Source of the DNA: Spirochaetia bacterium
GTDB lineage: Bacteria > Spirochaetota > Spirochaetia > SZUA-6 > Bin103
Length of the DNA stretch: 64,000 nucleotides
Reading direction: 5' to 3'
NCBI GenBank assembly: GCA_965203055.1
Contig: OZ241863.1
Coordinates: 3,008,001-3,072,000 of the forward strand
Shown here: positions 1-64,000 of the stretch, piece by piece
Numbering within the stretch: position 1 is the stretch's first letter
How the letters are laid out: each line of letters opens with the position of its first letter
Program-made: the position numbers and the translations under genes
Notes under the pieces: model-generated
Seen by the model: only the letters and a program-made list of their open reading frames with translations
Database searches by the model: none
Told to the model about the DNA's origin: nothing

Positions 1-1005
1 GGCGGGACCTGCGGCGTCTGCCGCTGCCAGGTGCTGTCCGGCGGCGGCGACATCCTGCCGACCGAGCAGCAGCACATCAACTTCCGCGACGCCAAGGAGA
101 ACTGGCGGCTGTCGTGCCAGGTGAAGGTGCGCGACGACCTGCAGGTGCAGGTGCCGGACGAGGTGTTCTCCATCAACAAGTGGCAGTGCGAGGTGATCTC
201 CAACGACAGCGTGGCCACGTTCATCCGCGAGTTCGTGCTGCGCATGCCGGAGGGCGAGGAGCTCAACCACAAGTCGGGCGGCTACATTCAGATCGAGGTG
301 CCGCCCTACGAGATCGACTTCGCCAAGGATATCGAGGTCGAGCAGGAGTACCGCGAGGACTGGGAGAAGATGAACCTGTTCGCCCTGGGCGCCAAGAACA
401 CGCTGCCGATTCAGCGCGCCTACTCGATGGCCAACCACCCGGCCGAGGGCAACATCGTGATGCTCAACGTGCGCATCGCCACCCCGCCGCGCGGCATGCA
501 GGTGCAGCCGGGGCTGGCCTCCTCCTACGTGTACGCCCGCAAGCCGGGCGACGTGGTGACCATTTCCGGCCCCTACGGCGAGTTCTTCATCCAGGACACC
601 GAGCGTGAGATGTGCTACATCGGCGGCGGCGCCGGCATGGCCCCGTTGCGCGCCCACATCTTCCACCTGTTCCATACCTTGCAGACCGGGCGCAAGGTCT
701 CCTACTGGTACGGCGCGCGCTCCAAGCGGGAGATCTTCTACGAAGACCACTTCCGCGCCATCGAGGAGAAGTTTCCCAACTTCAGCTTTCACATCGCGCT
801 GTCCGAACCGCTGCCGGAGGACAACTGGGACGGTCCGGTGGGCTTCATCCATCAGGTGGTGCTGAACGAGTACCTGGGCAAGCACGAGGCGCCGGAGGAC
901 GTCGAGTACTACCTGTGCGGTCCGCCGCTCATGCTCTCCGCGGTGCAGAAGATGCTCTACGATCTCGGCGTCGAACCCGAGATGATCCGTTACGACGAGT
1001 TCTGA
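1..1005 (+). CDS. nqrF: Na+-translocating NADH:quinone reductase subunit F (5' truncated by window)
   Basis: 2Fe-2S cysteines (GGTCGVCRC...RLSCQ), RAYSMAN FAD motif, [11 protein letters not shown] motif, YYLCGPP, C-terminal YDEF. Confidence 0.95.
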
Positions 1006-1108
1006 TCTGGCTGCTACCCGGCGCAGCGGTGAGAACGGCGCGGCGGCCGGCTGCAGCTCCCCGCCGCTGGAGCAGATCTACGGGCCGATTGCGGCCGACC
1101 TGGAGCTG

Positions 1109-1978
1109 GTGGAGGCCGGCCTGGAGCGCCAGATTCGGTCGCTCGCCGAGCAGCACGAGAAGTTGATCGAGCGGCACGCCTACCTCAATCAGGTGGTCGC
1201 TGCGCTCAGCGCGATGCGCGGCAAGCTGCTGCGCCCGGCGCTGGTGCTGTTCAGCGGCCGCGCCGTTACGGGAGCGAGCGGGCCGCGGGGCGCGGATGGC
1301 GCGCGCAGCGCCGCCGGCCCCCCGCTCATCGCCCTCGCGGTGGCCGCCGAACTGGTGCACGCCGCCTCGTTGATTCACGACGACATCATCGATCGCGCCT
1401 TCGTCCGGCGCCACCACACCGCGCTCTACCGCGAATTCGGAACCGCCATCGCCGTCCTGGTGGGGGACGTGCTGTACGCGCAGTTCTTTACGTTGATTTC
1501 GGAGCTGCCGCTGCCTGCCGCGCAGCGCCTGCGGCTGGTGCGGTTGTTCTGCGCGGTCACCAAGACCATGAGCCAGGGCGAGATCTTCCAGCACGGCGCC
1601 AGGCGCTACGAGCTGGACCTTACCGTCGACGACTACCTGGCGATCATTCGCAGCAAGACCGCGGCGTTGATGTCCGCCTGTTGCGCGGCCGGCGCGCTGG
1701 TAGGCGGCGGCCGCGAGGCGCAGATCACCTCCGCCGGCGAGTTCGGTCTCCAGTTCGGACTCGTGTTCCAGTTGATCGACGACCAGATGGACCAGGACAC
1801 CCCGGCCGCCGGCAGTCTGGCCCCGGCGGCCCGCGCGCACGCCGCCCGCGCCCGCGCCGCCCTTGCCGCGCTGCCGCCGGGCGAGTCGCGCGCCGCCCTG
1901 GATGCCCTCACCGGCTTCGTGCTCGGCCAACGCGCCGCCGCCGAGGTTGAAGAGGTCGGTAAACTGGTGGCCCGGTAG
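1109..1978 (+). CDS. Polyprenyl diphosphate synthase family protein; frame is open back to ~986, true start may be CTG at 1007
   Basis: GKLLRP, ELVHAASLIHDDIID (FARM), KTAALM, FQLIDDQMD (SARM-like). Confidence 0.88.
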   Translation: MEAGLERQIRSLAEQHEKLIERHAYLNQVVAALSAMRGKLLRPALVLFSGRAVTGASGPRGADGARSAAGPPLIALAVAAELVHAASLIHDDIIDRAFVRRHHTALYREFGTAIAVLVGDVLYAQFFTLISELPLPAAQRLRLVRLFCAVTKTMSQGEIFQHGARRYELDLTVDDYLAIIRSKTAALMSACCAAGALVGGGREAQITSAGEFGLQFGLVFQLIDDQMDQDTPAAGSLAPAARAHAARARAALAALPPGESRAALDALTGFVLGQRAAAEVEEVGKLVAR

Positions 1979-2158
1979 CCGCCCCGAAATCGGTCGAGAG
2001 CAGCCGGCGGCCGTCCGGACGAAGCCGTGCGGCCTCCCGGCCCCGTCCTTGCGGCGCCCTGCGTCGGCGCTTCATTGATAGAATTCGGGTTACCGCCTAT
2101 ACTGCCGTGCTGCCGGCCTGTGACCGGTCCGGTAAGGACATTCCAAAGGAGCGTCTCA

Positions 2159-3424
2159 ATGAAGAAGCTGTTGCTCACACTCGTCGTGATGGTTGCCGCG
2201 GCAGGGTTCGCCGCCGCCGGCGCCGAGGGCGAAGGTTCCCAGGCGGAGGACGTGACCGTGACCATGTACAAGTGGGGTCTTCCGGCGGGCCAGGAAAACT
2301 GGAGCGAGTTGGAGGGGCTCATTACCGCGGCCACCGGGGTCGACGTAGAGCTGATTCAGGCGCCGACTTCGTTCACCGACTATCAGACCAAGGTCGCCAC
2401 CTTGTTGGCCTCCGGCGACACCAGCATCGATCTGTTCGATGTTGATGAGTACATCACCTACGGCAATATCCTGGGAGGGTTCTTCGAGCCGCTCAACGAC
2501 ATCTTCTCGCCGGAAGATCTCGCCGCCTATCCCAAGAACTACATGGACCAGATGGCGACCTACGAAGGCGACATCATCGGCGTGCCCCATTCCTTCAGTT
2601 GGTTCCCGATGTATCTGAACAAGAGGTTGCTCGATGAAGCCGGTCTGGCCATTCCCACAACCGGTGAGGACTACCTGGAGATGACCAAGGTTCTCACCAA
2701 GGATGACGTGTTCGGATTTGGCGACGGTTGGGCCAAGGGCTTCATCACCAACTTCCTCCAGTACATCATCTACGTGCACGGCGGTGACTACTTCGACTGG
2801 GACGATCAGGGCACCCGGGATGCGATCAAGCTGATGTACGACCTGATCAATACCTACGAAGTCGCGCCTCGGGCGATTCTCGCGGATGACTATGGCGCGC
2901 TGGGGCAAAAGCTGCTCGACGGCAAGTTCGCCTCCTCGATTACCTGGGACTGGATCGTCTCCGTAGCGGTAAGCCAGGGCAAGTACGGCTCCGAGCTCAT
3001 CGTCGCGCCGACCCCGAAATGGTCAGACGATCCGGACAGCGACATCACTCTCATGGGCGCTTGGCTCTACGTCCTGACCGCCGCTTCGGAGCGCACGGAC
3101 GCGGCCAAGAAGGTCCTCGGATACATGCTTTCGGAGGAAGCTGCCACCGCTCACTCGAGGATGACCGGCAACGCCGTGCCGCTCAGAAGCGATTCGCTGG
3201 AGGAGCCGATCTTCAACGATCCGGCCGTATGGCCCGCTTCTTCGATCCTCAAGGACATGAACGCCCGCGACAAGCTGTGGGCGCGGCCGATGGCCGGCCG
3301 AATGAGCGACATAATGGACAGCGTCGAGAATCCCCTCAACGAGTACTTCAACAACAACATCGACCTGGAGGAGGCGGTCAAGAGGGCCAACAGAGAGCTC
3401 GACAGACTGTTGGGCAGCCGCTAG
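2159..3424 (+). CDS. Carbohydrate ABC transporter substrate-binding protein (family 1)
   Basis: AAGGAG RBS, signal peptide MKKLLLTLVVMVAAAGFA, SBP_bac_1-like motifs, followed by two CUT1 permeases. Confidence 0.9.
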   Translation: MKKLLLTLVVMVAAAGFAAAGAEGEGSQAEDVTVTMYKWGLPAGQENWSELEGLITAATGVDVELIQAPTSFTDYQTKVATLLASGDTSIDLFDVDEYITYGNILGGFFEPLNDIFSPEDLAAYPKNYMDQMATYEGDIIGVPHSFSWFPMYLNKRLLDEAGLAIPTTGEDYLEMTKVLTKDDVFGFGDGWAKGFITNFLQYIIYVHGGDYFDWDDQGTRDAIKLMYDLINTYEVAPRAILADDYGALGQKLLDGKFASSITWDWIVSVAVSQGKYGSELIVAPTPKWSDDPDSDITLMGAWLYVLTAASERTDAAKKVLGYMLSEEAATAHSRMTGNAVPLRSDSLEEPIFNDPAVWPASSILKDMNARDKLWARPMAGRMSDIMDSVENPLNEYFNNNIDLEEAVKRANRELDRLLGSR

Positions 3425-3454
3425 GTCAAGGCCCAACCCGTCCCAAGCGTCACT

Positions 3455-3488
3455 GGCGCGCCCTTCCGCTTCGCGCGGGGGGCGCGCC
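3455..3488 (+). terminator. Strong intergenic stem-loop between SBP and permease (mRNA stabiliser or partial terminator)
   Basis: GGCGCGCCCTTCCGC-TTCGC-GCGGGGGGCGCGCC inverted repeat; no U-tract. Confidence 0.55.
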
Positions 3489-3507
3489 TGCGTACAAGAG
3501 GCCCAAA

Positions 3508-4386
3508 GTGCATAATCTCCGGGCGAAGAAGTTGCTCATCGCCTGGCTGCTGGTACTGCCGGTGCTCGTGATCCGGCTGGCCACGACCGCGTATCCGACG
3601 TTCTCGGTCTTCTGGTACAGTCTGAGAGATTACAGCTTTCTGCTGCGGATCAACGAGTTCTCCGGCTTCGAGAACGCTTTCTACCTTCTTACCGATCCCA
3701 AGATCGGAAGCGCGTTTTCCTTTACCTTCACGTTTACCGTCGTCTCCATCACTCTGATGCTGTTTGGAGGCATCGCGCTGGCCCATCTGCTCAACGTCCA
3801 ATTCGGAGGCCGCAGGTTTCTGCGCACCACGGCTCTCATACCATGGGCGCTGCCGATGATCGTGGCCGGCATCGCGGCTCGCTGGGCGTTCAACGACGTC
3901 TATGGGATCGTGAACGACCTCGTCCGCCGTTTCGCCGCCGATTTTCACTACGACTGGCTCGTTTCTCCGGTCGGCGCGCAGACCGCGATAATCGCGGTAG
4001 ACTTCTGGAAGAACGTCTCCTTCTTCGCCATTCTTACCCTGGCCGGCTTGCAGAACGTTCCATCCGAGCTGTATGAATCGGCCAAGATAGACGGCGCGGG
4101 CCCCGTCACTCTGCTCGTCCGCATTACCCTCCCGCACATCCGGCGAACCCTGATAATCGTCACCCTCTTCTTCATCATGTGGAGGCTGTCGAGCTTCGAT
4201 ATTGTGTACGCGATGACACAGGGAGGGCCGGGTTCGTCCACCTCGCTGTTGGCGTATCGCATGTATGAGGAGGCGTTCAAGAACTTGAACATCGGCTACG
4301 CCTCTTCGATTGCGGTCGCGCTCTTCGTCATCATGGCGGTTGCCGGCGGCGCCGGCATCCTGCTCTACCGGCGGGTGGACTATTGA
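3508..4386 (+). CDS. Carbohydrate ABC transporter permease (MalF/UgpA-like)
   Basis: Multiple TM segments, EAA motif ELYESAKIDGA, MTQGGPG. Confidence 0.92.
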   Translation: MHNLRAKKLLIAWLLVLPVLVIRLATTAYPTFSVFWYSLRDYSFLLRINEFSGFENAFYLLTDPKIGSAFSFTFTFTVVSITLMLFGGIALAHLLNVQFGGRRFLRTTALIPWALPMIVAGIAARWAFNDVYGIVNDLVRRFAADFHYDWLVSPVGAQTAIIAVDFWKNVSFFAILTLAGLQNVPSELYESAKIDGAGPVTLLVRITLPHIRRTLIIVTLFFIMWRLSSFDIVYAMTQGGPGSSTSLLAYRMYEEAFKNLNIGYASSIAVALFVIMAVAGGAGILLYRRVDY

Positions 4387-5228
4387 TGACCGGCAGGAGG
4401 ACGCTGCGGCGGGCGCTCCTGATCGCCGTCACGATGGCGGTCGCGTTCATCGTGCTGTGGCCGATGTATTGGATTCTGATCTCCTCCCTCAAGCCTCCGG
4501 CCAGGCTGTTTTCTTCGCCGATCGAGTATTTTCCGTTGGCGTTGACCCTGGACAACTACCGCACGTTGTTCAGTGGAATGGATATCGCGTCGATGGCCGC
4601 GGCGACCGGTGTGATCACCGCATTCTCGCTCGTCGTGACGATGGCCATCTGCACCGCCGCGGGGTACGCGTTCGCACGCTTCGACAACAAGCTGGTACTG
4701 CTGGCGTTCGGGTTCGTCATCTTCTCGGCGATGGTGCCTTTCGTCATTTCCATCGTACCGATGTACGTCTTCATCAGGGCTCTCGGCCTGGTGGACACCT
4801 ACGCCGGTCTGGTGCTCCTGTATACCAGCAATCTGATACCGTTCACCGTCGCCGTCATGACCGGTTTCATCAAGCAGATTCCGGTGACCATAGAGGAGGC
4901 CGCGGAAGTCGACGGCGCCGGTATGATGACCATCATCGTCCGCGTCGTGGGACCGTTGCTGAAACCCGCAATCGCGACGGTGGCGATAATCAACTTCATC
5001 ATCAACATGAACGAGTTCTTCATTCCGCTGATATTCACGATCCGGAAGATCGTCCCGCTGGCGGTCGGGATCACCAAGGTACCCCGGAACGTGGCCAGTC
5101 ACCACGTGGAGCCGTGGGACATGATCAGCGCGATGGGCATTCTGATCATGGCGCCGATCGTGATATTCGTGGTCATCTTCGAGAAGAGAATCTTGAGCGG
5201 CTTGATGGCGGGCAGCATAAAGGAGTAG
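4383..5228 (+). CDS. Carbohydrate ABC transporter permease (MalG/UgpE-like)
   Basis: EAA motif IEEAAEVDGA, AGYAFAR, C-terminal GLMAGSIKE. Confidence 0.92.
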   Translation: MMTGRRTLRRALLIAVTMAVAFIVLWPMYWILISSLKPPARLFSSPIEYFPLALTLDNYRTLFSGMDIASMAAATGVITAFSLVVTMAICTAAGYAFARFDNKLVLLAFGFVIFSAMVPFVISIVPMYVFIRALGLVDTYAGLVLLYTSNLIPFTVAVMTGFIKQIPVTIEEAAEVDGAGMMTIIVRVVGPLLKPAIATVAIINFIINMNEFFIPLIFTIRKIVPLAVGITKVPRNVASHHVEPWDMISAMGILIMAPIVIFVVIFEKRILSGLMAGSIKE

Positions 5229-5229
5229 C

Positions 5230-6045
5230 GTGCCCCGCCGGCGTCGAATCTCGTCTGCCATCGTCATTTCGGCCGTAGGCGCAGTCGCCGCGCCGGTCGC
5301 CCTGCTCTTCGCCGTGCCGTTCGAAACGACTCTCGAGTTTCGCATCAGAGATCGCGTAAGCGGAGGGGCGGTCTGGAACGCTACCGTGACGCTCCAGGAC
5401 CGCTTCCTGCGCACGTACTACGCGGGAGGCGGAGAGTCTCTGGTGTTTACGCGACTCGACCCGGGGCAGGCGACGCTGGAGGTCTCGGCGCCCGACTATC
5501 AGTCCATGAGCGTGCCGGTCACACTCAGGCGCGGAAGGAACCGGATCGACGAACCAATCGACATGATCGGATTGAGGATACCCGATCTGTCACACTTCAT
5601 CTTGTCAGAAGACTTCTCAGGATCGAATCGGTACGCCGCCATCTGGCCGATCAGCAACCGGGGACCGGCGGTTGTCAACCACCCGGCGCTCGACCTGTGG
5701 ATCGGCGCGCGTATTTCGTCGCAGCTATCCGGCGCGATCCGCGGCGAAACTCTCTTTGCCGGGGAGATCGAATGGAGTTGGGACCATTCCCCGGACGCAT
5801 TGTCGCGGTATCGAGCGCGGATTCCACTCGAAGAGATCGAGGAACGTGGAGCCGTCACGTTCGTAATCGACTATCTCCTGATAGTACCCGACCCGCTTGC
5901 AATCGAGCGCGATGAGGTGGCCGCAATCGTGACTGCCGCGTGGACGGAGCTCGACGCGCCGGCCGCCCTGGCGCCATACTTGGCGCAATACGTCGATCGG
6001 TTCGACGTCTACGTTCATACTTCGTGGAATCTGAGTAGACCGTGA
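5230..6045 (+). CDS. Hypothetical membrane-anchored protein with carboxypeptidase-regulatory/PEGA-like N-terminal domain
   Basis: N-terminal hydrophobic segment; pattern IRDRVSG..VWNATVTL...LDPGQATLEVSAPDY; starts 1 nt after permease stop. Confidence 0.6.
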   Translation: MPRRRRISSAIVISAVGAVAAPVALLFAVPFETTLEFRIRDRVSGGAVWNATVTLQDRFLRTYYAGGGESLVFTRLDPGQATLEVSAPDYQSMSVPVTLRRGRNRIDEPIDMIGLRIPDLSHFILSEDFSGSNRYAAIWPISNRGPAVVNHPALDLWIGARISSQLSGAIRGETLFAGEIEWSWDHSPDALSRYRARIPLEEIEERGAVTFVIDYLLIVPDPLAIERDEVAAIVTAAWTELDAPAALAPYLAQYVDRFDVYVHTSWNLSRP

Positions 6046-7376
6046 GACCTGTCGCGTGCGCGGCGCTGATCGCCGCGGTCGCAATCGCCGCTCAGGGGGA
6101 CACCCACGACCGTGATGAGCAGCTCGTCCACTCCCTCACGGTATTCAACGGAAGCGGCTATTCCTCGACCTTCAGCCCCGAGTCCTCCGACACCATCTAT
6201 CTGCTCGCGGACATCGACAACTTCCTTGCGCTCCGAAAGACGTTCGTGCACTACCGTCCGGCGGACGACGCGCTGAAGATCGACACCGCGCTCCTCGACG
6301 CGACCGTGGAAGGCGTTCTCGAGATCTCGAGAGACGCCGGCGATTCGGAATATCTCCTGATGGAGGATTACACCTACTACAAGCTGCGGAGTAACGGCGC
6401 AGCCGACTGGCGCGCCGCTACCGGGCCTGAGGCTCACCTCGTCTACCTCGACTATACGGAACAGCTCCGCAGGTATCGGGAAGGAATAGATGACTACCGG
6501 CTCGATCGCGCCACCTACGACTACATGGTCAACGAGCTGGAAAGACGAATCGGGGAACAACGACAGACCGGCGGCGACATCGCCAGGCTGGAAGAAGTTC
6601 TACGGGGTCTTGCCGCTCCGGCCAGGCCCCGGTTTCCCGATGAGTACGCGGCCCCTCCTGTTCGCGTCGACCGCGCATTCGTAGTGAATCTCCCGGCCGG
6701 CAGCTACCGGACGCGACTCGTCAGCCGCGACGGGAGAATACTGGAAGGATCGGAAAAGACGGTCGTGGCGTTTGGCCGGCTTGGGGAGCCGACAGTCGGC
6801 TACGAGGTAATCCCGGGGGATAAGTGGAACCGTCCCGTTGAGTCGAGATCAAGCGATTCGGTCATCTATATCGATGGATCGAGCGATCTCTTTCTGATAG
6901 CGTACCACCAGCACGAGTACACCGATCTCTTCTATGAGAAGCTGGTCAGGAACGACGCCAGGGGGAGTCCCGGATTGAGACGGCATGTTTCTTTTCAAGT
7001 CGTCCGCGACGTCCGACTGGCGGTTCTGGATCGAGGCGGACCCGTCACCACGATCGAGGCGCTTCCCTACTTCGTGGATCAGGAGCGGACCGGCTCCTAC
7101 GGATACCGGATCGTCCCGTTCGATGCCGGCGGCGCGCATCTCAATCGCAAACCAGGTTTCGAAGCGTTTCACGTCGAGCAGGATCGTTACGGCACGCGCA
7201 TTCGGGTCGCCCTTGTCGATAGCCGGGGAGGCATCATCGATACCTCGATGCGGCGTATTCGACTGCTGGACGGGTCCCCATCGGCCGGCGCCCTGGTCCC
7301 TCTTGCCTTCCTGCCGTTGGCCGTCGGCGTCGGGGTGGGGATCGTTCGACTGAAGATCACCTCGCGCAAACCTTAG
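6042..7376 (+). CDS. Hypothetical exported protein with central coiled coil and C-terminal TM anchor
   Basis: Signal peptide, C-terminal LVPLAFLPLAVGVGVGIVRLK; GTGA overlap with upstream gene. Confidence 0.65.
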   Translation: MRPVACAALIAAVAIAAQGDTHDRDEQLVHSLTVFNGSGYSSTFSPESSDTIYLLADIDNFLALRKTFVHYRPADDALKIDTALLDATVEGVLEISRDAGDSEYLLMEDYTYYKLRSNGAADWRAATGPEAHLVYLDYTEQLRRYREGIDDYRLDRATYDYMVNELERRIGEQRQTGGDIARLEEVLRGLAAPARPRFPDEYAAPPVRVDRAFVVNLPAGSYRTRLVSRDGRILEGSEKTVVAFGRLGEPTVGYEVIPGDKWNRPVESRSSDSVIYIDGSSDLFLIAYHQHEYTDLFYEKLVRNDARGSPGLRRHVSFQVVRDVRLAVLDRGGPVTTIEALPYFVDQERTGSYGYRIVPFDAGGAHLNRKPGFEAFHVEQDRYGTRIRVALVDSRGGIIDTSMRRIRLLDGSPSAGALVPLAFLPLAVGVGVGIVRLKITSRKP

Positions 7377-7798
7377 CGGAGCAGTTCTTCGCCGCTGAAG
7401 AAGCAGCCGATCTCGGCGGCGGCGTTCCGGTCCGAGTCGGAACCGTGACAGCAGTTGCGCTCGATCGATTCGCCGAACCGGCGCCGGATCGTGCCCGCGG
7501 CCGCCTCGGCGGGGTTGGTGGCGCCCATGGCGCCCCGCCAGGCGGCGACCGCGTCCGGCCCCTCCAGGACCAGGGCGACGGTGGTGCCGGAGGTCATGAA
7601 CGCCACCAGGGACGCGAAGAAGGGGCGCTCGCGGTGCACGGCGTAGAACGCCTCGGCCTGCGCGCGGTTGAGATTGACGCTCTTGACCGCGGCGATCGAC
7701 AGCCCGGCGTCCAGCGCCGCGTCGATGATCTTGCCGGTCAGGCGGCGCGCGAAGGCGTCGGGTTTGATCAGCGCCAGGGTTCTTGATACATTTGCCAC
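7373..7798 (-). CDS. ndk: Nucleoside diphosphate kinase
   Basis: RTLALIKPDA, MGATNP, NCCHGSDS active-site motif. Confidence 0.97.
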   Translation of the reverse strand: MANVSRTLALIKPDAFARRLTGKIIDAALDAGLSIAAVKSVNLNRAQAEAFYAVHRERPFFASLVAFMTSGTTVALVLEGPDAVAAWRGAMGATNPAEAAAGTIRRRFGESIERNCCHGSDSDRNAAAEIGCFFSGEELLR

Positions 7799-7856
7799 GC
7801 CGGTGGTATAGCACGGCCTTCACCCGTCGATCAACGAACGCCGCAGTCAACCATTT

Positions 7857-7904
7857 CAGACCATTTGGTAGGAGTGCGCGAGCGGAGTCCTACATCCTTG
7901 TAGC
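7857..7904 (+). promoter_or_regulatory. Tandem putative enhancer sites (CAGAC-N6-GTAGG, CCTAC-N6-GTAGC) upstream of glnA
   Basis: Two imperfect palindromes 32 bp apart, mirrored upstream of amtB. Confidence 0.65.
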
Positions 7905-7945
7905 TCTCGCGGCGGAACCGCCGGGCAGAAGGCGCGCTTTCGGCA

Positions 7946-7960
7946 TGGCATGGATCTTGC
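7946..7960 (+). promoter_or_regulatory. Sigma54 (-24/-12) promoter of glnA
   Basis: TGGCATGGATCTTGC = TGGCA-N6-TTGC with exact GG-N10-GC spacing. Confidence 0.88.
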
Positions 7961-8010
7961 CTGCATTGTTCGACGCGGTACCCGCGTAAGCGATTCATGA
8001 GGAGGTAACA

Positions 8011-9432
8011 GTGAATCTCAAGACACCTGGCGACGTGATGAAGCTGATCGCCGAGGAAGCGGTCGAGGTGATCGACCTGCGCTTCATGGACTTTCCCGGT
8101 CTGTGGCAGCACTTCTCGATTCCGGCGCGCGAGCTCTCGGAGGACGACTTCGAGGCTGGTCTCGGCTTCGATGGTTCGAGCATCCGCGGCTGGCAGTCGA
8201 TCAACGAGTCCGACATGCTGGTCAAGCCGATCCCCGAGACCGGCTTCATCGACCCGTTCCTGGCCCGCAAGACGCTGGTCCTGATCTGCAACATTTCCGA
8301 TCCGATCACCGGCGAGGACTACACCCGCGACCCGCGCAACATCGCCCGCAAGGCGGAGGCCTACCTGCGCTCCTCGGGCGTGGCGGACATCGCCTACTTC
8401 GGCCCGGAGGCCGAGTTCTTCATCTTCGACGACGTGCGCTTCGACCAGAACGAGCACGAGGGGTACTACCACATCGACTCCGAAGAGGGGCGCTGGAACT
8501 CGGGCCGCGTGGAAAACCCCAACCTCGGCTACAAGCCGCGCTACAAGGAGGGCTACTTCCCGGTACCGCCCACCGACAGCCTGCAGGATCTGCGCAGCGA
8601 GATGATGATGACCCTGGAGAGCATCGGGGTCCTCATCGAGGCGCAGCATCACGAGGTGGCCACCGCCGGTCAGGGCGAGATCGACATGCGCTTCGCGCCA
8701 CTCGTGACCATGGCCGACAACATGCTCAAGTACAAGTACGTGGTCAAGAACACCGCCCGCCGCTACAACAAGACCGCTACCTTCATGCCCAAGCCGCTGC
8801 TCGACGACAACGGCAGCGGGATGCACACCCACATGTCGTTCTGGAAGGGCGGCAGCAACCTGTTCGCCGGCGACGGCTACGCCGGGATGTCGGAGATGGC
8901 GCTGCATGCCATCGGCGGCCTGCTGGCGCACGCGCCGGCGATCATCGCCTTCACCAATCCGACCACCAACAGCTTCAAGCGGCTGGTGCCCGGCTTCGAG
9001 GCGCCGGTGAATCTGGCCTACTCGCGCCGCAACCGCAGCGCCGCGGTGCGGCTGCCGATGTACTCCACCTCGCCCAAGGCCAAGCGCATCGAGTTCCGCT
9101 GTCCGGACGCCTCCTCCAATCCCTATCTGGGGTTCGCGGCCATGCTGATGGCGGCGGTGGACGGCATCGCCAACAAGACCCATCCCGGCGAGCCGCTGGA
9201 TCGCGATCTCTACGACCTGCCGCCGGAGGAGTTGGCCCGGGTGCCGACTACGCCGGGGTCGTTGCGCGACGCGCTGGACGCCCTCAGCAAGGACCACGAT
9301 TTTCTCCTCAAGGGCGACGTGTTCACCGAAGACGTGCTGGAGACCTGGATCGAGTACAAGATGGAGAACGAAGTGACCGCGCTCGACCTGCGGCCGCATC
9401 CGTGGGAGTTCGCCCTCTACTACGACATCTGA
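8011..9432 (+). CDS. glnA: Glutamine synthetase type I-beta
   Basis: [34 protein letters not shown], adenylylation site DLYDLP; GAGGAGG RBS. Confidence 0.98.
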
Positions 9433-9548
9433 GGCAGCATCTGAGACAGCGCAGCGCCGCCGCCGGGTGAGGCCGCGCGGCGCGTTGCGCGTGGCGCGCG
9501 GCGCGCAGGTGACGCAGCCGGGCAGTACCGGTAGCCTGTGGCGTACCG

Positions 9549-12500
9549 ATGAAGCCGCCGCGCGACCTGCTCGTCAGCCAGTTGGAGGGAGTCGACGCTG
9601 CCTTCATCGACGCCCACCTGGCGCGGCTGGGAGACGACTACTACGCGGAGTTCTCGCTGCCGGAGGTGGTGGTCCAGCTCCGCGAGCTCAGCCGGCTCGA
9701 CGCCGCGCGCCCGCTGGCGGTGATGGCCGTCGCCGCGCCCCCGGACGCGCTGCATTGCACCATCCTTGCCGCCGACCACCCGGGGTTGTTTTCGCTGATC
9801 ACCGGGGTGCTCGGCGCCAGCGGATTCGCCATCGAGAGCGGGGCGGCGTATACCTATGGCGCTGCCCCGCCGGCGCCCGCGGAAGCGTCCCGGGCGGGTC
9901 TCCGCCAACTCTCCCGGCGGTCCGCCGCCGGGCATGGCGCGGCGGTCCGCCGCCGGCGGGCGCGCGCCGGACCGCCGCAACCGCGCGTGCGCCGGCTCAT
10001 CGTCGACCGCTTCCGCGGCCGCCGCGTCTCCGCGGAGGCGCGCGCCTTGAGCCTGGAAGCGTGGCGCCAGCAGCTTGAACGGCGCCTGCTGGAAGGGGTC
10101 CGCGACCTGGAGCGCGGCGCGCCGGAGGCGGCGCGGCGGCGCGTGAGCGAGCTGGTGGCGGAGACCATCCGGCGCCACTGGCCGACGCCGCCCACCCTCT
10201 ATCCGGTACAGATCGACATCGGCAATCTCGCGCCCGCGGCCGGCGGCGCGGTTACCCGCATGCGCATCGTCTCGCAGGACACGCCGCTGTTTCTGTACAG
10301 CCTCGGCGCCGCGCTGGCGCTGCGCGAGGTGTCGATCCAGCGCGTGCGGATCGCCACCAGCGGCGGGCGGGTGGAGGACCTCGTAGACGTAGTGGACCGC
10401 GCCGGCGCGCCGATCGCCGACCCCACGCTGCTCGATCAGATCAAGCTGTCGGTGCTGCTCACCAAGCAGTTCGCCTACTTCGTGGGCATGGCGCCCGACC
10501 CCTATGCCGCGCTGCTGCGCTTCGAGCAGCTCACCGAGCAGATCCTCGGGCTGCCGGAAGAGGGGCGCCTGCTCGACCTGCTGGCCGACCCCCGCATCAT
10601 GCAGGAGCTGGCGCTGCTGCTCGGCACCAGCGACTACCTGTGGGAGGATTTCATCCGCCAGCAGTTCGAGACGCTGCTGCCGATGTTGGAACAGGAGCAG
10701 GAGCACAGCTTCAGCGACGCCGCCACCGTGGCGCGACGGCTGCGCCGGACGCTGGCGGCGGCGCCGGACGCCGCCGCCAAGGTGACGGCGCTCAACGCGT
10801 TCAAGGACCGCGAGGCGTTCCTCATCGACCTGGAGCACGTCCTCAACCGCCACTCTAGCGTGCCGCAGCTCGCCGCGCGTCTGACGCGGCTGGCCGAGTG
10901 CGTGGTCAGCGCCGCGCTGGAGCTGGCCGCGGCGGCGCTGCGCCCGCAGTTCGGCATCCCGCGTACTCTGGGCGGCATCGATGCCCGCCTGGCGGTGGTG
11001 GGGCTCGGCAAGTTCGGCGGCGGCGCCCTGGGGTACGCCTCCGACATCGAGCTGATGTTCGTGTACGGCGACCAGGGTACCACCACCGGCCCGCAGCGGG
11101 TCGAAAACGGAGAATACTTCGAGCGGCTGGCGCAGGAGACCGTCAGCCGCATCAGCGCCAAGCGTGCCGGCATCTTCGAGGTCGATCTGCGCCTGCGGCC
11201 CTACGGCGCCGCGGGGCCGCGCGCGGTGAGCCTGGAGAGCTTCGCCCGCTACTACGGCCCCGGAGGCGAAGCGCTGGCCTACGAGCGGTTGGCGCTCATC
11301 CGGCTGCGCGCCGTGGCGGGCGACCGTGAGCTGGGCGCGCGCCTGGAGCGCCTGCGCGACGAACTGGTCTACCAGACCGGCGCCATACCGCTGGAGGAGG
11401 TGCACCGGATGCGCCGGCGTCAGGTAGCCGAATACGATGCCGACAGCCGGCTGAATGCCAAGTTCAGCCCCGGCACCCTGGTGGACGTGGAGTACGCGGT
11501 GCAGATGCTGCAAGTCCGCTACGGCGCGGCCCGGCCCGCGCTGCGCACCTCCGGCGTGCACCAGGCCCTCGACGAACTGGCGCGCGCCGGCATCCTGGCG
11601 CAGCTCGAAGCGGAGCAGGTGGGGGAATCCTACGACTTCTACCGCCGCCTGATAAACGCGCTGCGCATCCTGCGCGGCTCGGCGCGCGACCTCTACCTGC
11701 CGGCCGCGGGGGCGGTGGAGTACGGGCACCTGGCGCGGCGCATGGGCTATCGGGGGGATTCGGCGCTGAGCCCGGCGCAGCGGCTGCACCTGGAGCTGGA
11801 AACCCGCCGCGCCGGGGTGCGGCGCTTCATAGACTCCCATCTCGGCCACGGTTCCCTGGGTTCGGGCAGCATTACCGGCATCGCCGACCTGGTGTTGAGC
11901 CCGGCCGCGGCCGGCGCAGAGCCCGGCGCCGCGCCCGGCGCCGCGCCCGGCGCGGAGGCCGGCGCAGAGCCCGGCGCGGACCGCGGCGCCGAGCGGGTGT
12001 TGCGCCGCTTGGGATTCGCCCAACCGGAACCGGCGGCGCGCAACCTCGCGCGCCTCGCCCGGCGCGCGCCGGACCGCATGGAGTTCGCCCGCCTGGCGGT
12101 ACTGGCCGGCGACGAGCTGGCGCGGCAGTCGGACCCGGATCGGGCGCTCAACAACTGGGAACGCTACGTCGCCGCGCTCGGCGCGCCGGGACACCACTTT
12201 CGCACCTTGCTGCGCCAGCCGACGCGGCTCGAGTTGTTGATCCGCATCTTCGCCACCAGTCAGTTTCTGGCCGACGCCCTGGTGCGCAACCCGGAGCTGT
12301 TCGACTGGGTGACCGAGCCGGAGCGGCTGCGCCGCCGGCGGCGGCTGCGGGAGGTGGTGCGGGAGTTGGATGAGCGCCCTGCCTGGCCGCCTCGACTGCG
12401 CACGTTGCGGCGCCGCGAACTGCTGCGCATCGCCATCCGGGACTACTGCCTGCAGGCCCCGGTCACCGACGTGATGGGCGAGCTGTCGGTGGTCGCCGAG

Positions 12501-13442
12501 GCGTTCATCGACGCCGCGGTGCGCAAGCTGGCGGCGCGGCATGCGGAGCTGCCGCCGCGGGTGTGCATCCTGGCGTTCGGCAAGCTGGGGGCGGAGGAGC
12601 TCAACTACAGCTCGGACCTCGACCTGCTGGCGCTGTACGACGACCGCGGCCTGCCCGCCGAGCGGAGCGCGGCGCTGGCGCAGCAGGTCACCGCGCTGGC
12701 CCGCTCCCTGGGCCGGACGCTGGCGGCTCACAGCGGCGAGATGGCCAGCTACCGGGTAGACTGGCGCCTGCGCCCCTACGGCAGTTCCGGGGAACTGGCG
12801 CACTCGTTCCGGTCGCTGGCCGCCTACTACGCCGGGCCGGCCAACGACTGGGAGGTGCAGGCCCTGCTGCGCCTGCGGCCGGTCGGGGGGAACCGCGCGC
12901 TCGGCGACGCCCTGCTGCGGCAGGCGCGCGCCGCGTTCGCCCGCCTGGGGGACGATCCGGCGCAACGCGGCGCGCGCGCCTTCGCCACCATCGAGCGCCT
13001 GCGCAATCTGGCGCTGGCCGGGCAGGTCAAGCGCCGGCTCAATCAGGGCCGCGACATCAAGTCGGGAGCCGGCGGCATCCGCGACCTCGAGTTCCTGGTC
13101 CAGGGGCTGCAGCTCCAGCACCTGCTGCAGCATCCGCAGCTTGCGTGCGGCAACACCGTGCTGGCGCTCGAACGGCTGCAGCAGGCCGGGGTGCTCAGTG
13201 CGGGCAGCGCGGCCCAACTCCGGGAAGACTACCTGTTTCTGCGCCGTCTGGAGCACTTCCTGCAGGTGTTCGAGGACCGTCAGGTACACGCCCTGCCCGG
13301 CTCCGACGCCGCCCTGCGGGCGTTGGCGCGGCGCATGCTGGGGGCCGGCGCCACGGTAGCGGCGTTCAACGAACTGGTGGCGGCCGTCACCACGCGGGTC
13401 CGCGCCACCTATCTCCGGTTCGTGACCCTCTCCGGTTCGTGA
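9549..13442 (+). CDS. glnE: Glutamine synthetase adenylyltransferase (GlnE) with two N-terminal GlnD-like ACT domains
   Basis: Two NT domains (GLGKFGGGALGYASDIE; AFGKLGAEELNYSSDLD), VDLRLRPYG/VDWRLRPYG, DIKSGAGGIRDLEF; ACT motifs DHPGLFSLITGVL and DTPLFLYSLGAAL. Confidence 0.88.
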   Translation: MKPPRDLLVSQLEGVDAAFIDAHLARLGDDYYAEFSLPEVVVQLRELSRLDAARPLAVMAVAAPPDALHCTILAADHPGLFSLITGVLGASGFAIESGAAYTYGAAPPAPAEASRAGLRQLSRRSAAGHGAAVRRRRARAGPPQPRVRRLIVDRFRGRRVSAEARALSLEAWRQQLERRLLEGVRDLERGAPEAARRRVSELVAETIRRHWPTPPTLYPVQIDIGNLAPAAGGAVTRMRIVSQDTPLFLYSLGAALALREVSIQRVRIATSGGRVEDLVDVVDRAGAPIADPTLLDQIKLSVLLTKQFAYFVGMAPDPYAALLRFEQLTEQILGLPEEGRLLDLLADPRIMQELALLLGTSDYLWEDFIRQQFETLLPMLEQEQEHSFSDAATVARRLRRTLAAAPDAAAKVTALNAFKDREAFLIDLEHVLNRHSSVPQLAARLTRLAECVVSAALELAAAALRPQFGIPRTLGGIDARLAVVGLGKFGGGALGYASDIELMFVYGDQGTTTGPQRVENGEYFERLAQETVSRISAKRAGIFEVDLRLRPYGAAGPRAVSLESFARYYGPGGEALAYERLALIRLRAVAGDRELGARLERLRDELVYQTGAIPLEEVHRMRRRQVAEYDADSRLNAKFSPGTLVDVEYAVQMLQVRYGAARPALRTSGVHQALDELARAGILAQLEAEQVGESYDFYRRLINALRILRGSARDLYLPAAGAVEYGHLARRMGYRGDSALSPAQRLHLELETRRAGVRRFIDSHLGHGSLGSGSITGIADLVLSPAAAGAEPGAAPGAAPGAEAGAEPGADRGAERVLRRLGFAQPEPAARNLARLARRAPDRMEFARLAVLAGDELARQSDPDRALNNWERYVAALGAPGHHFRTLLRQPTRLELLIRIFATSQFLADALVRNPELFDWVTEPERLRRRRRLREVVRELDERPAWPPRLRTLRRRELLRIAIRDYCLQAPVTDVMGELSVVAEAFIDAAVRKLAARHAELPPRVCILAFGKLGAEELNYSSDLDLLALYDDRGLPAERSAALAQQVTALARSLGRTLAAHSGEMASYRVDWRLRPYGSSGELAHSFRSLAAYYAGPANDWEVQALLRLRPVGGNRALGDALLRQARAAFARLGDDPAQRGARAFATIERLRNLALAGQVKRRLNQGRDIKSGAGGIRDLEFLVQGLQLQHLLQHPQLACGNTVLALERLQQAGVLSAGSAAQLREDYLFLRRLEHFLQVFEDRQVHALPGSDAALRALARRMLGAGATVAAFNELVAAVTTRVRATYLRFVTLSGS

Positions 13443-13507
13443 CCGCGCCGGTCGGACCGGCCGTTCGCGCGTCCCGATCCGACCGGCTCCCTCGTGCCGC
13501 GCCCGGG

Positions 13508-13849
13508 TCAGCCGATGGCGACCATACCCACTTCGCCGGAGCGGATGCGGATGCACTGATTGAGTTCGACCACGAAGATCTTGCCGTCGCCGATCTCGCC
13601 GGTGCGCGCCCCGCGCACGATGGCATCGATGGTGCGCTCCAGGAACTCGTCGTTCACCGCGATTTCGATACGCACCTTCTTGAGCAGGTTTACCTCGATC
13701 TGGACCCCGCGGTAGGTCTCGGTGTAGCCCATCTGTTGGCCGCAGCCCAAGGCGTTGGTAACCGACATCTTGCCAACCTCCTCCTTGAACAGCTCCTGCT
13801 TGACGTCGTTCAACTTGTGCGGCTGAACGTAGGCGATGATAAGTTTCAT
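13508..13849 (-). CDS. glnK: PII nitrogen regulatory protein (GlnK/GlnB), Ile at position 51
   Basis: 113 aa, T-loop [32 protein letters not shown]; directly downstream of amtB. Confidence 0.93.
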
Positions 13850-13863
13850 GTTGCTTCCTCCAG

Positions 13864-15210
13864 CTAACGCGAGGTGTACACCTCGAAGTCGGTGTACGCC
13901 TCGGTGCCGTGCTCTTCGATGTCCAGGCCGCGCAGCTCCTCGTCCCGGCTGACCCGCAGACCGATGAAGGCCTTGATCGCCGCAAACAATAGCAGAGAAG
14001 CAACGAAGGTCCAGACGAACACTGCCGCCACGCCGACGATCTGCACGCCCAACTGGCCGAAACCGCCGCCGAAGAACAGGCCGTTGACTCCGCCGAACTG
14101 TTCGTGCGCGAACAGGCCGACCGCAATGGTCCCCCAGGCGCCGACCACGCCGTGCGCGGAGACCGCGCCCACCGGATCGTCCACCTTCAGCACCCGGTCG
14201 ATGAACTGCGCCGACAGCACCACCAGCACGCCGCCCAGGAAGCCGACGATCACCGCGCTGCCCGGCGCCAGATTGGCGCAGCCGGCGGTAATCGCGACCA
14301 GCCCGGCGATGGCGCCGTTCAGGGCGAAGGTGGGGTCGGGCTTGCCGGAGATGATCCAGGCCACGATCAGCGCGCCGACCACGCCCGCGGCCGCAGCCAG
14401 GTTGGTGGTGACCGCGATGGCGGCGATGGAGAGGTCGGTGCCGGCCACCGTGCTGCCGGCGTTGAAGCCGAACCAGCCGAACCACAACAGGAATACGCCG
14501 AGCGCCGCCAGCGGCACGTTGTGCCCCTGGATCGCGTTCACCAGCACCGTGCCGCGCGCGCCGTTGGCGCCGTTCCTGATGTACTTGCCTTCGCGCGCTC
14601 CCAGGACGATGGCGCCGGCCAGTCCGGCCCAGCCGCCGACGGAATGCACCACGGTGGAGCCGGCGAAGTCCATCACCCCGTTCGCGCCCAGGTTGCTGAG
14701 CCAGCCCCCGCCCCAGATCCAGTGGCCCACCACCGGATAGATCAGCGCGCTGATGAACACCGAGTAGACCAGATAGGCTTTGAACTGGGTGCGTTCGGCT
14801 ACCGCGCCGGACACGATGGTGGCGGCCGTGGCGGCAAACATCACCTGGAACACCCAGAACGTGAAGTCGGAAAATGCTTCGTCCACCACCGCGCCGGCCA
14901 GGAAGAACTTGCTGGTGCCGAACAGGCCCGCGGCGTCGGCGCCAAACATGATGCCGAAGCCGATCGCCCAGAACGCCAGCGTACCGATGGAGAAGTCCAT
15001 CAGATTCTTCATCATGATGTTGGCGGCGTTCTTGGCGCGGGTGAATCCGGTTTCGAGCATCGCGAAGCCGGCCTGCATCAGGAACACGAGCACCGCGGCC
15101 ATCAGGGTCCACACGGTGTCGATTGCCACCGCATTCGAGTTCGAGTCGGCGAAGCCGTAGACGGCGCCGAACACCAGCAGCGCTCCCGCTGCGATCAGGA
15201 AACGTCGCAT
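13864..15210 (-). CDS. amtB: Ammonium transporter
   Basis: [56 protein letters not shown]. Confidence 0.97.
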
Positions 15211-15255
15211 TATCCAGGTCCTCCTTGACTGGGAATTGCGTTCTTTCCACCGCAA

Positions 15256-15270
15256 GCAAGGACCATGCCA
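15256..15270 (-). promoter_or_regulatory. Sigma54 promoter of amtB-glnK
   Basis: Minus strand TGGCATGGTCCTTGC, 13/15 identical to the glnA promoter, exact spacing. Confidence 0.88.
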
Positions 15271-15323
15271 GGGAAGTGAGAAGGGGCTGACGGAGGCGGC
15301 CCGGCGGAATCGGCGCGGAGAAT

Positions 15324-15370
15324 CCTACCTGAACGTAGGGCGCCAGGCCGGATACCTACGTTGACGTCAG
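15324..15370 (-). promoter_or_regulatory. Tandem putative enhancer sites upstream of amtB (CTGAC-N6-GTAGG, CCTAC-N6-GTAGG)
   Basis: Perfect palindrome arms CCTAC/GTAGG at 15324-15339, second site at 15355-15370. Confidence 0.68.
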
Positions 15371-15382
15371 TTTTTGGGCGCG

Positions 15383-16939
<1,557 letters not shown>

Positions 16940-16942
16940 ATG

Positions 16943-16956
16943 CTACCGGAAGGTAG
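16943..16956. promoter_or_regulatory. CTAC-N6-GTAG site immediately upstream of the activator start codon
   Basis: CTAC-CGGAAG-GTAG in the divergent intergenic region. Confidence 0.55.
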
Positions 16957-17010
16957 TCTGATTCAACCGCATTGACAAACCGCCCGCCGATCGGCCAACA
17001 ACTCACGGTA

Positions 17011-18312
17011 ATGAATCCCATTGCCGCGGACCTCAACCATACTCTCGCCGACACCGTGCTCCCGCGCCTGCTGTCCGACTTCGGACGGCGCCTCTACTTT
17101 CCGCGCGGCGTCGTTGCCCAGACCGCCGAGGCGGCGCAGCACGCCCATCGCTTCAACGCCACGGTGGGCATCGCCACGGACGGCGTCGAACCGCTGTTCC
17201 TCGACGGAATCCGGGCCCTGGTGCCGGAACTGGCGCCCGAGGAAATCTTCGCCTACGCCCCGACCGCCGGGCTGCCGGCGCTGCGCGACGCCTGGCTGCA
17301 GGAGATGAAGCGGAAGAACCCGACCTTGCAGGAGCCGGTGTCGCGCCCGCTGGTGACCAGCGGCCTGACCCACGGCATCACCATCGCCGCCGATCTGCTG
17401 GTGGAGCGCGGCGACCGCGTCGTGGTCCCCGATCTGTTCTGGGGCAACTACCGCCTGGTATTCGAGGAGCGCCGCCAGGCGCGGCTGGAGACGGTGCCCT
17501 TCTTCGACGCCGCCGGCGGCCTGAACGTGGCGGCGCTGGCCGCGGCGCTGGCGCGCGCGCCCGCCGGCGGCAAGGTGGTGCTGCTCCTCAACTTCCCCAA
17601 CAACCCCACCGGCTACACCCCGACCGAAGCCGAGATGGAGGCGCTCGCCGCCGCCTTGCGGGCCACCGCCGAGCGCGGGGTGGCGCTGGCCGTGATCTGC
17701 GACGACGCCTACTTCGGCCTGTTCTACGAAGCCGCGAGCTGCCACGAGTCGCTGTTCGCGCGCCTCGCCGGGGCGCACGAGCGGCTGCTGGCGGTAAAGG
17801 TGGATGGCGCCACCAAGGAGAACTACGTGTGGGGCTTCCGGCTCGGGTTTCTCACGCTCGCCGCGCGCGGTTTGACCGCCGCCCACTTTACCGCCCTGGA
17901 GCAGAAGCTGATGGGCGCGGTGCGCTCGTCGGTGTCCAGTTCCGGCATGTTGACCCAGAGCCTGCTGCTGCGCGGCATGCGGTCGGGCAGCTATCAGGCG
18001 CAGCGCGAGGCCAACCTGGCGGCAATCGCCGCGCGCTACCGCCGGGTGCGGGAGCTCCTCGCCGCGCGCGCCGGCGCCGCCGAGCCGCTGCAGCCGCTGC
18101 CGTTCAACTCCGGGTACTTCCTCACCCTGCGCGTGGCGCACGGCGCGGCCGAGACGCTGCGCCGGGAGCTGCTGCGGCGCCGCGGCGTGGGCACCATTTC
18201 GGTGGGCGACGACTACCTGCGGGTGGCGTTCTCCACCGTGGCGTACGACGACCTGGAGGCGCTGTTCGCGGAGCTCTACGCCGCCGCGCGCGAGCTCGCG
18301 GCGAGCCGCTGA
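17011..18312 (+). CDS. Class I/II PLP-dependent aminotransferase
   Basis: LNFPNNPTGY, DDAYFG, DGATKE..VWGFRLG PLP-lysine region. Confidence 0.9.
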   Translation: MNPIAADLNHTLADTVLPRLLSDFGRRLYFPRGVVAQTAEAAQHAHRFNATVGIATDGVEPLFLDGIRALVPELAPEEIFAYAPTAGLPALRDAWLQEMKRKNPTLQEPVSRPLVTSGLTHGITIAADLLVERGDRVVVPDLFWGNYRLVFEERRQARLETVPFFDAAGGLNVAALAAALARAPAGGKVVLLLNFPNNPTGYTPTEAEMEALAAALRATAERGVALAVICDDAYFGLFYEAASCHESLFARLAGAHERLLAVKVDGATKENYVWGFRLGFLTLAARGLTAAHFTALEQKLMGAVRSSVSSSGMLTQSLLLRGMRSGSYQAQREANLAAIAARYRRVRELLAARAGAAEPLQPLPFNSGYFLTLRVAHGAAETLRRELLRRRGVGTISVGDDYLRVAFSTVAYDDLEALFAELYAAARELAASR

Positions 18313-18373
18313 CGCCGCCGCCGCCGGCGGGCGCCGCCGGGACCGGGCCGCCGGCCGTGAACGCGCCGGTGGT

Positions 18374-18402
18374 TTGACACGCCGCCGCCGCTTCGGTACT
18401 GT
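18374..18402 (+). promoter_or_regulatory. Sigma70-type promoter for ABC ATPase
   Basis: TTGACA-N17-TACTGT. Confidence 0.6.
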
Positions 18403-18469
18403 GACCATACACTAATGGGATAACCCCGCGCCGGCCGCCCGCGGCCCGCCGGGAACGAGAGGCAACGAT

Positions 18470-19585
<1,116 letters not shown>

Positions 19586-19630
19586 CGCGGCCGGGAGGGC
19601 AGCAAGCGCAGCGGACTTTGAGGGATTGCT

Positions 19631-20965
19631 TTGAAGCTCGGTAGATTCGCCGGCTTGGTACTGGGTTCGTTGGCGCTCGTCTATTGCGCGACCACGCCCG
19701 AGCCTGGCGCCGAGCCGCCGGAACTGGACGTTACGGCCGCCGCCGAGCACGCGGCAGCTTTCGCCGAAGCCCGGCGGCAGGCGGCGGTGGCGATCGCCCG
19801 CGCCGAGGACGCGGGCGCCGAAACCCACGATCCGGTTGTGCTGCGGGAGGCGCGCGCCGCACGTCAGGACGGGGAACAGCTGCGTGCGAGCGATCCGGAG
19901 GCAGCCGTCGCGGCGATGGAACGCGCCCGGGACAGGGCCGATACGGCTTGGCGGAACTCCCAGGGAGCGGCGCGGCAACAGCTCGAGTTGGAGATGTCGG
20001 ACCGGCTGCAGGAGCTTAGAGACCTGCAGGCCGACCAAAACAGGCCGGACGAGTATTCCGCCTCCGCAGAGCGGGTGGACCGCGCCATTGATCTGTTCGC
20101 CGCGGGCAGGATTGCCGAAGGTACCGATGAGGCCCAGGCGGTGATTCGGCAAATGGACATGCTTCGCGATTCCATCGAAGCGCAGGTCGCGCGCGTGCTG
20201 AGGTTGAAAGCCGACACCGAGGAGCTGAAAGATCAGCTTGACGCCGCGGCTCAGGCCGATGCCGCCAAGGTGGCCGAAATGAACGAGCGGTATGCTCAGG
20301 GCCAGATGGCGTTGGAGGAACGCGCGCTGGGCGACGCCGAGCTTCATTTCGGAGCGGCCCGGGAGGCCGGCCGGGCGGCGCTGGCGGGGGTCGCCGCCGG
20401 CACCGGCGCCGAGGGGGTCCGCGCGCAGGTCGAGACGCTGCTGCGCGCCGTCATGAACGATCTCGAGAGCGCTTCCGGGCTGATGGTCGTCACCGACGAC
20501 GAGAGGATAGTCAATCCGGCGCCGTGGCAGGGCGCCCGGTTCCTGAGCGGAGAGGGAGCGGCCGCCGCGGCGCTGCCGGCGCGGGGGGAGACCACGGTCG
20601 AACAGGTGCCGCAGCACGAGCTGCTGCAACGCGCCAAGGAGTTGTGGCTGCAGGCCGCGGCGCGGCGCAACGCCGGCGACTATCGCCAGGCCGCCGCCCA
20701 CCTCGAGCTGGCGCAGCGCCACCACGACGAGTACGTGGCGCTGGCGGTAATGACTACCTACACCGTGCGGCTGATTCCCGAGCGCCGTGAGTCGCTGTGG
20801 CGCATCGCGGAATATGACCACATCTATGGCAACCCCCGGCTGTGGCCCAGGATCTGGCACCGGAATCGCAAGCTGATTCAGGACCCGGATCTGATCTTCC
20901 CGGGCTGGCAACTCTACATCCCTCCGGCGCAAGTGTCCGGCGAGGCGCCGCCCGCCGCGCAATAG
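19631..20965 (+). CDS. Coiled-coil lipoprotein with C-terminal LysM domain
   Basis: Lipobox-like LVYC; YTVRLIPERRESLWRIA..IYGNPRLWPRIW..N...IQDPDLIFPG. Confidence 0.8.
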   Translation: MKLGRFAGLVLGSLALVYCATTPEPGAEPPELDVTAAAEHAAAFAEARRQAAVAIARAEDAGAETHDPVVLREARAARQDGEQLRASDPEAAVAAMERARDRADTAWRNSQGAARQQLELEMSDRLQELRDLQADQNRPDEYSASAERVDRAIDLFAAGRIAEGTDEAQAVIRQMDMLRDSIEAQVARVLRLKADTEELKDQLDAAAQADAAKVAEMNERYAQGQMALEERALGDAELHFGAAREAGRAALAGVAAGTGAEGVRAQVETLLRAVMNDLESASGLMVVTDDERIVNPAPWQGARFLSGEGAAAAALPARGETTVEQVPQHELLQRAKELWLQAAARRNAGDYRQAAAHLELAQRHHDEYVALAVMTTYTVRLIPERRESLWRIAEYDHIYGNPRLWPRIWHRNRKLIQDPDLIFPGWQLYIPPAQVSGEAPPAAQ

Positions 20966-21017
20966 CCGGCGCGGTCGGCCGCGGTCCTTAAAGCGCCGCC
21001 GGCGCCGGTTGGCACCC

Positions 21018-22562
21018 GTGAATCCCCCGCTCCTGTGTCTGTGCCTCACGGCTCCCACGCTGGCCGAGAACCTGGCGCAGGCGCGGCGCTTTCAGGCGCT
21101 GGTGGACCTGGTCGAGTTGCGCGTGGATCTGCTGCGCCCGTCCCAGTGGTCGGGTATCGCGCGCTTTCCGTTGGAGTGCCCGCTGCCGGCCCTGTGCACC
21201 ATCCGGCGGGTCCGCGACGGCGGAAGCTGGCCGGCCCCGGAACACACCCGCCGGCGCCTGCTGCGGGCCGCGGCCGCCGCCCGCTACCGCTACCTCGACC
21301 TGGAAGCGGACCTGCCCGCCGCCGCGGTGGCGGTGCCGCCGCGCGGCCCGCGCATAATCCGCTCGCTGCACGACCTGCGGGGCACTCCCGACAACCTGGA
21401 CTCGCTGCTGCGCGGGCTGGCGCGCGGCGCGCGGGAAATCCCGAAGCTGGCGGTGACGCCGCACGGGGTGGGCGACTTGGCGCGCATCGTGACCGCCGCG
21501 CGCGCGGCCGCGGGGCCGCGCATCGTGCTTGGCATGGGAGATTACGGCGTGCCAAGCCGGCTGTTGGCGGCGCGCCTGGGATCGTGGCTGACCTTTACCT
21601 CCGCCGGGCCGCGGCGCGCGGCCCCGGGACAGCTCGACCCGGTGACGCTGCAGCGCCGCTACCGGTTTCACTCGCTGCGCGCCGACACCCCGGTGTACGG
21701 CGTGATCGGCAATCCGGTAGCCCATTCGCGTTCGCCCGAGGTGCACAACCGCGGTCTGGCCGCGGCCGGGGCGGAGGGCGTGTACGTGCCGTTTCGGGTG
21801 GACTCGGCGGCGCAGTTCCTGGCGTTGGCGCCGGCGCTGGGAGTACGCGGGCTGTCGGTGACCATCCCGCACAAGGAGGCGGTAATCCCGCTGCTGGCGC
21901 GGTGCGACGCGTCGGTACGCGGCTGCGGCGCCTGCAACACGTTGGTGTGGGAACGGGGCGGCTGGACCGGTTACAACACCGACGCCGCCGGCTTCCTGGC
22001 GCCCCTGCGGCCGGAGCTTGCTGCCGGCCGCATCCGCCGGGCCACGGTCGTCGGCGCCGGGGGCGCCGCGCGGGCGATCGTCTGGGCGCTGCGCGGCGCC
22101 GGCGTGGAGGTGCTCATCGCCAACCGCCATCTGCCGCGGGCGCAACGGCTCGCGGCCGAGATGGGGGCCGCGGCCGCGGCGCTGTCGGCCGCCGACCTGG
22201 CGCAGCGCAGCGCCGGCTACCGCGATCTGATCGTGCAGGCTACCAGCGTGGGGATGCACGCCGGCGGCGAACCGGAGCCCGCGGCCGCCGGTGACCCGCT
22301 CGCCGCGCTGCCGCTCGCCGGCCGCGAGATCGTGTACGACATCGTCTATACGCCCCCCGAAACGCCGCTGCTGCGGCGGGCGCGGGCCGCCGGGTGTCAG
22401 GTGATCGCCGGCGGGGAGATGCTGCTCGGTCAGGCCGGCGAGCAGTTTTGCCTGTTTACCGGGAAGAAATACCCCGCCGGCGAACGGGCGCGCATGAGCG
22501 CCGCGTTGAGCGGCGCGGCGGGCGCCGGCCGTCAAGTGCCGGCGCCCGCGCGTCGATATTGA
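21018..22562 (+). CDS. aroDE: Fused type I 3-dehydroquinate dehydratase / shikimate dehydrogenase
   Basis: ELRVD, IIRSLHD, GMG...SR; GNPVAHSRSP, SVTIPHKE, NTD, GAGGAARA, DIVYTP. Confidence 0.9.
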   Translation: MNPPLLCLCLTAPTLAENLAQARRFQALVDLVELRVDLLRPSQWSGIARFPLECPLPALCTIRRVRDGGSWPAPEHTRRRLLRAAAAARYRYLDLEADLPAAAVAVPPRGPRIIRSLHDLRGTPDNLDSLLRGLARGAREIPKLAVTPHGVGDLARIVTAARAAAGPRIVLGMGDYGVPSRLLAARLGSWLTFTSAGPRRAAPGQLDPVTLQRRYRFHSLRADTPVYGVIGNPVAHSRSPEVHNRGLAAAGAEGVYVPFRVDSAAQFLALAPALGVRGLSVTIPHKEAVIPLLARCDASVRGCGACNTLVWERGGWTGYNTDAAGFLAPLRPELAAGRIRRATVVGAGGAARAIVWALRGAGVEVLIANRHLPRAQRLAAEMGAAAAALSAADLAQRSAGYRDLIVQATSVGMHAGGEPEPAAAGDPLAALPLAGREIVYDIVYTPPETPLLRRARAAGCQVIAGGEMLLGQAGEQFCLFTGKKYPAGERARMSAALSGAAGAGRQVPAPARRY

Positions 22563-22602
22563 AGCGTACGGACAGCCATGCTGCGCGCAGGGGGTATGCC
22601 AC

Positions 22603-23361
22603 GTGGATTCGCGAAATCGGCTCTGGTGGGTAATAGGAGGAGTCGGCCTCCTGCTGGTCGTGGTGCTGACCGGAGGACTCTTCTGGTTGAGTCCGGTGGA
22701 CTCGTCGGCGCCTGCCGACGACCTTGCGCTGCCGCCTCGGCAGCAGGGCACGGCGGCGTTCGAGTACGTGGCCGGACAAGCTGCCTCCGGCTCGGAAGGG
22801 CAGGCCGCCACTGCCGCGGGCGCCGGCGCGCGCGATACCCAGGCCGCGTTCACCGGCGGCGCGGTTGCGGCCGCGAATGGCGCTGAACCGACCGCCCCGG
22901 CAGCGCGCGCGGTGCCGCGGATAACGGTGGACCAGCCGGCGCCGGCCACGCCGGCGGCGGCCCCGGCCGTGCGCGCCATTCCCACCACCAGCGCCCGGAC
23001 GACCGCCGCGCCGGCCGCCGCCCGTACCCCGGCCGCCGCCAGCCCGCGCCCCGAGCCGGTCTCGGTGCGCGCCGTTCCGGCGCCGCCGGCGCTTGCCCCG
23101 GCCACGCCGTTGCATGAGTTCTGGGTACAGGTGGGGAGCTTTGCCAGCCGCAAGCGGGCGGACGACCTCGGCCAGCGGCTGAGCGACCAGGGCATCGTCA
23201 GCCGCGTTACCACCCGCAATTCGGGCGCCGAGGTGTTCTTTCGCGTCCGCGTCGGCCCCTATGCCAGCCGCGCGGAAGCGGAGAAGTTCCTCGCCTGGGT
23301 GAAGCGGGTCGACGGCCTGGACGGGAGTTACATCGCCTCGGTGCGCAACGCCGGCGGCTAG
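22603..23361 (+). CDS. SPOR-domain membrane protein (FtsN/DedD-like)
   Basis: N-terminal TM, Ala/Pro linker, FWVQVGSF...FRVRVGPY. Confidence 0.85.
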   Translation: MDSRNRLWWVIGGVGLLLVVVLTGGLFWLSPVDSSAPADDLALPPRQQGTAAFEYVAGQAASGSEGQAATAAGAGARDTQAAFTGGAVAAANGAEPTAPAARAVPRITVDQPAPATPAAAPAVRAIPTTSARTTAAPAAARTPAAASPRPEPVSVRAVPAPPALAPATPLHEFWVQVGSFASRKRADDLGQRLSDQGIVSRVTTRNSGAEVFFRVRVGPYASRAEAEKFLAWVKRVDGLDGSYIASVRNAGG

Positions 23362-23434
23362 CGACTCCGGTTCCCGGGCTTCGCCGGGCGGGGCGGCGTT
23401 GGCCGGGCGCCGCCAGGCATGCTAACGTGCGCCG

Positions 23435-24613
23435 ATGGCAGCCACCGATCTCGGGGTGTCGCGGGACGCGCCGAACAGCAACGCCGCGCCCGGCATCATG
23501 CAGATCGCCCCGTACGTGCCGGGACGCACCATCGAGGAGGTGGCGCGGGAACTGGGGCTGACCGACGTCATCAAGCTCGCGTCCAACGAAAACCCGCTCG
23601 GCGTCAGCCCCAAGGCGGCCGCCGCCATGAGCGCGGCGCTGCAGCGTTCCCACCGCTATCCCGAGATTACCAACCCGTTGCTGCAAGATGCCCTGGGGCG
23701 CGCCAACGCGGTCCCGCCGGAGTGCGTGCTCACCGGCAACGGGGCCGACTCCGTGCTCTACGCCGCGGCGCTGGCGTTCCTGCGTCCCGGGGACGAAGTG
23801 CTGGTGCCGCAGATTACCTTCGACGTGTACCGTACGGTGGCGCTGACCAAGGGAGCGGCGGTGACCGAGGTGCCGATGCCGAACCTGCGCCTCACCGCGG
23901 CCGGCGTGTTGGAGCGGATCACCGGGCGCACCCGGATGGTGTTCATCTGCAACCCGAACAATCCGACCGGCGCGCTGTTTTCGCGTCCGGCCATGGCGCG
24001 GCTGCTGGCGGAGCTGCCGGAGCGCGTGGTGCTGGTGCATGACGAAGTGTACCGGGAGTTCGCCGAGCCGGCCGCGTTCCCCGACCTGGCGCCGCGGGTC
24101 GCCGCCGGTCAGGGCAACCTGATTCTGGTGCGCAGCATGGCCAAGGCATACGGGCTGGCCGGGGTGCGGTTCGGCTACGGCATCATGGCGCCGGCCACCG
24201 CGGCCCTGCTGCAGCGCGTGCGGCCGCCGTTCGATACGTCGGTCCTGGCGCAGGCGGCGGCGCTGGCGGCCATCGACGATGACGAGTTTCTCGAACGCAC
24301 GCTGGAGCTCAATCGCCGCGGCAAGCGTCAACTGTACGCGGCCTGCGCTCGTCTCGGCCTGACGGTGGTACCCTCGCATGCCAACTTCGTTCTGGTGGAC
24401 GTGGGGCGCGGCGCGCGCGCCGTGGCGCAGCGGTTGTTGGAGCAGGGAATCATCGTGCGCACCCCGCGCCATCCCGCCCTGGCCCGCTACCTGCGGGTGA
24501 GCATCGGAACCGCGGCGCAGATGCAGCGCTTCACCGCCGCACTGGAGGAGACGCTGGCCGCGCCCGGCAGCCGCGGCGGCGGCGACCGCGGCGGCGCGTC
24601 ACCGAGCCGGTAG
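23435..24613 (+). CDS. hisC: Histidinol-phosphate aminotransferase
   Basis: YVPG, IKLASNENPLG, CNPNNPTG, RSMAKAYGLAGVRFGY. Confidence 0.92.
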   Translation: MAATDLGVSRDAPNSNAAPGIMQIAPYVPGRTIEEVARELGLTDVIKLASNENPLGVSPKAAAAMSAALQRSHRYPEITNPLLQDALGRANAVPPECVLTGNGADSVLYAAALAFLRPGDEVLVPQITFDVYRTVALTKGAAVTEVPMPNLRLTAAGVLERITGRTRMVFICNPNNPTGALFSRPAMARLLAELPERVVLVHDEVYREFAEPAAFPDLAPRVAAGQGNLILVRSMAKAYGLAGVRFGYGIMAPATAALLQRVRPPFDTSVLAQAAALAAIDDDEFLERTLELNRRGKRQLYAACARLGLTVVPSHANFVLVDVGRGARAVAQRLLEQGIIVRTPRHPALARYLRVSIGTAAQMQRFTAALEETLAAPGSRGGGDRGGASPSR

Positions 24614-24619
24614 CCGGTC

Positions 24620-25309
24620 ATGCTTCGCCGGGCCCGGCCCGCGCGGGGTTGGGCCCCGGCCTGCGGCGCGCTGGCCGCCGCCGCCACCCTGCTGGCAGTG
24701 CTGGCCGCCTGCGAGACCAGCCCTCCCGAACTATACGAGTTGCAGTGGCAGTTGCTCGACTTCGACGACCGCGAGCTTGGCCGCCGCTACGAGAGCCTGA
24801 GCCTGTTCGTCCGCGCCGGCGACGAGGACGGCGCGGACGATCTGGATGAACTCTACGTAATCCTGGACAGCGCCGAGCTGTTCTGGCGCCTCACCGCGGC
24901 CACCTGGACCCGGCGCGAGCAGGGCGGCTCGGCCTGGGTCGGCTCCGCCGCGCTCAGCATGCCGGGCCGGGAGCCGTTTCCGGCGGGGGAATATCGCCTG
25001 CTGCTGCTGGATCTCGGCGGCCAGCGGGACAGCGCCCGGTTCGTGCTGCCGGCGCAACGGCGCCCGACGCCGGCGCCGGAGGTGCGCGCCAGCGGCTCCC
25101 GGTTCGAAGTGCGCGGGGCGGCCGGGTACGAGTTGTGGGTAATGACCGGGAACGAACCGGTCATCACGCTGCCGGCCGCGGGGGAGGTCGATCTGGAACA
25201 GGAAGTCGATTTCCGCGCCGGAGCGCGGTACCAGGTATACGTGTTCGGGCAGGACGAAGGGGCCGACAAGGGATTCCTGAGCGGGCCCTACCCCTGGCAG
25301 GCGCCGTGA
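24620..25309 (+). CDS. Hypothetical lipoprotein
   Basis: Lipobox LAAC, coding-like codon pattern, operonic with hisC. Confidence 0.65.
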   Translation: MLRRARPARGWAPACGALAAAATLLAVLAACETSPPELYELQWQLLDFDDRELGRRYESLSLFVRAGDEDGADDLDELYVILDSAELFWRLTAATWTRREQGGSAWVGSAALSMPGREPFPAGEYRLLLLDLGGQRDSARFVLPAQRRPTPAPEVRASGSRFEVRGAAGYELWVMTGNEPVITLPAAGEVDLEQEVDFRAGARYQVYVFGQDEGADKGFLSGPYPWQAP

Positions 25310-25318
25310 TCCGAACCA

Positions 25319-25391
25319 TGCCGCCGAGCAGAATCGAACTGCTGACACGAGGATTTTCAGTCCTCTGCTCTACCATCTGAGCTACAGCGGC
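25319..25391 (-). tRNA. tRNA-Phe (GAA), CCA not encoded
   Basis: GCCGCTGTAGCTCAGATGGTAGAGCAGAGGACTGAAAATCCTCGTGTCAGCAGTTCGATTCTGCTCGGCGGCA folds as a cloverleaf with GAA anticodon. Confidence 0.96.
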
Positions 25392-25416
25392 TTCGCTAAA
25401 CCTTCAGGGCCCGCAT

Positions 25417-25445
25417 AGTCTACGCTTTGGCGGCCCCAGGGTCAA
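25417..25445 (-). promoter_or_regulatory. Sigma70 promoter for tRNA-Phe
   Basis: Minus strand TTGACC-N17-TAGACT. Confidence 0.65.
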
Positions 25446-25461
25446 TATCGAGGCCGGCGGA

Positions 25462-26463
25462 TCAGGCGTGCTCGCCGAGGTAGCGTTCCGCTTCCATGGC
25501 GGCCATGCAACCGCTGCCGGCAGCGGTCACCGCCTGCCGGTACACCTTGTCCTGCACGTCGCCGCAGGCGAACACCCCCGGTTTGCTGGTGACCGTCGAG
25601 TCACCCGGGGTGACCAGGTAACCGGTGGCGTCGGTCTCCAGTTGGCCTGCCAGGAAGGCGGTGTTGGGCTCGTGGCCGATGGCGAAGAACAGCCCGCCGG
25701 CCGGCATCTCGCCGGCGGCGCCGCTCTTGACGTTGCGCGTGCCTACCCCGGCGACCAGCTCGTCACCGAGCACCTCGGTCAGGACCGTGTCCCACGACAC
25801 CTCGATCTTGTCGTTGGCGAACACCCGTTGCTGCATCGCCTTCGACGCGCGCATCCGGTCGCGGCGGACCAGCATGGTCACGCTGCTGGCGTACCGGGTC
25901 AGGAAGGTCGCTTCCTCGGCCGCGGTGTCGCCGCCGCCCACCACCACCAGCCGCTTGCCGCGGAACACCGGCAGCGCGCCGTCGCACACCGCGCAGGCCG
26001 AAATCCCGCGCTGCCACAGGCGCTCGGCGCCGGGAACCTCCAGGCGCTTGGCGGTGGCGCCGGTGGCGATGATCAGGGTGCGGGTACGCACCGTGCCGCC
26101 GCTTTCGGTGGTCACCGCGTAGGGCGGCTCAGCCAAGTCCACCCGGCTGACGGTCTCGGTCACGATGCGCGCGCCGCTGCGTTCCGACTGCCGGCGCATC
26201 AGGTACATCAACTCGGGGCCGCCGATGCCGTCGGGGAAGCCGGGGTAGTTCTCGACCTCGGTAGTGGTGGTGAGCTGGCCGCCGGCGGCCACCCCGCCGG
26301 CCATGAACCCCTCGTACATCAGCGGCTCCAGCATGGCGCGGCCGGCGTACACCGCGGCGGTGTGTCCCGCCGGCCCGGAGCCGATGATGACGCAGTTCTC
26401 GACTTTTTCAGGACCGCCGCCGCTGCCGTTCGCCGCGGCGGCGTAGCGGCGCGCTCCGCGCAT
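25462..26463 (-). CDS. trxB: Thioredoxin-disulfide reductase
   Basis: [47 protein letters not shown]. Confidence 0.96.
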
Positions 26464-26470
26464 GGGCGCC

Positions 26471-27073
26471 CTAGGCCGCGAAGCGCTCGGCTACGGCGTC
26501 CCAGTTGATGACGTTGAAGAAGGCGGCGATGTAGTCGGGCCGCCGGTTCTGATACTTCAGGTAGTAGGCGTGCTCCCACACGTCCATGCCCAGCAGCGGG
26601 GTGTCGCCCTGCATCAGCGGGCTGTCCTGATTGGCGGTGCTGTATACGGCCACGCCGCCGCCGCTGCTCTTGACCAGCCAGGCCCAGCCGCTGCCGAAGC
26701 GCTTGGTGCCGGCGTCGGCGAACTTCTCCTTGAAGCCCGCGAAGCTGCCGCAGGCCTGGTTGATGGCGTTGGCCAGGGCGCCGCTCGGCTCCCCGCCGCC
26801 GTCCGGTCCCATCACCGACCAGAACAGGCTATGGTTGGCGTGACCGCCGCCGTTGTTCTGCACCGCGGTGCGGATGTCGGCCGGCACCTGCGAAATGTCG
26901 CGCAGCAGCTTCTCGATGCTCCAACTCTCGAACTCGGTGCCGCCCACCGCGGCGTTGAGGTTGGTCACGTAGGTGGCGTGATGCTTGTCGTGGTGGATGG
27001 TCATGGTCTGCGCATCGATGTGCGGTTCCAGGGCGTCGTAGGCGTAGGGCAGGGGCGGCGTCTCAAAGGCCAT
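26471..27073 (-). CDS. sodA: Superoxide dismutase, probably Mn type
   Basis: [34 protein letters not shown]. Confidence 0.92.
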
Positions 27074-27173
27074 CTGCAACTCCTCGTAACGGGTATTTTC
27101 GAAAGAGGCGTGGATTTCCGGGCCAAGCCGGCGCGCCTCAACGCGGCAAAAGTATCAGCCCGCCCGTAACCGG

Positions 27174-28331
27174 TCAAGGTTGCTGCGGCGCCGCGGCGCC
27201 CTCGGCGGCGGCGGCGGCGAGCGCCAGTTCTTCGTCGATGACCTCCGCCAAGCGCTCGAACCGCACCGCTCCTCCGCCCAGCGAGCGGCCGTTCACGAAC
27301 AGCGCGGGGGTGCCCGTGACCCCGGCCGCGGTGCCGGCGCGCAGGTCGGCGCGCACCGCCGCGTAGTACCGGTCCGAATCGAGGCAGCGGTCGAAGGCCG
27401 CGCCGTCCAGCCCCAGCCGGCGCGCCATCTCCTTGAGGGAGGAAACTTCGAGCGAGTCCTGCTCGGCGAACATCAGGTCGTGCAGCTCCCAGAACTTGCC
27501 CTGCTCCCGGGCGCACGACGCTGCTTCCGCCGCCTTTTGGGCATGGGGATGGATCGCGTCGAGCGGAAAGTGGCGGTAGACGATGCGCAGCTTGCCGGCA
27601 TAGTCCCGCTTGGCGCGCTCCAGAGTCGGCAGCAGGCGGGCGCAGAACGGACACTGGAAGTCGGAGAACTCGACGACGGTCACCGGCGCGTCCGGCGGCC
27701 CGAACGCGGCGAAGCCGTCGGCGGCCACCTCGAAGCGCAGCGGACCGAGCCGGTACTGCGCGCCGAAGCGCTGCTCCAGGCCGGCGTAGAACCGCTCCTC
27801 GGCCCGGCTCAGCGCCTGCTCCTCCAGGTAGGAGCGGATCTGGCCGGCGACCTGCGCCAGCGGGTAGGGGATGCGCTCCTGGTTCTGCAGGTAGAACGCT
27901 TCGATCGCCTCCTGCTCCACCGGCTGCGCCTCCCGGCGGAGGCCCGCTTCCAGCGCCGCGCGCGTCTCGCCGGTGCGGGCGCTTTCGAGCGCGAGCAGGC
28001 GGTCGCGCACGATCCCGCGCAACACCGACTGCAGCGCCTCGTGGCGGCCGCGCCAGGCGTCGCTCTCGCAGCGCAGGCGCGTCAGCTCGTTCTGTTCCAA
28101 CGCCGGCGCAGCCGCGGCCAGCAGCTCGGCCCGGTCGATGCTCTCGGCCCCGATGCTCGCTACGACCGCTGCGGCCTCATCCTCGGCGGCCAGCGGGAGC
28201 GCGGCGGCCAGCAGCAGGCCGACGGCCAGCAGGAAACCGCCGCCGCAACGCCGCGGCCGCGCCGCCAGCCACGCTGCCGGCACGTCAGCGGTCCATCTTG
28301 GGAAAGTTATTTCCACGGTCATGCGGCTCAT
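27174..28331 (-). CDS. DsbA-like thioredoxin-domain exported protein
   Basis: EFSDFQCPFC, YRHFPL, GVTGTP; N-terminal signal and helical domain. Confidence 0.88.
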   Translation of the reverse strand: MSRMTVEITFPRWTADVPAAWLAARPRRCGGGFLLAVGLLLAAALPLAAEDEAAAVVASIGAESIDRAELLAAAAPALEQNELTRLRCESDAWRGRHEALQSVLRGIVRDRLLALESARTGETRAALEAGLRREAQPVEQEAIEAFYLQNQERIPYPLAQVAGQIRSYLEEQALSRAEERFYAGLEQRFGAQYRLGPLRFEVAADGFAAFGPPDAPVTVVEFSDFQCPFCARLLPTLERAKRDYAGKLRIVYRHFPLDAIHPHAQKAAEAASCAREQGKFWELHDLMFAEQDSLEVSSLKEMARRLGLDGAAFDRCLDSDRYYAAVRADLRAGTAAGVTGTPALFVNGRSLGGGAVRFERLAEVIDEELALAAAAAEGAAAPQQP

Positions 28332-28359
28332 GGCGATATTACTCTACTTCTTGCCGGGA

Positions 28360-28998
28360 TCAGGCGCCGGCGCTCTGTTCCGGGACGGCGTCCGCGTCCA
28401 GTTCGATGTCGAAGACCGTGCCGATCTGGTCGTCGGCCAGGGTGTCGGCGGCGGCGCCGGCGGGCAGCTCCAACTGCGCGGAGATCAACTCGGCGGGATC
28501 GACCCCGCGCAGGCGAAACAGCAGTTCCGGGCTGGCGTCCAGTCGATTGCCGATGCCGTAGAGCGCCGCGGCGACGTGCTTGCACATGCTCGCCCAGTCG
28601 GGGCAACTGCACTGCAGCGTAATCTCGCGCGGCTTGGGGAACAAGCCGCGGGCGGGATCGGTCACCACCGCCATCACTTCGTCGGACAATGAGCCGCGCA
28701 ACAGCTCCAGGAGCGAGCCGATCTGGCCGGCGCAACGGGTCTTGATCGCCTGCCAAGCGGCATCCGGCAGCGGCTTGACCCGGACCGTGACGGCGTAGGG
28801 GCGCGGCCGCGAGCCGCTGACCTTGGCCTTCACCCGGCCCGGCTCGATCTCCAGATTCAGGATCGAACCGCGGCGCGCGTAGGTGCGGCCGCGCGGCAGC
28901 CGGTTGGCGAAGTCGGAGAACGACTCCAGATGCGCGCACCAGCGCCGCCCCCAGAAGCTGCGCGCAATGAGATTGCCTTTGATCGTGATCGGCTCCAT
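28360..28998 (-). CDS. SWIM zinc-finger protein
   Basis: NRLPRGRTY, CSCPDWASMCKHVAAALY. Confidence 0.9.
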   Translation of the reverse strand: MEPITIKGNLIARSFWGRRWCAHLESFSDFANRLPRGRTYARRGSILNLEIEPGRVKAKVSGSRPRPYAVTVRVKPLPDAAWQAIKTRCAGQIGSLLELLRGSLSDEVMAVVTDPARGLFPKPREITLQCSCPDWASMCKHVAAALYGIGNRLDASPELLFRLRGVDPAELISAQLELPAGAAADTLADDQIGTVFDIELDADAVPEQSAGA

Positions 28999-29015
28999 CG
29001 TTTTCCCGCTCCTTC

Positions 29016-31733
29016 CTACTCCGCGGCGCGGGATACGTCCAGCCGCACCAGTTCCAGCAGCTCGTCGTCGGGCAGTTCGGTCAGGTTGATCTCCCCGCCG
29101 CCGGCCCCGGCGCCGGGCAGCAGGTCGGCCGCCAACTGCCGCTTGTCGCGGATCAGGCTATCGATCCGCTCCTCCACCGTGCCGCGGGTAATGAACTTGT
29201 GCACCAGGACGTTGCGCCGCTGGCCGATGCGGAAGGCGCGGTCGGTGGCCTGGTCTTCCACCGCCGGATTCCACCAGCGGTCGAAGTGGATCACGTGCGA
29301 CGCCGCGGTCAGGTTCAGACCGGTGCCGCCGGCCTTCAGCGACAGCACCAGAAACGGCGGGCCGTCGTCGCGCTGGAACCGCTCCACCACGGCGCGGCGC
29401 TGCTTGACGCTCGTGCCGCCGTGCAGCGCCAGCCCGGCGGCGCGGAACAGAGTCGCCAGATAGTCGGCGAGCGGATCGATGATCTCCCGATATTGGGTGA
29501 AGATCAGCGCCTTCTCCTGGCGGTCCGCGAGTTCCTCGCAGATTTCCGCCAGGCGCTGGAACTTGCCGCTTGCCGCCGGGGCGTACTCGCCGTCGCCGGA
29601 GAGTTGGCTGGGGTGATTGCACACCTGCTTCAGGCGCAGCAGCGACGCCAGCACCAGACCGCGCCGCGCCATGCGGTCGCCCGACTCGGCGGATTCCAGG
29701 GCGCGCTGCAGGGCCTGCACCACCTGCTGGTAGAGTCGGACCTGCGCCGGCGAGAGCTGGCAGTAGCGGGCGGTTTCGGTCTTCTCCGGCAGGTCGGCGA
29801 TGATGCTGCGGTCGGTCTTGAGCCGGCGCAGGAGGTAGGGGCTCACCAGCCGGCGCAACGGCGCGAACGGTTGCTGCGCCCGCGCCTGCAGGGTCTTGAC
29901 GAAGGCGCGGAACACGCTTTGCGAGCCGAGCAGTCCGGGATTGAGGAAGTCGAACAGCGCCCACAGGTCGCCGAGCCGGTTTTCGACCGGCGTACCGGTC
30001 AGGGCCACGCGGGCGTCCGCGGGCAGCGCTCGGGCGGCGCGGCTCTGCCGGGTGGCCGGGTTTCTGATCGCCTGCGCCTCGTCCAGGATCACCAGCCGCC
30101 AGCGGATCTCCGCCAGCCAACTCTGGCGTACCAACATGGCGTAGGTGGTAACGACCAGGTCGGCGGCGGCCAGATGCTTCCGCGGCGCCGCGGCGATCTC
30201 CGCCAGGATCTGGCGGTCGTTCTCGGCCGGATGGAGGAAGCAGAGCCGCAGGGAGGGCGCGAACCGCTCCGCTTCGGCGCGCCAGTTGCCCAGCAGCGAC
30301 GCCGGCACGACCAGCAGGGCGGGAGCGCGCCGCCGGGCTCCGTTCGCGGGCCGGTCGCACAGCAGCAGGGCCAGCACCTGGATCGTCTTGCCGAGCCCCA
30401 TGTCGTCGGCCAGACAGGCGCCGAACCCCAGCCGGGTCAAAAAGTGCAACCAGGCCAGCCCGGCGCGTTGATAGGGCCGCAGCGTTCCCTGCAGGGCGGC
30501 GCCCAGTTCCGCTTCGCGCCGCTCCGAGCCGCCCGGCTGGCGCAGCCCGGCCAGCAGCTCGCGCATTGCGGCGCCGGCTTCGATCCGCACCCACGGCCGG
30601 TCGGCTTCGGTCTGTTCCTCCTGCTGCAGGTCGGCGGAGGCGCCGGCCAGCAGTCGCATCCCTTCGATGAAGGAGAGGCCGTCGCCGCCCGCCTGCTCCT
30701 GCAATGCTTCCCAGTGGGAGATCGCCTGTTGCAACCGTTCGCGGTCCACCTCCACCCACTGGTTGCGCAGCTGAACCAGGTTGCCCGCGCCGTCCCGCAA
30801 CTCCTGCAGTTCAGCCGCCGACAGCGCGCGGTCGCCCAGGGCTACCTCGACCTTGAAGTCTAGCATCGCCGCGGCGTCCACCCGCGCCGGGGTCTCCGTG
30901 CCGATCGTCACCGCCACCCGCGGCCGGGGCCGTTTGCGCCACCAGTTCGGCACCCGTACCGACAAGCCGCACCGCTCCAGATCGGGCACGCTCTGCAGGA
31001 AGCGGTAGGCCTGCTCGGGCGGCCACGTCAGCGCGCCATAGAGGTTGCCCGAGCCCGCCAGTTCCCGCACCCAGGAGCATGCCTTGGCAGCTTCCTCCAC
31101 CGGCGACAGCAGCTTGAGCAGCGCGGCCCGGTCGTCCGCTCCGGCGTACTGTTGCAGGGCGTTGCGCAGCGGCGCGTGCTTCAACCGGCCGCCGGCGCCG
31201 AAGCCGGTGGAGTAGGTGGCCAGAAACGCGAACGGGCGCTCCTCATCGGCGCGGTTCTCGGCCAGGTGAAAGCAGACCCGGCCCACCTGATGCCAGCGCG
31301 GCGCCCGCCGGCTCAGCAGCTCCTCCAGGCCGCCGGCCTCCGCCGCGGCGGCGCGGACCCACTGGCCGAGTTGCTCCCACAGCCGCTGCAGGAGCTCCGG
31401 CGACAGGTACTCTCCGCCCTCCATCGGCGGGGCGGTGAGCATCCAGGCCGCGCACTGGGCGGCGGTCGGCGGCGCCGCCAGGGGACATGCGGAATCCGGC
31501 CCCGCGGCCGCCGGCAGGTGGCACAAGGCGGTGAGATACTGCTCGGCGAATTGCTGCCAGTAGCGCAGCGCCGGGAACTCCTGCGCCGGCAGCCGTTCGG
31601 CCGCCAGGGTGAACAGCGCGCTGCGCCAGTCGCTCCGCATCGCCTCCGGGACGCCGCCCAGTTCGGCCGGCGCCGGCGCGTCCGCGGCCGGCTCCCAGCG
31701 CAACTGGCCGGCCGGCGTCAGCCGCACGCTCAT
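29016..31733 (-). CDS. SNF2-family DEAD/DEAH helicase
   Basis: LRPYQ, LADDMGLGKT, LDEAQ, TGTPVEN, LSLKAGGTGLNL, DRWWNPAVEDQATDRAFRIGQ. Confidence 0.95.
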   Translation of the reverse strand: MSVRLTPAGQLRWEPAADAPAPAELGGVPEAMRSDWRSALFTLAAERLPAQEFPALRYWQQFAEQYLTALCHLPAAAGPDSACPLAAPPTAAQCAAWMLTAPPMEGGEYLSPELLQRLWEQLGQWVRAAAAEAGGLEELLSRRAPRWHQVGRVCFHLAENRADEERPFAFLATYSTGFGAGGRLKHAPLRNALQQYAGADDRAALLKLLSPVEEAAKACSWVRELAGSGNLYGALTWPPEQAYRFLQSVPDLERCGLSVRVPNWWRKRPRPRVAVTIGTETPARVDAAAMLDFKVEVALGDRALSAAELQELRDGAGNLVQLRNQWVEVDRERLQQAISHWEALQEQAGGDGLSFIEGMRLLAGASADLQQEEQTEADRPWVRIEAGAAMRELLAGLRQPGGSERREAELGAALQGTLRPYQRAGLAWLHFLTRLGFGACLADDMGLGKTIQVLALLLCDRPANGARRRAPALLVVPASLLGNWRAEAERFAPSLRLCFLHPAENDRQILAEIAAAPRKHLAAADLVVTTYAMLVRQSWLAEIRWRLVILDEAQAIRNPATRQSRAARALPADARVALTGTPVENRLGDLWALFDFLNPGLLGSQSVFRAFVKTLQARAQQPFAPLRRLVSPYLLRRLKTDRSIIADLPEKTETARYCQLSPAQVRLYQQVVQALQRALESAESGDRMARRGLVLASLLRLKQVCNHPSQLSGDGEYAPAASGKFQRLAEICEELADRQEKALIFTQYREIIDPLADYLATLFRAAGLALHGGTSVKQRRAVVERFQRDDGPPFLVLSLKAGGTGLNLTAASHVIHFDRWWNPAVEDQATDRAFRIGQRRNVLVHKFITRGTVEERIDSLIRDKRQLAADLLPGAGAGGGEINLTELPDDELLELVRLDVSRAAE

Positions 31734-31793
31734 CGCGCGCTCGCCGGCTGCGTTGGGCCGCCCCTCACCGCCCCGGCGGCAGGCAACGGAAGA

Positions 31794-33611
31794 TCACTGG
31801 CTGGCGACCAGGGTACCGTCGCGCCCGACGGCGAGGAGCCGGGAACCGTTCCAGGCAACGCTCAGGAGCGGAGTCGGGATCACGGGACCGGCCGCCTGCG
31901 CCCAGGAGATGCCGTCGCTGCTGTGCAGCACCACCGCGCCGGTGTATGCGCCGTCCCGGTCTTCGGTCTCGCCGACGGCGACGAAGCGCGTCCCGTTCCA
32001 GATCACGTCGTAGAGAAAGTGAGTCACCGGGGAGGGACTCGCGGTCCAGTCGATCCCGTCGCTGCTGCGCAGGATCGTGCCGCCCTCCCCGACCGCGACG
32101 AACTGCGCGCCGCCCCAGGCGAGGCCGTCGAGAATGTTCTCCGTCGGCGAGGCCGCCGCCGTCCAGTCGCTGCCGTCGCCGCTGTAGATGACCGCTCCGT
32201 CGAACCCTACCGCTACGAAGCGGGAACCGTTCCACTCCACGTCGGTAAGGTGGCTCGACACCGGGCTGGCGGTCTCGCTCCAGTGCACGCCGTCGTCGCT
32301 GCGCAGGATGATGCCGTCGCCGTCGCCCCAGTTCCCGCCCACGGCGACGAAGCGCGCGCCGTCGGTGGCGACCGCCTGCAGCGGTACGGCCTTGTCCGGC
32401 GTCGCCGCGGCCGTCCAGACGATCCCGTCGCTGCCGTACAGGATGGTGCTGCCGCGCCGCCAGTAGCCGCCGACCGCGACCAGGCGGGCGCCGTCGCCGG
32501 CCACGTCGAACAGCCGCTCCGAGGTGGGGCTGACGGCCGCGGTCCAGGCGCTGCCGTCGCTGCTGTAGGCGATCGTGCCGTCGAACCCCACGGCGATGAA
32601 CCGGGAGCCGGTCCAGACCACGGCCTCCGGCAGGTTCACCACCGGCTTGGCCGCGGCCGTCCAGACGATCCCGTCGCCGCTATGCAGGATCGTGCTGCCC
32701 ATCCCCACCGCCGCGAAGCGGGCGCCGCTCCAGGCCACGCCCCACAGCGGCTCCGGCGTCGGGACAGCGGCTGCGGTCCAGGTCGTGCCGTCGTCGCTGT
32801 AGAGCGCGGCGCCGTCGAACCCGACCGCGACGAAGCGCTCCCCGCCCCAGGCGGCGCCGTAGAGCCAGGAGGTAACCGGCGTGGCGGCGGGCACCCAGAC
32901 GACCCCGTCGGCGCTGGACAGGATCACGCCGTTCGTCCCCGCGGCGAGGAAGCGGGAGCCGGCCCACGCCACGCTGTTGAGGCGCACCGCCGTGGGGCTG
33001 GGCACCGCGCGCCAGGCGCTGCCGTCGCCGCTGACCAGCACGGTGCCGTCCAGGCCTACCGCGACGAAGCGCCCGCCGCCCCAGGCCACCCCGCGCAGAT
33101 CGTGTTGCGTCGGATTTGTGGCGGCGGTCCAACTGCGGCCGTCGCCGTATACGATCACCCCGTCCGAACCGACCGCCGCGAAGCGCCCGCCGCCCCAGGC
33201 CACGGCGCGCAGATTGACGTCGGTCGGGCTCGGCGCCGCGGTCCACGCCAGCCCGTCGCCGCTGCGCAGCGTCACGCCGCGATTGCCTACCGCGACGAAG
33301 CGCCCGCCGCCCCAGGCCACCCCGCTCAGCGTGTCATGCACCGGCGCGGCGGCCTTCGCCCACTCGATCCCGTCGCTGCTGTGCGCGATGCCGCCGAACG
33401 ACCCGACCGCGACGAAGCGCGCGCCGTTCCAGACCACCTCCCGGAAATGGGACGAGGCGCCTTCCCGCATGATCCTCCAGTCGCCTTCCGCCTGCTGCCC
33501 GCTGGTCTCCGCATACCCCGCCGCGGCCGCCGCCAGCATGATGGCCAGCGGACCAATGATCTTCAGGAAAGAGAGCCGCGGCGCTGCGGAGCGCGCTCGC
33601 GCCAAGTCCAT
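31794..33611 (-). CDS. Exported BNR/Ycf48-like repeat beta-propeller protein (~14 repeats); start uncertain
   Basis: Signal peptide then ~40-aa repeats L..VAW.G.RFVAVG..G.I..S.DG..W. Confidence 0.85.
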   Translation of the reverse strand: MDLARARSAAPRLSFLKIIGPLAIMLAAAAAGYAETSGQQAEGDWRIMREGASSHFREVVWNGARFVAVGSFGGIAHSSDGIEWAKAAAPVHDTLSGVAWGGGRFVAVGNRGVTLRSGDGLAWTAAPSPTDVNLRAVAWGGGRFAAVGSDGVIVYGDGRSWTAATNPTQHDLRGVAWGGGRFVAVGLDGTVLVSGDGSAWRAVPSPTAVRLNSVAWAGSRFLAAGTNGVILSSADGVVWVPAATPVTSWLYGAAWGGERFVAVGFDGAALYSDDGTTWTAAAVPTPEPLWGVAWSGARFAAVGMGSTILHSGDGIVWTAAAKPVVNLPEAVVWTGSRFIAVGFDGTIAYSSDGSAWTAAVSPTSERLFDVAGDGARLVAVGGYWRRGSTILYGSDGIVWTAAATPDKAVPLQAVATDGARFVAVGGNWGDGDGIILRSDDGVHWSETASPVSSHLTDVEWNGSRFVAVGFDGAVIYSGDGSDWTAAASPTENILDGLAWGGAQFVAVGEGGTILRSSDGIDWTASPSPVTHFLYDVIWNGTRFVAVGETEDRDGAYTGAVVLHSSDGISWAQAAGPVIPTPLLSVAWNGSRLLAVGRDGTLVASQ

Positions 33612-33794
33612 CACTGCTGTGTGCAAGAAATCCTCCGTCGGGACCAGTAACGGCCAGCGCGGCCAGCGCCGGCAGCGGCAATTGCCGGCCGCGCACCTAT
33701 CTTGAAGAAAATGCACCAGCCATGCAACTATGGAGAAACCATGAGCCACGTCAAAGAGCTCAAGCAACACAGCCGACAGGAAGCGCAGGCAGGG

Positions 33795-34928
33795 ATGTCG
33801 GACAACGGCGCATCGGCAGGTCCGCGACCGCGGCTGAAGAGCGTCAAGGTCAAGGGGTTCCGGTCCATCAAGGAGATGGATTTGGAGATGCGGCCGCTCA
33901 ACGTCTGCATCGGCGCCAACGGCGCAGGAAAGAGCAACCTCATCGCGTTCTTCAAGCTGATAAACGAAATGATGGGCGGACGACTCCAACAATACTTCGG
34001 CACGACCGGACGGGCCACCGCCAATCTGTACTTCGGACCCCGCATAACTCCGCAAATGGAGGTGGAGCTGGACTTCGAGGTCGATAGAGGAACCAACGCG
34101 TACCGCATGAGGCTCGTTCACGCGGCCGATGACTCGGTGATCTTCGCCGATGAGTCGGTCTCCTTTCACCAGGAAGGCCATGATCTGCCTCAGCTAATGT
34201 CGTTGGGCGCCGGGCATCAGGAGACGCGTATCAGAGAGGACTCGATATACGATCCTCTCCCGAATACCCTGAGGCACCTATTGAGTCACTGCCGCGTGTA
34301 CCACTTCCACGATACGTCGCAGACTGCGCGCGTTCGCCAGTACTGTTACGTTGAGGACAGTAAGTGGCTCATGCCCGATGCAGCGAATCTTGCCGCCGTT
34401 CTCCATCGGCTGAAGACCGAGAACGAGCTGGTCTACCGGCAAATCGTGAGGAACGTGAAACAGGTAGCGCCGTTCTTCGTGGACTTCGATCTCCAGCCTT
34501 CCGGGCGCAACAAGACCGACATCATTCTCAACTGGAGACATAGAGATTCCGATCTGGTATTTGGGCCGCATCAGCTATCCGATGGCACCTTGCGCGCAAT
34601 CTGCCTGATCGCGCTGCTACGGCAGCCACACGAGGACTTGCCGTACCTGATCGTGGTTGACGAGCCGGAGCTCGGTTTGCACCCGCATGCGCTCGACATG
34701 ATCGCTTCGTTTTTTCAAGCCGCGAGCGAGCACGCCCAAGTGCTCATCAGCACGCAGTCCAGCGCGTTCGTCGACGCCTTCGATCCCGAGGACATCGTGG
34801 TGGTCGAACGAGACTGCGAAGCCACGACATTCACGCGACCCGACGCCGAGAAACTCGGCGCGTGGCTGGAAGACTACTCGCTCGGCGAAGTATGGGAAAA
34901 GAACGTCATAGGCGGCGGACCGCACTGA
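33795..34928 (+). CDS. ABC-type AAA ATPase (AAA_21/AAA_15); start may be 33741
   Basis: GFRSI, IGANGAGKSN, LSDGTLR signature, DEPELGLHP, STQS. Confidence 0.9.
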   Translation: MSDNGASAGPRPRLKSVKVKGFRSIKEMDLEMRPLNVCIGANGAGKSNLIAFFKLINEMMGGRLQQYFGTTGRATANLYFGPRITPQMEVELDFEVDRGTNAYRMRLVHAADDSVIFADESVSFHQEGHDLPQLMSLGAGHQETRIREDSIYDPLPNTLRHLLSHCRVYHFHDTSQTARVRQYCYVEDSKWLMPDAANLAAVLHRLKTENELVYRQIVRNVKQVAPFFVDFDLQPSGRNKTDIILNWRHRDSDLVFGPHQLSDGTLRAICLIALLRQPHEDLPYLIVVDEPELGLHPHALDMIASFFQAASEHAQVLISTQSSAFVDAFDPEDIVVVERDCEATTFTRPDAEKLGAWLEDYSLGEVWEKNVIGGGPH

Positions 34929-35614
34929 TGCCCCGGCTCCACCTGTTCGCCGAGGGCCGTACGGAACAGGTCTTCGCTACCCAGGTGCTGCAACCGCACT
35001 TGGCGAATTTCGACGTGTGGCTGCATAATCCGATGTTGGTGGCTCACGCGCGTAAGAAGGGCCGCACCCATCGCGGGGGAGGCCGGCATTTCGAGCCAAT
35101 GCAGAACGACATCATGCGGCGCCTCAAGGAGGACGCCAACGCCGACGTGTACTTTACGACGATGGTCGATCTGTACGCATTGTATAACGACTTTCCTGGG
35201 CGCTCGGAGGCAGAGAAGGTGCGTGCCGATCCCTATAAACGTGTGGCGTCGCTCGAAGAATCATGGCGGAAGAAGACCGCGGACAATCGCTTCATCCCTT
35301 ACATTCAGTTGCACGAGTTCGAAGCGTACCTGTTTGCCGACGTGTCGAAGTTCGCCGAGTGGCAATGCCCGATCCCTGCAATCACCGCGTTGCAGAACGT
35401 GGTTAACGAGGCGAAGTCTCCGGAGAGGATCGACGACGGGCAACACACCGCGCCATCCAAGCGGATTATCGCCCGGTTCGGTAAGTACAAGAAATTGAAG
35501 ACCACCATAGGCCCGCAGATGGCAGAGATGATCGGCTTGTCGGCCATCAGGGCGAAGTGCCCTCACTTCCACGAATGGATCAGGCGGTTGGAGCGGCTCG
35601 GAACCGGCGTGTAA
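34928..35614 (+). CDS. DUF4276-family (TOPRIM-like) protein
   Basis: FAEGRTE, TTMVDLY, YIQLHEFEAYLF, PERID...TAPSKRI, CPHF..WI..LE; TGATG coupling to ATPase. Confidence 0.82.
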   Translation: MPRLHLFAEGRTEQVFATQVLQPHLANFDVWLHNPMLVAHARKKGRTHRGGGRHFEPMQNDIMRRLKEDANADVYFTTMVDLYALYNDFPGRSEAEKVRADPYKRVASLEESWRKKTADNRFIPYIQLHEFEAYLFADVSKFAEWQCPIPAITALQNVVNEAKSPERIDDGQHTAPSKRIIARFGKYKKLKTTIGPQMAEMIGLSAIRAKCPHFHEWIRRLERLGTGV

Positions 35615-35617
35615 CGG

Positions 35618-38443
35618 TCATGAACGCGCCGCGGCGGCGAGGAGGTCGTGGACGTCTTCGGGGGTTCTCGACACGGCGCATGACCAGCGGCCGAAGCCGC
35701 CGTGGTCGGTTACGGCGGCGCACCACTCCTTGAGATACGTGCGTTTGGCGCGGTCGCCGTCGCGGTCCAGGCCCTTCACTTCCATGACCAGCATGTCTCC
35801 GGTCGTGAGCCGGATCAGGAAGTCGGGGCGGTACTTGCGGACCACGCCGCGGTGCACGTAGAGCACCTCGAAGCCGAGATGATCGTTCTTCACCCAGGCG
35901 TCGACCGCCGGGTGGTGGTCGAGGGCATAGGCTTCCGATGCCTCCCAGGCGCTGTCGTACACGCACAGGTTGACGTGGCTGCGATCCGTGTGTTCGCACG
36001 GCTTGCCGGTGTACCAGGTGAGCATGTCGCCGGTCGAGCGGATCGGGTGATCGCGGTCGAAGATCGGCGCCAGCCGTTCCGCGTTCTGGAAGCGGATCGC
36101 CTGCAGGAGATGCTGCACGACCTTGGTCATGTTGAGCATCAGCATGAGCCGCCGCTTCACCGCGTCGCAGGCGAACGCCGCCGGTTCGATCACCACCCGG
36201 TCCGACTGGAGCAACTGCTCAGTGAGGCGCACCAGTTGCGCGACGAGCGCGGCCCGGTTTCCGCGCCAATCCGGCCGCATCTCGTCGTAGACCTGCTGCG
36301 CGGTCTCGAACACGATGCTTTGCAGACGGCGCTTCCGCGCCAGACGTTGCAGGTCGATCGTCGCGATCCTGGTCAGGTCGGGCTTGCCCTCCACGACCGG
36401 CGCCAGCTCCGCGACCCCGGCGGTCTGCGCCGCGGAGAGCGCCAGCGGTTCCACGTCGTCCCAGTCCACGGTCAGATGCGGTCTGAGCACGCGGTCGACG
36501 CGCACCACGTTTGGCCACGAAAGCGCGAACCGCTCCTTCTCCCGGACCGGTTCGATGGCGGTCTTCGGCAGCGGCGGCGGCGGCACCCCGGCCCGCGACT
36601 CGTGCGGCAGGAACGTGAACGGCACGCCGAAGACGTTCACGTACTCCGGCTCCAGCAGGCCGGTTTCGTCGCTGACGTCGTAGGCGGTGCGGCGCAGCCC
36701 GCGGCCGATCACCTGTTCGCACAGCAACTGGCTGGCGAAGGCGCGCAGGCCCATGATGTGGGTCACGGTCTTGGCGTCCCACCCCTCGGACAGCATGCCG
36801 ACCGAGATCACGTTCTGTATCCGTTCGCCGGGACCGCCGGCGCGGCCCACCGTATCGACCTGCCGGCGCAGCAGTTCGGCCCGCTGCCGGGCGTTCAGCC
36901 GGCGCCTTTGGCCCGCTTGACCGCCTGCCTCGTCCTGCGCGCCGGGACCGCCGGCGTCCGCGCCATCTTCGCCGACGGCCGCCAACGGCTCCGCGGCGGC
37001 CTCGGCTTCGGCCAGCGTCTTCGAGTCGATATGCAGCGTGCGCTCGGGATCGCACAGCTCCGCGATGCGGATGCTGCCGCGCGCGAACGCGTGCCGGACG
37101 CGCGCCGCGGTCTCGGTGCGGTTGGCGACGGTGATCATCGCCGGCGGCGTCGGGAACCCCAGCGCCGCCCACTGCCGGGCGGTCTCGCGCCAGTCGTACC
37201 CCAGGAAGTAGTAGCCGTTCAGCACCAGGTCCGGCAGCGGGTCGGTAGGCGCGGCCCGGCGGTTCAGGTCGTCCCTTACCTCCGGGTCGTTGTAGATGTG
37301 GTAGAAGCGGGAGCGGTAGGTCCGCGCGTCGGGCGCCGCATCGTCGCGCACCACCACGCGCGGCGTCTTGACCAGACCCGCCTCGATGGCGTCGTTCAAT
37401 CCGAAGTCGCTCACGATCCAGTCGAACAACGCCTCCTCGGAGCTGCTCCTGCCGGACGGCACGAACGGCGTGGCGGAGAAGTCGTAGCAGCGCAGGATGC
37501 CGCGCGCGCGGTGGATGCGGTCGAGGCCGCCGATCCACTTGGTGGCGGTTTCCAGGTCGGCCTTGGCGATGCCCCTGGTCGCGGACTGTTCGGAGATGCG
37601 CCAGGCGTGGTGCGCTTCGTCGTTGATGACCAGCAGGTCGCGGGCCGCGGCGAGGTCGCCGAGTACCGCGCGGACGTAGGCTTCGTCGCTCACGGCGCCG
37701 CGCTTGTCGACGCTGCGCCGCCGCGCGACCTGCGCCTCGGTCTCCCAGTTGAGCGCGTGCCAGTTGCGGACCACGACCCGGCCCAGGCGCAGCTTGTCGA
37801 GCAGCGCGGACGGGACGATGCGGAACTGCCGGTAGTAGTTGTCGGGGTGCGGCGGATCGAGGACCGCCAGCCGGCTCTTGACGGTGAGGCCGGGCGCGAC
37901 CACCAGGACGTTGCGGGAGAACCGGCGGTCCTGCGGATAGGCGGCCTTGTTCAGCACCTGCCAGGCGATGACCATCGCCATGACCACGGTCTTGCCGGTG
38001 CCGGTCGCCATCTTGGCGCACAGCCGGGGGAATGCGCCGCCGTCGCCGGGAACGTCGATGCCCACCCGGTCGGCGGCCGGCGCCTCGCGCAGCCACATCA
38101 GGGTCTCCACCGCCTCGAGCTGGCAGAAGAAGAACCGGCGCGAATCGAACTCCTCCGGGTCGGTCCAGTGCGCGAGCAGCCGCCGGGTCACGGTGGAGGC
38201 GCCGGGGTAGCCGGCGGTCCGCCATGCCTTGACGCGCGGGCGGATGGCGTTGACCAGCGGAATCTCGACCGTGACGCCCGGATCGTCGAACGCCCGCGAG
38301 TCGGGCGAAGCGATGACGTATCCCGCCGGCCGGCGGCCCGGCGCCAGGTCGAACAGCCGCGTCGCCCGGTCGTACCGCCAGTGCCGCGCCGGCTCCTCAT
38401 ACGGCGAGTTGACCGTCAGCCGGTCGATGGTGGTTTGCGCCAC
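35618..38443 (-). CDS. Type III restriction-like helicase/endonuclease (Res; BPTD_3080-like)
   Basis: FFCQLEAVET, KMATGTGKT, NDEAHH, SATP, EQVIGRGLRR, C-terminal PDF...EVKG nuclease motif. Confidence 0.9.
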   Translation of the reverse strand: MAQTTIDRLTVNSPYEEPARHWRYDRATRLFDLAPGRRPAGYVIASPDSRAFDDPGVTVEIPLVNAIRPRVKAWRTAGYPGASTVTRRLLAHWTDPEEFDSRRFFFCQLEAVETLMWLREAPAADRVGIDVPGDGGAFPRLCAKMATGTGKTVVMAMVIAWQVLNKAAYPQDRRFSRNVLVVAPGLTVKSRLAVLDPPHPDNYYRQFRIVPSALLDKLRLGRVVVRNWHALNWETEAQVARRRSVDKRGAVSDEAYVRAVLGDLAAARDLLVINDEAHHAWRISEQSATRGIAKADLETATKWIGGLDRIHRARGILRCYDFSATPFVPSGRSSSEEALFDWIVSDFGLNDAIEAGLVKTPRVVVRDDAAPDARTYRSRFYHIYNDPEVRDDLNRRAAPTDPLPDLVLNGYYFLGYDWRETARQWAALGFPTPPAMITVANRTETAARVRHAFARGSIRIAELCDPERTLHIDSKTLAEAEAAAEPLAAVGEDGADAGGPGAQDEAGGQAGQRRRLNARQRAELLRRQVDTVGRAGGPGERIQNVISVGMLSEGWDAKTVTHIMGLRAFASQLLCEQVIGRGLRRTAYDVSDETGLLEPEYVNVFGVPFTFLPHESRAGVPPPPLPKTAIEPVREKERFALSWPNVVRVDRVLRPHLTVDWDDVEPLALSAAQTAGVAELAPVVEGKPDLTRIATIDLQRLARKRRLQSIVFETAQQVYDEMRPDWRGNRAALVAQLVRLTEQLLQSDRVVIEPAAFACDAVKRRLMLMLNMTKVVQHLLQAIRFQNAERLAPIFDRDHPIRSTGDMLTWYTGKPCEHTDRSHVNLCVYDSAWEASEAYALDHHPAVDAWVKNDHLGFEVLYVHRGVVRKYRPDFLIRLTTGDMLVMEVKGLDRDGDRAKRTYLKEWCAAVTDHGGFGRWSCAVSRTPEDVHDLLAAAARS

Positions 38444-38455
38444 TACCCCGGTTCC

Positions 38456-38764
38456 CTACTCATAGATGGTCTCTGCCGACTCCAGTATCGCCCGGCGGCG
38501 CAGGTGATTGCGGCTGCGCTCGACGCCGCGGCGGCTGACGAGATCGACGTCCCGTCCGAATAGCGAGCGGAGTTCTTCCTCCATTTGGTGCAGGTCGAAC
38601 AGCGTGTGGCGTGCGCTTTCGTCCAGGCTGACCAGCACGTCGACGTCGCTTTCGGGTCCGAAGTCTTCGCGGAGCACCGAGCCGAACAGCGCGAGCTCGA
38701 CCACGTTCCAGCGCTTGCAGAACTCGGCGAGCGCGGCGCGGTCCAGCGGTATCGCCTCGATCAT
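38456..38764 (-). CDS. Minimal nucleotidyltransferase (MntA-like antitoxin), no HEPN partner
   Basis: LFGSVLREDFGPESDVDVLV...FGRDVDLV. Confidence 0.88.
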   Translation of the reverse strand: MIEAIPLDRAALAEFCKRWNVVELALFGSVLREDFGPESDVDVLVSLDESARHTLFDLHQMEEELRSLFGRDVDLVSRRGVERSRNHLRRRAILESAETIYE

Positions 38765-38774
38765 GTCGTCTCGG

Positions 38775-41354
38775 TCATGGCCGTGACGAACCGTTGAGCG
38801 GGATCACCTTCAGGCTTTCGATGCCGCGGTCGTCGACGATCTTGACCGCGGCCCGCTCGTGGGCGCCCGGCGCGAACGGCAGGGAGACGGTGCCGTGGTA
38901 GGCGGCGATCAACCGCTCGTCGATCTCGGTGCGGAGGCTGCGGGCGAGGCGCTTCCAGCCGTCGCGGGGGGAACCGGCCATGGGGAAGAAGACCTGGCGC
39001 GGAAACAGGCTGCGGCCGTCGTAGTCCGGGTCCAGCATCCACAAGGCGATGCGGTCGCCGCCGCCCGATTCGAGGCCGCCGGTGCGGGTGTTGTAGTAGT
39101 CGAACCCGTGCACGGCGACGCGCAGCTTGCCGGCGTGCTCGCCCGCCTCGATCCGCTCGACTTCGACTTCCGGCTGGCCGATCAGCCAGAAGCTCTCGTT
39201 GCCGGCGCGCTTGCGCTTGAGGTCGTCGGTCAGCAGGTCGGCGTTCATCTGCGCCTTGAGCAGGGTGACGCTCGGCCAGTTGGTCTCGTCGATGTCCTTG
39301 GCGGCTTCCGGGTCGAACTGGAAGGCGGCGAATACCAGGACGGTCGGCCGCGGCACCAGCGTCAGCGATTCCTCCAGGGCGCGGGTTACCTGGCGCTGCT
39401 CCAGCGGCGCGTGGTCGGGGCCGAACGAGACCACCGCCCGTTGCGCGTGATAGGCGGTGCCGGTTTCGCGGACGCGGTCCGCCCCGGAGGAGTCCGGGCG
39501 CGTGTCGCCCTCGGCGTGCAGCCAGCGGGTGCCGGGCAGCGGCTCGACCCGCGCGAAGGAGATGCGCTGGCCGGCCTTGCCGCGGATGCCGGTCTTCAGC
39601 AGCTCGTCGCGCCAATCGCCCTGCCGCAGCGTCTCGCCGGAGCGCGCGATCGACTCGTCAGCCGGCTGCTGCGGCGCTTCCAGCTCGTCGAGCGGCTGAA
39701 CGGTTGGCGCGGGGACCGCCTCGACGGTGAAGGGGCCGGTGACGCGCGCCTTGCGCCGGTCCGGTTCCGGCTGGTCGTAGAGGATGGTCTCGACGGGCGG
39801 CTCGTCGTAGCCCAGGATTCTTGGCGAAACGGTGGCGACGCTGCGGTAGCGGAGCCCTGAGCCGATCCCTTCGTCGGGATGGGCCAGCTCGTAGTAGTCG
39901 AAGTTCGCGGTCATCAGCCGCTGGCGGGCGATGGCGACGGCCACGCGCGAGGTGTCGCAGGTGATCCACCGGCGGCCCCACTGCTCCGCGACGTACGCGG
40001 TGGTGCCGGAACCGCAGGTCGGGTCGAACACCAGATCGCCGGGATCGGTCGTCATGAGGATGCAGCGCTGAATCGCCTTGGCGGCGGTCTGTACGACGTA
40101 CCGCTTGTCGGTGGGGGACATCGGCGCGGCCCAGATGTTGTTGATGCGGCGCCCGGGCACTTCGTCTTCGTACCGCTTCCACATGAGCGAAGATTGCCCT
40201 TCCAGCGCTTCCAGCCGTCCCAACTCGGCCAGTCGATCCATACCGGCCGCGGAAATCGCCCAGTGGCGATCTCGACCACAACGAAAGACTCGTCCGTTCC
40301 ATTCGTACGGTTCGGAACGCCCGGTCGTGGAGACACCCTGCGAATCGAGCGGCATGCGCCGGTAGATACGTGCCCTTTTCGGAAGATTCTCGTCCGGGTC
40401 GAAACACTCTTCGGGCGTCGGTTTACGACAATGGCCGTCCGGCAACTCGACCATGACGTGCCAACTGAAGGATTCGATCACCTCGGCGCGCGTGAGCAGC
40501 TCGTACAACTGGCGGTACTTGGTATGCTTCCGGTCCTTGGCGTACCACAACAGATAGTCGGCGACCTCCGACAACGTCGTCGTCGAACTGGCGCCGGTCG
40601 TGGCGTACGAAATCGTCGCCATCCGGTTTTCGGCGCCGAAGATCTCGTCCATGACGAGGCCGGCGCGGTGCACGTTCTCGGGACCGATCTGCACGAAGCA
40701 GCTTCCGCTCTCGTGCAGCAACTCGCGCGCCAGCAGCAGGCGGTCGCGGAGATAGGCGAGATAGGAGTGGATGCCGAGCTCCCAGGTATCGCGGAAGGCG
40801 CGGATCTGCTCCGGTTCGGACGTCAGGTCCGCGTCCCGGCCGTCGGTGACCTCGCGCCGGTTCACGAACGGCTGGAAGTTGGAGCCGTAGCGGATGCCGT
40901 AGGGCGGGTCGAGGTAGACCGTCTGCACCCGCCCGCCGAGCCCTTCCTTCTCCAACAGGCTGTTCATCACCAGCAGGCTGTCGCCGGCGATCAGGCGGTT
41001 GCTCCAGTTATGCCGGTGGCGGTAGAATTCGATCGCCTGTCGGATCGGCGGGTTCTCCTCGGGCGCGTCGAACAGCGAGCGCTGCCCCTCCGCGCCGTTG
41101 CGCCGGCGCACCGCCTCGACCACGGTGCGCGGGTCGATGCGCTCGTGCACGTGCAGCGAGACCGTCGGCACCGTGAACGAGGTGTGCTCGGCCTTCCCCG
41201 CCCAGTCGAGCCGCGGCTCCAGGTGCGGATCGTAGGCGTAGGCCGCCGCCCCCGCGTCCCGGTCGGTCTCCGGCGTCACCAGCCCCACCGGCGGATTGTT
41301 CGCCCGCTCCTCGGTATGGGCGTAGCTCTCGATCTCCCGCTTGCTCTTCGCCAT
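38775..41354 (-). CDS. Site-specific amino-methyltransferase (type III Mod-like, beta class)
   Basis: NRLIAGDSL, DPPYG (motif IV) precedes DPTCGSGTT (motif I). Confidence 0.92.
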   Translation of the reverse strand: MAKSKREIESYAHTEERANNPPVGLVTPETDRDAGAAAYAYDPHLEPRLDWAGKAEHTSFTVPTVSLHVHERIDPRTVVEAVRRRNGAEGQRSLFDAPEENPPIRQAIEFYRHRHNWSNRLIAGDSLLVMNSLLEKEGLGGRVQTVYLDPPYGIRYGSNFQPFVNRREVTDGRDADLTSEPEQIRAFRDTWELGIHSYLAYLRDRLLLARELLHESGSCFVQIGPENVHRAGLVMDEIFGAENRMATISYATTGASSTTTLSEVADYLLWYAKDRKHTKYRQLYELLTRAEVIESFSWHVMVELPDGHCRKPTPEECFDPDENLPKRARIYRRMPLDSQGVSTTGRSEPYEWNGRVFRCGRDRHWAISAAGMDRLAELGRLEALEGQSSLMWKRYEDEVPGRRINNIWAAPMSPTDKRYVVQTAAKAIQRCILMTTDPGDLVFDPTCGSGTTAYVAEQWGRRWITCDTSRVAVAIARQRLMTANFDYYELAHPDEGIGSGLRYRSVATVSPRILGYDEPPVETILYDQPEPDRRKARVTGPFTVEAVPAPTVQPLDELEAPQQPADESIARSGETLRQGDWRDELLKTGIRGKAGQRISFARVEPLPGTRWLHAEGDTRPDSSGADRVRETGTAYHAQRAVVSFGPDHAPLEQRQVTRALEESLTLVPRPTVLVFAAFQFDPEAAKDIDETNWPSVTLLKAQMNADLLTDDLKRKRAGNESFWLIGQPEVEVERIEAGEHAGKLRVAVHGFDYYNTRTGGLESGGGDRIALWMLDPDYDGRSLFPRQVFFPMAGSPRDGWKRLARSLRTEIDERLIAAYHGTVSLPFAPGAHERAAVKIVDDRGIESLKVIPLNGSSRP

Positions 41355-41475
41355 CCCCGTCCCGCATCCAGTCTACGCCAACCCACGAACCATCGGGTAG
41401 AGTCGCGCCGGCGTCCCGCTCAGCCATGCCGGCCGCTGGAGAACTGCGGGGGTGACCAAGCTCCTCGGCGTGTCG

Positions 41476-41733
41476 TCAGGTCCCGTCGCCGCCTGCCGCG
41501 GCCGCGCCGTTGGGTTGGCTCTTGAGCTTCTGATACTCCTGCTCGCCAATTCCGGTCGCCCGCTCGATCAACGACCAGTCGACGCCGGTCCGCAGGAAAC
41601 CGTCGATCGTCTCCAACCGCCCCTCGCGCTGGCCGTCGCGGTGCCGCTGTTCGGCAACCGCTCGCATCTCGTTACGCATCTGGTCGCGCATCTGGTCGCG
41701 CCCTTCCTGGCGCAGCCGCTCGCCGCTCGTCAT
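41476..41733 (-). CDS. Putative internally initiated Rpn C-terminal small protein (85 aa)
   Basis: GGAGGGGAG RBS before ATG ACG AGC; intact to stop; 4-aa repeats. Confidence 0.55.
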   Translation of the reverse strand: MTSGERLRQEGRDQMRDQMRNEMRAVAEQRHRDGQREGRLETIDGFLRTGVDWSLIERATGIGEQEYQKLKSQPNGAAAAGGDGT

Positions 41734-42136
41734 CAACTCCCCTCCTGCCGCTGTGCGGCTCAGTATATCGCCCATCGCCTCGGGCGTGTCTTCAGGCCCC
41801 GTCTCCGCGATATAGTGCATGAACATCTTCATGTCGTCCTGACCGCCGCTTCCTTCCCGCTCCAAGTCGTCCAGCAGCGGCCGCATCCGCGCCCGTGCCT
41901 CCCGCACCGCGCGGCTGAAGGCGTGCATCATCGTCAGTTGCAGCAACCGCGCCCGGACGCTGCCGGCCGCCTGCGCCGGCGACATTTGAGTCTGGTCGAA
42001 CAGCACGTGCTCGAACCGGGGCAGCCATGGCCAGTCCCGCGTTGCGGCCGGAAACAGGTCAGCGAACTGCGGGGAGTGCTGCCAGCCGGTGGGACCCTGG
42101 TAGAAGACCAGCGGCAGGATCGGGCGCAGGTAGCCG
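41476..42136 (-). pseudogene. Rpn (YhgA-like/transposase_31) nuclease, 5'-truncated, copy 1
   Basis: LRPILPLVFYQG..W, GGELMT..ERLRQEG, C-terminal IERATGI; PD-(D/E)XK N-terminus absent. Confidence 0.82.
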
Positions 42137-42287
42137 GAATAACGGGCCGGCTGTCTGTGGCGCTTCAACGCGCGGCGGTCACGGCCGCCGAATCGATCAC
42201 GACGGGGCAGCCGCCGCCGCAAGCGGGCGCCGTGGCCGGTGGACAATCGACGCGCGTCATGCGCCGGCCAGGCCAGGCAGTCCGCTC

Positions 42288-43403
42288 TCAGGAGGAGTAG
42301 GGATCGGCGGCGTCGCGCAGGCCGTCGCCGAGGAAGTTGTAGAGCAGCACCGTAATCACCACGAAGATGCAGGGGATGAGCAGCCACGGCTGACTCGCCA
42401 CCGCCTGGAAGTTCTGCGCGTCCTGCAGCAACGTGCCCCAACTCACCGCCGGCGGCTGGATGCCGAGCCCCAGAAAGCTCAGCGCGGTTTCGCCCAGGAT
42501 CATCGCCGGAATCGCCAGCGTCAGCGACACGATGATGTAGCTCAGGAACGACGGCAGCAGGTGCCCGAAGATGATGGCGCGTTCGGGCGCCGCCGACACC
42601 ACCGCGGCCATCACGAAGTCCTCCTCCCGCAGGGACAGGAAGCGGCCGCGCACCACGCGCGCGAGCTGGGTCCAGCCGACCAGCGACAGGATCAGCGTGA
42701 TGGCGAAGTAGGTGGTGAGCACGCTCCACTGCCGGGGTACCGCCGCGGCCAGCCCCATCCACAGCGGAATGGTGGGAATGGAGGACAGCAGGTCGACCAG
42801 CCGCATCACCACCCGGTCCGCGATGCCGCCAAAGTAGCCGGCCAGCCCGCCTAGCAGCACTCCCAGAACGGTGCTTACCGCCACCCCCACCAGGCCGATC
42901 GACAGGGAGATGCGGGCGGCGTGGAGCACCCGCGAAAACAGATCGCGCCCCAGCCGGTCGGTACCGAACAGAAACAGGGGCGCCCCGTCTGCGGCTTCCG
43001 CGTCCGGCACGAACAGATGCGCGCGCGTCTTGAACAGGCCCCAGAAGCGGTACTCCTCGCCGGCGCCGAAGAACCGGATCGGGTAGCGCCGCTCGCGGTC
43101 GAGCTCGTAGATCTTGCGCATCGTGTAGGGGTGGCGCTCCTGCCGCAGGCCGTACACGTACGCCCCGCCGGCGCCGCCGGCCAGTCGGATGAGATTCGGC
43201 GGCGCGTTCAGGTAGTCGGGAAAGCGCGTGGTCACCCCGTACGGGGCGACGAAGTCCGCAAACAACGCCGCCGCGTACATGAGCGCCAGGGCGGGGCCCG
43301 CCACCAGCGCCAGCCGGTGGCGGCGAAACTTCCACCACATCATGCGCCACTGCGACGCGACGTAGTAGCGGTCGTCGGCGCCCGCCCGCGCGCGCGTGCT
43401 CAC
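42288..43403 (-). CDS. Family-5 (Opp/Dpp-type) ABC permease C
   Basis: FGTDRLGRDLFSR, ETALSFLGLGIQPP..SWG, FLGDGLRDAADP. Confidence 0.93.
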   Translation of the reverse strand: MSTRARAGADDRYYVASQWRMMWWKFRRHRLALVAGPALALMYAAALFADFVAPYGVTTRFPDYLNAPPNLIRLAGGAGGAYVYGLRQERHPYTMRKIYELDRERRYPIRFFGAGEEYRFWGLFKTRAHLFVPDAEAADGAPLFLFGTDRLGRDLFSRVLHAARISLSIGLVGVAVSTVLGVLLGGLAGYFGGIADRVVMRLVDLLSSIPTIPLWMGLAAAVPRQWSVLTTYFAITLILSLVGWTQLARVVRGRFLSLREEDFVMAAVVSAAPERAIIFGHLLPSFLSYIIVSLTLAIPAMILGETALSFLGLGIQPPAVSWGTLLQDAQNFQAVASQPWLLIPCIFVVITVLLYNFLGDGLRDAADPYSS

Positions 43404-44398
43404 GACTCGAGGCGATCGAACCGGATGCGGGGATCGACCCAGGCCAGCACGATGTCCGAGATGAGGTTGCCGACCAGCACCAGGACGCTGAGGATCAGCA
43501 CGAAGCTGCCCGCCAGGTACATGTCCTGCGCCTGCAGCGCGCCCAGCAGCACCGGCCCGGTCGTCGGCAGATTGAGCACGATCGAGGTGATGGTCGCGCC
43601 GGAGATGATCGCCGGCAGCAGCCAGCCGATGCCGCTGATGATCGGGTTGACGGCAAGCCGCACCGGATACTTGAACAGCAGCCGGCCTTCACCGACCCCC
43701 TTGGCGCGCGCGGTCACCACGTACTGCTTGCGCAGCTCGTCCAGCAAGGTGCCGCGCATGACGCGGATCAACCCCGCCATCCCCGCGGTCCCGACCACCA
43801 GGACCGGCGCCCAGAGCCGTTGCAACATGCTCCACACCCGCGCCAGACTCCACGGCGCGTCGACGTACTCGGGCGCGAACAACCCGGTAATGGCGACGCC
43901 GAAGTAGCGGAACGCAATCCACAGGAGCACCAGCGCGAGCAGGAAGTTCGGGATCGCCAGCCCCACGAATCCCCAGAAGGTCCAGAAGTAGTCGAAGAAG
44001 GAATACTGCCGCACCGCCGAATAGACGCCGATCGGCACCGCCGTCAGGTAGGTGAAGATCAGGGTCGAGATGGTCACCACCAGCGTCAGTCCGATGCGCT
44101 CGCCGATCACGGCGGACACCGGCCGGTCATGGGCGAAGGACCAGCCGAGGTTGCCGCGCAGCACGATGTTGCGCAGCCACAGCAGGTACCGGGTATGGAC
44201 CGGCTTGTCCAGGCCGTAGTAGGCGGCGAGATTGGCCACCTGTTCGTCGGTGACCCGGTTCCCCTGGATCTCCAACTGCAGCATGTACGAGCTGAGATAA
44301 TCTCCCGGCGGGAGCTCGATGATCGCAAAGCTCACCGCCGAGATCAGGAACAGGAGCGGCACGAAGGCCGCCACCCGGCGCGCGACGTATTCAAGCAT
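43400..44398 (-). CDS. Family-5 ABC permease B
   Basis: LPPGD, YGLDKP, YVVTARAKG, DPRIR. Confidence 0.93.
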   Translation of the reverse strand: MLEYVARRVAAFVPLLFLISAVSFAIIELPPGDYLSSYMLQLEIQGNRVTDEQVANLAAYYGLDKPVHTRYLLWLRNIVLRGNLGWSFAHDRPVSAVIGERIGLTLVVTISTLIFTYLTAVPIGVYSAVRQYSFFDYFWTFWGFVGLAIPNFLLALVLLWIAFRYFGVAITGLFAPEYVDAPWSLARVWSMLQRLWAPVLVVGTAGMAGLIRVMRGTLLDELRKQYVVTARAKGVGEGRLLFKYPVRLAVNPIISGIGWLLPAIISGATITSIVLNLPTTGPVLLGALQAQDMYLAGSFVLILSVLVLVGNLISDIVLAWVDPRIRFDRLES

Positions 44399-44421
44399 GT
44401 CCCCGCCGGGGCGCGGCGCGG

Positions 44422-46344
44422 TCAGTTCCCGTAATAGAGCTGCTCCGCGCTGTAGATCACCCACTGCGCCACGCCCTCGGTAAACACGTTGCGCAGTTGC
44501 CGGTTGACGATCAGCACGGTAGCCGGATTGTAGGTCACGTTGATCTGCGGGATGGTCTCGAAGAACGTCTGCCGGTAGCGGTCGACGATCTCCTGGTCCC
44601 ACGGGATTCCGGGACCGATGCCCAGGCCCAGGTCGTACAGCTCCCGGAACCACGCCGGCGGCTCCTCGCCCTGTTCGCCGCCCGACCGGTACCACTGCCG
44701 CCACGGCGGAATGTGGTTGATCAGGTGGTCCTTGGCATGGCCGAAGGCATGCAGCGTGGTCGCCTCGTTCCACAGCGTGTCGATCTGGTACTGGTTGGCG
44801 TTGCGGCGCTCTATGAACAGGCCGATCTCCACCACCCCCAGGGTGGTATACAGCCCCACCGCGCGGTAATGCTCGACGACCAGCTCGTTGGCCGGCACCG
44901 TGTCCGGCAGGTGCGCGGTCACCTCCAGGGCGATCTCGAAGCGCGACCCGTCGGGCGCCAGACGCCAACCGTCGGCGTCGCGCTGGTCCAGGCCCACCGC
45001 ATCCAGCAGCCGATTCGCCTCCTCGGGATCGTAGGCGGCGGGAATCCACTCCGGCGGCGACGCGAAGCCGTAGTACACCGCGTCGATGATCTCGCCGCGG
45101 TCGATCGCCAGGTTCAGCGCTTGGCGGAAGCGCAGGTCGCCGGCGAGCCGGCGCCACGTCGGGTCCTCGTAGCCGAAGTTGAAGGCGTGCACCACCGGGT
45201 TGTAGGCGACCCCGGAGGTGAGCGCCCGGTACCCCTTGTCCTCGTTTTCGCGGTAGAGCGGCAGGGACGATATCTTCGCCAGCTCGTCGGCCAGGTCGAC
45301 CTCCCCGGCGATGATCTTGAGGCTGGCGCCCTCCGGACCCTCCACCTTGGTGCTGACGATGCGGTCGATGTAGGGAAGCTGATTGCCGGCGGCGTCGACC
45401 TTGAAGTAGTAGGGGTTGCGCTCGAACACGGTCTGCGTCGGCGAGGTGCCGGTCACCACCCACGGATGCAGCACGGGAATGTCGACCACGTCCGGGGTCT
45501 TCGCTTCCCAGGGCGTGAGCATCTTGATCTGGAACAGGCGCGGCCACTCGTCGGCCAGCAGATCGGCGGCCGCGACCTTGGCCGCCAACTCCTCGGCGTC
45601 GGCGAAGTTGGCGTGGAACTGGGACAGGTAGTGCCGGGGCTGCAAGAAGCCGGTGTAGTCCATCCACGGCTTGTCGATTTCGTCCAGGAACCCGGGCGTC
45701 GGCGCCGAGAAGGTGATGCGATACGAGTAGTCGTCGATCACTTCCAGGTCGTAGACGTCCCCGGTGGGGCGCAGCCCGGAGCGGTACTGCCAGCCGACGT
45801 TGGGGGTGAGCTGCTCGTTGAGCAGGATCTCCTCGTAATGGAACGCCACGTCCGCCGTGGTCAGCGGTTCGCCGTCCGACCAGCGCATGCCGCGGCGCAA
45901 CTGAAAGGTGAACGTGGTGCCGTCCGGACTGATCTCGTAGCTCTCGTAGATGTTGCCGGTAAGCGGATGCCCCATGCTGATCCAGCCCGGCCGCGCCAGC
46001 AGCGTCTCGATGGTCATGAAGTACATCTCCGGCGCGAAGTTGGGCGCCAGGTTGATCAGCCGCACGTCGCCGCCGTAGGCGCCGATCGCCAGCTCGTCGA
46101 GCATGCCGTCGGGAGCGGCGCTCCGTTCCAGCGTGAGCACCAGCGGGTTCTCCGGGAGCCGCTCGTTCACCGGGGGCAGTTCGCCGGCGGCCACGCGCGC
46201 CGCCAGCAGCGGCGCTTCCTGATAGCCTCCGGCGCCGGTCGCGGCGCTCATGGGGGCGGCGCCTGCGGACTCTTCCTGACCGGTCGCCGCGGCCAGGACG
46301 CTGCCCGCCAGGAGCAGCGCAACTGTCATCAACACTCGATTCAC
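44422..46344 (-). CDS. Family-5 ABC substrate-binding protein (oligosaccharide-type subfamily)
   Basis: EAPLL...GELPPV.ERLP.NP, LRRGMRWSDGEP.T, RNPYYFKVD..GNQLPYID; GGAGG RBS. Confidence 0.92.
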   Translation of the reverse strand: MNRVLMTVALLLAGSVLAAATGQEESAGAAPMSAATGAGGYQEAPLLAARVAAGELPPVNERLPENPLVLTLERSAAPDGMLDELAIGAYGGDVRLINLAPNFAPEMYFMTIETLLARPGWISMGHPLTGNIYESYEISPDGTTFTFQLRRGMRWSDGEPLTTADVAFHYEEILLNEQLTPNVGWQYRSGLRPTGDVYDLEVIDDYSYRITFSAPTPGFLDEIDKPWMDYTGFLQPRHYLSQFHANFADAEELAAKVAAADLLADEWPRLFQIKMLTPWEAKTPDVVDIPVLHPWVVTGTSPTQTVFERNPYYFKVDAAGNQLPYIDRIVSTKVEGPEGASLKIIAGEVDLADELAKISSLPLYRENEDKGYRALTSGVAYNPVVHAFNFGYEDPTWRRLAGDLRFRQALNLAIDRGEIIDAVYYGFASPPEWIPAAYDPEEANRLLDAVGLDQRDADGWRLAPDGSRFEIALEVTAHLPDTVPANELVVEHYRAVGLYTTLGVVEIGLFIERRNANQYQIDTLWNEATTLHAFGHAKDHLINHIPPWRQWYRSGGEQGEEPPAWFRELYDLGLGIGPGIPWDQEIVDRYRQTFFETIPQINVTYNPATVLIVNRQLRNVFTEGVAQWVIYSAEQLYYGN

Positions 46345-46470
46345 CGTGTTCCTCCGTCTCTCGGTCGGTCGTCGGTCGATGCAGCCCAGTATATGCCGGT
46401 CCCGCTGCGCCCACAATCGGCGGGGCAGCGGTCAGCAGCGGCCAGCGGTTACCTGCCTCAAGCGTTACCG

Positions 46471-49400
46471 TTACCCGGTGAGCGGCACCCGGATGCGCCC
46501 GCCGGCGCCGGGACCGAAGTCGGCGGAGGCTTCCGCTACGGGACGGCCGCCGGCATCGAGCACCCGGGCCGTGTAGCGGGCGGCGGCCGGCACCATGTTC
46601 CGCGCCTCGATGACGACGGCGCCGCCTGAGCGCCACGCGCGCACCCGATCGACCGTCTCCAGGGCGCCGACCCAGTCCCGTTGCGGCGCATCGCCCAGCC
46701 GGCAGGTCACGTCTCCGTAGCGGGCCAGGATTGGATCCACGTCCAAGCCCTCGGCCAGCATGTACATGCTCAGGATCGCCCCGTACTTGGTGGTCCAGTT
46801 GCCCCGGTAGGGCCAAGCCGGGAGCACGTCTTCCGTACCGCCGCCCAGGCAGGCGGCGTCGAACCGGGTATCGGGATTGAACGCATGCTGCGCCGGTACC
46901 CGCGCTTCCGACTGATAGTGCGCGTTGAGCCAGCGCCGCTTCTCTTCCGTCAGCGAGCTCTGCACCCCTTGATGCAGCAGCGCCCGGGCGCGCTCGAACC
47001 ACTCCGGGTCGGCGGTGTGACGCCACAGCCGCATCAGCTCCGCGGCGCCCTGGGCGTATACCAGATTGTTGGTGGAGTACTTGACGTCGACGGTGGTGCC
47101 GCCGACCGTCCGGTAGTCCCAACGGCCCAGCGGCAGGTGCTCCAGGCCGTCGGTGCGGACGTTGTAGTGGTACTGCCAGCTCCCGAACCAGCTCGCCGCC
47201 ACTTCCGCGGCGGCCAGCCAGCGCCGGTCGCCGGTGGCGGCGTACAGGTCGTTGTGGGCGGCCAGCAGCGCGTGGCCCTGGCGCTTGTCGATGTTGTAGA
47301 AATCCATCTCGGAGCCGGCGAAGACCGCGAAGCGCTCCATCACCTGCAGCGCCAGCTCGCCCAGCCGCACGGCGTAGTCCAGATAGCGCTGCTCGTTGCA
47401 GTGGCGGGCGGCCCGCACGTACGCCCAGATCAGATAGATGAAGTTGGTGGCGCCGCGCTCGCTCGGCTTGAGGAAGCGGATGTCCGCCGCGCGGGTCTGA
47501 CGGTCGGTCCAGCGCGAGCGCTCCCAGTAGAGGAGCCGGATGCGCCGCGCGGCCGGCTTGCCGGTGGCGCCGTCGATGCGCCCCGGTACGTCGGCGTCGG
47601 GAAACAGCTCCATGATCCGGTCGAGGGAGCCGCGCACCGCCGGCAGCCAGCTCCGCGGCGGCTCGCTCCCGTGCCGCCGGAACCGCTCGGCGCAGCGCAG
47701 ATACCAGTACAGCCCCTCGCCCAGCGGCCCCACGTCGATGCGGCCGGGGTCGTAGTAGGTGCCGAAGGCGTCGACGATCCCGGCGTGGTCCTCATGGTAA
47801 GTGGGATAGAGGATGCCGAGCGGCGAAATGCCGTGCTCGGCGAAGAAGTCGAGTGTGTCGACGGCGACCCGCACCGCGCCGCCGTCGTCGTGGCGCAGGC
47901 CGTGATCGAGGGCCGCATGGGCCGCCAGACCGGCCATGCCGGACCATGAGAAGCCGACGAAGCGATGGAAGTATTCCTTGGGCAGGAACCGCCCGTCGCC
48001 GGCCGGCGCATCGCCGTACACCCAGCGACCGACGTAGAAGACGCGGTAGGTCCGCCCGCCGCGCGTGATCTCCTGCATCAGCCCGCGGTCGTCGAGCATG
48101 GTCCGCAGGCGCAGATCGCAGTCGGCGCGCAGGGTGTGCGGCGGGTTGGTGGGGGAGTCGGGGTAGAGCTGGCGCCACGCCGCCGAGAGCGCGCCGCAGT
48201 AGCCGGGCCGGTAGACGGCGCCGCGGCGGCGGGCGGCGGCGTACAGATAGAGCGTCTTGGCGTACCGGGCGCCATCCTCCAGGGTGAGCCGTTCGTCGCT
48301 GTCCAGCAGCAGCCGGCGTCCGAACACGGCCGACTCCGGTACCTGATGCACCGCCTCGTACCGGCCCGACTCGGGGTCGACCTGCAACCGCACGCTAGCG
48401 GCCGCGTCGGCAGCGCGGCGCTGCGGCGCCGCCCAGCCGGCGCACACCCGCTCCGCGTCCTCGACGCTGAACCCGGCGGGGAGCGTGGAGGCCGCCTCGG
48501 GAAAGTCCTCGCCCAGGTAGTGGCACGCCTCGGCGGTGGGGTTGCCGTCGTACAGGAGCCCGGGGTGCAGGGTATGGCGCGCATGCGCGGCGGCAATCGG
48601 CAGGCGGCTGGTGAGCAGCAGCTTGACCCCGCTCAGCGCCGTCCCCCGGTAGCGCCAAGTGACCGACACGCGCCACAGGTCGGCGGCGCATGGCGCGACC
48701 GCGGCGTCGCAATAGAGCGAGCCGACCACCCCGCCCCGGCTGCGGTCGCGTATCTCGAAGAGACCGCCCGCGCCGCCGGCGCCGTCGACGCCCTGCGCGG
48801 CGGTCACGGTGAACCGTTCCGGCAACAGCGTCTCGAAGTCGAAGTTGCGCGCGCGGTCTCCCGCTTCGTCGACGCGCCGCGGGCTCGGGGCGCCGTCGGT
48901 CTGGCGGATGTCGTCGACCAGGATGAAGCCCCAGTCATCCTCCGGATAGCGGGGCGCGGCGTGCCAACCCCACGGTTCCACGGGAGCGTAGTCGAGTATC
49001 TGCAGGTACGCCTGCCGGCCGCGGAACTCCGCCACGTCCCAGCCGCGCCGCACCAGCTCCAGGTTGCGTTCGCCGGTAGCGGACCGCACCCGTTCCCAGC
49101 CGGCGGCGCCGTTCACGTACAGGTTCAGGCAGGTGACGTCCGCGAAGTCGCCGCCGCCGATCAGGAAGTCGATGCCGGCGCCGGCGATGGTGAATACCTC
49201 CGACTGCAGCTCGCCGATCAGGGTGCCCAGATTGCGGTTCTTGCTGTTCACCAGGCGCCGGCCCTGAAAGCCGGTCACCGCTCCCTGGCCGGGGAAGGCG
49301 CCGAGCGCCGGCTGCATGCCGAACGCCGTTCCGTTGGGCCGCACCTGGCCGGTGTCGTGGACGTTGAACGGAACCGAGCGAGAATCCCAGGCGCCGGCCA

Positions 49401-49509
49401 CGGGATGCCATCCCCGGTAGCGGTTCTGGCGGATATCGATGCCGGCGGTCAGTTCGACGGCGGCGGCCGCCGGCCCGACCGGCCAGCGCAGCGCGGTGCC
49501 CGCGGTCAC
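46471..49509 (-). CDS. Large hypothetical protein, glycoside hydrolase-like (alpha/alpha-barrel C-terminus)
   Basis: N-terminal GELQSEVFTI...IDFLIGGG...WGFILVDDI module; C-terminal LYAATGDRRWL..A and LWRHT.D.EW.ERA helical repeats. Confidence 0.55.
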   Translation of the reverse strand: MTAGTALRWPVGPAAAAVELTAGIDIRQNRYRGWHPVAGAWDSRSVPFNVHDTGQVRPNGTAFGMQPALGAFPGQGAVTGFQGRRLVNSKNRNLGTLIGELQSEVFTIAGAGIDFLIGGGDFADVTCLNLYVNGAAGWERVRSATGERNLELVRRGWDVAEFRGRQAYLQILDYAPVEPWGWHAAPRYPEDDWGFILVDDIRQTDGAPSPRRVDEAGDRARNFDFETLLPERFTVTAAQGVDGAGGAGGLFEIRDRSRGGVVGSLYCDAAVAPCAADLWRVSVTWRYRGTALSGVKLLLTSRLPIAAAHARHTLHPGLLYDGNPTAEACHYLGEDFPEAASTLPAGFSVEDAERVCAGWAAPQRRAADAAASVRLQVDPESGRYEAVHQVPESAVFGRRLLLDSDERLTLEDGARYAKTLYLYAAARRRGAVYRPGYCGALSAAWRQLYPDSPTNPPHTLRADCDLRLRTMLDDRGLMQEITRGGRTYRVFYVGRWVYGDAPAGDGRFLPKEYFHRFVGFSWSGMAGLAAHAALDHGLRHDDGGAVRVAVDTLDFFAEHGISPLGILYPTYHEDHAGIVDAFGTYYDPGRIDVGPLGEGLYWYLRCAERFRRHGSEPPRSWLPAVRGSLDRIMELFPDADVPGRIDGATGKPAARRIRLLYWERSRWTDRQTRAADIRFLKPSERGATNFIYLIWAYVRAARHCNEQRYLDYAVRLGELALQVMERFAVFAGSEMDFYNIDKRQGHALLAAHNDLYAATGDRRWLAAAEVAASWFGSWQYHYNVRTDGLEHLPLGRWDYRTVGGTTVDVKYSTNNLVYAQGAAELMRLWRHTADPEWFERARALLHQGVQSSLTEEKRRWLNAHYQSEARVPAQHAFNPDTRFDAACLGGGTEDVLPAWPYRGNWTTKYGAILSMYMLAEGLDVDPILARYGDVTCRLGDAPQRDWVGALETVDRVRAWRSGGAVVIEARNMVPAAARYTARVLDAGGRPVAEASADFGPGAGGRIRVPLTG

Positions 49510-49753
49510 CGGCCCTCCGCGTGCGGCGCGCCCGCCGGGACGGCGGGCAACGAGATGGTGAGCGGCGCGCCGGGTCCAGCCTCCGCTATGGCGTGCGATG
49601 TCGCGACGACGGTCGGGCGCGTCATGCGACGGCTATGCGGTCCGCAACTCCGATACCGCCGGACGAGTCGGTCCTGCGCGCCGGCATCCCGCTCAGCCGT
49701 GCCGGCGGCTCCTGGTGAACGGCGGGGTGACTGATTTCCTCGGCGTGTCGTCG

Positions 49754-50035
49754 TCAGGTCCTGTCGCCGCCCGCCGCGGCCGCGCCGTTGGGTTGGCTCT
49801 TGAGCTTCTGATACTCCTGCTCGCCGATCCCGGTCGCCCGCTTGATCAACGACCAGTCGACGCCGGTCCGCAGGAAACCGTCGATCATCTCCAGCCGCCC
49901 CTCGCGCTGGCCTTCCAGGCGGCCTTCGCGGTGGCCTTCCTGTTGGCCTTCGCTCCGGCCCTCGCGGTGCCGCCGTTCGGCAACCGCTCGCATCTCGTCG
50001 CGCCCTTCCTGGCGCAGCCGCTCGCCGCTCGTCAT
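49754..50035 (-). CDS. Putative internally initiated Rpn C-terminal small protein (93 aa)
   Basis: Same GGAGGGGAG RBS + ATG; EGRx/EGQx 4-aa repeats. Confidence 0.55.
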   Translation of the reverse strand: MTSGERLRQEGRDEMRAVAERRHREGRSEGQQEGHREGRLEGQREGRLEMIDGFLRTGVDWSLIKRATGIGEQEYQKLKSQPNGAAAAGGDRT

Positions 50036-50752
50036 CAGCTCCCCTCCTGCCGCCGTGTGGCTCAGTATATCGCCCATCGCCTCGGACGTGTCCTCAGGTC
50101 CCGTCTCCGCGATCGGCTCGCCGGTATCGGGATCGATCGGCCCCCGATCGTAGTCAGGCCATCCGTTCCTGCCTGGGTAGTAGTAGTGGTCGTCATGGCC
50201 TGCCACCAACCTGAACGACCCATCTGCGGAAGCGATGCCTTCCAGATCGGCCAGATCGTCGTGCCAATCTGTATCGTCGAGATCCTCCGGTGGGGGCCGG
50301 TCGAGCGGTCGACCGGAGTAGTCGCTGTCTACGGAAGCTTTCTTCTTGCCCATCCCTTCGCCATCAATAGCCTGTCGATATAGTGCATGAACATCTTCAT
50401 GTCGTCCTGACCGCCGCTTCCTTCCCGCTCCAAGTCGTCCAGCAGCGGCCGCATCCGCGCCCGCGCCTCCCGCATCGCGCGGTTGAAGGCGTGCATCATC
50501 GTCAGTTGCAGCAACCGCGCCCGGACGCTGCCGGCCGCCTGCGCCGGCGATATCTGAGTCTGGTCGAAGAGCACGTGCTCGAACCGGGGCAGCCATGGCC
50601 AGTCCCGCGTTGCGGCCGGGAACAGGTCAGCGAACTGCGGGGAGTGCTGCCAGCCGGTGGGCCCCTGGTAGAAGACCAGCGGCAGGATCGGGCGCAGGTA
50701 GCCGGCATCCTGGTGGTCCCGGCGGTCGTGCTCCCAGATGCGGCAGCAGTAG
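49754..50752 (-). pseudogene. Rpn nuclease, 5'-truncated copy 2, interrupted by a 266-bp insertion
   Basis: YCCRIWEHD...LRPILPLVFYQG; near-identical to 41476-42136 except the insert at 50114-50379 and repeat number. Confidence 0.82.
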
Positions 50753-50831
50753 CCGGGCGGCGGTGGCGGTGCCTGACCCGCTCGGAGTATGGTGGCAGTG
50801 GATCGCGGCGTCCCGATCCAGGCGTTCAATC

Positions 50832-51704
50832 ATGGCATCCAGCGTTCTGAAAGAGATCGACCGGCTCAAGGGGGAGCTCGACGAATTGCGGCCGCTGCCG
50901 CCGGAGGTGGTCGCCCGCGTCGAACAGAAGCTGCGGATCGAGTCCAACTACCATTCCAACGCGGTCGAAGGCAATGCGCTCACCCTGGGCGAAACCCGGA
51001 GCCTGATCCTCCATGGCCTCACCGCGCGCGGCAAGCCGATGCGCGACCACCTGGACATCCAGGGACACGACCAGGCCGTCAAGACGATCGAACGGGCGGT
51101 CAAGGACGAAGAACCGCTCACCGAAGTCTTCATCCGCAACCTCCATCGCGTGCTGTTGAAGGAACCGTACGAAAACGCGGCGGTCACCCCGGACGGCCGC
51201 CGCTCCACGCGCCGCATTACGCCCGGCGACTACAAGACCACGCCGAACAACGTGGTGACCTCGACCGGCGAGATATATCACTTCACGCCGCCGGAGCAGG
51301 TGAAGCCGGCGATGAGCGATCTCATCGACTGGTACCGCGCTCGGGAGGCCGCCGGCGAACATCCGATCATCACCGCCGCAACCGTCCACTACCGATTCGT
51401 GCGCATCCACCCGTTCGACGACGGCAACGGACGCATGGCGCGCCTGCTGATGAACCTGATCCTGATCCGGCACGGCTACACCGTGGCCATCGTCCAGAGC
51501 GACCACCGAGAGCGCTACCTGCAAGAGCTCGAACGCGCCGATCGGACCGAAGACCTCGCGCAGTTCATCGACTACATCGCCTCCTGCAGTCGGTATGCGC
51601 TGACCCTGTACCTCAACGCCGCCCGCGGGGAACCGATCGAAGCTCCTGAAGACATCGACCGCGAAATAGCGCTCTTCAAGCGCACCATCCTGCGCGACGC
51701 CTGA
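50832..51704 (+). CDS. Fic family protein (class II, N-terminal inhibitory motif)
   Basis: HPFDDGNGRMAR; inhibitory SNAVEGN. Confidence 0.93.
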   Translation: MASSVLKEIDRLKGELDELRPLPPEVVARVEQKLRIESNYHSNAVEGNALTLGETRSLILHGLTARGKPMRDHLDIQGHDQAVKTIERAVKDEEPLTEVFIRNLHRVLLKEPYENAAVTPDGRRSTRRITPGDYKTTPNNVVTSTGEIYHFTPPEQVKPAMSDLIDWYRAREAAGEHPIITAATVHYRFVRIHPFDDGNGRMARLLMNLILIRHGYTVAIVQSDHRERYLQELERADRTEDLAQFIDYIASCSRYALTLYLNAARGEPIEAPEDIDREIALFKRTILRDA

Positions 51705-51753
51705 GATATTCGATGGAGGTCATGCAGCGGTGGAGCACCGGCGTCGATTAGCA

Positions 51754-52011
51754 ATGGTCGAGAACGCAGACTCTACGGATCGAGATTTTGACCCGGATAC
51801 CGCGCCGGACCTTTCGCAGGATGGCTGGCCGGAACAATTCGCCAAGGCGGCCGTTCAACGCGGTCGGCCACCCTCCGTCCAACCGAAAGTGTCAACCACC
51901 ATCCGTCTCTCGCAGGAGGTCATAGATCACTTCAAGGCCGACGGCCGCGGGTGGCAGACGCGGATCGACTGCGCGCTGCGCGAATGGATCAAGGAGCACC
52001 AGGCCGGGTAA
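51754..52011 (+). CDS. BrnA-family antitoxin (orphan)
   Basis: RGRP....KVSTTIRLSQEVIDHFKADGRGWQTRID.ALR. Confidence 0.88.
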   Translation: MVENADSTDRDFDPDTAPDLSQDGWPEQFAKAAVQRGRPPSVQPKVSTTIRLSQEVIDHFKADGRGWQTRIDCALREWIKEHQAG

Positions 52012-52073
52012 GGCGCGGGGCAGCTTGGTACGGATGATGCGGAAACAACGCGTTGTTTGTACTATGGGAGTCG

Positions 52074-53459
52074 ATGGAACGGGAGTTCTCGGCCTTCCTC
52101 GGCGACTGGCTCCATACCAGGCCGCGCCGCCCGCTGGTGGTCCGCGGCGCCCGGCAGGTAGGCAAGACCTGGCTGGTGCGGGATTGGGCGGCGCGGGCGC
52201 GGCGCGTCCTGGTGGAGGTGAACTTCGAGCGCGACCCGCGGCTGCGGCGCTACTTCGACCAGCCTGACCCGCGCCGCATCTTCGACGATCTCACGCTGGC
52301 GCTGGGGGTAGCGGCTGCCCCGGAGCAGGCGGTGCTGTTCCTCGACGAGGTGCAGGCGGCGCCCGAGGTGCTGGCGAATCTGCGCTGGTTCGCGGAGGAG
52401 CAGCCGGAGCTGCCGGTGGTCGCCGCCGGGTCGCTGTTGGAGTTCGGCCTTGCCGACTTCGCGTACAGCATGCCGGTGGGACGTATTCGCTACGGTTACG
52501 TGGAGCCGCTGAGCTTCGCCGAGTTCCTCGCGGCGCACGGGCAGACCGCGCTGCGCGACCGGCTGGCGCGGTGGCGCCCGGAGGAACCGCTGGCGGCCGC
52601 GGCGCACGATGCCGCCGGCCGCTGGTACGAGCGGTATGCCATGGTCGGCGGCATGCCCGGCGTGGTGGCGCAGGACGCCGCGGGCGCCCCGGCGGCGGAG
52701 TGCCGCTCCCTGCAGCGGGACCTGCTGCAGACCTATCGCGACGACTTCGCCAAGTACGCCGGCCGCACCGAGCACGGGCTGCTGGATTCGGTACTGCTCG
52801 CCGTGATCGCCGCGCTGGGCGGCAAGTTCGTCTACCGCCGGGTTGGTGACGGCGTCAAGCATCACCAGGCGAAGAAGGCCCTGGAGGCCCTGGTCATGGC
52901 CCGGTTGTGTCACCTGATTCCGCACAGCGGCGCCAACGGCGTTCCGCTTGCCGCCGAGGCCAGCGACCGCGTCCGCAAGGTGGGGTTGCTCGACGTGGGA
53001 CTGGCCCATGGGCTGTGGAACACCCCGGCGGGACGCGGCTTCCCGCGCTGGAGCGACCTCCCGCCGCAGCTCGCCGGCGGTCTGGCCGAGCAGATGGCGG
53101 CGCAGCAGTTGCGCATCGCCACCGGGAGCGCCGCGGTCACCGGGCAGTTGTTCCACTGGCGCCGGGAAGGCGGCCGCGCCGGCGAAATCGACTACTTGAT
53201 GGAAGCCGGCGCCCGCGTCGTCCCGATCGAGGTCAAGAGCGGCGCCGTCGGCGCGATGAAGAGCCTGCACCAGTTCATGTACGAGAAGCGGCTCCCGCTG
53301 GCCGTTCGGCTGGACCGCAATCCCCCGTCGCTGCAACAGGTCGACGTCCGCACCACCCTGGGGAATCCGGTTCGCTACCGGCTCCTGAACCTCCCGCACT
53401 ATCTGGCGTGGCGCGCGCCGGAGCTGGTCGAGCTGCTCGACTTCGGCGAACGCCCGTGA
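52074..53459 (+). CDS. AAA_14 + DUF4143 ATP-binding protein
   Basis: GARQVGKT, LFLDEVQ, AAGS, GGMP, EIDY...PIEVKSG. Confidence 0.9.
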   Translation: MEREFSAFLGDWLHTRPRRPLVVRGARQVGKTWLVRDWAARARRVLVEVNFERDPRLRRYFDQPDPRRIFDDLTLALGVAAAPEQAVLFLDEVQAAPEVLANLRWFAEEQPELPVVAAGSLLEFGLADFAYSMPVGRIRYGYVEPLSFAEFLAAHGQTALRDRLARWRPEEPLAAAAHDAAGRWYERYAMVGGMPGVVAQDAAGAPAAECRSLQRDLLQTYRDDFAKYAGRTEHGLLDSVLLAVIAALGGKFVYRRVGDGVKHHQAKKALEALVMARLCHLIPHSGANGVPLAAEASDRVRKVGLLDVGLAHGLWNTPAGRGFPRWSDLPPQLAGGLAEQMAAQQLRIATGSAAVTGQLFHWRREGGRAGEIDYLMEAGARVVPIEVKSGAVGAMKSLHQFMYEKRLPLAVRLDRNPPSLQQVDVRTTLGNPVRYRLLNLPHYLAWRAPELVELLDFGERP

Positions 53460-53486
53460 GACTGCGCCGGCCCCGGGCGGCTAGCG

Positions 53487-54941
53487 CTAGCGGGAAAGCA
53501 GCGCCGCGACCGCGCTCTGGTTGCGGCGGACGGCGCTTTCGTGCGGCGTTTCGCCGCGGGAATCGCGGGCCGCAAGGTCGGCCCCGGCCTTCAGCAATGC
53601 CTCGACGACGCGCTCGATGAACAGGTATTTGTCGCGCAGGTGATGGAGGGGGGAGCCGCCGTCCAGCATGGTGGCGGTAGCATACTCGGGATGCTCCGCC
53701 AAGTAGCGCTCCAACGCCTCGATCCTGCCGTCGTCGATCAGGTCGAGACCGTCGGCGCAGTGGTCGAGCAGGTAGTCGCGCATGCCGGCGTGGCCGGCGT
53801 GGTCGGCCCATCCGGCCGGCGTGGACCCGTGATTGGCCTCGCGCAACGGGCGCGCGCCGTGCGCCACCAGCACCTCCGCCGCCGCCCGCCGGTCGTGCCA
53901 CGCCGCCTGGTGCAGCGCGGTCGTACCGTCGTCCCCGGCGGCGTTCGGGTCCGCGCCGAGCCGCAGCAGACAACGCAGCGCGGCGAGGTTGCCCCGGCCC
54001 GCGGCCGCGTGCAGCGCGCCGGGGTCCTTCAGACTGTCGGGCGCCCGTTCGAGCGCGGCGCGGGCGGCGGCCTCGTCGCCGCTCATGCAGGCGGCCCGAA
54101 CCCGGTTCTCCGGGCTCAGCTCGACCGGCTCGGCGCCGGCGCGCTGCAGCATCGCGGCCACCTCCGGGAAGCCGTTCAACAACGCGTTTTCGTAGTGGGC
54201 GCGGCCGTCGTAGTAGCTGGTGCCGCGCGGGTCGGCGCCATGCCGCAGCAGCAGCGCAACCCGATCCCCGAATCCCTGGCCGGCGGCGTGGCCGAGGAGA
54301 AAGTCGAGCGTTCCGACCACGTTGTCGGTCCGCCAGTTGATCTTGGCCGCCGCGGTCAGCCCGCGCTCCAGCAGCAGTCGCAGCCAGCGGTCGTCGGGCC
54401 GGAACATCGTGTTGTAGAGCCCCTGGGCTTCGTTGGGATCTGCCCCGGCGTCGAGCAGCAGCGCGGCCAGCGCCCAGGCATGGGCATGCGGCGGCTGGCT
54501 GACGAGGCCGCCTTCCCCTTCGCCCATCGCTCCGGTCAGGGCGGTGAACCGGTAGGTGCCGTCCCACATGAAGTGCGCGTTGGGGTCGGCCCCGTGCGCC
54601 AGCAGCAGCCGCGCGGCCGCGACGGCGTCGGCGCGGGGAAGCTGCTCGGTCACCCGCGAGTAGCAGAGGTAGAGCAGCGGCGGCCAGTCGCGCGGTCCGC
54701 CCGCGGCCGACGCCCGCCCCGGCTCCTCGCTCAGGAGCTCCTGCAGCCGCTCCAGGTTGGCCGTCGCCGCGGCGCTATGCGCGCCGGCCCGCGCCAGGTC
54801 GGGCTGCGACGACAGCATCGCCCCGGCGCGGCTGATCCGCTCCGGCGAATCGTCGCCATAGGTCAGGCAGGCCAGGTCCAGAAACCGCTCCGCCTCGCTC
54901 CTGCGCGCTGCCGCGCCCAACTCGTCACTCTGTTCCGCCAA
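53487..54941 (-). CDS. Ankyrin-repeat protein
   Basis: Repeated LL..GADPN, TTALHQAA, GSTP, GETP motifs. Confidence 0.88.
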   Translation of the reverse strand: MAEQSDELGAAARRSEAERFLDLACLTYGDDSPERISRAGAMLSSQPDLARAGAHSAAATANLERLQELLSEEPGRASAAGGPRDWPPLLYLCYSRVTEQLPRADAVAAARLLLAHGADPNAHFMWDGTYRFTALTGAMGEGEGGLVSQPPHAHAWALAALLLDAGADPNEAQGLYNTMFRPDDRWLRLLLERGLTAAAKINWRTDNVVGTLDFLLGHAAGQGFGDRVALLLRHGADPRGTSYYDGRAHYENALLNGFPEVAAMLQRAGAEPVELSPENRVRAACMSGDEAAARAALERAPDSLKDPGALHAAAGRGNLAALRCLLRLGADPNAAGDDGTTALHQAAWHDRRAAAEVLVAHGARPLREANHGSTPAGWADHAGHAGMRDYLLDHCADGLDLIDDGRIEALERYLAEHPEYATATMLDGGSPLHHLRDKYLFIERVVEALLKAGADLAARDSRGETPHESAVRRNQSAVAALLSR

Positions 54942-55046
54942 CTCCGCGCGCCCTCGCCGTACGCTCGCCTCAGCAAACCACTGCTACCCGGATCGGGTCA
55001 ACCGTCCGCGCCGGCCCGCCAGCCCGCCGCGCCGGAAGGCCACGCT

Positions 55047-55076
55047 TTGACAGGGGCGCGCGCGCCGTCGTAGCGT
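55047..55076 (+). promoter_or_regulatory. Possible sigma70 promoter
   Basis: TTGACA-N18-TAGCGT followed by AAGGAGG RBS. Confidence 0.45.
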
Positions 55077-55093
55077 CCCCCAAGGAGGCCACA

Positions 55094-55786
55094 TTGGCTA
55101 CGAATTCGTCCGCCGGCTACCCGGTAAAGTTTCAAGTCGACTCCCCGGAGGGACCGAGGAACCGGCTGTCGGTGCTGCTTCGCCCGATCCTCGCGCTACC
55201 GATCCTGATCATCATCACCCTGCTGACCGGACAGAGCGACCCCAGTCAGTATGACTACGAGTCCTACCGGGGCTGGGAAGTCGCCCACCCGTGGCGCGGC
55301 GGCATGAACGACATGGGCCCCGGCATGGCGGGCGTCGGCGCGGGTCTCGGCATCGCTACGGCGCTCATGATTCTGTTCCGCCGGAAGTACCCGCGCTGGT
55401 GGTTCGACTGGAATCTGGAGCTGGCCCGCTTCAGCGCCCGGGTAGGCGCCTACCTGCTCCTGCTGCGCGACGAGTACCCCTCCACTGATGAACGGCAGGC
55501 GGTGACGCTGGACATCGCGTATCCCGACGTGCCGAATGAGCTCAACCGGGTCCTGCCGCTGTTCAAGTGGCTGCTGGTGATTCCTCATTACGTCGTTCTG
55601 GCGGTGCTGGGCGCGCTGCTGGCGCCGGTCACCTTCATCGGCTGGATCGTGATTCTGGTCACGGGCCGCACCCCGCCGTGGGCCTTTCGGTACGTGGAAG
55701 GCGTCATGCGCTGGGGACTCAGGGTGGCCGCCTACGCGTTCCTGCTGACCACCGACCAGTACCCGCCGTTCCAGTTCCGGCAGTAG
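55094..55786 (+). CDS. DUF4389 membrane protein
   Basis: Duplicated motif R..ILA.P...YP.W.F...RV.AY..LL.D.YPP; AAGGAGG RBS. Confidence 0.82.
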   Translation: MATNSSAGYPVKFQVDSPEGPRNRLSVLLRPILALPILIIITLLTGQSDPSQYDYESYRGWEVAHPWRGGMNDMGPGMAGVGAGLGIATALMILFRRKYPRWWFDWNLELARFSARVGAYLLLLRDEYPSTDERQAVTLDIAYPDVPNELNRVLPLFKWLLVIPHYVVLAVLGALLAPVTFIGWIVILVTGRTPPWAFRYVEGVMRWGLRVAAYAFLLTTDQYPPFQFRQ

Positions 55787-55847
55787 CGGCGCCCCGCACG
55801 CCTGCCCCGCCCGCGCCCGCCGGCGGGGCGCGGCGCGTTGCTCCTCC

Positions 55848-56933
55848 TCAGCCTGCCCCGCCGGCAGCGAAGATGCCGACCAGCTCCGGCCGCAAGGGGT
55901 AGCGCAGCGGTTCGCCGGCGAAGTGCCGGCGCGCATCCTCGCACTGGCCCAGAAAGACGCCCCGGTGCGCGCCGTAGGTGGTGCCGGCGCGGTGCGGCGT
56001 GTGGATCACGTTGGGCAACGTTCGCCAGGGGCTGTCCGGCGGCGGCGGCTCCGGGCGGTACACGTCGAGGGCGGCGCGCAGCTCGCCGGCCGTCAGCCGT
56101 TCGAGCAGCGGCTCCTGCGCCACCACCGCCATGCGCGATACCAGCACGAAGACCGCCTCGCGCGGCAGGGCGAAGATCACCTCGCGGCTGATGATCTCGA
56201 TCGTCTCCGGGGTCGGCGGTATGGCGATGAAGAACACCTCGCTGCGCGCCGCCATGGCCGCCAGATCGGTCACCTTGCGGCCGCCCGCGGCGGCCATCCG
56301 TTCCGCCGGAACGTAGGGATCGAACGCTTCCCAGTCGGTGTCGAACGGCGCCAGCATGCGCGCCAGGTGGCGATGGATCTCGCCGAACCCGGCCAGCCCC
56401 ACGCGCCGGCCTTGCAGCCGGTCGGGGGTTTCGGGCCGCTCGGGCAGGTTCTTCGAGTTGACCCAGCCGTTGGCGCCCACCGTCTGATGCTCCTGGGGGA
56501 TGTTGCGCAGCGCGGCCAAGCCTAGCGCCAGTTCATACTCCGCCACCCACGGCGACATCACCGGCGCCGTTTCGGTGACGGCGATGCCCTGCGCCAACGC
56601 CGCGTTCACGTCGCAGAACTGCGCCTGCTGATAGTGACAGGTGGACCCGAGGTAGCGCAGCCGGGTCGCCCGGGCGAGGCGTTCGGCGGACAGGTAGCCG
56701 ATGCCCTGGCCGCCCCAGCCGCACAGCACCATGCCGTCCGCTTCGGCGAGCGCGGCATCCACCGCCGCGGCGCGTTCGGCCTCGGTCTGGTCGGGCGTCA
56801 GGTGAACGTCGACGCGCTCGGCGAAGGAATCGAGCACCTCCCCGGCGGCGCTGCTCCAGTGCCAGTGCCGGTCCAATTCCCGGCCTGAGGACCAGGGACC
56901 GAATACCACGACGATCCTGGGACGAGCCATCAT
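55848..56933 (-). CDS. D-isomer-specific 2-hydroxyacid dehydrogenase family protein
   Basis: GLAGFGEI, FDPY, ALDVY.PEP, TPHRAG. Confidence 0.88.
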   Translation of the reverse strand: MMARPRIVVVFGPWSSGRELDRHWHWSSAAGEVLDSFAERVDVHLTPDQTEAERAAAVDAALAEADGMVLCGWGGQGIGYLSAERLARATRLRYLGSTCHYQQAQFCDVNAALAQGIAVTETAPVMSPWVAEYELALGLAALRNIPQEHQTVGANGWVNSKNLPERPETPDRLQGRRVGLAGFGEIHRHLARMLAPFDTDWEAFDPYVPAERMAAAGGRKVTDLAAMAARSEVFFIAIPPTPETIEIISREVIFALPREAVFVLVSRMAVVAQEPLLERLTAGELRAALDVYRPEPPPPDSPWRTLPNVIHTPHRAGTTYGAHRGVFLGQCEDARRHFAGEPLRYPLRPELVGIFAAGGAG

Positions 56934-57073
56934 CTCCCTCCTCGACGCAACCGCCCGCGCGGGCAGCGCCGGGCCGCAGTGTAGCGCGGTCTCCGGCAGC
57001 CGCCAAAGCCCCGCCCCGCGGCGGGGGGAGCGCGGCGCGGGCGGTCGGGGTTCACGCCGGGTTCACACCCGGT

Positions 57074-57949
57074 TCACGCCCCCGGCGCCGCCACCGGGAT
57101 GCCATCCCGGCACACGACCGGGAAGTGCGGGCCGGCCTTGGCCATCGGTTCGCCCACCGCCAGGTCGATGAACCCCCGCATCGGGTGATCGCGGCCGGTG
57201 AACCGGGCCGCGCCGGTCATGTAGTGAATGGCCAGCGCCCGCCGCGCCCGCGCCGAGTCGTTCTCCGGCGATCCGTGCCAGGTCAGCGAATGGTGGAAGT
57301 GCACCTCCCCGCGCTTGACGGGCCGCGGGACCGCCGCCACTTCGCGGATCTCGGCGTCCTGCGGCGGGCTGAACCCGGCGCCGATGTTGGCGAAGTCGGC
57401 GACGGTGCGCAGGTGGTCGAGGGAGTTGAGGTACTCCTGCTGGCGGTTCCCCCAGCGGTGCGAGCCGGGCACCATCCACATGCAGCCGTTTTCGACATCG
57501 GCGTCGTCGAACGGCAGCCACGCCGACACCGGCGTCATGGGATCGATGCTCGGCCACAGCGGCGCGTCCTGGTGCCAGCGGGTGGCGCCGCCGGCCCGGG
57601 CCGGCTTGTACTGCACCTGGTCGTGCCACACCTGCAGGTCGGCGAAGCCGGTCAACTGGCTGATGCCCCGGACGATGGCGGGATGGTACATGAGCCGTTC
57701 GAAGGCCGGCGACGCCTCCCAGATGTTGAGAATCTGCCACACCGGCCGTTCCGGCTCGAAGGCGCGGTACAGCACCGGGCGCGGAGCGCCGGCGGCGAAG
57801 CCGTCCGGCCCGACGGCGATGATGCGGTTCACCTCGGCCGACAGCTCATCCAGCTCGGCGTCGTCCAGGAGCCGGCCGGCGTTGAGGAACCCGTCGCGCC
57901 GAAAGGAGCTGACCTGTTCGGGGCTGAGCCCGGCGAAGGTTGTCGGCAT
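57074..57949 (-). CDS. Phytanoyl-CoA dioxygenase (PhyH) family protein
   Basis: WHQD, ENGCMW.VPGSH, FHH.LTWHGS..N.S...RR. Confidence 0.9.
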   Translation of the reverse strand: MPTTFAGLSPEQVSSFRRDGFLNAGRLLDDAELDELSAEVNRIIAVGPDGFAAGAPRPVLYRAFEPERPVWQILNIWEASPAFERLMYHPAIVRGISQLTGFADLQVWHDQVQYKPARAGGATRWHQDAPLWPSIDPMTPVSAWLPFDDADVENGCMWMVPGSHRWGNRQQEYLNSLDHLRTVADFANIGAGFSPPQDAEIREVAAVPRPVKRGEVHFHHSLTWHGSPENDSARARRALAIHYMTGAARFTGRDHPMRGFIDLAVGEPMAKAGPHFPVVCRDGIPVAAPGA

Positions 57950-58000
57950 CTGTCACCTCCTCGATTGCCGGAGTCTGCGGCCTAGGCAACCACCGGCGCA

Positions 58001-58010
58001 AGTGCCCGCC
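58001..58010 (+). repeat. Left direct repeat AGTGCCCGCC (candidate target-site duplication)
   Basis: Identical to 63194-63203; abuts the left TIR. Confidence 0.75.
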
Positions 58011-58640
58011 GGCGCACTTCCGATTTGTTGGTAGACCCTCGGTTTCAGCGACGGCGCGGGAGCTGGTGGAGCAGGCGTCCGGCAAGAGCAGCCGGCAGGT
58101 GATGCAGTTGCTGGCCGAGGTGGACCCGGAGCTGGCGGCGTCGGCGGATCGGGCGCGGCCCCTGGGCGGCGGGCGCTGGGAACTCAAGGCGGTGATCGAC
58201 GATGAGTGCCGGCGTGGCTTGGAGCGGCTCAAGGAGCTCCTGTCCCACGTTGATCCGCACCTGCCGTTGGGGCAGCTCATGGGGCGGCTGGTGCGGGAAG
58301 GGCTCGACCGCCACGACCCGGCCCGGCCGCCGCGCGGGCGGCGCGCCGCGCCGGCCAAAGGAGCCGAGCAAACTTCGGCGGCGAAGACGCGGCGCCTCGG
58401 CCGGCAGGCTGCGACGACGGGCACGGCGCGGGCTGCGCCGCCGGCGCGGACCGAAACTTCGCCAGCGAAGACCGGCGGCGCGACCGGGGCCGCTGCCGCT
58501 ACGTGGACCGCACCAGCGGGCGCCGCTGCGGCTCCCAACACCTGCTGCAGATCGATCACGTCGTGCCGTCATCTTACACTGGGACTTGGGCTTGGCCGCC
58601 AAGCGGCCTGACGCTTACCTACATTTTGGAAATGCGCCCC
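58011..58640 (+). mobile_element. Internally deleted (MITE-like) copy of the HNH element
   Basis: Both ends retained; collinear homology to 61567-63193 with four internal deletions. Confidence 0.8.
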
Positions 58641-58754
58641 ATGACAGACGTCCGCTTGCCGTCAAGGCATCAAGCGAGCACGCTGATTCGGTTTGACGCC
58701 CAGACGGGCGGTGAGTCGATGCCGCGCTTGGGCCTTGAACCTTGAACAGACCAC

Positions 58755-58791
58755 TTGCCCATACGTACCAAACGTGAGATATTGATACGTA
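58755..58791 (+). promoter_or_regulatory. TA promoter/operator
   Basis: TTGCCC-N17-GATATT with two ATACGTA boxes (58761-58767, 58785-58791). Confidence 0.55.
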
Positions 58792-58799
58792 GCAGCGTC

Positions 58800-59063
58800 A
58801 TGAGCACGAAACTCACCCTGAGCGTCAACGCTACGATCGTCCAACGGGCGAAGGAGTTGGCGAGACGGCGACGAACGAGCCTCTCCGGACTGGTTGAGGA
58901 GTATCTCCGATTTGCCAGCGCCGGCCTTGATGAGCGGCCCGCCGTCAGCAGCCGAGTTCAGGCGGTTGCCGAATCACTGCCGATGCCGCCGGACGCTACC
59001 TACGATCGCTTGCAGGAGCAGTACCTGCGGGAAAAGCTACTCGGTGCGGAAGATTCTGCTTGA
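58800..59063 (+). CDS. DUF6364-like RHH antitoxin
   Basis: MSTKLTLSVNATIVQRAKELARRRRTSLSGLVEEYL. Confidence 0.85.
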   Translation: MSTKLTLSVNATIVQRAKELARRRRTSLSGLVEEYLRFASAGLDERPAVSSRVQAVAESLPMPPDATYDRLQEQYLREKLLGAEDSA

Positions 59064-59508
59064 TTCCGACGTCATTCTGGACCTGTTCGTCTCGCGCGAA
59101 CCGCATCACACGGTCGCCTTGCATTTCTTCTCGTGCATCGATCTCGAGCGAGACACCATCAGCGCAACGGCGTCGCCGGTGGCTATGGCCAACGTCGCCT
59201 ACGTGTTGGCCAAGTTGAAGAATCAGGCATTTGCGGTGGGTAAACTGCGCGAACTCAGAACCATGATCGGGGTGTCTCCCATCAACCAAACGGTCGTGGA
59301 CCGTGCCCTGGCACGTCCGCATCGTGATTTCGAAGATGCCCTGCAACGAGAATGCGCGCTGGAGAATGGGATCGAGATTCTCGTGACTCGCAACACCCGC
59401 CACTATTCCAAGACCGACGTCGCTATCCTCTCACCGGCTGACTTCTTGCAGCTTCACGGCGCCGCGCTGGCGCTCATAGGCGGCGGCGGACCGGACAGAC
59501 CGACCTAA
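59044..59508 (+). CDS. PIN-domain (VapC-like) toxin
   Basis: ILLDSDVILD, DFEDALQ..CA, LVTRN..HY; overlaps antitoxin. Confidence 0.88.
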   Translation: MRKILLDSDVILDLFVSREPHHTVALHFFSCIDLERDTISATASPVAMANVAYVLAKLKNQAFAVGKLRELRTMIGVSPINQTVVDRALARPHRDFEDALQRECALENGIEILVTRNTRHYSKTDVAILSPADFLQLHGAALALIGGGGPDRPT

Positions 59509-61474
59509 TCCGCCAGCCGAACCAGAAGCTGCTTGCCCTCCAGCGTTTGGCGCGCCCAATACAGGTTCTGGTATTGATCGTAGCCGCCCTCGCTCTCTGC
59601 CAACCTTGCCGCGCCGGTCGCGGTGGTACCGCCGGACGGCGCTGCCCCGAAGGTCACGGTTGGAGCAGTCGTGTAACCGCTCCCACGGTCCGTGATCGTC
59701 ACCGACGCTACGCGCAGCGCCGCAGTGCCGGCGGCCGTGGCGCCGGCACCCGGCGCCGCGCCAAAGGTCACGGTTGGGGCAGTGGTGTAGCCGCTCCCAC
59801 GGTTCATGACATTCACCGACGTGACGCGCAGCGCCGCAGTGCCGGCGGCCGTGGTGCCGCCGCCCGGCGCCGCGCCAAAGGTCACGGTTGGGGCAGTCGC
59901 GTAGCCGCTCCCGCGGTTCGTGATCGTCACCGACGCTACGCGCAGCGCCGCAGTGCCGGCGGCCGTGGTGCCGCCGCCCGGCGCCGCGCCAAAGGTCACG
60001 GTTGGGGCAGTCGCGTAGCCGCTCCCACGGTTCGTGAGCGTCACCGACGTGACGCCGGTTTGCAGCACTGCGGTGCCGGTGGCCGTGGTGCCGCCGGACG
60101 GCGCCGCTCCGAAGGTCACGGTTGGGGCAGAGGTGTAGCCGGCCCCCGCGTTCGTGAGCGTCACTCCCTCTACTCTGGTCGTCCGTAACGTCGCGGTGGC
60201 GCTCGCGCCGGTGCCCCCTCCTCCCGAAAACGATACGGTTGGGGCAGAGGTGTAGCCGCTCCCCCGGTTCAATAGGATTATGTTCACCACACTACCGGAA
60301 CTTATCGTCGCCCATCCGATTGCCCGGGTGCCACCGGCGGCCTGCGGAGCGCTGAACGTTACGGTTGGACCAGACGTGTAGCCGTTCCCCCCGCTCGTGA
60401 GCGTCACCGTCCCTACTTCTGATCGCAGCGTTGCGGTGCCGGTCGCCGTGGTGCCGCCGGACGGCGCTGCTCCGAACGTCACGGTGGGAGCGGACGTGTA
60501 GCCGTTCCCCCGGTTCCCGATCGTCACTGACGCGACGCCGCCGGGCCCCACCGCGGTGCCGGTGGCCGCGGTGCCGCCGGACGGCGGTGCGCTGAACGTC
60601 ACGCTGGGAACCGACGCGTAGCCGCTTCCCGCAGTCCCGACCGTCACCGCGTCGACGGCGCCCGCCGCGGCGCCGGTCGCCGTGGTGCCGCCGGACGGCG
60701 GCGCGCTGAACGTCACGGTAGGGACGGAAGTGTAGCCGCTTCCTGCGGTCCCGACCGTCACGGCATCGACGGCGCCCGCCGCGGCGCCGGTCGCCGTGGT
60801 GCCGCCGGACGGCGGCGCACTGAACGTCACGGTGGGAGCGGATGCATATCCGCTTCCTGCGGTCCCGACCGTCACGGCATCGACCGAGGCCACCGCGGTG
60901 CCGGTTGCCGTGGTGCCGCCGGACGGCGCCGCCTCGAACGTCACGCCGGGAACGGACGCATAGCCGCTCCCCGGGTTCGCTATCGTGACCGCCTGAACCG
61001 TGCCGACGGCGCCCGGCTCGATCGTGTCGGAGCCCGACTGATCCGGGGCGGTGAGCGCCAGTACCACTGCGCCCGCCCGGACTTCCGGGGTGACCGTCCA
61101 CTCCGCGCCGGTGAGGTCGGACGCGAAGACCGGCTTGGCGCTCGTGGTCGTGAACGGCAGCGGGTGCCCGCCGATCGACACCTGCACCTTCTCGCCCTCG
61201 CCGCCGGTGATCCGCTCCCAGGCATACGGCGCGGAACGGTTGGTCGTTGCGCTCAGCAGGTCCGCGCCGTCACCAAAGTCAGCCGCGCTGATCGTCCAGC
61301 TCTTCTCGGCCGGCTGGGCCGGCTGCGGGGTTGGCGGCGGCTCGCTCGGCGGTTTACCCCCCCCCCTTGGGCCGGGTCGGCGGTCGCGGCGGGCGGGCCC
61401 GCCGCCTGCGCGCAGGCCATCAGCATGGCGATACCGGCGGCCAGCAACAGCGATACCAGCGACGCTCTGCCCAA
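59505..61474 (-). CDS. Repeat-rich surface lipoprotein, frameshifted at a G10 tract (61357-61366)
   Basis: AGGAGG RBS + TTG, signal MGRASLVSLLLAAGIAMLMA-C in one frame; 12 GSGY.SAPTVTF repeats in another frame; the frames meet at the homopolymer. Confidence 0.78.
61357..61366 (-). repeat. G10 homopolymer, candidate phase-variation tract
   Basis: 10 consecutive C on + strand; G8 or G11 restores the frame. Confidence 0.75.
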
Positions 61475-61684
61475 GATTATCCTCCTGCCGGGCGGTTGGT
61501 CCCAGGCGGCGGCACGGTAGCACGCGCTCCCCAAGCTGTCCATCCCCACATCGCTCGCTCGCTGCGGGGCGCACTTCCAATTTGCTGGTACCGATCCCGG
61601 CAGCAGCATCTGACGGAACGTCCAGCCGCTTGGAAATGCGCCGCCGAGTCACGCCCGCAGGTGGCATCTTCCGGGCCGAATAAC

Positions 61685-61713
61685 TTGACTCAAGTAGTTT
61701 CCATGATTATACT
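61685..61713 (+). promoter_or_regulatory. Sigma70 promoter, probably giving a leaderless HNH transcript
   Basis: TTGACT-N17-TATACT; ATG 7 nt after -10; palindrome ACTTGACTCAAGT over -35. Confidence 0.75.
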
Positions 61714-61719
61714 TATATC

Positions 61720-63104
61720 ATGTACAATCAGGCTTCCGACGAGGCCGTCACCACTACCGTATCAGCCCTCTCAGACGACCGCCTGCTGGAGCGGACCAAG
61801 GAACTTTCCGGCATCGAACACCATCTCGAAGTGGTCGTGATCGACCACCTGCGCGAGATTCAGAAGCGCCGCCTGTATCTGCGCCGCGGGTTCTCGAGCC
61901 TGTTCGATTACGCGGTGCGCGAGTTGGGTTACAGCGACGCTGCGGCGTGGCGGCGCATCAAGGCGATGCGGCTCTGCGCGGAGGTCGAGGGCGTGCGTGA
62001 GCGCCTGCAGAATGGCTCGATGACGCTGAACGCGGCGGCGCAGTTGCAGAACGCCTTCGACCGGCAGGAGCGCAAGAAGGAACGGGCGGCGCGTAGCGCG
62101 CCGGGCGGTGTCGGGTGCGGGGCTGCCGCTCAGTCGCAGAACGGCTCGGCGCCGCCGCGGTCGGCGGAGCGGAAGCCGGCGCCGGTGCTGGATCCGGAGG
62201 CGCGGCGGGAGCTGGTGGAGCAGGCGTCCGGCAAGAGCAGCCGGGAGGTGATGCAGTTGCTGGCCGAGGTGGACCCGGAGCTGGCGGCGCCGGCGGATCG
62301 GGTGCGGGCGCTGGGCGGCGGGCACTGGGAGCTCAAGGCGGTGATCGACGATGAGTGCCGGCGCGGCTTGGAGCGGCTGAAGGGCCTCCTGTCCCACGTC
62401 GATCCGCACCTGACGATGGGGCAGCTCACGGCGCGGCTGGTGCGGGAAGGGCTCGACCGTCACGACCCGGCCCGGCCGCCGCGCGGGCGGCGCGCCGCGC
62501 CGGCCAAAGGCGCCGAGCAAACTTCGGCGCCGAAGACGCAGGCGGCCTCGGCTCGCGGCGCTGCCTCGGCAACGAAGCAGGAGGCCGGCGCGGACAGCGC
62601 CGCTCCTTCGGCGGCGAGGTATCGGCTCAGGCGGCGGCGCAGCCGGGAGACGAAGCCGCTGACCGCTCGGACACTTCGGCAGCGAAGCCGGCGGGCGACG
62701 CAACTTCGGCGCCGAAGACGCGGCGCCTCGGCCGGCCGGCTGCGGTGGCGTGCGTGGCGCGGGCTGCGCCGCCGGCGCGGACCGAAACTTCGGAAGCTAA
62801 GGCCGGCGGCGCGACCGGCCGCGCCATCCCGGCGGCGGTCAAGCGCGAGGTCTGGCGGCGCGATCGGGGCCGCTGCCGCTACGTGGACCGCACCAGCGGG
62901 CGCCGCTGCGGCTCCCAACACCTGCTGCAGATCGATCACGTGGTGCCGTATGCCTGCGGCGGCGGCGCCGAGCCGAACAATCTCCGCCTGCTGTGCGCCG
63001 CCCATCACCGCTACCGCCACGCCGGCGCCGGGTTCGGCCGCCCCGGCGAGGATCGGCAGGCGACGGTTCCGTTCAGCCCTACTGCCGAAAGCGTAGACCG
63101 GTGA
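61720..63104 (+). pseudogene. DUF222-like/HNH endonuclease with a 1-nt frameshift near 62617
   Basis: N-terminal LSDDRLL...HL.EI..RRLY...GFSSLFDY; C-terminal CRY...C...QIDHVVP..GG...NNLRLLCAAHH in the -1 frame. Confidence 0.82.
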
Positions 63105-63193
63105 TCAAGATCGCCGAGAAACGTCATCTTACACTGGGACTTGGGCTTGGCCGCCAAGCGGCCTGACGCTTACCTGCATTTGGAAATGCGCCC

Positions 63194-63203
63194 AGTGCCC
63201 GCC
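63194..63203 (+). repeat. Right direct repeat AGTGCCCGCC
   Basis: Identical to 58001-58010; abuts the right TIR. Confidence 0.75.
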
Positions 63204-63250
63204 GGCGCGCAGCCCGACATATTGACTAGTGATACCATAATGAATACCAT

Positions 63251-63313
63251 ATGGCAACGGATATTACTATAGATCGTGTCGGACTCGTTGTGGTGCCGAG
63301 AACAGTTCTGTGA
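63251..63313 (+). pseudogene. AbrB/MazE-type antitoxin remnant
   Basis: MATDITIDRVGLVVVPRTVL* resembles the AbrB N-terminus; TACCAT repeats upstream. Confidence 0.5.
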
Positions 63314-63377
63314 CCGGGGAACTTGGTTCCTGGTACCGTTCCGGCACCAATAGAAGAATTCCCCTGAGGAGGCGGTT

Positions 63378-63587
63378 ATGATGGGCGGTAATAAAATCAG
63401 AGAGATGATCGAATTACTTTCTCACTTTTTTTACTCTGATGAAGATGGTTTTGATATTATTGTGGATAGAAATACTTTAACTTTCAGTGATCTTCGGCGG
63501 ACTGATACTTTTTGTATAAAGACCAAACAAAATTTTGAGATTACACTAGATGAAAGATATGGGCTGCACTATAGACCAAGAAAATAG
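63378..63587 (+). CDS. Small AT-rich hypothetical protein (69 aa)
   Basis: GAGGAGG RBS, intact ORF in strongly AT-rich DNA. Confidence 0.55.
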   Translation: MMGGNKIREMIELLSHFFYSDEDGFDIIVDRNTLTFSDLRRTDTFCIKTKQNFEITLDERYGLHYRPRK

Positions 63588-63739
63588 AGAGCTAACTGCA
63601 AGAGCTATATCGCTTCGCTCGCTTCCGGATGACGGGCATTGCAGTGGTGACGCCGTGATCCACCCAACAGCGTGCTCACCACCCCGCTACCGGCCGTGTT
63701 TGCTACCGGTGACCCCAACGCAGGAGTAGAGGAGCTGGC

Positions 63740-64000
63740 GTGATCATCAAGAGCAACCCCGGCCACGTCGATACCGAGCGGATCGTGCTGTTTCCGTTCG
63801 ACGATCATGGCCTGCCGTTTCGTCACGGGGTGCGGCTCCATCTGGTGAGCCACCGGACGCCGGTGGACCGCACCCGCATCGTGGTTCCGCCCGGACCTCC
63901 CGGCGCGCCCGACAGCAAGCGCGTCATCTACTACGGCACGGTGCTCCGGGTCGGCGGCGAGCTGTGGATGTGGTATCTCGGACAGGGCGACGACGACCAC
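63740..64000 (+). CDS. Hypothetical protein, possibly beta-propeller glycosidase-like (3' truncated by window)
   Basis: GAGGAG RBS + GTG; open to window end: MIIKSNPG...LFPFDD...YYGTVLRVGGELWMWYLG. Confidence 0.65.
   Translation, partial: MIIKSNPGHVDTERIVLFPFDDHGLPFRHGVRLHLVSHRTPVDRTRIVVPPGPPGAPDSKRVIYYGTVLRVGGELWMWYLGQGDDDH

Follow-up and report, generated by a model that had tools for sequence, protein, structure and literature searches.

The window, by which is meant the whole 64-kb stretch of DNA that was analysed, contains glnA for a type I glutamine synthetase (8011..9432, + strand; Pfam PF00120 and PF03951; TIGR00653, 652.7 bits, the cut-off being 429) and, on the - strand, amtB for an ammonium transporter (13864..15210; PF00909, E 4.5e-126) together with glnK for a PII protein of 113 amino acids (13508..13849, from the ORF translation and the NCBIfam PII models). 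The start codon of glnA is GTG, with AGGAGG at 8000-8005, and AAGGAGG precedes the ATG of amtB at 15210. In GlnK an isoleucine stands at the place of Tyr51 of canonical PII proteins (alignment A5). Adjoining amtB is the gene for a sigma54 activator of 518 amino acids (15383..16939, - strand), composed of GAF, Sigma54_activat, AAA_lid_14 and HTH_8 domains, and beyond it lies a divergent gene for a PLP aminotransferase that is PRK08637-like (17011..18312, + strand; NCBIfam NF006388, 517 bits) and that is syntenic in only four of the related loci described below (L001, L003, L006 and L007). Neither ntrB, ntrC nor a second sigma54 activator gene is present within the 64-kb window, and the same is true of nif genes. 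A search of 7000-17500 with Rfam gave no family at its gathering score.

Two sigma54 promoters of the -24/-12 type are found, one for glnA, TGGCATGGATCTTGC (TGGCAT-N5-TTGC; 7946-7960, + strand), 51 nt 5' of the GTG at 8011, and one for amtB-glnK, TGGCATGGTCCTTGC (15270-15256, - strand), 46 nt 5' of the ATG at 15210. The pattern TGGCAY-N5-TTGC occurs twice in the 64 kb, against 0.24 expected, a count that 2 of 100 shuffles reach. Each promoter is preceded by a pair of putative enhancer dyads. At glnA, the distal dyad CAGACCATTTGGTAGG (7857-7872, matrix span 7855..7874, no strand assigned) has GAC replacing TAC in its left half and a complete GTAGG as its right half; a matrix from whose training the window was withheld gives it 15.3 bits, and a similar site stands at the corresponding position in L001, the closest relative (alignment A2). 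The proximal dyad CCTACATCCTTGTAGC (7889-7904, matrix span 7887..7906, no strand assigned) contains an exact CTAC-N6-GTAG, scores 14.0 bits and has its centre 49.5 bp upstream of the T of TGGCAT. At amtB, the distal dyad CTGACGTCAACGTAGG (15370-15355, - strand, matrix span 15353..15372) starts 12 nt past the activator's stop codon and is degenerate, reading GAC-N6-GTA on the - strand with 7.98 bits, while the proximal dyad CCTACGTTCAGGTAGG (15339-15324, - strand, matrix span 15322..15341) is an exact CCTAC-N6-GTAGG of 16.3 bits, the centre of which lies 61.5 bp upstream of the T of TGGCAT. The earlier note had described both promoters and all four dyads, with start-to-start offsets of 32 bp at glnA and 31 bp at amtB and gaps to the -24 box of 41 and 53 bp, respectively; a renewed reading of the sequence confirms each of these.

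The exact string CTAC-N6-GTAG occurs three times in the 64 kb against 0.13 expected, and none of 100 shuffles reaches three. These, the window's only copies, lie 5' of glnA, 5' of amtB-glnK and immediately before the ATG of the activator gene. Moreover, when the window was scanned with a weight matrix built only from 80 related loci, the window itself being left out, just four matches of at least 8 bits were returned, at 7855, 7887, 15322 and 16940. The distal sites taken alone are not significant, as CCTAC-N6-GTAGG at two mismatches is found 21 times where 15.3 would be expected, a count attained in 13 of 100 shuffles. This, together with the identity of the two sigma54 boxes at 13 of 15 positions, might be taken to mean that the likeness of the two upstream regions arose by chance or from a promoter cassette that was duplicated recently. 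Such an origin is, however, almost certainly to be dismissed, since the comparative data contradict it: the shuffles never reproduce the observed dyad count, the sequence between the elements is dissimilar and the elements are conserved in distant phyla. In this regard, the position of both distal sites is kept in the closest relatives (alignments A1 and A2), and fuller dyads stand at the distal-site position in L003, L006 and L007 (alignment A1 for amtB).

The motif is distinct from those of NifA and NtrC, as the earlier note had correctly said. NifA-type TGT-N10-ACA sites are absent from 7799-8010 and from 15211-15382 (the window total being 7 against 4.0 expected), and the NtrC-type core GCAC-N7-GTGC, allowing at most one mismatch, is absent from the upstream regions of both glnA and amtB, with 40 occurrences in the window.

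That note had placed dyads at glnA and amtB-glnK, where they stand, but overlooked the third exact copy, a single dyad at the start of the activator gene itself (exact copy 16943-16956, matrix span 16940..16959, no strand assigned; 15.5 bits). It lies 3 nt before the ATG at 16939, within the 71 bp that separate the activator gene from the divergent gene for the aminotransferase, an arrangement also seen in L001, and is proposed here to be an autoregulatory operator. With a single dyad over the translation start and promoter region, negative autoregulation is the most likely outcome, the direction being a guess because a scan of 16880-17080 for sigma70 promoters and terminators found no sigma70-like promoter at the proposed operator, nor any terminator. 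A pair of hexamers picked out by eye close by, TTGTCA-N17-TACCTT, fails the criteria of that scan and was discarded as evidence. The aminotransferase gene could share this operator, its membership of the regulon being uncertain.

The protein encoded at 15383-16939 has the features of a bacterial enhancer-binding protein, namely a GAFTGA-containing AAA+ domain, a C-terminal Fis-type helix-turn-helix (HTH) and -24/-12 boxes at glnA and amtB. Its domains span residues 31-173 (GAF) and 206-373 (AAA+; PF00158, E 5.9e-73), followed by the lid and the HTH at 471-509, and both GAFTGA and the Walker A sequence GETGTGK can be read in the translation. There is no Response_reg domain; a GAF domain is found instead, and the NtrC models score under their cut-offs. 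NifA is both the best curated family and, with 9qq6, the best solved-structure match, although the score on the NifA model TIGR01817, 528.5 bits, falls short of the cut-off of 528.85 and covers only model positions 3-438 of 534, such that the protein is left outside the equivalog. The C-terminal 90 amino acids are matched best by the AtoC model (40.3 bits) and weakly by NifA (19.5 bits). An AnfA/VnfA model is not among the best 25 of 29 NCBIfam families for the whole activator, nor among those for its C-terminal 90 amino acids. The only cysteine of residues 1-200 is at position 130; the region near the N-terminus has none.

The comparative sample was drawn from a genome scan that returned 576 relatives of the activator, the best 80 of which, at 53-93% identity, were used together with 1.21 Mb of surrounding loci. 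By their record titles, these derive from Spirochaetia, Desulfomonilaceae, Desulfarculaceae, Syntrophales, Planctomycetota/Brocadiia, Hydrogenedentota, Latescibacter, Verrucomicrobiota and Acidobacteriota; genomes of Desulfovibrionales are not among the best 80 of the 576. Judged by sequence, the activator is a member of a large and widespread subfamily of NifA-like GAF-AAA+-HTH sigma54 activators, whose members hardly vary in the region of the recognition helix, [ST]ER.MGLRV (alignment A4). Four loci have diverged helices, of which the GYK variants L075, L076 and L079 are without a strong site and L074 has sites, these being too few to count as co-variation of domain and motif.

Motif discovery at related loci, which had been proposed as a check, returned the same dyad de novo in the top position on either side of the activator gene. 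Among all dyads of two 4-mers separated by N0 to N12, CTAC-N6-GTAG ranks first in the 250 nt past the activator stop (21 of 76 loci) and likewise in the 250 nt 5' of the activator start (23 of 80); it is not the top dyad in the coding control. Across the 1.21 Mb it occurs 71 times, as against 1-36 times for 11 dyads of the same composition. Refinement over the 80 loci gives ATCCTAC(A/C)-N4-(G/T)GTAGGAT, in which the core TAC-N6-GTA is invariant. Exact dyads served as the seed of the matrix, and part of this core conservation therefore follows from the procedure itself; the flanking positions, which were left free, are also conserved. Matches of at least 14 bits number 146 in the 1.21 Mb of loci and 2 in 0.64 Mb of shuffled loci. 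A site of at least 11 bits lies within 200 nt of the activator start in 54 of 73 loci and is missing there in 19; eight of the 80 loci are without any site at this threshold.

The geometry of the sites is that of enhancers. Considering 144 sigma54-like matches, a site is found 30-220 nt upstream in 62, whereas the downstream control gives 5, and promoters with an upstream site are found in 48 of the 80 loci. Of 35 pairs of neighbouring sites, the glnA pair of the window included, 33 have a spacing of 30-32 bp. The spacing between proximal site and promoter has a period of ~10.5-11 bp, with the window's 49.5 and 61.5 bp in register (Rayleigh R 0.44-0.56, for which p-values are overstated, the loci being related and not independent). 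These features have a bearing on whether the dyads could be bound by some other factor, for example a nitrogen repressor or a global regulator, with the activator binding elsewhere. Palindromes of such a size would suit many dimeric factors, and the site at the activator's ATG does resemble a repressor operator. Nevertheless, such a factor is quite improbable, given that the dyad tracks the activator gene on both of its sides across phyla, that dyads are paired at enhancer distance on the upstream side of sigma54-like matches and hardly ever on the other, and that the core is common to the site of a homologous activator, AnfA, as described in the parts of the AnfA paper drawn on here. The earlier proposal that the dyad is the motif to which the GAF-AAA+ activator encoded beside it binds is therefore supported, and very probably right, by virtue of co-occurrence across phyla, presence on both sides of the gene and enhancer geometry.

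The genes downstream point to ammonium assimilation. In the case of 60 promoters with an upstream site, the first ORF encodes AmtB 25 times, glutamine synthetase 22 times and PII once (48 of 60), the other 12 being an outer-membrane barrel preceding amtB (5), an asparagine synthase (1), one other, and ORFs of no family (5). At least one of amtB, glnK and glnA is present in 47 of the 80 loci, and where at least 2 kb of downstream sequence is available, one of them follows on the same strand within 6 kb of the activator gene in 38 of 59 loci. That the dyad defines a small nitrogen-assimilation regulon is likewise very probable, through co-occurrence with the activator family across phyla. Independence from NtrBC, which the earlier note also claimed for the regulon, may hold, the 64 kb covered containing neither ntrB nor ntrC.

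It might still be held that the protein is a true nif-specific NifA, the main targets of which are nitrogenase genes elsewhere in the genome, with glnA and amtB as secondary sites. NifA is, as noted, its nearest curated family, within a fraction of a bit of the cut-off, and its relatives bear the source annotation 'NifA'. Moreover, in the verrucomicrobial locus L077, a homologue of 53% identity stands ahead of draT and draG, after which come two CTAC-N6-GTAG dyads 31 bp apart and, next to these, nifHDKE. Yet a nif-specific role is unlikely, even if further nif targets may exist outside the window. Nitrogenase genes are missing from the 64-kb window, the activator gene stands directly before amtB, glnK or glnA in the 38 of 59 loci just mentioned, the C-terminal DNA-binding part of the NifA model is left unmatched and the targets are without TGT-N10-ACA. 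In addition, the translation has no cysteine-rich interdomain linker, a region in which many NifA proteins have a conserved cysteine motif (PMC7294313, in the parts drawn on here). The family label is itself a poor guide, since members beside amtB or glnA exceed the TIGR01817 cut-off (L060 with 567 and L074 with 563), and the nif-linked L077 falls below it with 481, amounting to a systematic problem of naming.

The reading preferred, to which a probability of about 0.78 is attached on sequence grounds, is that a NifA-like activator of the GAF-AAA+ kind, recognising DNA in the manner of AnfA, would act from tandem enhancers to drive sigma54-dependent transcription of glnA and amtB-glnK. What the analysis shows is how the sites read and where they lie, that they are conserved and accompany the activator gene, and which domains the protein has; from this we infer that the HTH would recognise ATCCTAC(A/C)-N4-(G/T)GTAGGAT through the AnfA/VnfA-type core TAC-N6-GTA. 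As 30-32 bp correspond to three helical turns, dimers seated on the two dyads of a pair would lie on one side of the helix; measured from the -24 box, the window's dyad centres are ~50-93 bp upstream. Release of the AAA+ domain by the GAF domain would allow bound dimers to form an active oligomer, which would reach the sigma54 holoenzyme through looping and, at the expense of ATP, open the promoters of glnA and amtB-glnK. It is probably the GAF domain that senses nitrogen status, through 2-oxoglutarate or through PII (GlnK), a lead that comes by analogy from the NifA and AnfA papers only.

Beyond the Proteobacteria, Firmicutes, Actinobacteria and Cyanobacteria, nitrogen control is poorly mapped, and a search of the literature found no paper on this activator family or on CTAC-N6-GTAG at glnA or amtB; two papers that touch on the subject deal, in the parts drawn on, with other NifA-like genes or with the absence of NifA in Geobacter (PMC2607301, PMC2995071). 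Here, one dyad and one activator family tie together glnA, amtB-glnK and the activator gene over at least eight phylum-level groups, giving a regulon model and a weight matrix with which uncultured genomes can be annotated. A broader proposal, put forward tentatively and at slightly less than even odds, is that the subfamily automatically named 'nif-specific NifA' is the main activator of ammonium assimilation, a one-component replacement for NtrBC, in many mostly anaerobic non-proteobacterial phyla (among them Spirochaetota, Planctomycetota, Hydrogenedentota, several classes of Thermodesulfobacteriota, and Latescibacterota), with sensing by the GAF domain and by a GlnK that is non-uridylylatable at position 51. 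The dyad would in that case mark an old link between the regulators of assimilation and of nitrogenase, as suggested by its presence before nifH in the verrucomicrobial member.

Set against known systems, NifA (TIGR01817, 9qq6) has the same order of domains as the window activator, which differs from it in scoring just under the cut-off with the C-terminal part of the model unmatched, in a DNA-binding domain that is not NifA-like, and in having neither TGT-N10-ACA at its targets nor nif genes nearby. Enteric NtrC, with sites of the type TGCACC-N5-GGTGCA, acts at glnAp2 from tandem enhancers that are spaced by ~32 bp and lie some 100-140 bp 5' of the sigma54 glnA promoter, represses its own operon via sites that overlap a sigma70 promoter, and has as its sensor a receiver domain phosphorylated by NtrB. 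It is a functional analogue, from which the window activator differs by its GAF sensor and its motif. The conservation of NtrBC is limited in Planctomycetota, Thermodesulfobacteriota and Spirochaetota (PMC12316311, in the parts drawn on). Within the genus Leptospira, EbpA is a GAF-containing sigma54 activator that binds upstream of amtB and is needed for amtB transcription (PMC12655853, likewise in part); being FhlA-like and having a second GAF domain, it is unlike the window activator, the comparison being by description only, and the parts drawn on give no defined binding motif for it.

A related layout is that of the DVU1949 regulon of Desulfovibrionales, itself a computational prediction only (Kazakov et al. 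2015, PMC4641369, from the parts of that paper drawn on here). DVU1949, for which autoregulation has been proposed, is a sigma54 activator of the single-component kind, with predicted targets among operons of nitrogen metabolism and transport (DVU1231-1233, DVU1258, DVU3392 and others in Table 1 of PMC4641369) and a predicted 16-bp AT-spaced palindrome, approximately TTTACA-N4-TGTAAA, some sites of which are 32 bp apart. This palindrome overlaps the TAC(A)-N4-(T)GTA of the window, in which an own-gene site of the autoregulated type and palindromes at glnA and amtB are also found, a likeness at the level of description. The invariant positions are CA..TG for DVU1949 and TAC..GTA for the window, the outer bases are TT/AA and CC/GG, respectively, and the DVU1949 gene lies in an iorAB-linked operon whereas the window activator adjoins amtB. 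A likeness of domains read by eye from supplementary file 2 of PMC4641369 was dropped, as the string under 'DVU1949' is exactly that of the pDV1 activator L081 and labels or parsing look shifted; the string closest to the window's DNA-binding domain is listed there for DVU0569, the predicted motif of which, TGG-N16-CCA, is unrelated.

The closest precedent for the sites is AnfA, the account of which is taken from the parts of PMC7294313 drawn on here. The AnfA consensus in Rhodobacter capsulatus, TAC-N6-GTA, was derived experimentally, that of VnfA being GTAC-N6-GTAC. In other words, the dyad is a real control element but one with precedent, and the description 'non-canonical' in the earlier note is overstated, since the core of the dyad is the published AnfA consensus. 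AnfA of R. capsulatus and AnfA/VnfA of Azotobacter vinelandii are, like the window protein, GAF-AAA+-HTH sigma54 activators. AnfA has distal and proximal sites, both required for full activity, and these are placed downstream of the activator gene and ahead of the sigma54 promoter from which the following operon is transcribed, as are the amtB sites of the window; indeed, paired TAC-N6-GTA sites upstream of a sigma54 promoter, the arrangement that typifies AnfA and VnfA, are found in the window and in its relatives. Moreover, GTA is strictly conserved in AnfA sites and TAC is dispensable, a tolerance mirrored by the GAC-N6-GTA of the window's distal sites. With TAC and GTA both mutated, specific shifts by AnfA disappear. 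AnfA and VnfA have a cysteine motif in the GAF domain (PMC7294313) that is absent from the window protein; the likeness is one of sites and of domain order. The targets also differ, being the Fe- and V-nitrogenase genes for AnfA and VnfA and glnA and amtB in the window. An experimentally defined type of site is in this way extended to assimilation genes, which helps in tracing the divergence of the regulators of nitrogenase and of assimilation.

The glnA gene (type I glutamine synthetase; + strand, GTG start at 8011 after AGGAGG) and the amtB gene (PF00909; − strand, ATG start at 15210 after AAGGAGG), after which comes glnK for a PII protein (13508-13849, −), are each preceded by a sigma54 promoter, TGGCATGGATCTTGC at 7946-7960 (+) and TGGCATGGTCCTTGC at 15270-15256 (−), respectively. 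These are the sole two matches to TGGCAY-N5-TTGC in the 64 kb, against 0.24 expected. Each promoter is accompanied by a proximal palindromic element (dyad) with CTAC-N6-GTAG and, 31-32 bp farther upstream, by a second dyad in which the outer half is GAC, not TAC. The paired dyads and sigma54 boxes described in the earlier note are confirmed, its coordinates and sequences being exact on direct reading, and to them is added a third exact copy of CTAC-N6-GTAG that it lacked, at 16943-16956, 3 nt ahead of the ATG of the activator gene. Three exact copies compare with 0.13 expected in the window, and none of 100 shuffles reaches three; the distal sites alone are at chance level there (21 matches with up to two mismatches, 15.3 expected). 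A matrix derived from related loci, with the window excluded, gives window matches of at least 8 bits only at 7855, 7887, 15322 and 16940, the distal amtB site scoring 7.98 bits. Inside this weak distal site lies a perfect 8-bp palindrome, TGACGTCA (15361-15368), which is probably incidental.

In the activator (15383-16939, −), a GAF domain is joined by an AAA+ domain for sigma54 interaction that carries GAFTGA, by an AAA lid and by a Fis-type HTH. It is the sole sigma54 activator found within the 64-kb window, where ntrB, ntrC and nif genes are absent. Between glnA and amtB-glnK lies glnE (9549-13442, +), whose 1297-aa product carries an N-terminal extension of ~317 aa that has no Pfam match and is also kept in five related loci (L001, L003, L006, L007 and L076). 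Elsewhere in the window, an apparent defence island (29016-41354) holds a ZorD/DpdE-like SNF2 helicase, a DUF6242 protein, HEC-01B (DUF4276), a type III restriction enzyme with its methyltransferase and a PDC-S09 nucleotidyltransferase, with SoFic-like and PDC-S01 genes beyond it at 50.6-53.5 kb. A tandem array at 59613-60979 (114-bp unit, 11.7 copies, 76% match) may encode a repetitive protein, since its unit equals 38 codons.

A scan of species-representative genomes gave 576 relatives of the activator. The analysis used the 80 best loci, and 47 of these contain amtB, glnK or glnA. Of the 59 loci that extend 2 kb or more beyond the end of the activator gene, 38 have one of these genes downstream in the same orientation no more than 6 kb away and 35 no more than 1.5 kb away. 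In L001, the closest relative (93% identity), the full gene order of the window is preserved. Exact CTAC-N6-GTAG occurs 71 times in the 1.21 Mb of loci, whereas the eleven further dyads with that composition occur 1-36 times. Moreover, when every 4-mer-N0..12-reverse-complement dyad was enumerated with no prior choice, CTAC-N6-GTAG ranked top on both sides of the activator gene, in the 250 nt preceding its start (23 of 80 loci) as well as in the 250 nt following its stop (21 of 76), the next in rank being its own shifted registers (TACA-N4-TGTA, TACC-N4-GGTA and CCTA-N8-TAGG); the coding control returned unrelated dyads. A symmetric weight matrix refined on the loci only yields ATCCTAC(A/C)-N4-(G/T)GTAGGAT, in which TAC-N6-GTA is nearly invariant and the flanks are conserved even though the seed pattern left them unconstrained. 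The loci (1.21 Mb) yield 146 matches of at least 14 bits, and shuffled loci (0.64 Mb) yield 2. In alignments of the window with L001, L003, L006 and L007, both sites keep their position while the sequence between them drifts; the distal site, degenerate in the window and in L001 alone, is a fuller dyad in L003, L006 and L007.

The geometry in the loci is that of an enhancer: of 144 sigma54-like matches, a site lies 30-220 nt upstream of 62 and downstream of 5, site-bearing promoters being present in 48 of the 80 loci. Of 35 pairs of adjacent sites, 33 show a spacing of 30-32 bp. Distances from proximal site to promoter group around 84, 95 and 106 bp, recurring every ~10.5-11 bp (Rayleigh R 0.44-0.56, with p-values inflated because the loci are related). 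The window's own distances, 49.5 and 61.5 bp, are below those of most loci yet fall on the same series, in keeping with the earlier note's remark of a difference of about one helical turn between its two gaps. An ORF follows 60 of the 62 site-bearing promoters, and the first encodes AmtB in 25, glutamine synthetase in 22, a Gcw_chp outer-membrane barrel preceding amtB in 5, PII, asparagine synthase and an Exo_endo_phos protein in 1 each, and a protein of no Pfam family in 5. The Gcw_chp/MipA-like barrel, which may be a porin of the regulon, is the first gene after the activator, behind a site-bearing sigma54 promoter, in L004, L008, L011, L017 and L044; amtB comes after it in all of these but L011, where no amtB match was found. 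From directly observed sequences, positions, conservation, co-localisation, protein domains and target identities, the prediction that the CTAC-N6-GTAG dyads are the binding motif of the adjacent activator, and that they define a small nitrogen regulon, is well supported by comparative genomics.

The third dyad (16940-16959) lies in the 71-bp gap between the activator and a divergent aminotransferase gene. A site of at least 11 bits is found within 200 nt before the activator start in 54 of the 73 loci with enough upstream sequence; it is usually single, with its centre 30-65 nt upstream, and abuts the ATG in the window and L001. The third dyad has neither the room nor the sigma54 box needed to enhance transcription of the gene that encodes the activator, and it is therefore probably an autoregulatory operator. 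Negative autoregulation through it is the simplest reading, one that we infer, since no sigma70 consensus was detected at the dyad. In mechanistic terms, the activator would bind the dyads as dimers, oligomerise and activate the sigma54 holoenzyme via looping, while repressing its own gene. The GAF domain of Azotobacter NifA binds 2-oxoglutarate, and by analogy nitrogen status may here be read by the activator's GAF domain. The GAF domain of AnfA, for its part, has been linked to inhibition by deuridylylated PII, whose uridylylation site is Tyr51 (PMC12093980). In an alignment of GlnK proteins, the window GlnK has a T-loop Ile where two canonical-looking PII proteins have Tyr51, and this Tyr is missing in 15 of 17 amtB-linked GlnK proteins, which suggests that GlnK without Tyr51 could signal without GlnD-type modification.

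Among curated families the activator fits NifA best; its 528.5 bits fall just short of the cut-off (528.85), and the match spans only positions 3-438 of the 534 in the model. Over the last 90 residues AtoC is the best match and NifA a weak one. The best solved structure is likewise a NifA (9qq6, E 2.7e-108), and GAF-only structure matches include NifA 8jrc and Aquifex Nlh1/Nlh2. Thousands of close relatives, ~68-70% identical, occur across phyla, often under the source label 'nif-specific NifA'. Such labels are unreliable in this family: L060 and L074, which adjoin amtB or glnA, pass the cut-off (563-567 bits) and would receive the name NifA, whereas the nif-linked L077 fails it (481 bits). 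The NCBIfam NifA cut-off splits the family arbitrarily.

With regard to known regulators, neither upstream region contains TGT-N10-ACA or GCAC-N7-GTGC (up to one mismatch), and the motif is indeed unlike NifA and NtrC sites. The earlier interpretation is supported in part: its assignment of the motif to the activator and its small nitrogen regulon are well backed by the comparisons, the regulon may be independent of NtrBC, and 'non-canonical' is to be corrected to 'AnfA/VnfA-type', the core TAC-N6-GTA being the AnfA consensus of Rhodobacter capsulatus, established from promoter mutations and gel shifts (PMC7294313, as for what follows on AnfA and VnfA). In that species two sites, one distal and one proximal, occupy the stretch from anfA to the RpoN site of anfH, and full expression requires both; GTA is strictly conserved and TAC dispensable in some species, while the proposed VnfA site is GTAC-N6-GTAC. 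A search of the literature found no paper describing this activator family at glnA or amtB. A likeness by predicted motif exists with DVU1949 of Kazakov et al., a predicted autoregulated single-component activator of a nitrogen-assimilation regulon, whose predicted AT-spaced 16-bp palindrome overlaps the TAC-N6-GTA core (PMC4641369). The C-terminal domain of the pDV1 plasmid activator of N. vulgaris Hildenborough (1477-3021) is the string under 'DVU1949' in supplementary file 2 of that paper; DVU1949 is a chromosomal gene, as opposed to the plasmid-encoded one, and the domain labels in that file, or their parsing, may be shifted. In L077, a verrucomicrobial MAG locus (10001-18817; 53% identity), the activator homologue is followed by draT and draG, then by two CTAC-N6-GTAG dyads 31 bp apart and a TGGCAC box whose -12 element is poor, with nifH, nifD, nifK and nifE behind them; given this arrangement, the same dyad type is predicted to serve a Mo-nitrogenase cluster. 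As L077 is nif-linked and the homologue in L080 is followed by molybdate-transporter-like genes, the activator family would span both nitrogen assimilation and nitrogenase control with one type of site.

Follow-up and report, generated by a model that had tools for sequence, protein, structure and literature searches.

How could a DNA segment with the geometry of a composite transposon have moved when it encodes no transposase? The question is raised by positions 58001-63203 of the 64,000-nucleotide stretch of spirochaete DNA analyzed here (the window), where two directly oriented copies of an HNH-nuclease element, both with broken HNH genes, bracket a cargo of a toxin-antitoxin (TA) pair and a lipoprotein gene, and where a 10-bp repeat flanks the whole. 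A sequence-only reading of the locus had proposed that these 5.2 kb moved as one unit, either mobilized in trans or through an undescribed mechanism driven by the HNH family. Our analysis favors, with a probability of roughly 0.55, a composite of two HNH cassettes that was mobilized in trans, as a 5.2-kb unit, by an ISKra4-family transposase.

Architecture of the unit

The left and right direct repeats AGTGCCCGCC, annotated as a target-site duplication and without an assigned strand, occupy 58001-58010 and 63194-63203. As previously described for this locus, both can be read in the sequence, and identity between the two sites runs for 15 bases (to 58015 and 63208); five of the matching bases, GGCGC, are those with which the element's end repeat opens, a feature that the reading favored here accounts for only in part. 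Copy boundaries were set by the shared end core GGCGC...GCGCC, which leaves one extra C (63193) between the right end of copy 2 and the repeat, a one-base offset that is also seen at other copies.

Copy 1 (58011-58638, plus strand, 628 bp) has both terminal repeats intact and several internal deletions, with the N-terminal part of the gene and the HNH motif gone. Its left end is a variant found elsewhere at the head of an MmeI-like RM + HNH element. Copy 2 (61568-63192, plus strand, 1625 bp) also has both terminal repeats, carries a deletion in its left-end region relative to other copies, and contains an HNH gene in which a frameshift separates the frame of the N-terminal 304 aa from that of the HNH domain (62355-63104). 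The end core occurs a third time inside copy 2 (GGCGCATTTCC, 61632-61642, minus strand), inverted with respect to the left end, and such an internal core was found in most HNH-element copies.

The flanks of the unit follow the pattern of a compound transposon, in which two IS-type copies surround a cargo, the outer left and right ends are intact, and a single duplication encloses the whole unit with none around either copy. The outer flanks agree at 10/10 bases, while those of copy 1 alone agree at 5/10 and those of copy 2 alone at 4/10 (copy 2 scored 0 in a separate duplication-score test), in keeping with the earlier observation that the inner ends lack matching flanks.

Ends shared with an ISKra4-family insertion sequence

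The HNH elements are about 1.7 kb long and, as had been noted for the unit, contain no transposase gene: the HNH protein is their sole long open reading frame. The same genome carries an ISKra4-family insertion sequence (IS) of 1521 bp (for example, G000 273724-275244), whose 467-aa protein matches NF033572 (ISKra4 family transposase; NCBIfam cut-off 205) at 214.6 bits. Eight genomic copies score above this cut-off, and the eight intact copies, all with open frames, have a median pairwise DNA identity of 100%.

The terminal inverted repeats of the HNH element (GGCGCAYTTCCAA...) match those of this IS, end for end. In an alignment of eight ends (left and right, from the IS, a reference HNH element, and copies 1 and 2), 16 of the first 23 columns are invariant throughout; in addition, the left ends share AATTTG..GGTA and the right ends share AAAAYG.AGGTA.GCGTCAGGC.GC. 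A related IS in genome G010 has the same ends as the IS here, indicating that these ends belong to the IS lineage.

Target duplications point the same way. Those of the IS are 9-10 bp long, with paired flanks equal at 10/10 bases in seven of ten copies, at 9/10 in one and at 8/10 in two. Both ends are present in 14 HNH elements (copy 2 left out), and nine of these reached a duplication score of at least 3, a level attained by about 1% of mismatched flank pairs. Duplications at HNH elements, which the sequence-only reading had suggested looking for, are thus present and measure 8-11 bp, and three of them are perfect (10, 9 and 8 bp). Together, the IS-matched ends and the 8-11-bp duplications identify the HNH elements as non-autonomous, passenger-carrying derivatives. 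Since the cassettes carry the ends of an active IS, its transposase probably moved them, a case of ordinary borrowed mobility. Of the two options left by the earlier reading, mobilization in trans is therefore probably the right one, given an IS in the same genome with the same ends and 9-10-bp duplications; a novel mobility mechanism driven by the HNH protein is unneeded for this genome, and both HNH genes of the unit are broken.

Cargo and its second locus

The TA assignment made from the letters was borne out by Pfam. The candidate antitoxin (58800-59063, plus strand) belongs to the DUF6364 family (PF19891, E 5.5e-16), and the candidate toxin (59044-59508, plus strand) has a VapC-like PIN domain (PIN_3, PF13470, E 1.5e-15); as read from the sequence, the GTG start of the toxin candidate overlaps the end of the antitoxin. 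On the minus strand follows a repeat lipoprotein gene (59505-61474) of twelve units of about 114-126 nt, with a signal peptide and lipobox ahead of a G10 tract. This tract (10 consecutive C at 61357-61366 on the plus strand) sets the two parts of the lipoprotein out of frame, confirming the poly-G-split frame described before.

A duplicate of the cargo (58731-61559), lacking flanking elements, lies at 2454468-2457301 (2.454 Mb). The two loci are 98-99% identical (98.5-98.9% across the TA genes), and the 2.454-Mb locus is syntenic in genome G011, so the cargo in the window is the derived copy. Between the right end of copy 1 and the start of this homology lies a 92-bp spacer (58639-58730) with no other match in the genome (at 60 or more aligned bases) or in 40 relatives. 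G011 also contains the cargo and these HNH elements at 90-98% identity; the only flank compared outside these shared modules is 77% identical.

These observations are consistent with the following history. The HNH element would be a non-autonomous ISKra4-family derivative that kept the terminal inverted repeats of the IS, with an HNH gene replacing the transposase. Two copies with dead HNH genes would have come to flank the TA pair and the lipoprotein gene, copied from a locus like that at 2.454 Mb. A DDE transposase of the ISKra4 family, acting in trans on the two outer ends (left of copy 1, right of copy 2), may then have inserted the whole 5.2 kb upstream of a PhyH gene, thereby creating the 10-bp duplication AGTGCCCGCC.

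Searches for empty and second sites

The earlier proposal of a single moved unit holds in its composite geometry and its duplication; movement as a unit is inferred from the duplication, and the empty allele proposed as a check was not found. A survey of 40 relatives and of two public collections, together with the contigs of four sequencing runs, turned up neither an empty site with a single repeat nor a second location of the unit, so it is the duplication that argues for transposition as one unit. The relatives are too diverged for an empty-site comparison: those of the same genus keep the PhyH gene at 85-88%, and beyond it nothing aligned to the right flank of the window. When 58011-63203 was removed in silico, alignment to relatives ended at GCAAG and the rest was unconvincing. 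G011 is likewise unfit as a comparator, since its sole matching outside flank is the one at 77% identity.

Exact-match searches returned nothing for an inner-junction word in public genome or metagenome contigs, nor for a word spanning the right repeat and its flank in public metagenome contigs, and no joint skipping 58011-63203 occurred among the joints listed (15 of 71) from contigs of the four public runs. Each of the unit's four junctions occurs in contigs of one to four of these four runs (from four studies), so the unit is no assembly artefact. In several runs, contig depth was lower at the inner-left and right-outer junctions than over the left flank, a hint of structural variants at the site. 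The run records suggest that the bacterium is sponge-associated.

The HNH gene family

Similarity to the HNH element was found at 60 loci of the genome. The passenger, a 454-aa nuclease, is open in many copies. Among 31 copies compared in single alignments of at least 1200 bases, median pairwise identity is 91.1% and the maximum 94.8%. The HNH copies are thus old, with no recent ones among them, while the IS copies are identical; the present-day transposase has therefore not visibly amplified the HNH elements. For 17 intact copies, picked for being open, dN/dS was 0.16 over the N-terminal portion and 0.36 over the HNH portion; the HNH frame is thus under purifying selection, which is unexpected for a mere passenger.

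Of 23 genomes examined from the bacterial family, 20 contain the HNH family and 15 contain this transposase. With an E limit of 0.001, genomes G011 and G007 lacked any ISKra4-family match; G012 yielded a fragment only, and G017 weak matches only. End types also vary: HNH elements have ISKra4-type ends here and in G011 and other types in G010 and G017. The age of the copies, the selection on the gene, and the many HNH copies in relatives without this transposase, some with different end repeats, all speak against too simple a history. Those in G010 have end repeats unlike the ISKra4-type IS of that genome, and a 9-bp duplication was found there; a search of G010 for an autonomous IS with these ends found none, as 16 arm-core matches gave HNH-sized pairs only. 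We considered whether the N-terminal domain of the nuclease changes along with the end repeats and rejected this, as the N-terminus in G010 is clearly homologous despite the other ends.

The label "DUF222-like", applied before to this nuclease, did not hold: an intact copy matched HNH only (PF01844 and PF14279), and not DUF222 (PF02720), in Pfam at E up to 1, although DUF222 is present on 23% of the members of one look-alike protein-atlas cluster. Matches to solved structures were weak and confined to the HNH domain. A full-text literature search found no paper joining ISKra4 with HNH.

Alternative explanations

That the 10-bp repeat arose by chance, is a word favored as a target, or belongs to the element end is hardly credible. 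The genome is G+C-rich, and AGTGCCCGCC matches three times in the window (0.53 expected), the third time within copy 2 on the minus strand (62317-62326). However, the flanks of all other HNH-element copies differ from AGTGCCCGCC, which is thus no constant part of the element, contrary to a possibility that the sequence-only reading had itself named; and the length and placement of the repeat, including the one-base offset, are as at other copies. Among 5000 mismatched flank pairs, 9/10 agreement never occurred and 10/10 occurred at a rate of 0.0032, which is no independent chance estimate because the outer pair itself was in the pool and the 10/10 draws (made without a listing) are taken to be that same pair. 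We give considerably more weight to a history, still rather doubtful in our view, in which a single HNH-type element inserted with the 10-bp duplication and the cargo arrived later by homologous recombination, so that the unit never transposed; a circular intermediate of one copy plus cargo, or a double crossover with incoming HNH-flanked cargo, would be the tentative routes. Such recombination predicts the same geometry, with an outer duplication and no inner ones, and the 60 loci could serve as partners. The identity of the modules in G011 (90-98%, against 77% outside) suggests exchange between lineages, and the lower junction depths could reflect structural variants. Yet it needs a donor with two direct HNH copies around the cargo, which is the composite itself; no single-element allele was seen in the collections searched; and the genome does contain an active transposase that fits both the ends and the duplication length.

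The HNH nuclease might instead move its own element, alone or as a helper, with the match to ISKra4-type ends being secondary. Purifying selection across copies, large HNH families in genomes where no ISKra4-family transposase is detectable, and the elements of G010, whose end repeats differ and which show a 9-bp duplication, would all fit. We nonetheless judge this quite improbable: both end repeats here match the left and right ends of the IS, the duplication has the length of the IS's own, these ends are retained by the related IS in G010, neither HNH gene of the composite is intact, and the N-terminal domain stays constant although end repeats change. Moreover, we know of no HNH enzyme that makes staggered-cut target duplications. 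A broader conjecture, unlikely but not so strained, is that the HNH gene is a selfish gene housed in transposase-less elements, which borrows any transposase and swaps end repeats between genomes; the selected nuclease might aid its own element, for example through DNA breaks that lead to repair copying, and the composite would be a by-product of this two-layer parasite. For the unit in the window, mobilization in trans by the ISKra4-family transposase remains our preferred explanation.

Relation to known systems and implications

The HNH elements share with the ISKra4-family IS its ends only, without its transposase, and in this they resemble the mobile insertion cassettes of the Bacillus cereus group (MIC231/IS231), which are described as carrying IS-type inverted repeats and one or more passenger genes but no transposase, as spanning 0.7-3 kb, and as transposed in trans by the cognate IS transposase (PMC6199540). 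The likeness to that description lies in IS-related inverted repeats, the lack of a transposase, another coding sequence in its place, and the size of about 1.7 kb; the differences are the ISKra4-family parent, the 454-aa HNH passenger, the 60 loci, and a trans-mobilization that is putative here.

Gene mobilization by composites with a non-autonomous element on either side has been reported (PMC13367494, PMC4133298). As presented in these reports, TIME-COMPs and the MITE-flanked integron of Acinetobacter johnsonii are alike in having two transposase-less copies around a cargo and a target duplication around the unit (PMC13367494, PMC4133298, PMC3934969). They derive from Tn3-family or other elements, whereas the unit described here is built from ISKra4-derived cassettes of 0.6 and 1.6 kb and carries a TA pair and a lipoprotein gene. 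The REP13E12/DUF222-HNH genes of mycobacteria, listed under repetitive elements in one account (PMC10589994), are likewise multi-copy HNH genes, and differ from the present family in the DUF222 domain that Pfam did not find here.

That a mobile unit should lack a transposase is only an apparent paradox, since its ends belong to an active ISKra4-family IS of the same genome. The unit offers a worked example of how a pair of dead cassettes can make a movable package out of a TA pair and a variable surface-lipoprotein gene. Present at 60 loci, under selection, found in 20 of 23 genomes and associated with differing end repeats, the HNH gene provides a testable case of hitch-hiking on borrowed transposition machinery.

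Structure of the composite unit

In the window (source genome G000, C1:3008001–3072000), the unit lies between two copies of the 10-bp repeat AGTGCCCGCC, at 58001–58010 and 63194–63203, and identity between the two sites extends to 15 bases. Within it, HNH-element copy 1 (58011–58638) is followed by a 92-bp spacer, a toxin–antitoxin pair (DUF6364 and PIN, with Pfam E-values of 5.5e-16 and 1.5e-15, respectively), a minus-strand gene for a repeat lipoprotein that contains a ten-C run at 61357–61366, and HNH-element copy 2 (61568–63192). The composite geometry described in the sequence-only reading, with two HNH copies around this cargo and AGTGCCCGCC repeats outside them, is retained. Neither HNH gene of the unit is intact: copy 1 aligns to copy 2 only as four blocks of 90–95% identity separated by large gaps, copy 2 carries its N-terminal 304 residues and its HNH domain in different frames, and public-run contigs from other copies have one extra base at 62616.

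A third exact AGTGCCCGCC (62317–62326, minus strand, within the HNH gene of copy 2) is probably a chance match, the expectation being 0.53 per window. The 540 bp to the right of the unit (63204–63740) have a G+C content of 53–59%, compared to 65–72% further on, and contain a 69-aa ORF without a family. Contig depth there was far below that of the left flank in three of four public runs, and zero in X5, so the right flank seems to vary between populations.

Ends shared with an ISKra4-family insertion sequence

Searching the source genome (G000), we found the end core GGCGCAYTTCC at HNH-element ends and also at the two termini of a 1521-bp repeat, which has about ten copies. This repeat encodes a 467-aa protein, to which the NCBIfam model NF033572 (ISKra4 family transposase) gives 214.6 bits, above its cut-off of 205, and which matches UPF0236 in Pfam; eight copies retain the open frame, with a median pairwise DNA identity of 100% (minimum 98.2%). 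Aligning eight ends (left and right ends of the insertion sequence (IS), a reference HNH element, copy 1, and copy 2) revealed 16 invariant columns within the first 23. Left ends share one continuation and right ends another, the latter extending over ~35 bases in the IS and the HNH elements, and these side-specific continuations indicate that the HNH element carries the left end and the right end of the IS itself. In another genome, G010, a related IS (65% identical at the protein level) shares these ends and is flanked by 9-bp duplications, which argues that the ends belong to the IS lineage. One IS copy sits within an HNH element at 623.7 kb and at 1.2215 Mb another directly adjoins a fragment of an HNH end, which points to IS activity later than the spread of the HNH elements.

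The end core also occurs in other settings. Most HNH elements, including copy 2 (internal core at 61632–61642), have a third, internal copy that lies 50–800 bp inward from the left end, ahead of the HNH promoter, and is inverted relative to that end; an HNH element in the related genome G011 is broken exactly within this internal core. The left-end variant of copy 1 heads a larger unit elsewhere (L004 and L054, the latter at 1395500–1405900 in G000), in which an MmeI-like restriction-modification gene (Pfam Eco57I, MmeI_Mtase, MmeI_TRD) precedes the HNH gene and into which an IS21-type element (IstB, Mu-transposase C domain) has inserted. In a fourth type of end (G000 1281228, 1727359, and 4102301), the same core continues into AAAGTGTGTTGGTGACTGCCGGCC.

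Target duplications and origin of the unit

Ten paired IS copies are flanked by duplications, perfect over 10 bp in seven, 9/10 in one, and 8/10 in two. Fifteen HNH elements had both ends (full-length reference as query), and nine of 14 (copy 2 left out) reached a duplication score of at least 3 in a test allowing 8–11 bp and a one-base offset, a score reached by ~1% of 20,000 mismatched flank pairs; three have perfect duplications of 10, 9, and 8 bp. The claim of the sequence-only reading that the unit has a flanking duplication at its outer ends only is upheld: the outer flanks match at 10/10 positions, while neither copy has a duplication of its own (flanks 5/10 for copy 1; 4/10 for copy 2, with a score of 0 in the 8–11-bp test). 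Since the flanks of all other copies differ, we ruled out AGTGCCCGCC as part of the element end.

Mobile insertion cassettes, as described in PMC6199540, consist of IS-type repeats around passenger genes, lack a transposase, and are moved in trans by a cognate transposase. The HNH elements fit that description in their IS-type repeats, passenger gene, and lack of a transposase, and composites bounded by two non-autonomous elements appear in other reports (PMC13367494, PMC4133298, PMC3934969). The unit is best read as a compound transposon of transposase-less IS derivatives, a known kind. In the simplest account (probability roughly 0.55), two cassettes, each generating its own duplication, would have inserted in a donor on either side of the toxin–antitoxin–lipoprotein module, and an ISKra4-family transposase would then have used the two outer ends to transpose the whole. 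Such a course accounts for there being one outer duplication, for its length and its one-base offset, which other copies show as well, and for the absence of duplications around each copy. The main alternative, which we consider less likely, is that a single element inserted at the site and the cargo came later by homologous recombination with a copy–cargo–copy donor; this would yield the same picture. The proposal that the HNH nuclease drives a new mobility mechanism is needless for the unit in G000, where the ISKra4-family IS has the same ends and duplication lengths, and we regard it as very improbable.

The left outer junction is covered by contigs of all four public runs used, which come from four studies and whose records name sponge metagenomes, marine metagenomes, or coded organisms; the inner-left junction is covered in three, the right outer in two, and the inner-right in one. 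None of the 15 joints listed of 71 skips the whole unit. Same-genus relatives keep the PhyH gene beside the insertion site at 85–88% identity, and no alignment of them across the insertion point was achieved. Exact-word scans of two public collections for an empty site or a second location gave no match.

Cargo origin and the lipoprotein family

The cargo (58731–61559) has a second copy in G000 at 2454468–2457301, 94% identical overall (antitoxin 98.9%, toxin 98.5%, lipoprotein repeats 91%). No HNH element or end core lies near that locus, and its upstream flank has a syntenic counterpart in G011 with 97% identity; this synteny indicates that the 2.454-Mb context is the older and the window copy derived. 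Cargo homology stops within a few bases of the left end of copy 2, within a (CGCT)n tract that lies upstream of the lipoprotein gene; at this position G011 carries an HNH element that is oppositely oriented. The 92-bp spacer has no other match in G000 (hits of at least 60 aligned bases) or in 40 relatives.

The module and its upstream flank are 97–98% identical between G000 (2452900–2457301) and L038, a G011 locus (G011:C1:1775000–1786000), compared to ~90% for HNH elements of the two genomes and 77% for the sole flank compared outside the modules, which suggests recent exchange of modules between lineages placed in different genera.

The ten-C run separates the signal-peptide frame of the lipoprotein gene from its long repeat frame. 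The corresponding tract in the second copy (G000 2457097) has 12 bases instead of 10; by frame arithmetic, joining signal peptide to repeat domain in the window needs +1 or −2, and a +2 variant seen in metagenome contigs may stem from paralogues. The lipoprotein is one of a family: its 5' region has 26 BLAST hits in G000, at ~24 loci (e.g., 946018, 2467430, 2729392, and 61566 in the window). For five of these hits, at four loci, an HNH element lies no more than 300 bp from the upstream region, compared to 2.6% of random positions, which suggests that HNH elements land preferentially upstream of such genes.

Persistence of the HNH elements

A BLAST search with copy 2 found many G000 copies at 88–94% identity, and a full-length reference copy found 60 loci, 34 of them with at least 1200 aligned bases. 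Among the 31 copies giving a single alignment of at least 1200 bases, the highest pairwise identity was 94.8% (median 91.1%). As IS copies are identical while HNH copies are at most this alike, the present transposase has produced no visible amplification of HNH elements.

Across 17 full-length HNH frames chosen as open (a choice biased only against stop codons), dN/dS was 0.16 for residues 1–125, 0.34 for residues 166–250, and 0.36 for the HNH part, with values of ~1 in the two low-complexity linkers. Of 23 genomes of the bacterial family, 20 have the HNH family and 15 the transposase; in 17 genomes from other families of the same order, the HNH family was not found. With the ISKra4-family model, the related genomes G011 and G007 gave no match, G012 a fragment, and G017 weak matches.

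End repeats also vary among genomes. HNH elements of G017 (L046, L048) have related but different inverted end repeats (GGSTCTTC.AGG.TT.CGTGTGG), and those of G010 (L059, L061) have unrelated 25-bp ones (GGTKCGAACG.C.GAAA.CGGTATTG), which do not match that genome's own ISKra4-type IS; the L061 element is flanked by the 9-bp duplication ATCCGGCCG. HNH proteins from both genomes are homologous to those of G000, N-terminus included, which rules out an N-terminal domain changing along with the end repeats. The divergence of the HNH copies, their dN/dS, distribution, and end repeats are a poor fit to a simple passenger story, and the persistence of the HNH gene and the change of end repeats between genomes are the part of this system that merits more work.

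Follow-up and report, generated by a model that had tools for sequence, protein, structure and literature searches.

Mobile insertion cassettes (MICs) and other non-autonomous derivatives of insertion sequences (IS) consist of IS ends placed around passenger genes; they carry no transposase and are moved in trans. In the IS200/IS605 transposons, the accessory nucleases IscB and TnpB promote retention of the transposon. The ISKra4 group comprises prokaryotic Mutator-like (p-MULT 4) DDE transposons, and the passages on this group in Guerillot et al. (2014; PMC3942029) mention four ISKra4 elements with extra genes of unknown function. The Tn3-derived TIMEs, as presented in an excerpt of PMC4133298, are composite non-autonomous transposons made from two miniature elements. 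The REP13E12 or DUF222-HNH repeats belong to Mycobacterium tuberculosis (Gordon et al., 1999, cited in an excerpt of PMC10589994). Multicopy HNH genes of this sort have long been without a known means of spreading.

The locus described here is an HNH nuclease gene between inverted repeats, located in a 64,000-nucleotide stretch of DNA (the window) that lies within a single 4,557,819-base contig (a 4.56-Mb genome). A previous sequence-only reading had called the gene DUF222-like and had taken its conserved ends for cis-acting mobility sites or for a structured RNA used by the nuclease. The analysis indicates that 61567-63193 is a transposase-less cassette, which probably borrowed the ends of an ISKra4-family IS and is most likely moved in trans by the transposase of that IS; the probability of this reading is estimated at roughly 0.8. 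The cassette would consist of the HNH gene with its own promoter, a methyltransferase stump, and two terminal inverted repeats of the ISKra4 family (Mutator-superfamily DDE).

The end sequences reported earlier are all present, on the left at 61567-61590 and 58010/58011-58033 and on the right, read on the minus strand, at 58616-58639 and 63171-63193. They delimit two copies of the unit, referred to as A and B (Table 1). When the terminal word is written as a degenerate 17-mer and up to two mismatches are allowed, it occurs at four places in the 64 kb (58011, 61568 and, on the minus strand, 58622 and 63176); the expectation is 0.12, and four or more occurrences were reached in none of 100 shuffles. 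A repeat search returned 58616-58640 and 61566-61590 as an inverted pair of 25 nt with 80% complementarity. The same search bears out the near identity of the right ends in the two copies (58567-58631 matches 63122-63186 at 95%). Copy A corresponds to copy B in three further blocks, 58041-58340 with 62190-62489 (92%), 58371-58487 with 62702-62818 (90%) and 58465-58569 with 62845-62949 (95%). Both of its tips were also recovered when the whole genome was searched for the ends by blastn-short. The hairpin GGCCGC-CAA-GCGGCC near the right end is likewise real. The subterminal motif, said to be shared in inverted orientation, fared less well: CGTCCAGCCGCTTGG (61620-61634) and its inverted partner CCAAGCGGCCTGACG (63155-63169) exist, but the left motif is followed by TTGGAAATGCGCC, which is the right-end tip in direct orientation, and it therefore looks like a relic third end and not like half of a symmetrical pair. 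Promoter-like sites number three in the region compared with 0.1 in shuffles, and no terminator-like site was found in 61500-63300.

Table 1. Features of the composite and of the two cassette copies, with positions in the window
Feature	Position	Strand	Remarks
Left 9-bp target-site duplication AGTGCCCGC of the putative whole composite	58001..58009		Identical to 63194-63202
Copy A, internally deleted, non-coding remnant of the HNH cassette	58010..58639	+	Left end 58010-58033, right end 58616-58639
DUF6364 small protein gene, antitoxin-like	58800..59063	+	Pfam PF19891, E 9.4e-16; composite cargo
PIN-domain protein gene, toxin-like	59044..59508	+	Pfam PF13470, E 3.5e-15; GTG start at 59044 read from the sequence; cargo
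Repeat lipoprotein gene with poly-G/C tract	59505..61474	-	ORF with 114-nt repeats; cargo
Left terminal inverted repeat of copy B, GGGCGCACTTCCAATTTGCTGGTA	61567..61590	+	IS left end 1-24 at 91.7%; same word in other copies
Last codons and stop of deleted MmeI-like methyltransferase gene	61595..61611	+	Gene precedes HNH gene in long copies
Internal relic of IS end, CGTCCAGCCGCTTGGAAATGCGCCGCC, with right-end tip in direct orientation	61620..61646	+	Kept in most copies
Promoter-like site TTGACT-17-TATACT	61685..61713	+	6 bases before ATG; 10/12 matches
HNH nuclease gene, broken	61720..63104	+	One base missing after 62616
Subterminal hairpin GGCCGC-CAA-GCGGCC	63149..63163	+	Identical in 18/25 right ends
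Right end of copy B	63155..63193	+	Homologous to last 39 bases of IS; terminal inverted repeat 63171-63193
Right 9-bp target-site duplication AGTGCCCGC	63194..63202		Identical to 58001-58009

The cassette belongs to a large family in this genome. With the 1.69-kb unit as the query, 64 matches were obtained in one search and 92 segments by blastn. About 30 of the matches cover almost all of the unit and are 86-94% identical to the copy in the window, the rest being fragments, and the cassette copies are 84.7-94.8% identical to one another. The right border is sharp: in the 30 copies compared, homology ends at ...GGAAATGCGCCC and gives way to unrelated DNA, and even internally deleted copies terminate in GCGCCC. 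On the left, what comes after the end GGGCGCACTTCCAATTTGTTGGTA varies greatly in length from copy to copy; it is the decaying 3' part of a large methyltransferase gene. In the long copies this gene is whole (1306-1361 aa), with Eco57I/MmeI-type methyltransferase and target-recognition domains in Pfam. Other copies retain from 60 bp to about 4 kb of it between the left end and the equivalent of 61595-61611, to which it is reduced in copy B of the window. The variable length of these remnants indicates that the cassette family is a deletion series of one ancestral layout. To judge from the copies, this putative layout is left end, methyltransferase gene, relic end, promoter, HNH gene and right end. 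In the proposed course of events, the IS ends would have come to flank a methyltransferase-HNH gene pair, and the resulting cassette would then have shrunk through many internal deletions. No transposase family was detected by Pfam in the window ORFs or in one intact copy of the cassette, nor by NCBIfam in the window ORFs.

A search of the genome with the left end revealed the same word at the border of a different unit of 1523 bp. Its inverted ends are GGGCGCACTTCCAATTTGTAGGTA... and ...TACCTACGTTTTGGAAGTGCGCCC, the terminal sequence being also given as ...TACGTTTTGGAAGTGCGCCC. It contains one ORF of 467 aa, which passes the NCBIfam model of the ISKra4 transposase (NF033572; 214.6 bits over 29-445, cut-off 205) and matches Pfam UPF0236 (E 2.3e-10). 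Together with the terminal inverted repeats and the direct target repeats at the borders, this places the unit among the ISKra4-family IS. Eight full copies are present, with pairwise identities of 98.2-100% (median 100%), in addition to one internally deleted copy and some fragments, and the 9-bp target duplication is perfect (9/9) in seven of nine copies and 8/9 in the other two. The window cassette matches this IS solely at the ends, over bases 1-24 (91.7%) and over the last 39-40 bases (1589-1627 of the cassette with 1485-1523 of the IS; 82.5% over 40), which include the stop codon of the IS transposase. The long form of the cassette matches over 1-28. Among 13 two-ended cassettes, the flanks agree at 9/9 positions in three, at 8/9 in two and at 7/9 or less in eight; 2000 random pairs scored alike gave 9/9 once and 8/9 21 times. 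One IS copy (623721-625243) sits within a cassette, of which it has duplicated 9 bases.

Since its termini and the length of its duplications (9 bp) are also those of an IS in this genome, the HNH unit is best regarded as a transposase-less derivative of such an element. It has homologous ends, no transposase gene inside and a target duplication of the same length (9/9 for the composite in the window). From the common ends, the target duplications, the copy number, the missing transposase gene and the duplication around the composite, we infer that the IS transposase is the enzyme that moves the cassette: made elsewhere, it would bind the cassette ends and bring about transposition, duplicating 9 bp of the target. 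The idea of cis-acting mobility sites thus stands as far as the terminal inverted repeats and the 9-bp duplications are concerned, but the ends belong to an ISKra4-family DDE transposon, and nothing ties them to the HNH protein. The sequence-only reading had itself named, as an outcome that would speak against it, that the ends are those of a known IS whose derivative captured the HNH gene, and the 1523-bp element with the same termini is just such an IS. The ends are real mobility sites, borrowed from a known IS family, an outcome to which that reading had attached a lower novelty.

In the window, copies A and B lie in direct orientation around three genes. Taken singly, neither copy is bordered by a duplication: the inner flanks are without a counterpart, and the borders of copy A agree at 4/9 positions exactly and at 6/9 at best within 2 bases. 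The cargo thus lies between two element copies, and the single duplication is confined to the outer ends. This is most simply read as insertion of 58010-63193 as one 5.2-kb composite, the outer ends having been used together. In this event copies A and B would have been mobilized jointly with the lipoprotein gene and with the DUF6364 and PIN genes, which, by their Pfam matches, probably make up a toxin-antitoxin-like pair. The identity of AGTGCCCGC extends 6 bases more (CGGCGC) into the first bases of the left end of copy A, so that the border of the composite is uncertain by a few bases. Both outer junctions of the composite are spanned by contigs of four runs from four studies, labeled as sponge or marine metagenomes or by codes; these contigs cover 57600-58039/58040 and 63156/63164 onward. 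No empty site was seen, and no joint that bypasses a cassette or the composite, among the 15 contig joints compared from four runs, in which 55 more joints existed; short-read contigs break at repeats. Within the lipoprotein gene, contigs of two runs have 2 extra C at 61356.

Compared with an intact copy, the HNH ORF of the window lacks a single base after 62616, which shifts the frame, and it also has an in-frame gap of 6 bases and an in-frame insert of 27 bases. The N-terminal and middle domains are in frame 1, and the HNH domain is in the frame of 62355-63104. Intact copies elsewhere in the genome encode proteins of 441-464 aa. The only Pfam domains in the window ORF (61720-63104) are of the HNH type. 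The description as DUF222-like could not be upheld: Pfam DUF222 (PF02720) matched none of 11 diverse family members at E ≤ 1, nor the window ORFs. The C-terminal HNH domain (PF01844) was found in all 11 members. Among solved chains, this domain is best matched by its counterpart in a group II intron maturase (6me0, E 4.6e-4). The predicted structure of the whole protein has a mean pLDDT of 60.4 and is usable only for residues about 20-125, 160-190 and the HNH part; the confident parts are a helical N-terminal domain and portions of the middle and HNH domains. Foldseek gave no match to solved structures at E ≤ 0.001. For the N-terminal domain, fold searches returned weak matches to the DNA-binding proteins ParB, SopB, Noc and KorB (Foldseek E about 2; Z 5.3-5.4; rmsd 3.2 Å over 99 residues for KorB). 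In a wide fold search Z was 5.6 at best, which is inside the noise level stated by the tool, and the possible ParB/KorB likeness of the modeled domain is a lead only.

The three domains of the HNH protein are under purifying selection across the copies. Pairwise dN/dS among 14 intact ORFs is 0.16 for the N-terminal, 0.34 for the middle and 0.37 for the HNH domain, and about 1.0 for the two linkers. To avoid bias from picking intact copies, all 32 near-full copies were also compared with their majority consensus. The pN/pS values are then 0.19, 0.33 and 0.30 in the three domains and 1.32 in the linkers, and for the 18 broken copies alone they are 0.20, 0.30 and 0.31 in the three domains. That the values are low even in broken copies indicates that the protein was still constrained while the copies accumulated much of their divergence. 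Being under purifying selection, it is not dead cargo. As regards its role for cassette or host, we tentatively infer that the nuclease could bind the ends or DNA and assist the persistence or spread of the cassette lineage, as opposed to being a passenger selected for the host.

The HNH protein family occurs in 20 of 23 other genomes of the same bacterial family, with up to 73 matches in one genome, and was found in none of the 17 genomes that represent seven further families of this order. The related records are titled as uncultured Spirochaetia MAGs. The ends at these homologous loci follow more than one pattern. The same right border is kept in the 30 copies of the present genome, but sister genomes have other ends, belonging to an ISKra4 element of their own or to an ISL3 element. 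In one of them (G003), the cassettes have the ends GGGTGCATTCCGTCACTGTGG... and ...CCACAGAGAAAGAATGCACCC and 9-bp duplications. The same ends delimit an ISKra4 relative of G003 itself, an element placed in the family by the 54% identity of its transposase to the protein of the present genome (G000). The G003 cassette holds pieces of the IS interior and, after the gene, an additional complete miniature copy of the IS (1-125 joined to 1455-1559); it likewise has an extra internal IS end, comparable to the relic end at 61620-61646. In two other genomes (G019 and G017), the cassettes have the ends GG(G/C)TCTTC(A/C)GG..TTCGTGTGG, which are those of a 1336-bp element. The transposase of this element in G019 (L081) scores 311.1 bits on the ISL3 model NF033550 (cut-off 180), and the G019-type cassette matches the element's ends over 26 and 73 bases.

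In ten related genomes, 80 loci were typed by end motif. The ISL3-type motif was found at consistent distances in 32 of them (on both sides in 14, downstream only in 12 and upstream only in 6) and the ISKra4-type tip in 4; 44 loci stayed untyped, which is not evidence that their ends are absent. Motif typing replaced an exact-seed search for inverted repeats at the same loci, which had recovered ISL3-type ends in just 5 and had missed known ISKra4-type ends. When the end types are placed on a quick maximum-likelihood tree (84 proteins), two changes are required for each; the well-supported branches by themselves call for only one, so each end type may have had a single origin. Two genomes lack a match to the transposase that their ends would call for. 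G011 has 29 HNH matches, with the ISKra4-type tip at 4 of its 16 loci, and no ISKra4 transposase match. G017 has 52 HNH matches, some with ISL3-type ends, and no ISL3 transposase match.

Several of these observations count against movement of the cassette by the IS transposase. There is no sign of recent movement of the cassettes, the top identity between copies being 94.8%, compared with 98.2-100% for the IS. The greater divergence of the cassettes indicates that the present IS burst is younger, and joint activity of the two is not required. A recognizable duplication is present in just five of the 13 two-ended cassettes. As G011 and G017 illustrate, cassettes persist, many with open frames, without their presumed partner. 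Finally, cargo that has no part in propagation would not be expected to show the purifying selection seen in the HNH domains. In a more novel reading, the HNH gene would be a long-lived selfish module that repeatedly placed itself between the ends of whichever IS was active (at least twice of the ISKra4 type, and of the ISL3 type), and the nuclease with its ParB/KorB-like part would be kept by selection for making its own cassette spread more or be retained better. We regard this as possible, if on the unlikely side. Such a module would, in the genomes searched, be limited to one family of uncultured marine or sponge-associated spirochetes, and by analogy the nuclease may be a protein-only counterpart of the IS200/IS605 accessory nucleases.

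A different version of a self-serving gene, in which the HNH gene is a free-standing element of the homing type that inserts into IS, so that the transposon ends are leftovers of the invaded IS, is improbable. It would fit the finding that the gene with about 70-90 bp of promoter region is the only part common to old paralogues, that the gene lies inside derivatives of two unrelated IS families, and that the G003 cassette retains IS interior on its left side. The junctions between IS and HNH sequence, however, differ from lineage to lineage without a common target, and among the 30 copies compared the DNA beyond the ends is unrelated from copy to copy, unlike homing sites. Moreover, a methyltransferase gene came along in the present genome, and the miniature IS copy behind the G003 gene looks rather like flanking by two IS-derived units.

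It is very improbable that mobility is the work of the HNH nuclease itself, with the inverted ends as its recognition sites, which would make the cassette an autonomous transposon of a new kind. The constraint on the domains, which extends to the 18 broken copies, the occurrence of cassettes in genomes where no matching transposase was found, and the weak fold matches of the N-terminal domain would agree with such a role. The fold matches, however, are within the noise of the tool, and the ends belong to a DDE transposon of the same genome that makes the same 9-bp duplication. The end type also follows the resident IS, being of the ISKra4 type with a sequence of its own in each of G000 and G003 and of the ISL3 type in G019 and G017, and one nuclease family would thus need to recognize unrelated ends. 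We know of no strand-transfer activity of HNH nucleases.

That the right end encodes a structured or guide RNA working with the nuclease, as omega RNA does with IscB or TnpB, is extremely improbable: the hairpin is more conserved than its surroundings and the HNH domain weakly matches the IscB model NF040563, but the score is 23.7 bits against a cut-off of 175 and falls on the HNH motif only, which does not qualify the locus as an IscB or HEARO-type system, and the last 39 bases are simply the IS end, transposase stop codon included. Rfam gave no match over 57500-64000 at E ≤ 1, and the folding energy of the right end (89 nt) is no lower than expected from shuffling (z = -0.01), with 89 of 200 shuffled sequences folding equally well. 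Covariation, which had been suggested as a check, did not support the hairpin as an RNA: across 25 right ends it is identical in 18, with four single changes that keep pairing through wobble, three that break it and none that is compensatory. As a guess, the hairpin could be a transposase-binding or transcription-stop feature.

With movement in trans by the ISKra4-family transposase as the preferred reading, this HNH family has defined ends, target duplications and a likely driver, which makes its mobility directly testable. A cassette without a transposase outnumbers its autonomous partner and builds composites that move toxin-antitoxin and surface-protein genes, while its passenger is still selected. 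Should the nuclease prove to help the cassette, a non-autonomous element would here be competing in a new way; failing that, the cassette is an IS derivative of the ordinary kind, though a prolific one, in a symbiont genome rich in IS. In a literature search, no paper was found that describes an HNH gene in a non-autonomous cassette with inverted-repeat ends.

The family resembles REP13E12, as portrayed in the excerpt of PMC10589994, in being a multicopy gene with a helical N-terminal part, a C-terminal HNH domain and a way of spreading that is unexplained there. It differs in that Pfam DUF222 matches none of the 11 members, in its IS-type ends with target duplications and in belonging to another phylum. 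Like the accessory nucleases of IS200/IS605, it is a conserved non-transposase nuclease carried inside a transposon; unlike IscB and TnpB, it has no RuvC domain and no guide RNA and travels in another type of transposon, and the likeness need not extend to mechanism. With the ISKra4 group it shares inverted repeats and direct repeats, and the partner transposase passes the ISKra4 cut-off; the ISKra4 elements with extra genes in the relevant passages of PMC3942029 keep their transposase, whereas the HNH cassette is without one, and those passages name no HNH gene. The composite in the window is built like the TIMEs in the excerpt of PMC4133298, with two non-autonomous units flanking unrelated genes and one target duplication bounding the whole, but it derives from another IS family and its flanking units carry a gene of their own. 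In its ends, which are those of an autonomous IS of the same genome, its lack of a transposase, the common duplication length and its many copies, the cassette is like the MICs. It is unusual, and unlike the MICs, in that its passenger is an HNH nuclease gene selected across copies, that its copies (about 30, with up to 43 protein matches) exceed those of the autonomous partner and likely driver (8-9), and that, across a bacterial family, the same HNH family is enclosed by ends from two unrelated IS families.

The cassettes, which are HNH nuclease gene units without a transposase, are shown to be older than the burst of the ISKra4-family insertion sequence (IS) in G000, the genome of the window, because an IS copy sits within one HNH cassette and is accompanied there by a 9-bp duplication, CTTCCGGGC. 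The same genome holds a MITE-like derivative of the cassette, 531 bp in length, in which both ends are kept and the HNH gene is mostly deleted.

An unusually large number of copies, at least seven in 4.6 Mb, was observed outside the window for the Eco57I/MmeI-type restriction-modification methyltransferase gene (1306–1361 aa), the gene that long cassette copies carry between the left end and the HNH gene. Nucleotide identity among the copies in G000 is about 80%–95%, and four of them have neither an adjoining HNH gene nor an adjoining IS left end.

Coordinates of the features discussed
Feature	Position
Cassette interrupted by IS	G000:C1:623611-625294
MITE-like cassette derivative	G000:C1:568188-568718
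Methyltransferase gene copy	G000:C1:980285-984337
Methyltransferase gene copy, near	G000:C1:2067106-2071060
Methyltransferase gene copy, near	G000:C1:2594732-2598716
Methyltransferase gene copy, near	G000:C1:4383956-4387877
Methyltransferase gene copy, near	G000:C1:1764255-1769429
Methyltransferase gene copy, near	G000:C1:1396538-1405390
Cargo segment	window 58731-61559
Second cargo copy	G000:C1:2454468-2457301
Lipoprotein gene	window 59505-61474 (-)
Ten-C run	window 61357-61366
Microsatellite	window 63131-63148
Cassette copy with six microsatellite units	G000:C1:2557439-2559035
Promoter-like sites	window 63214-63250

The cargo segment of the composite, comprising the toxin-antitoxin pair and the lipoprotein gene, has a second copy of 94.4% identity, which may represent a paralogue or the source locus; no cassette ends adjoin this copy among the end tips listed for the genome. 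The lipoprotein gene contains a tract of ten consecutive C, corresponding to G on its coding strand, and the tract is two C longer in contigs from two public runs; this difference in length is consistent with phase variation of the gene.

In one HNH subfamily (loci L050 and L051, and L113, L140 and L145; related genomes G017 and G020), upstream similarity is limited to about 80–190 bases, a stretch that includes an AT-rich promoter, and similarity ceases at the stop codon or just past it. No inverted ends were recognized at these loci.

Just inside the right end of the cassette is a short GGGACT/CTGGGA microsatellite, which occupies the same place in other copies and differs among them in the number of units. 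Two overlapping promoter-like sites lie 20–30 bases beyond the right end of the window cassette; insertion just upstream of sigma-A promoters has been reported for some ISKra4-group elements (PMC3942029).
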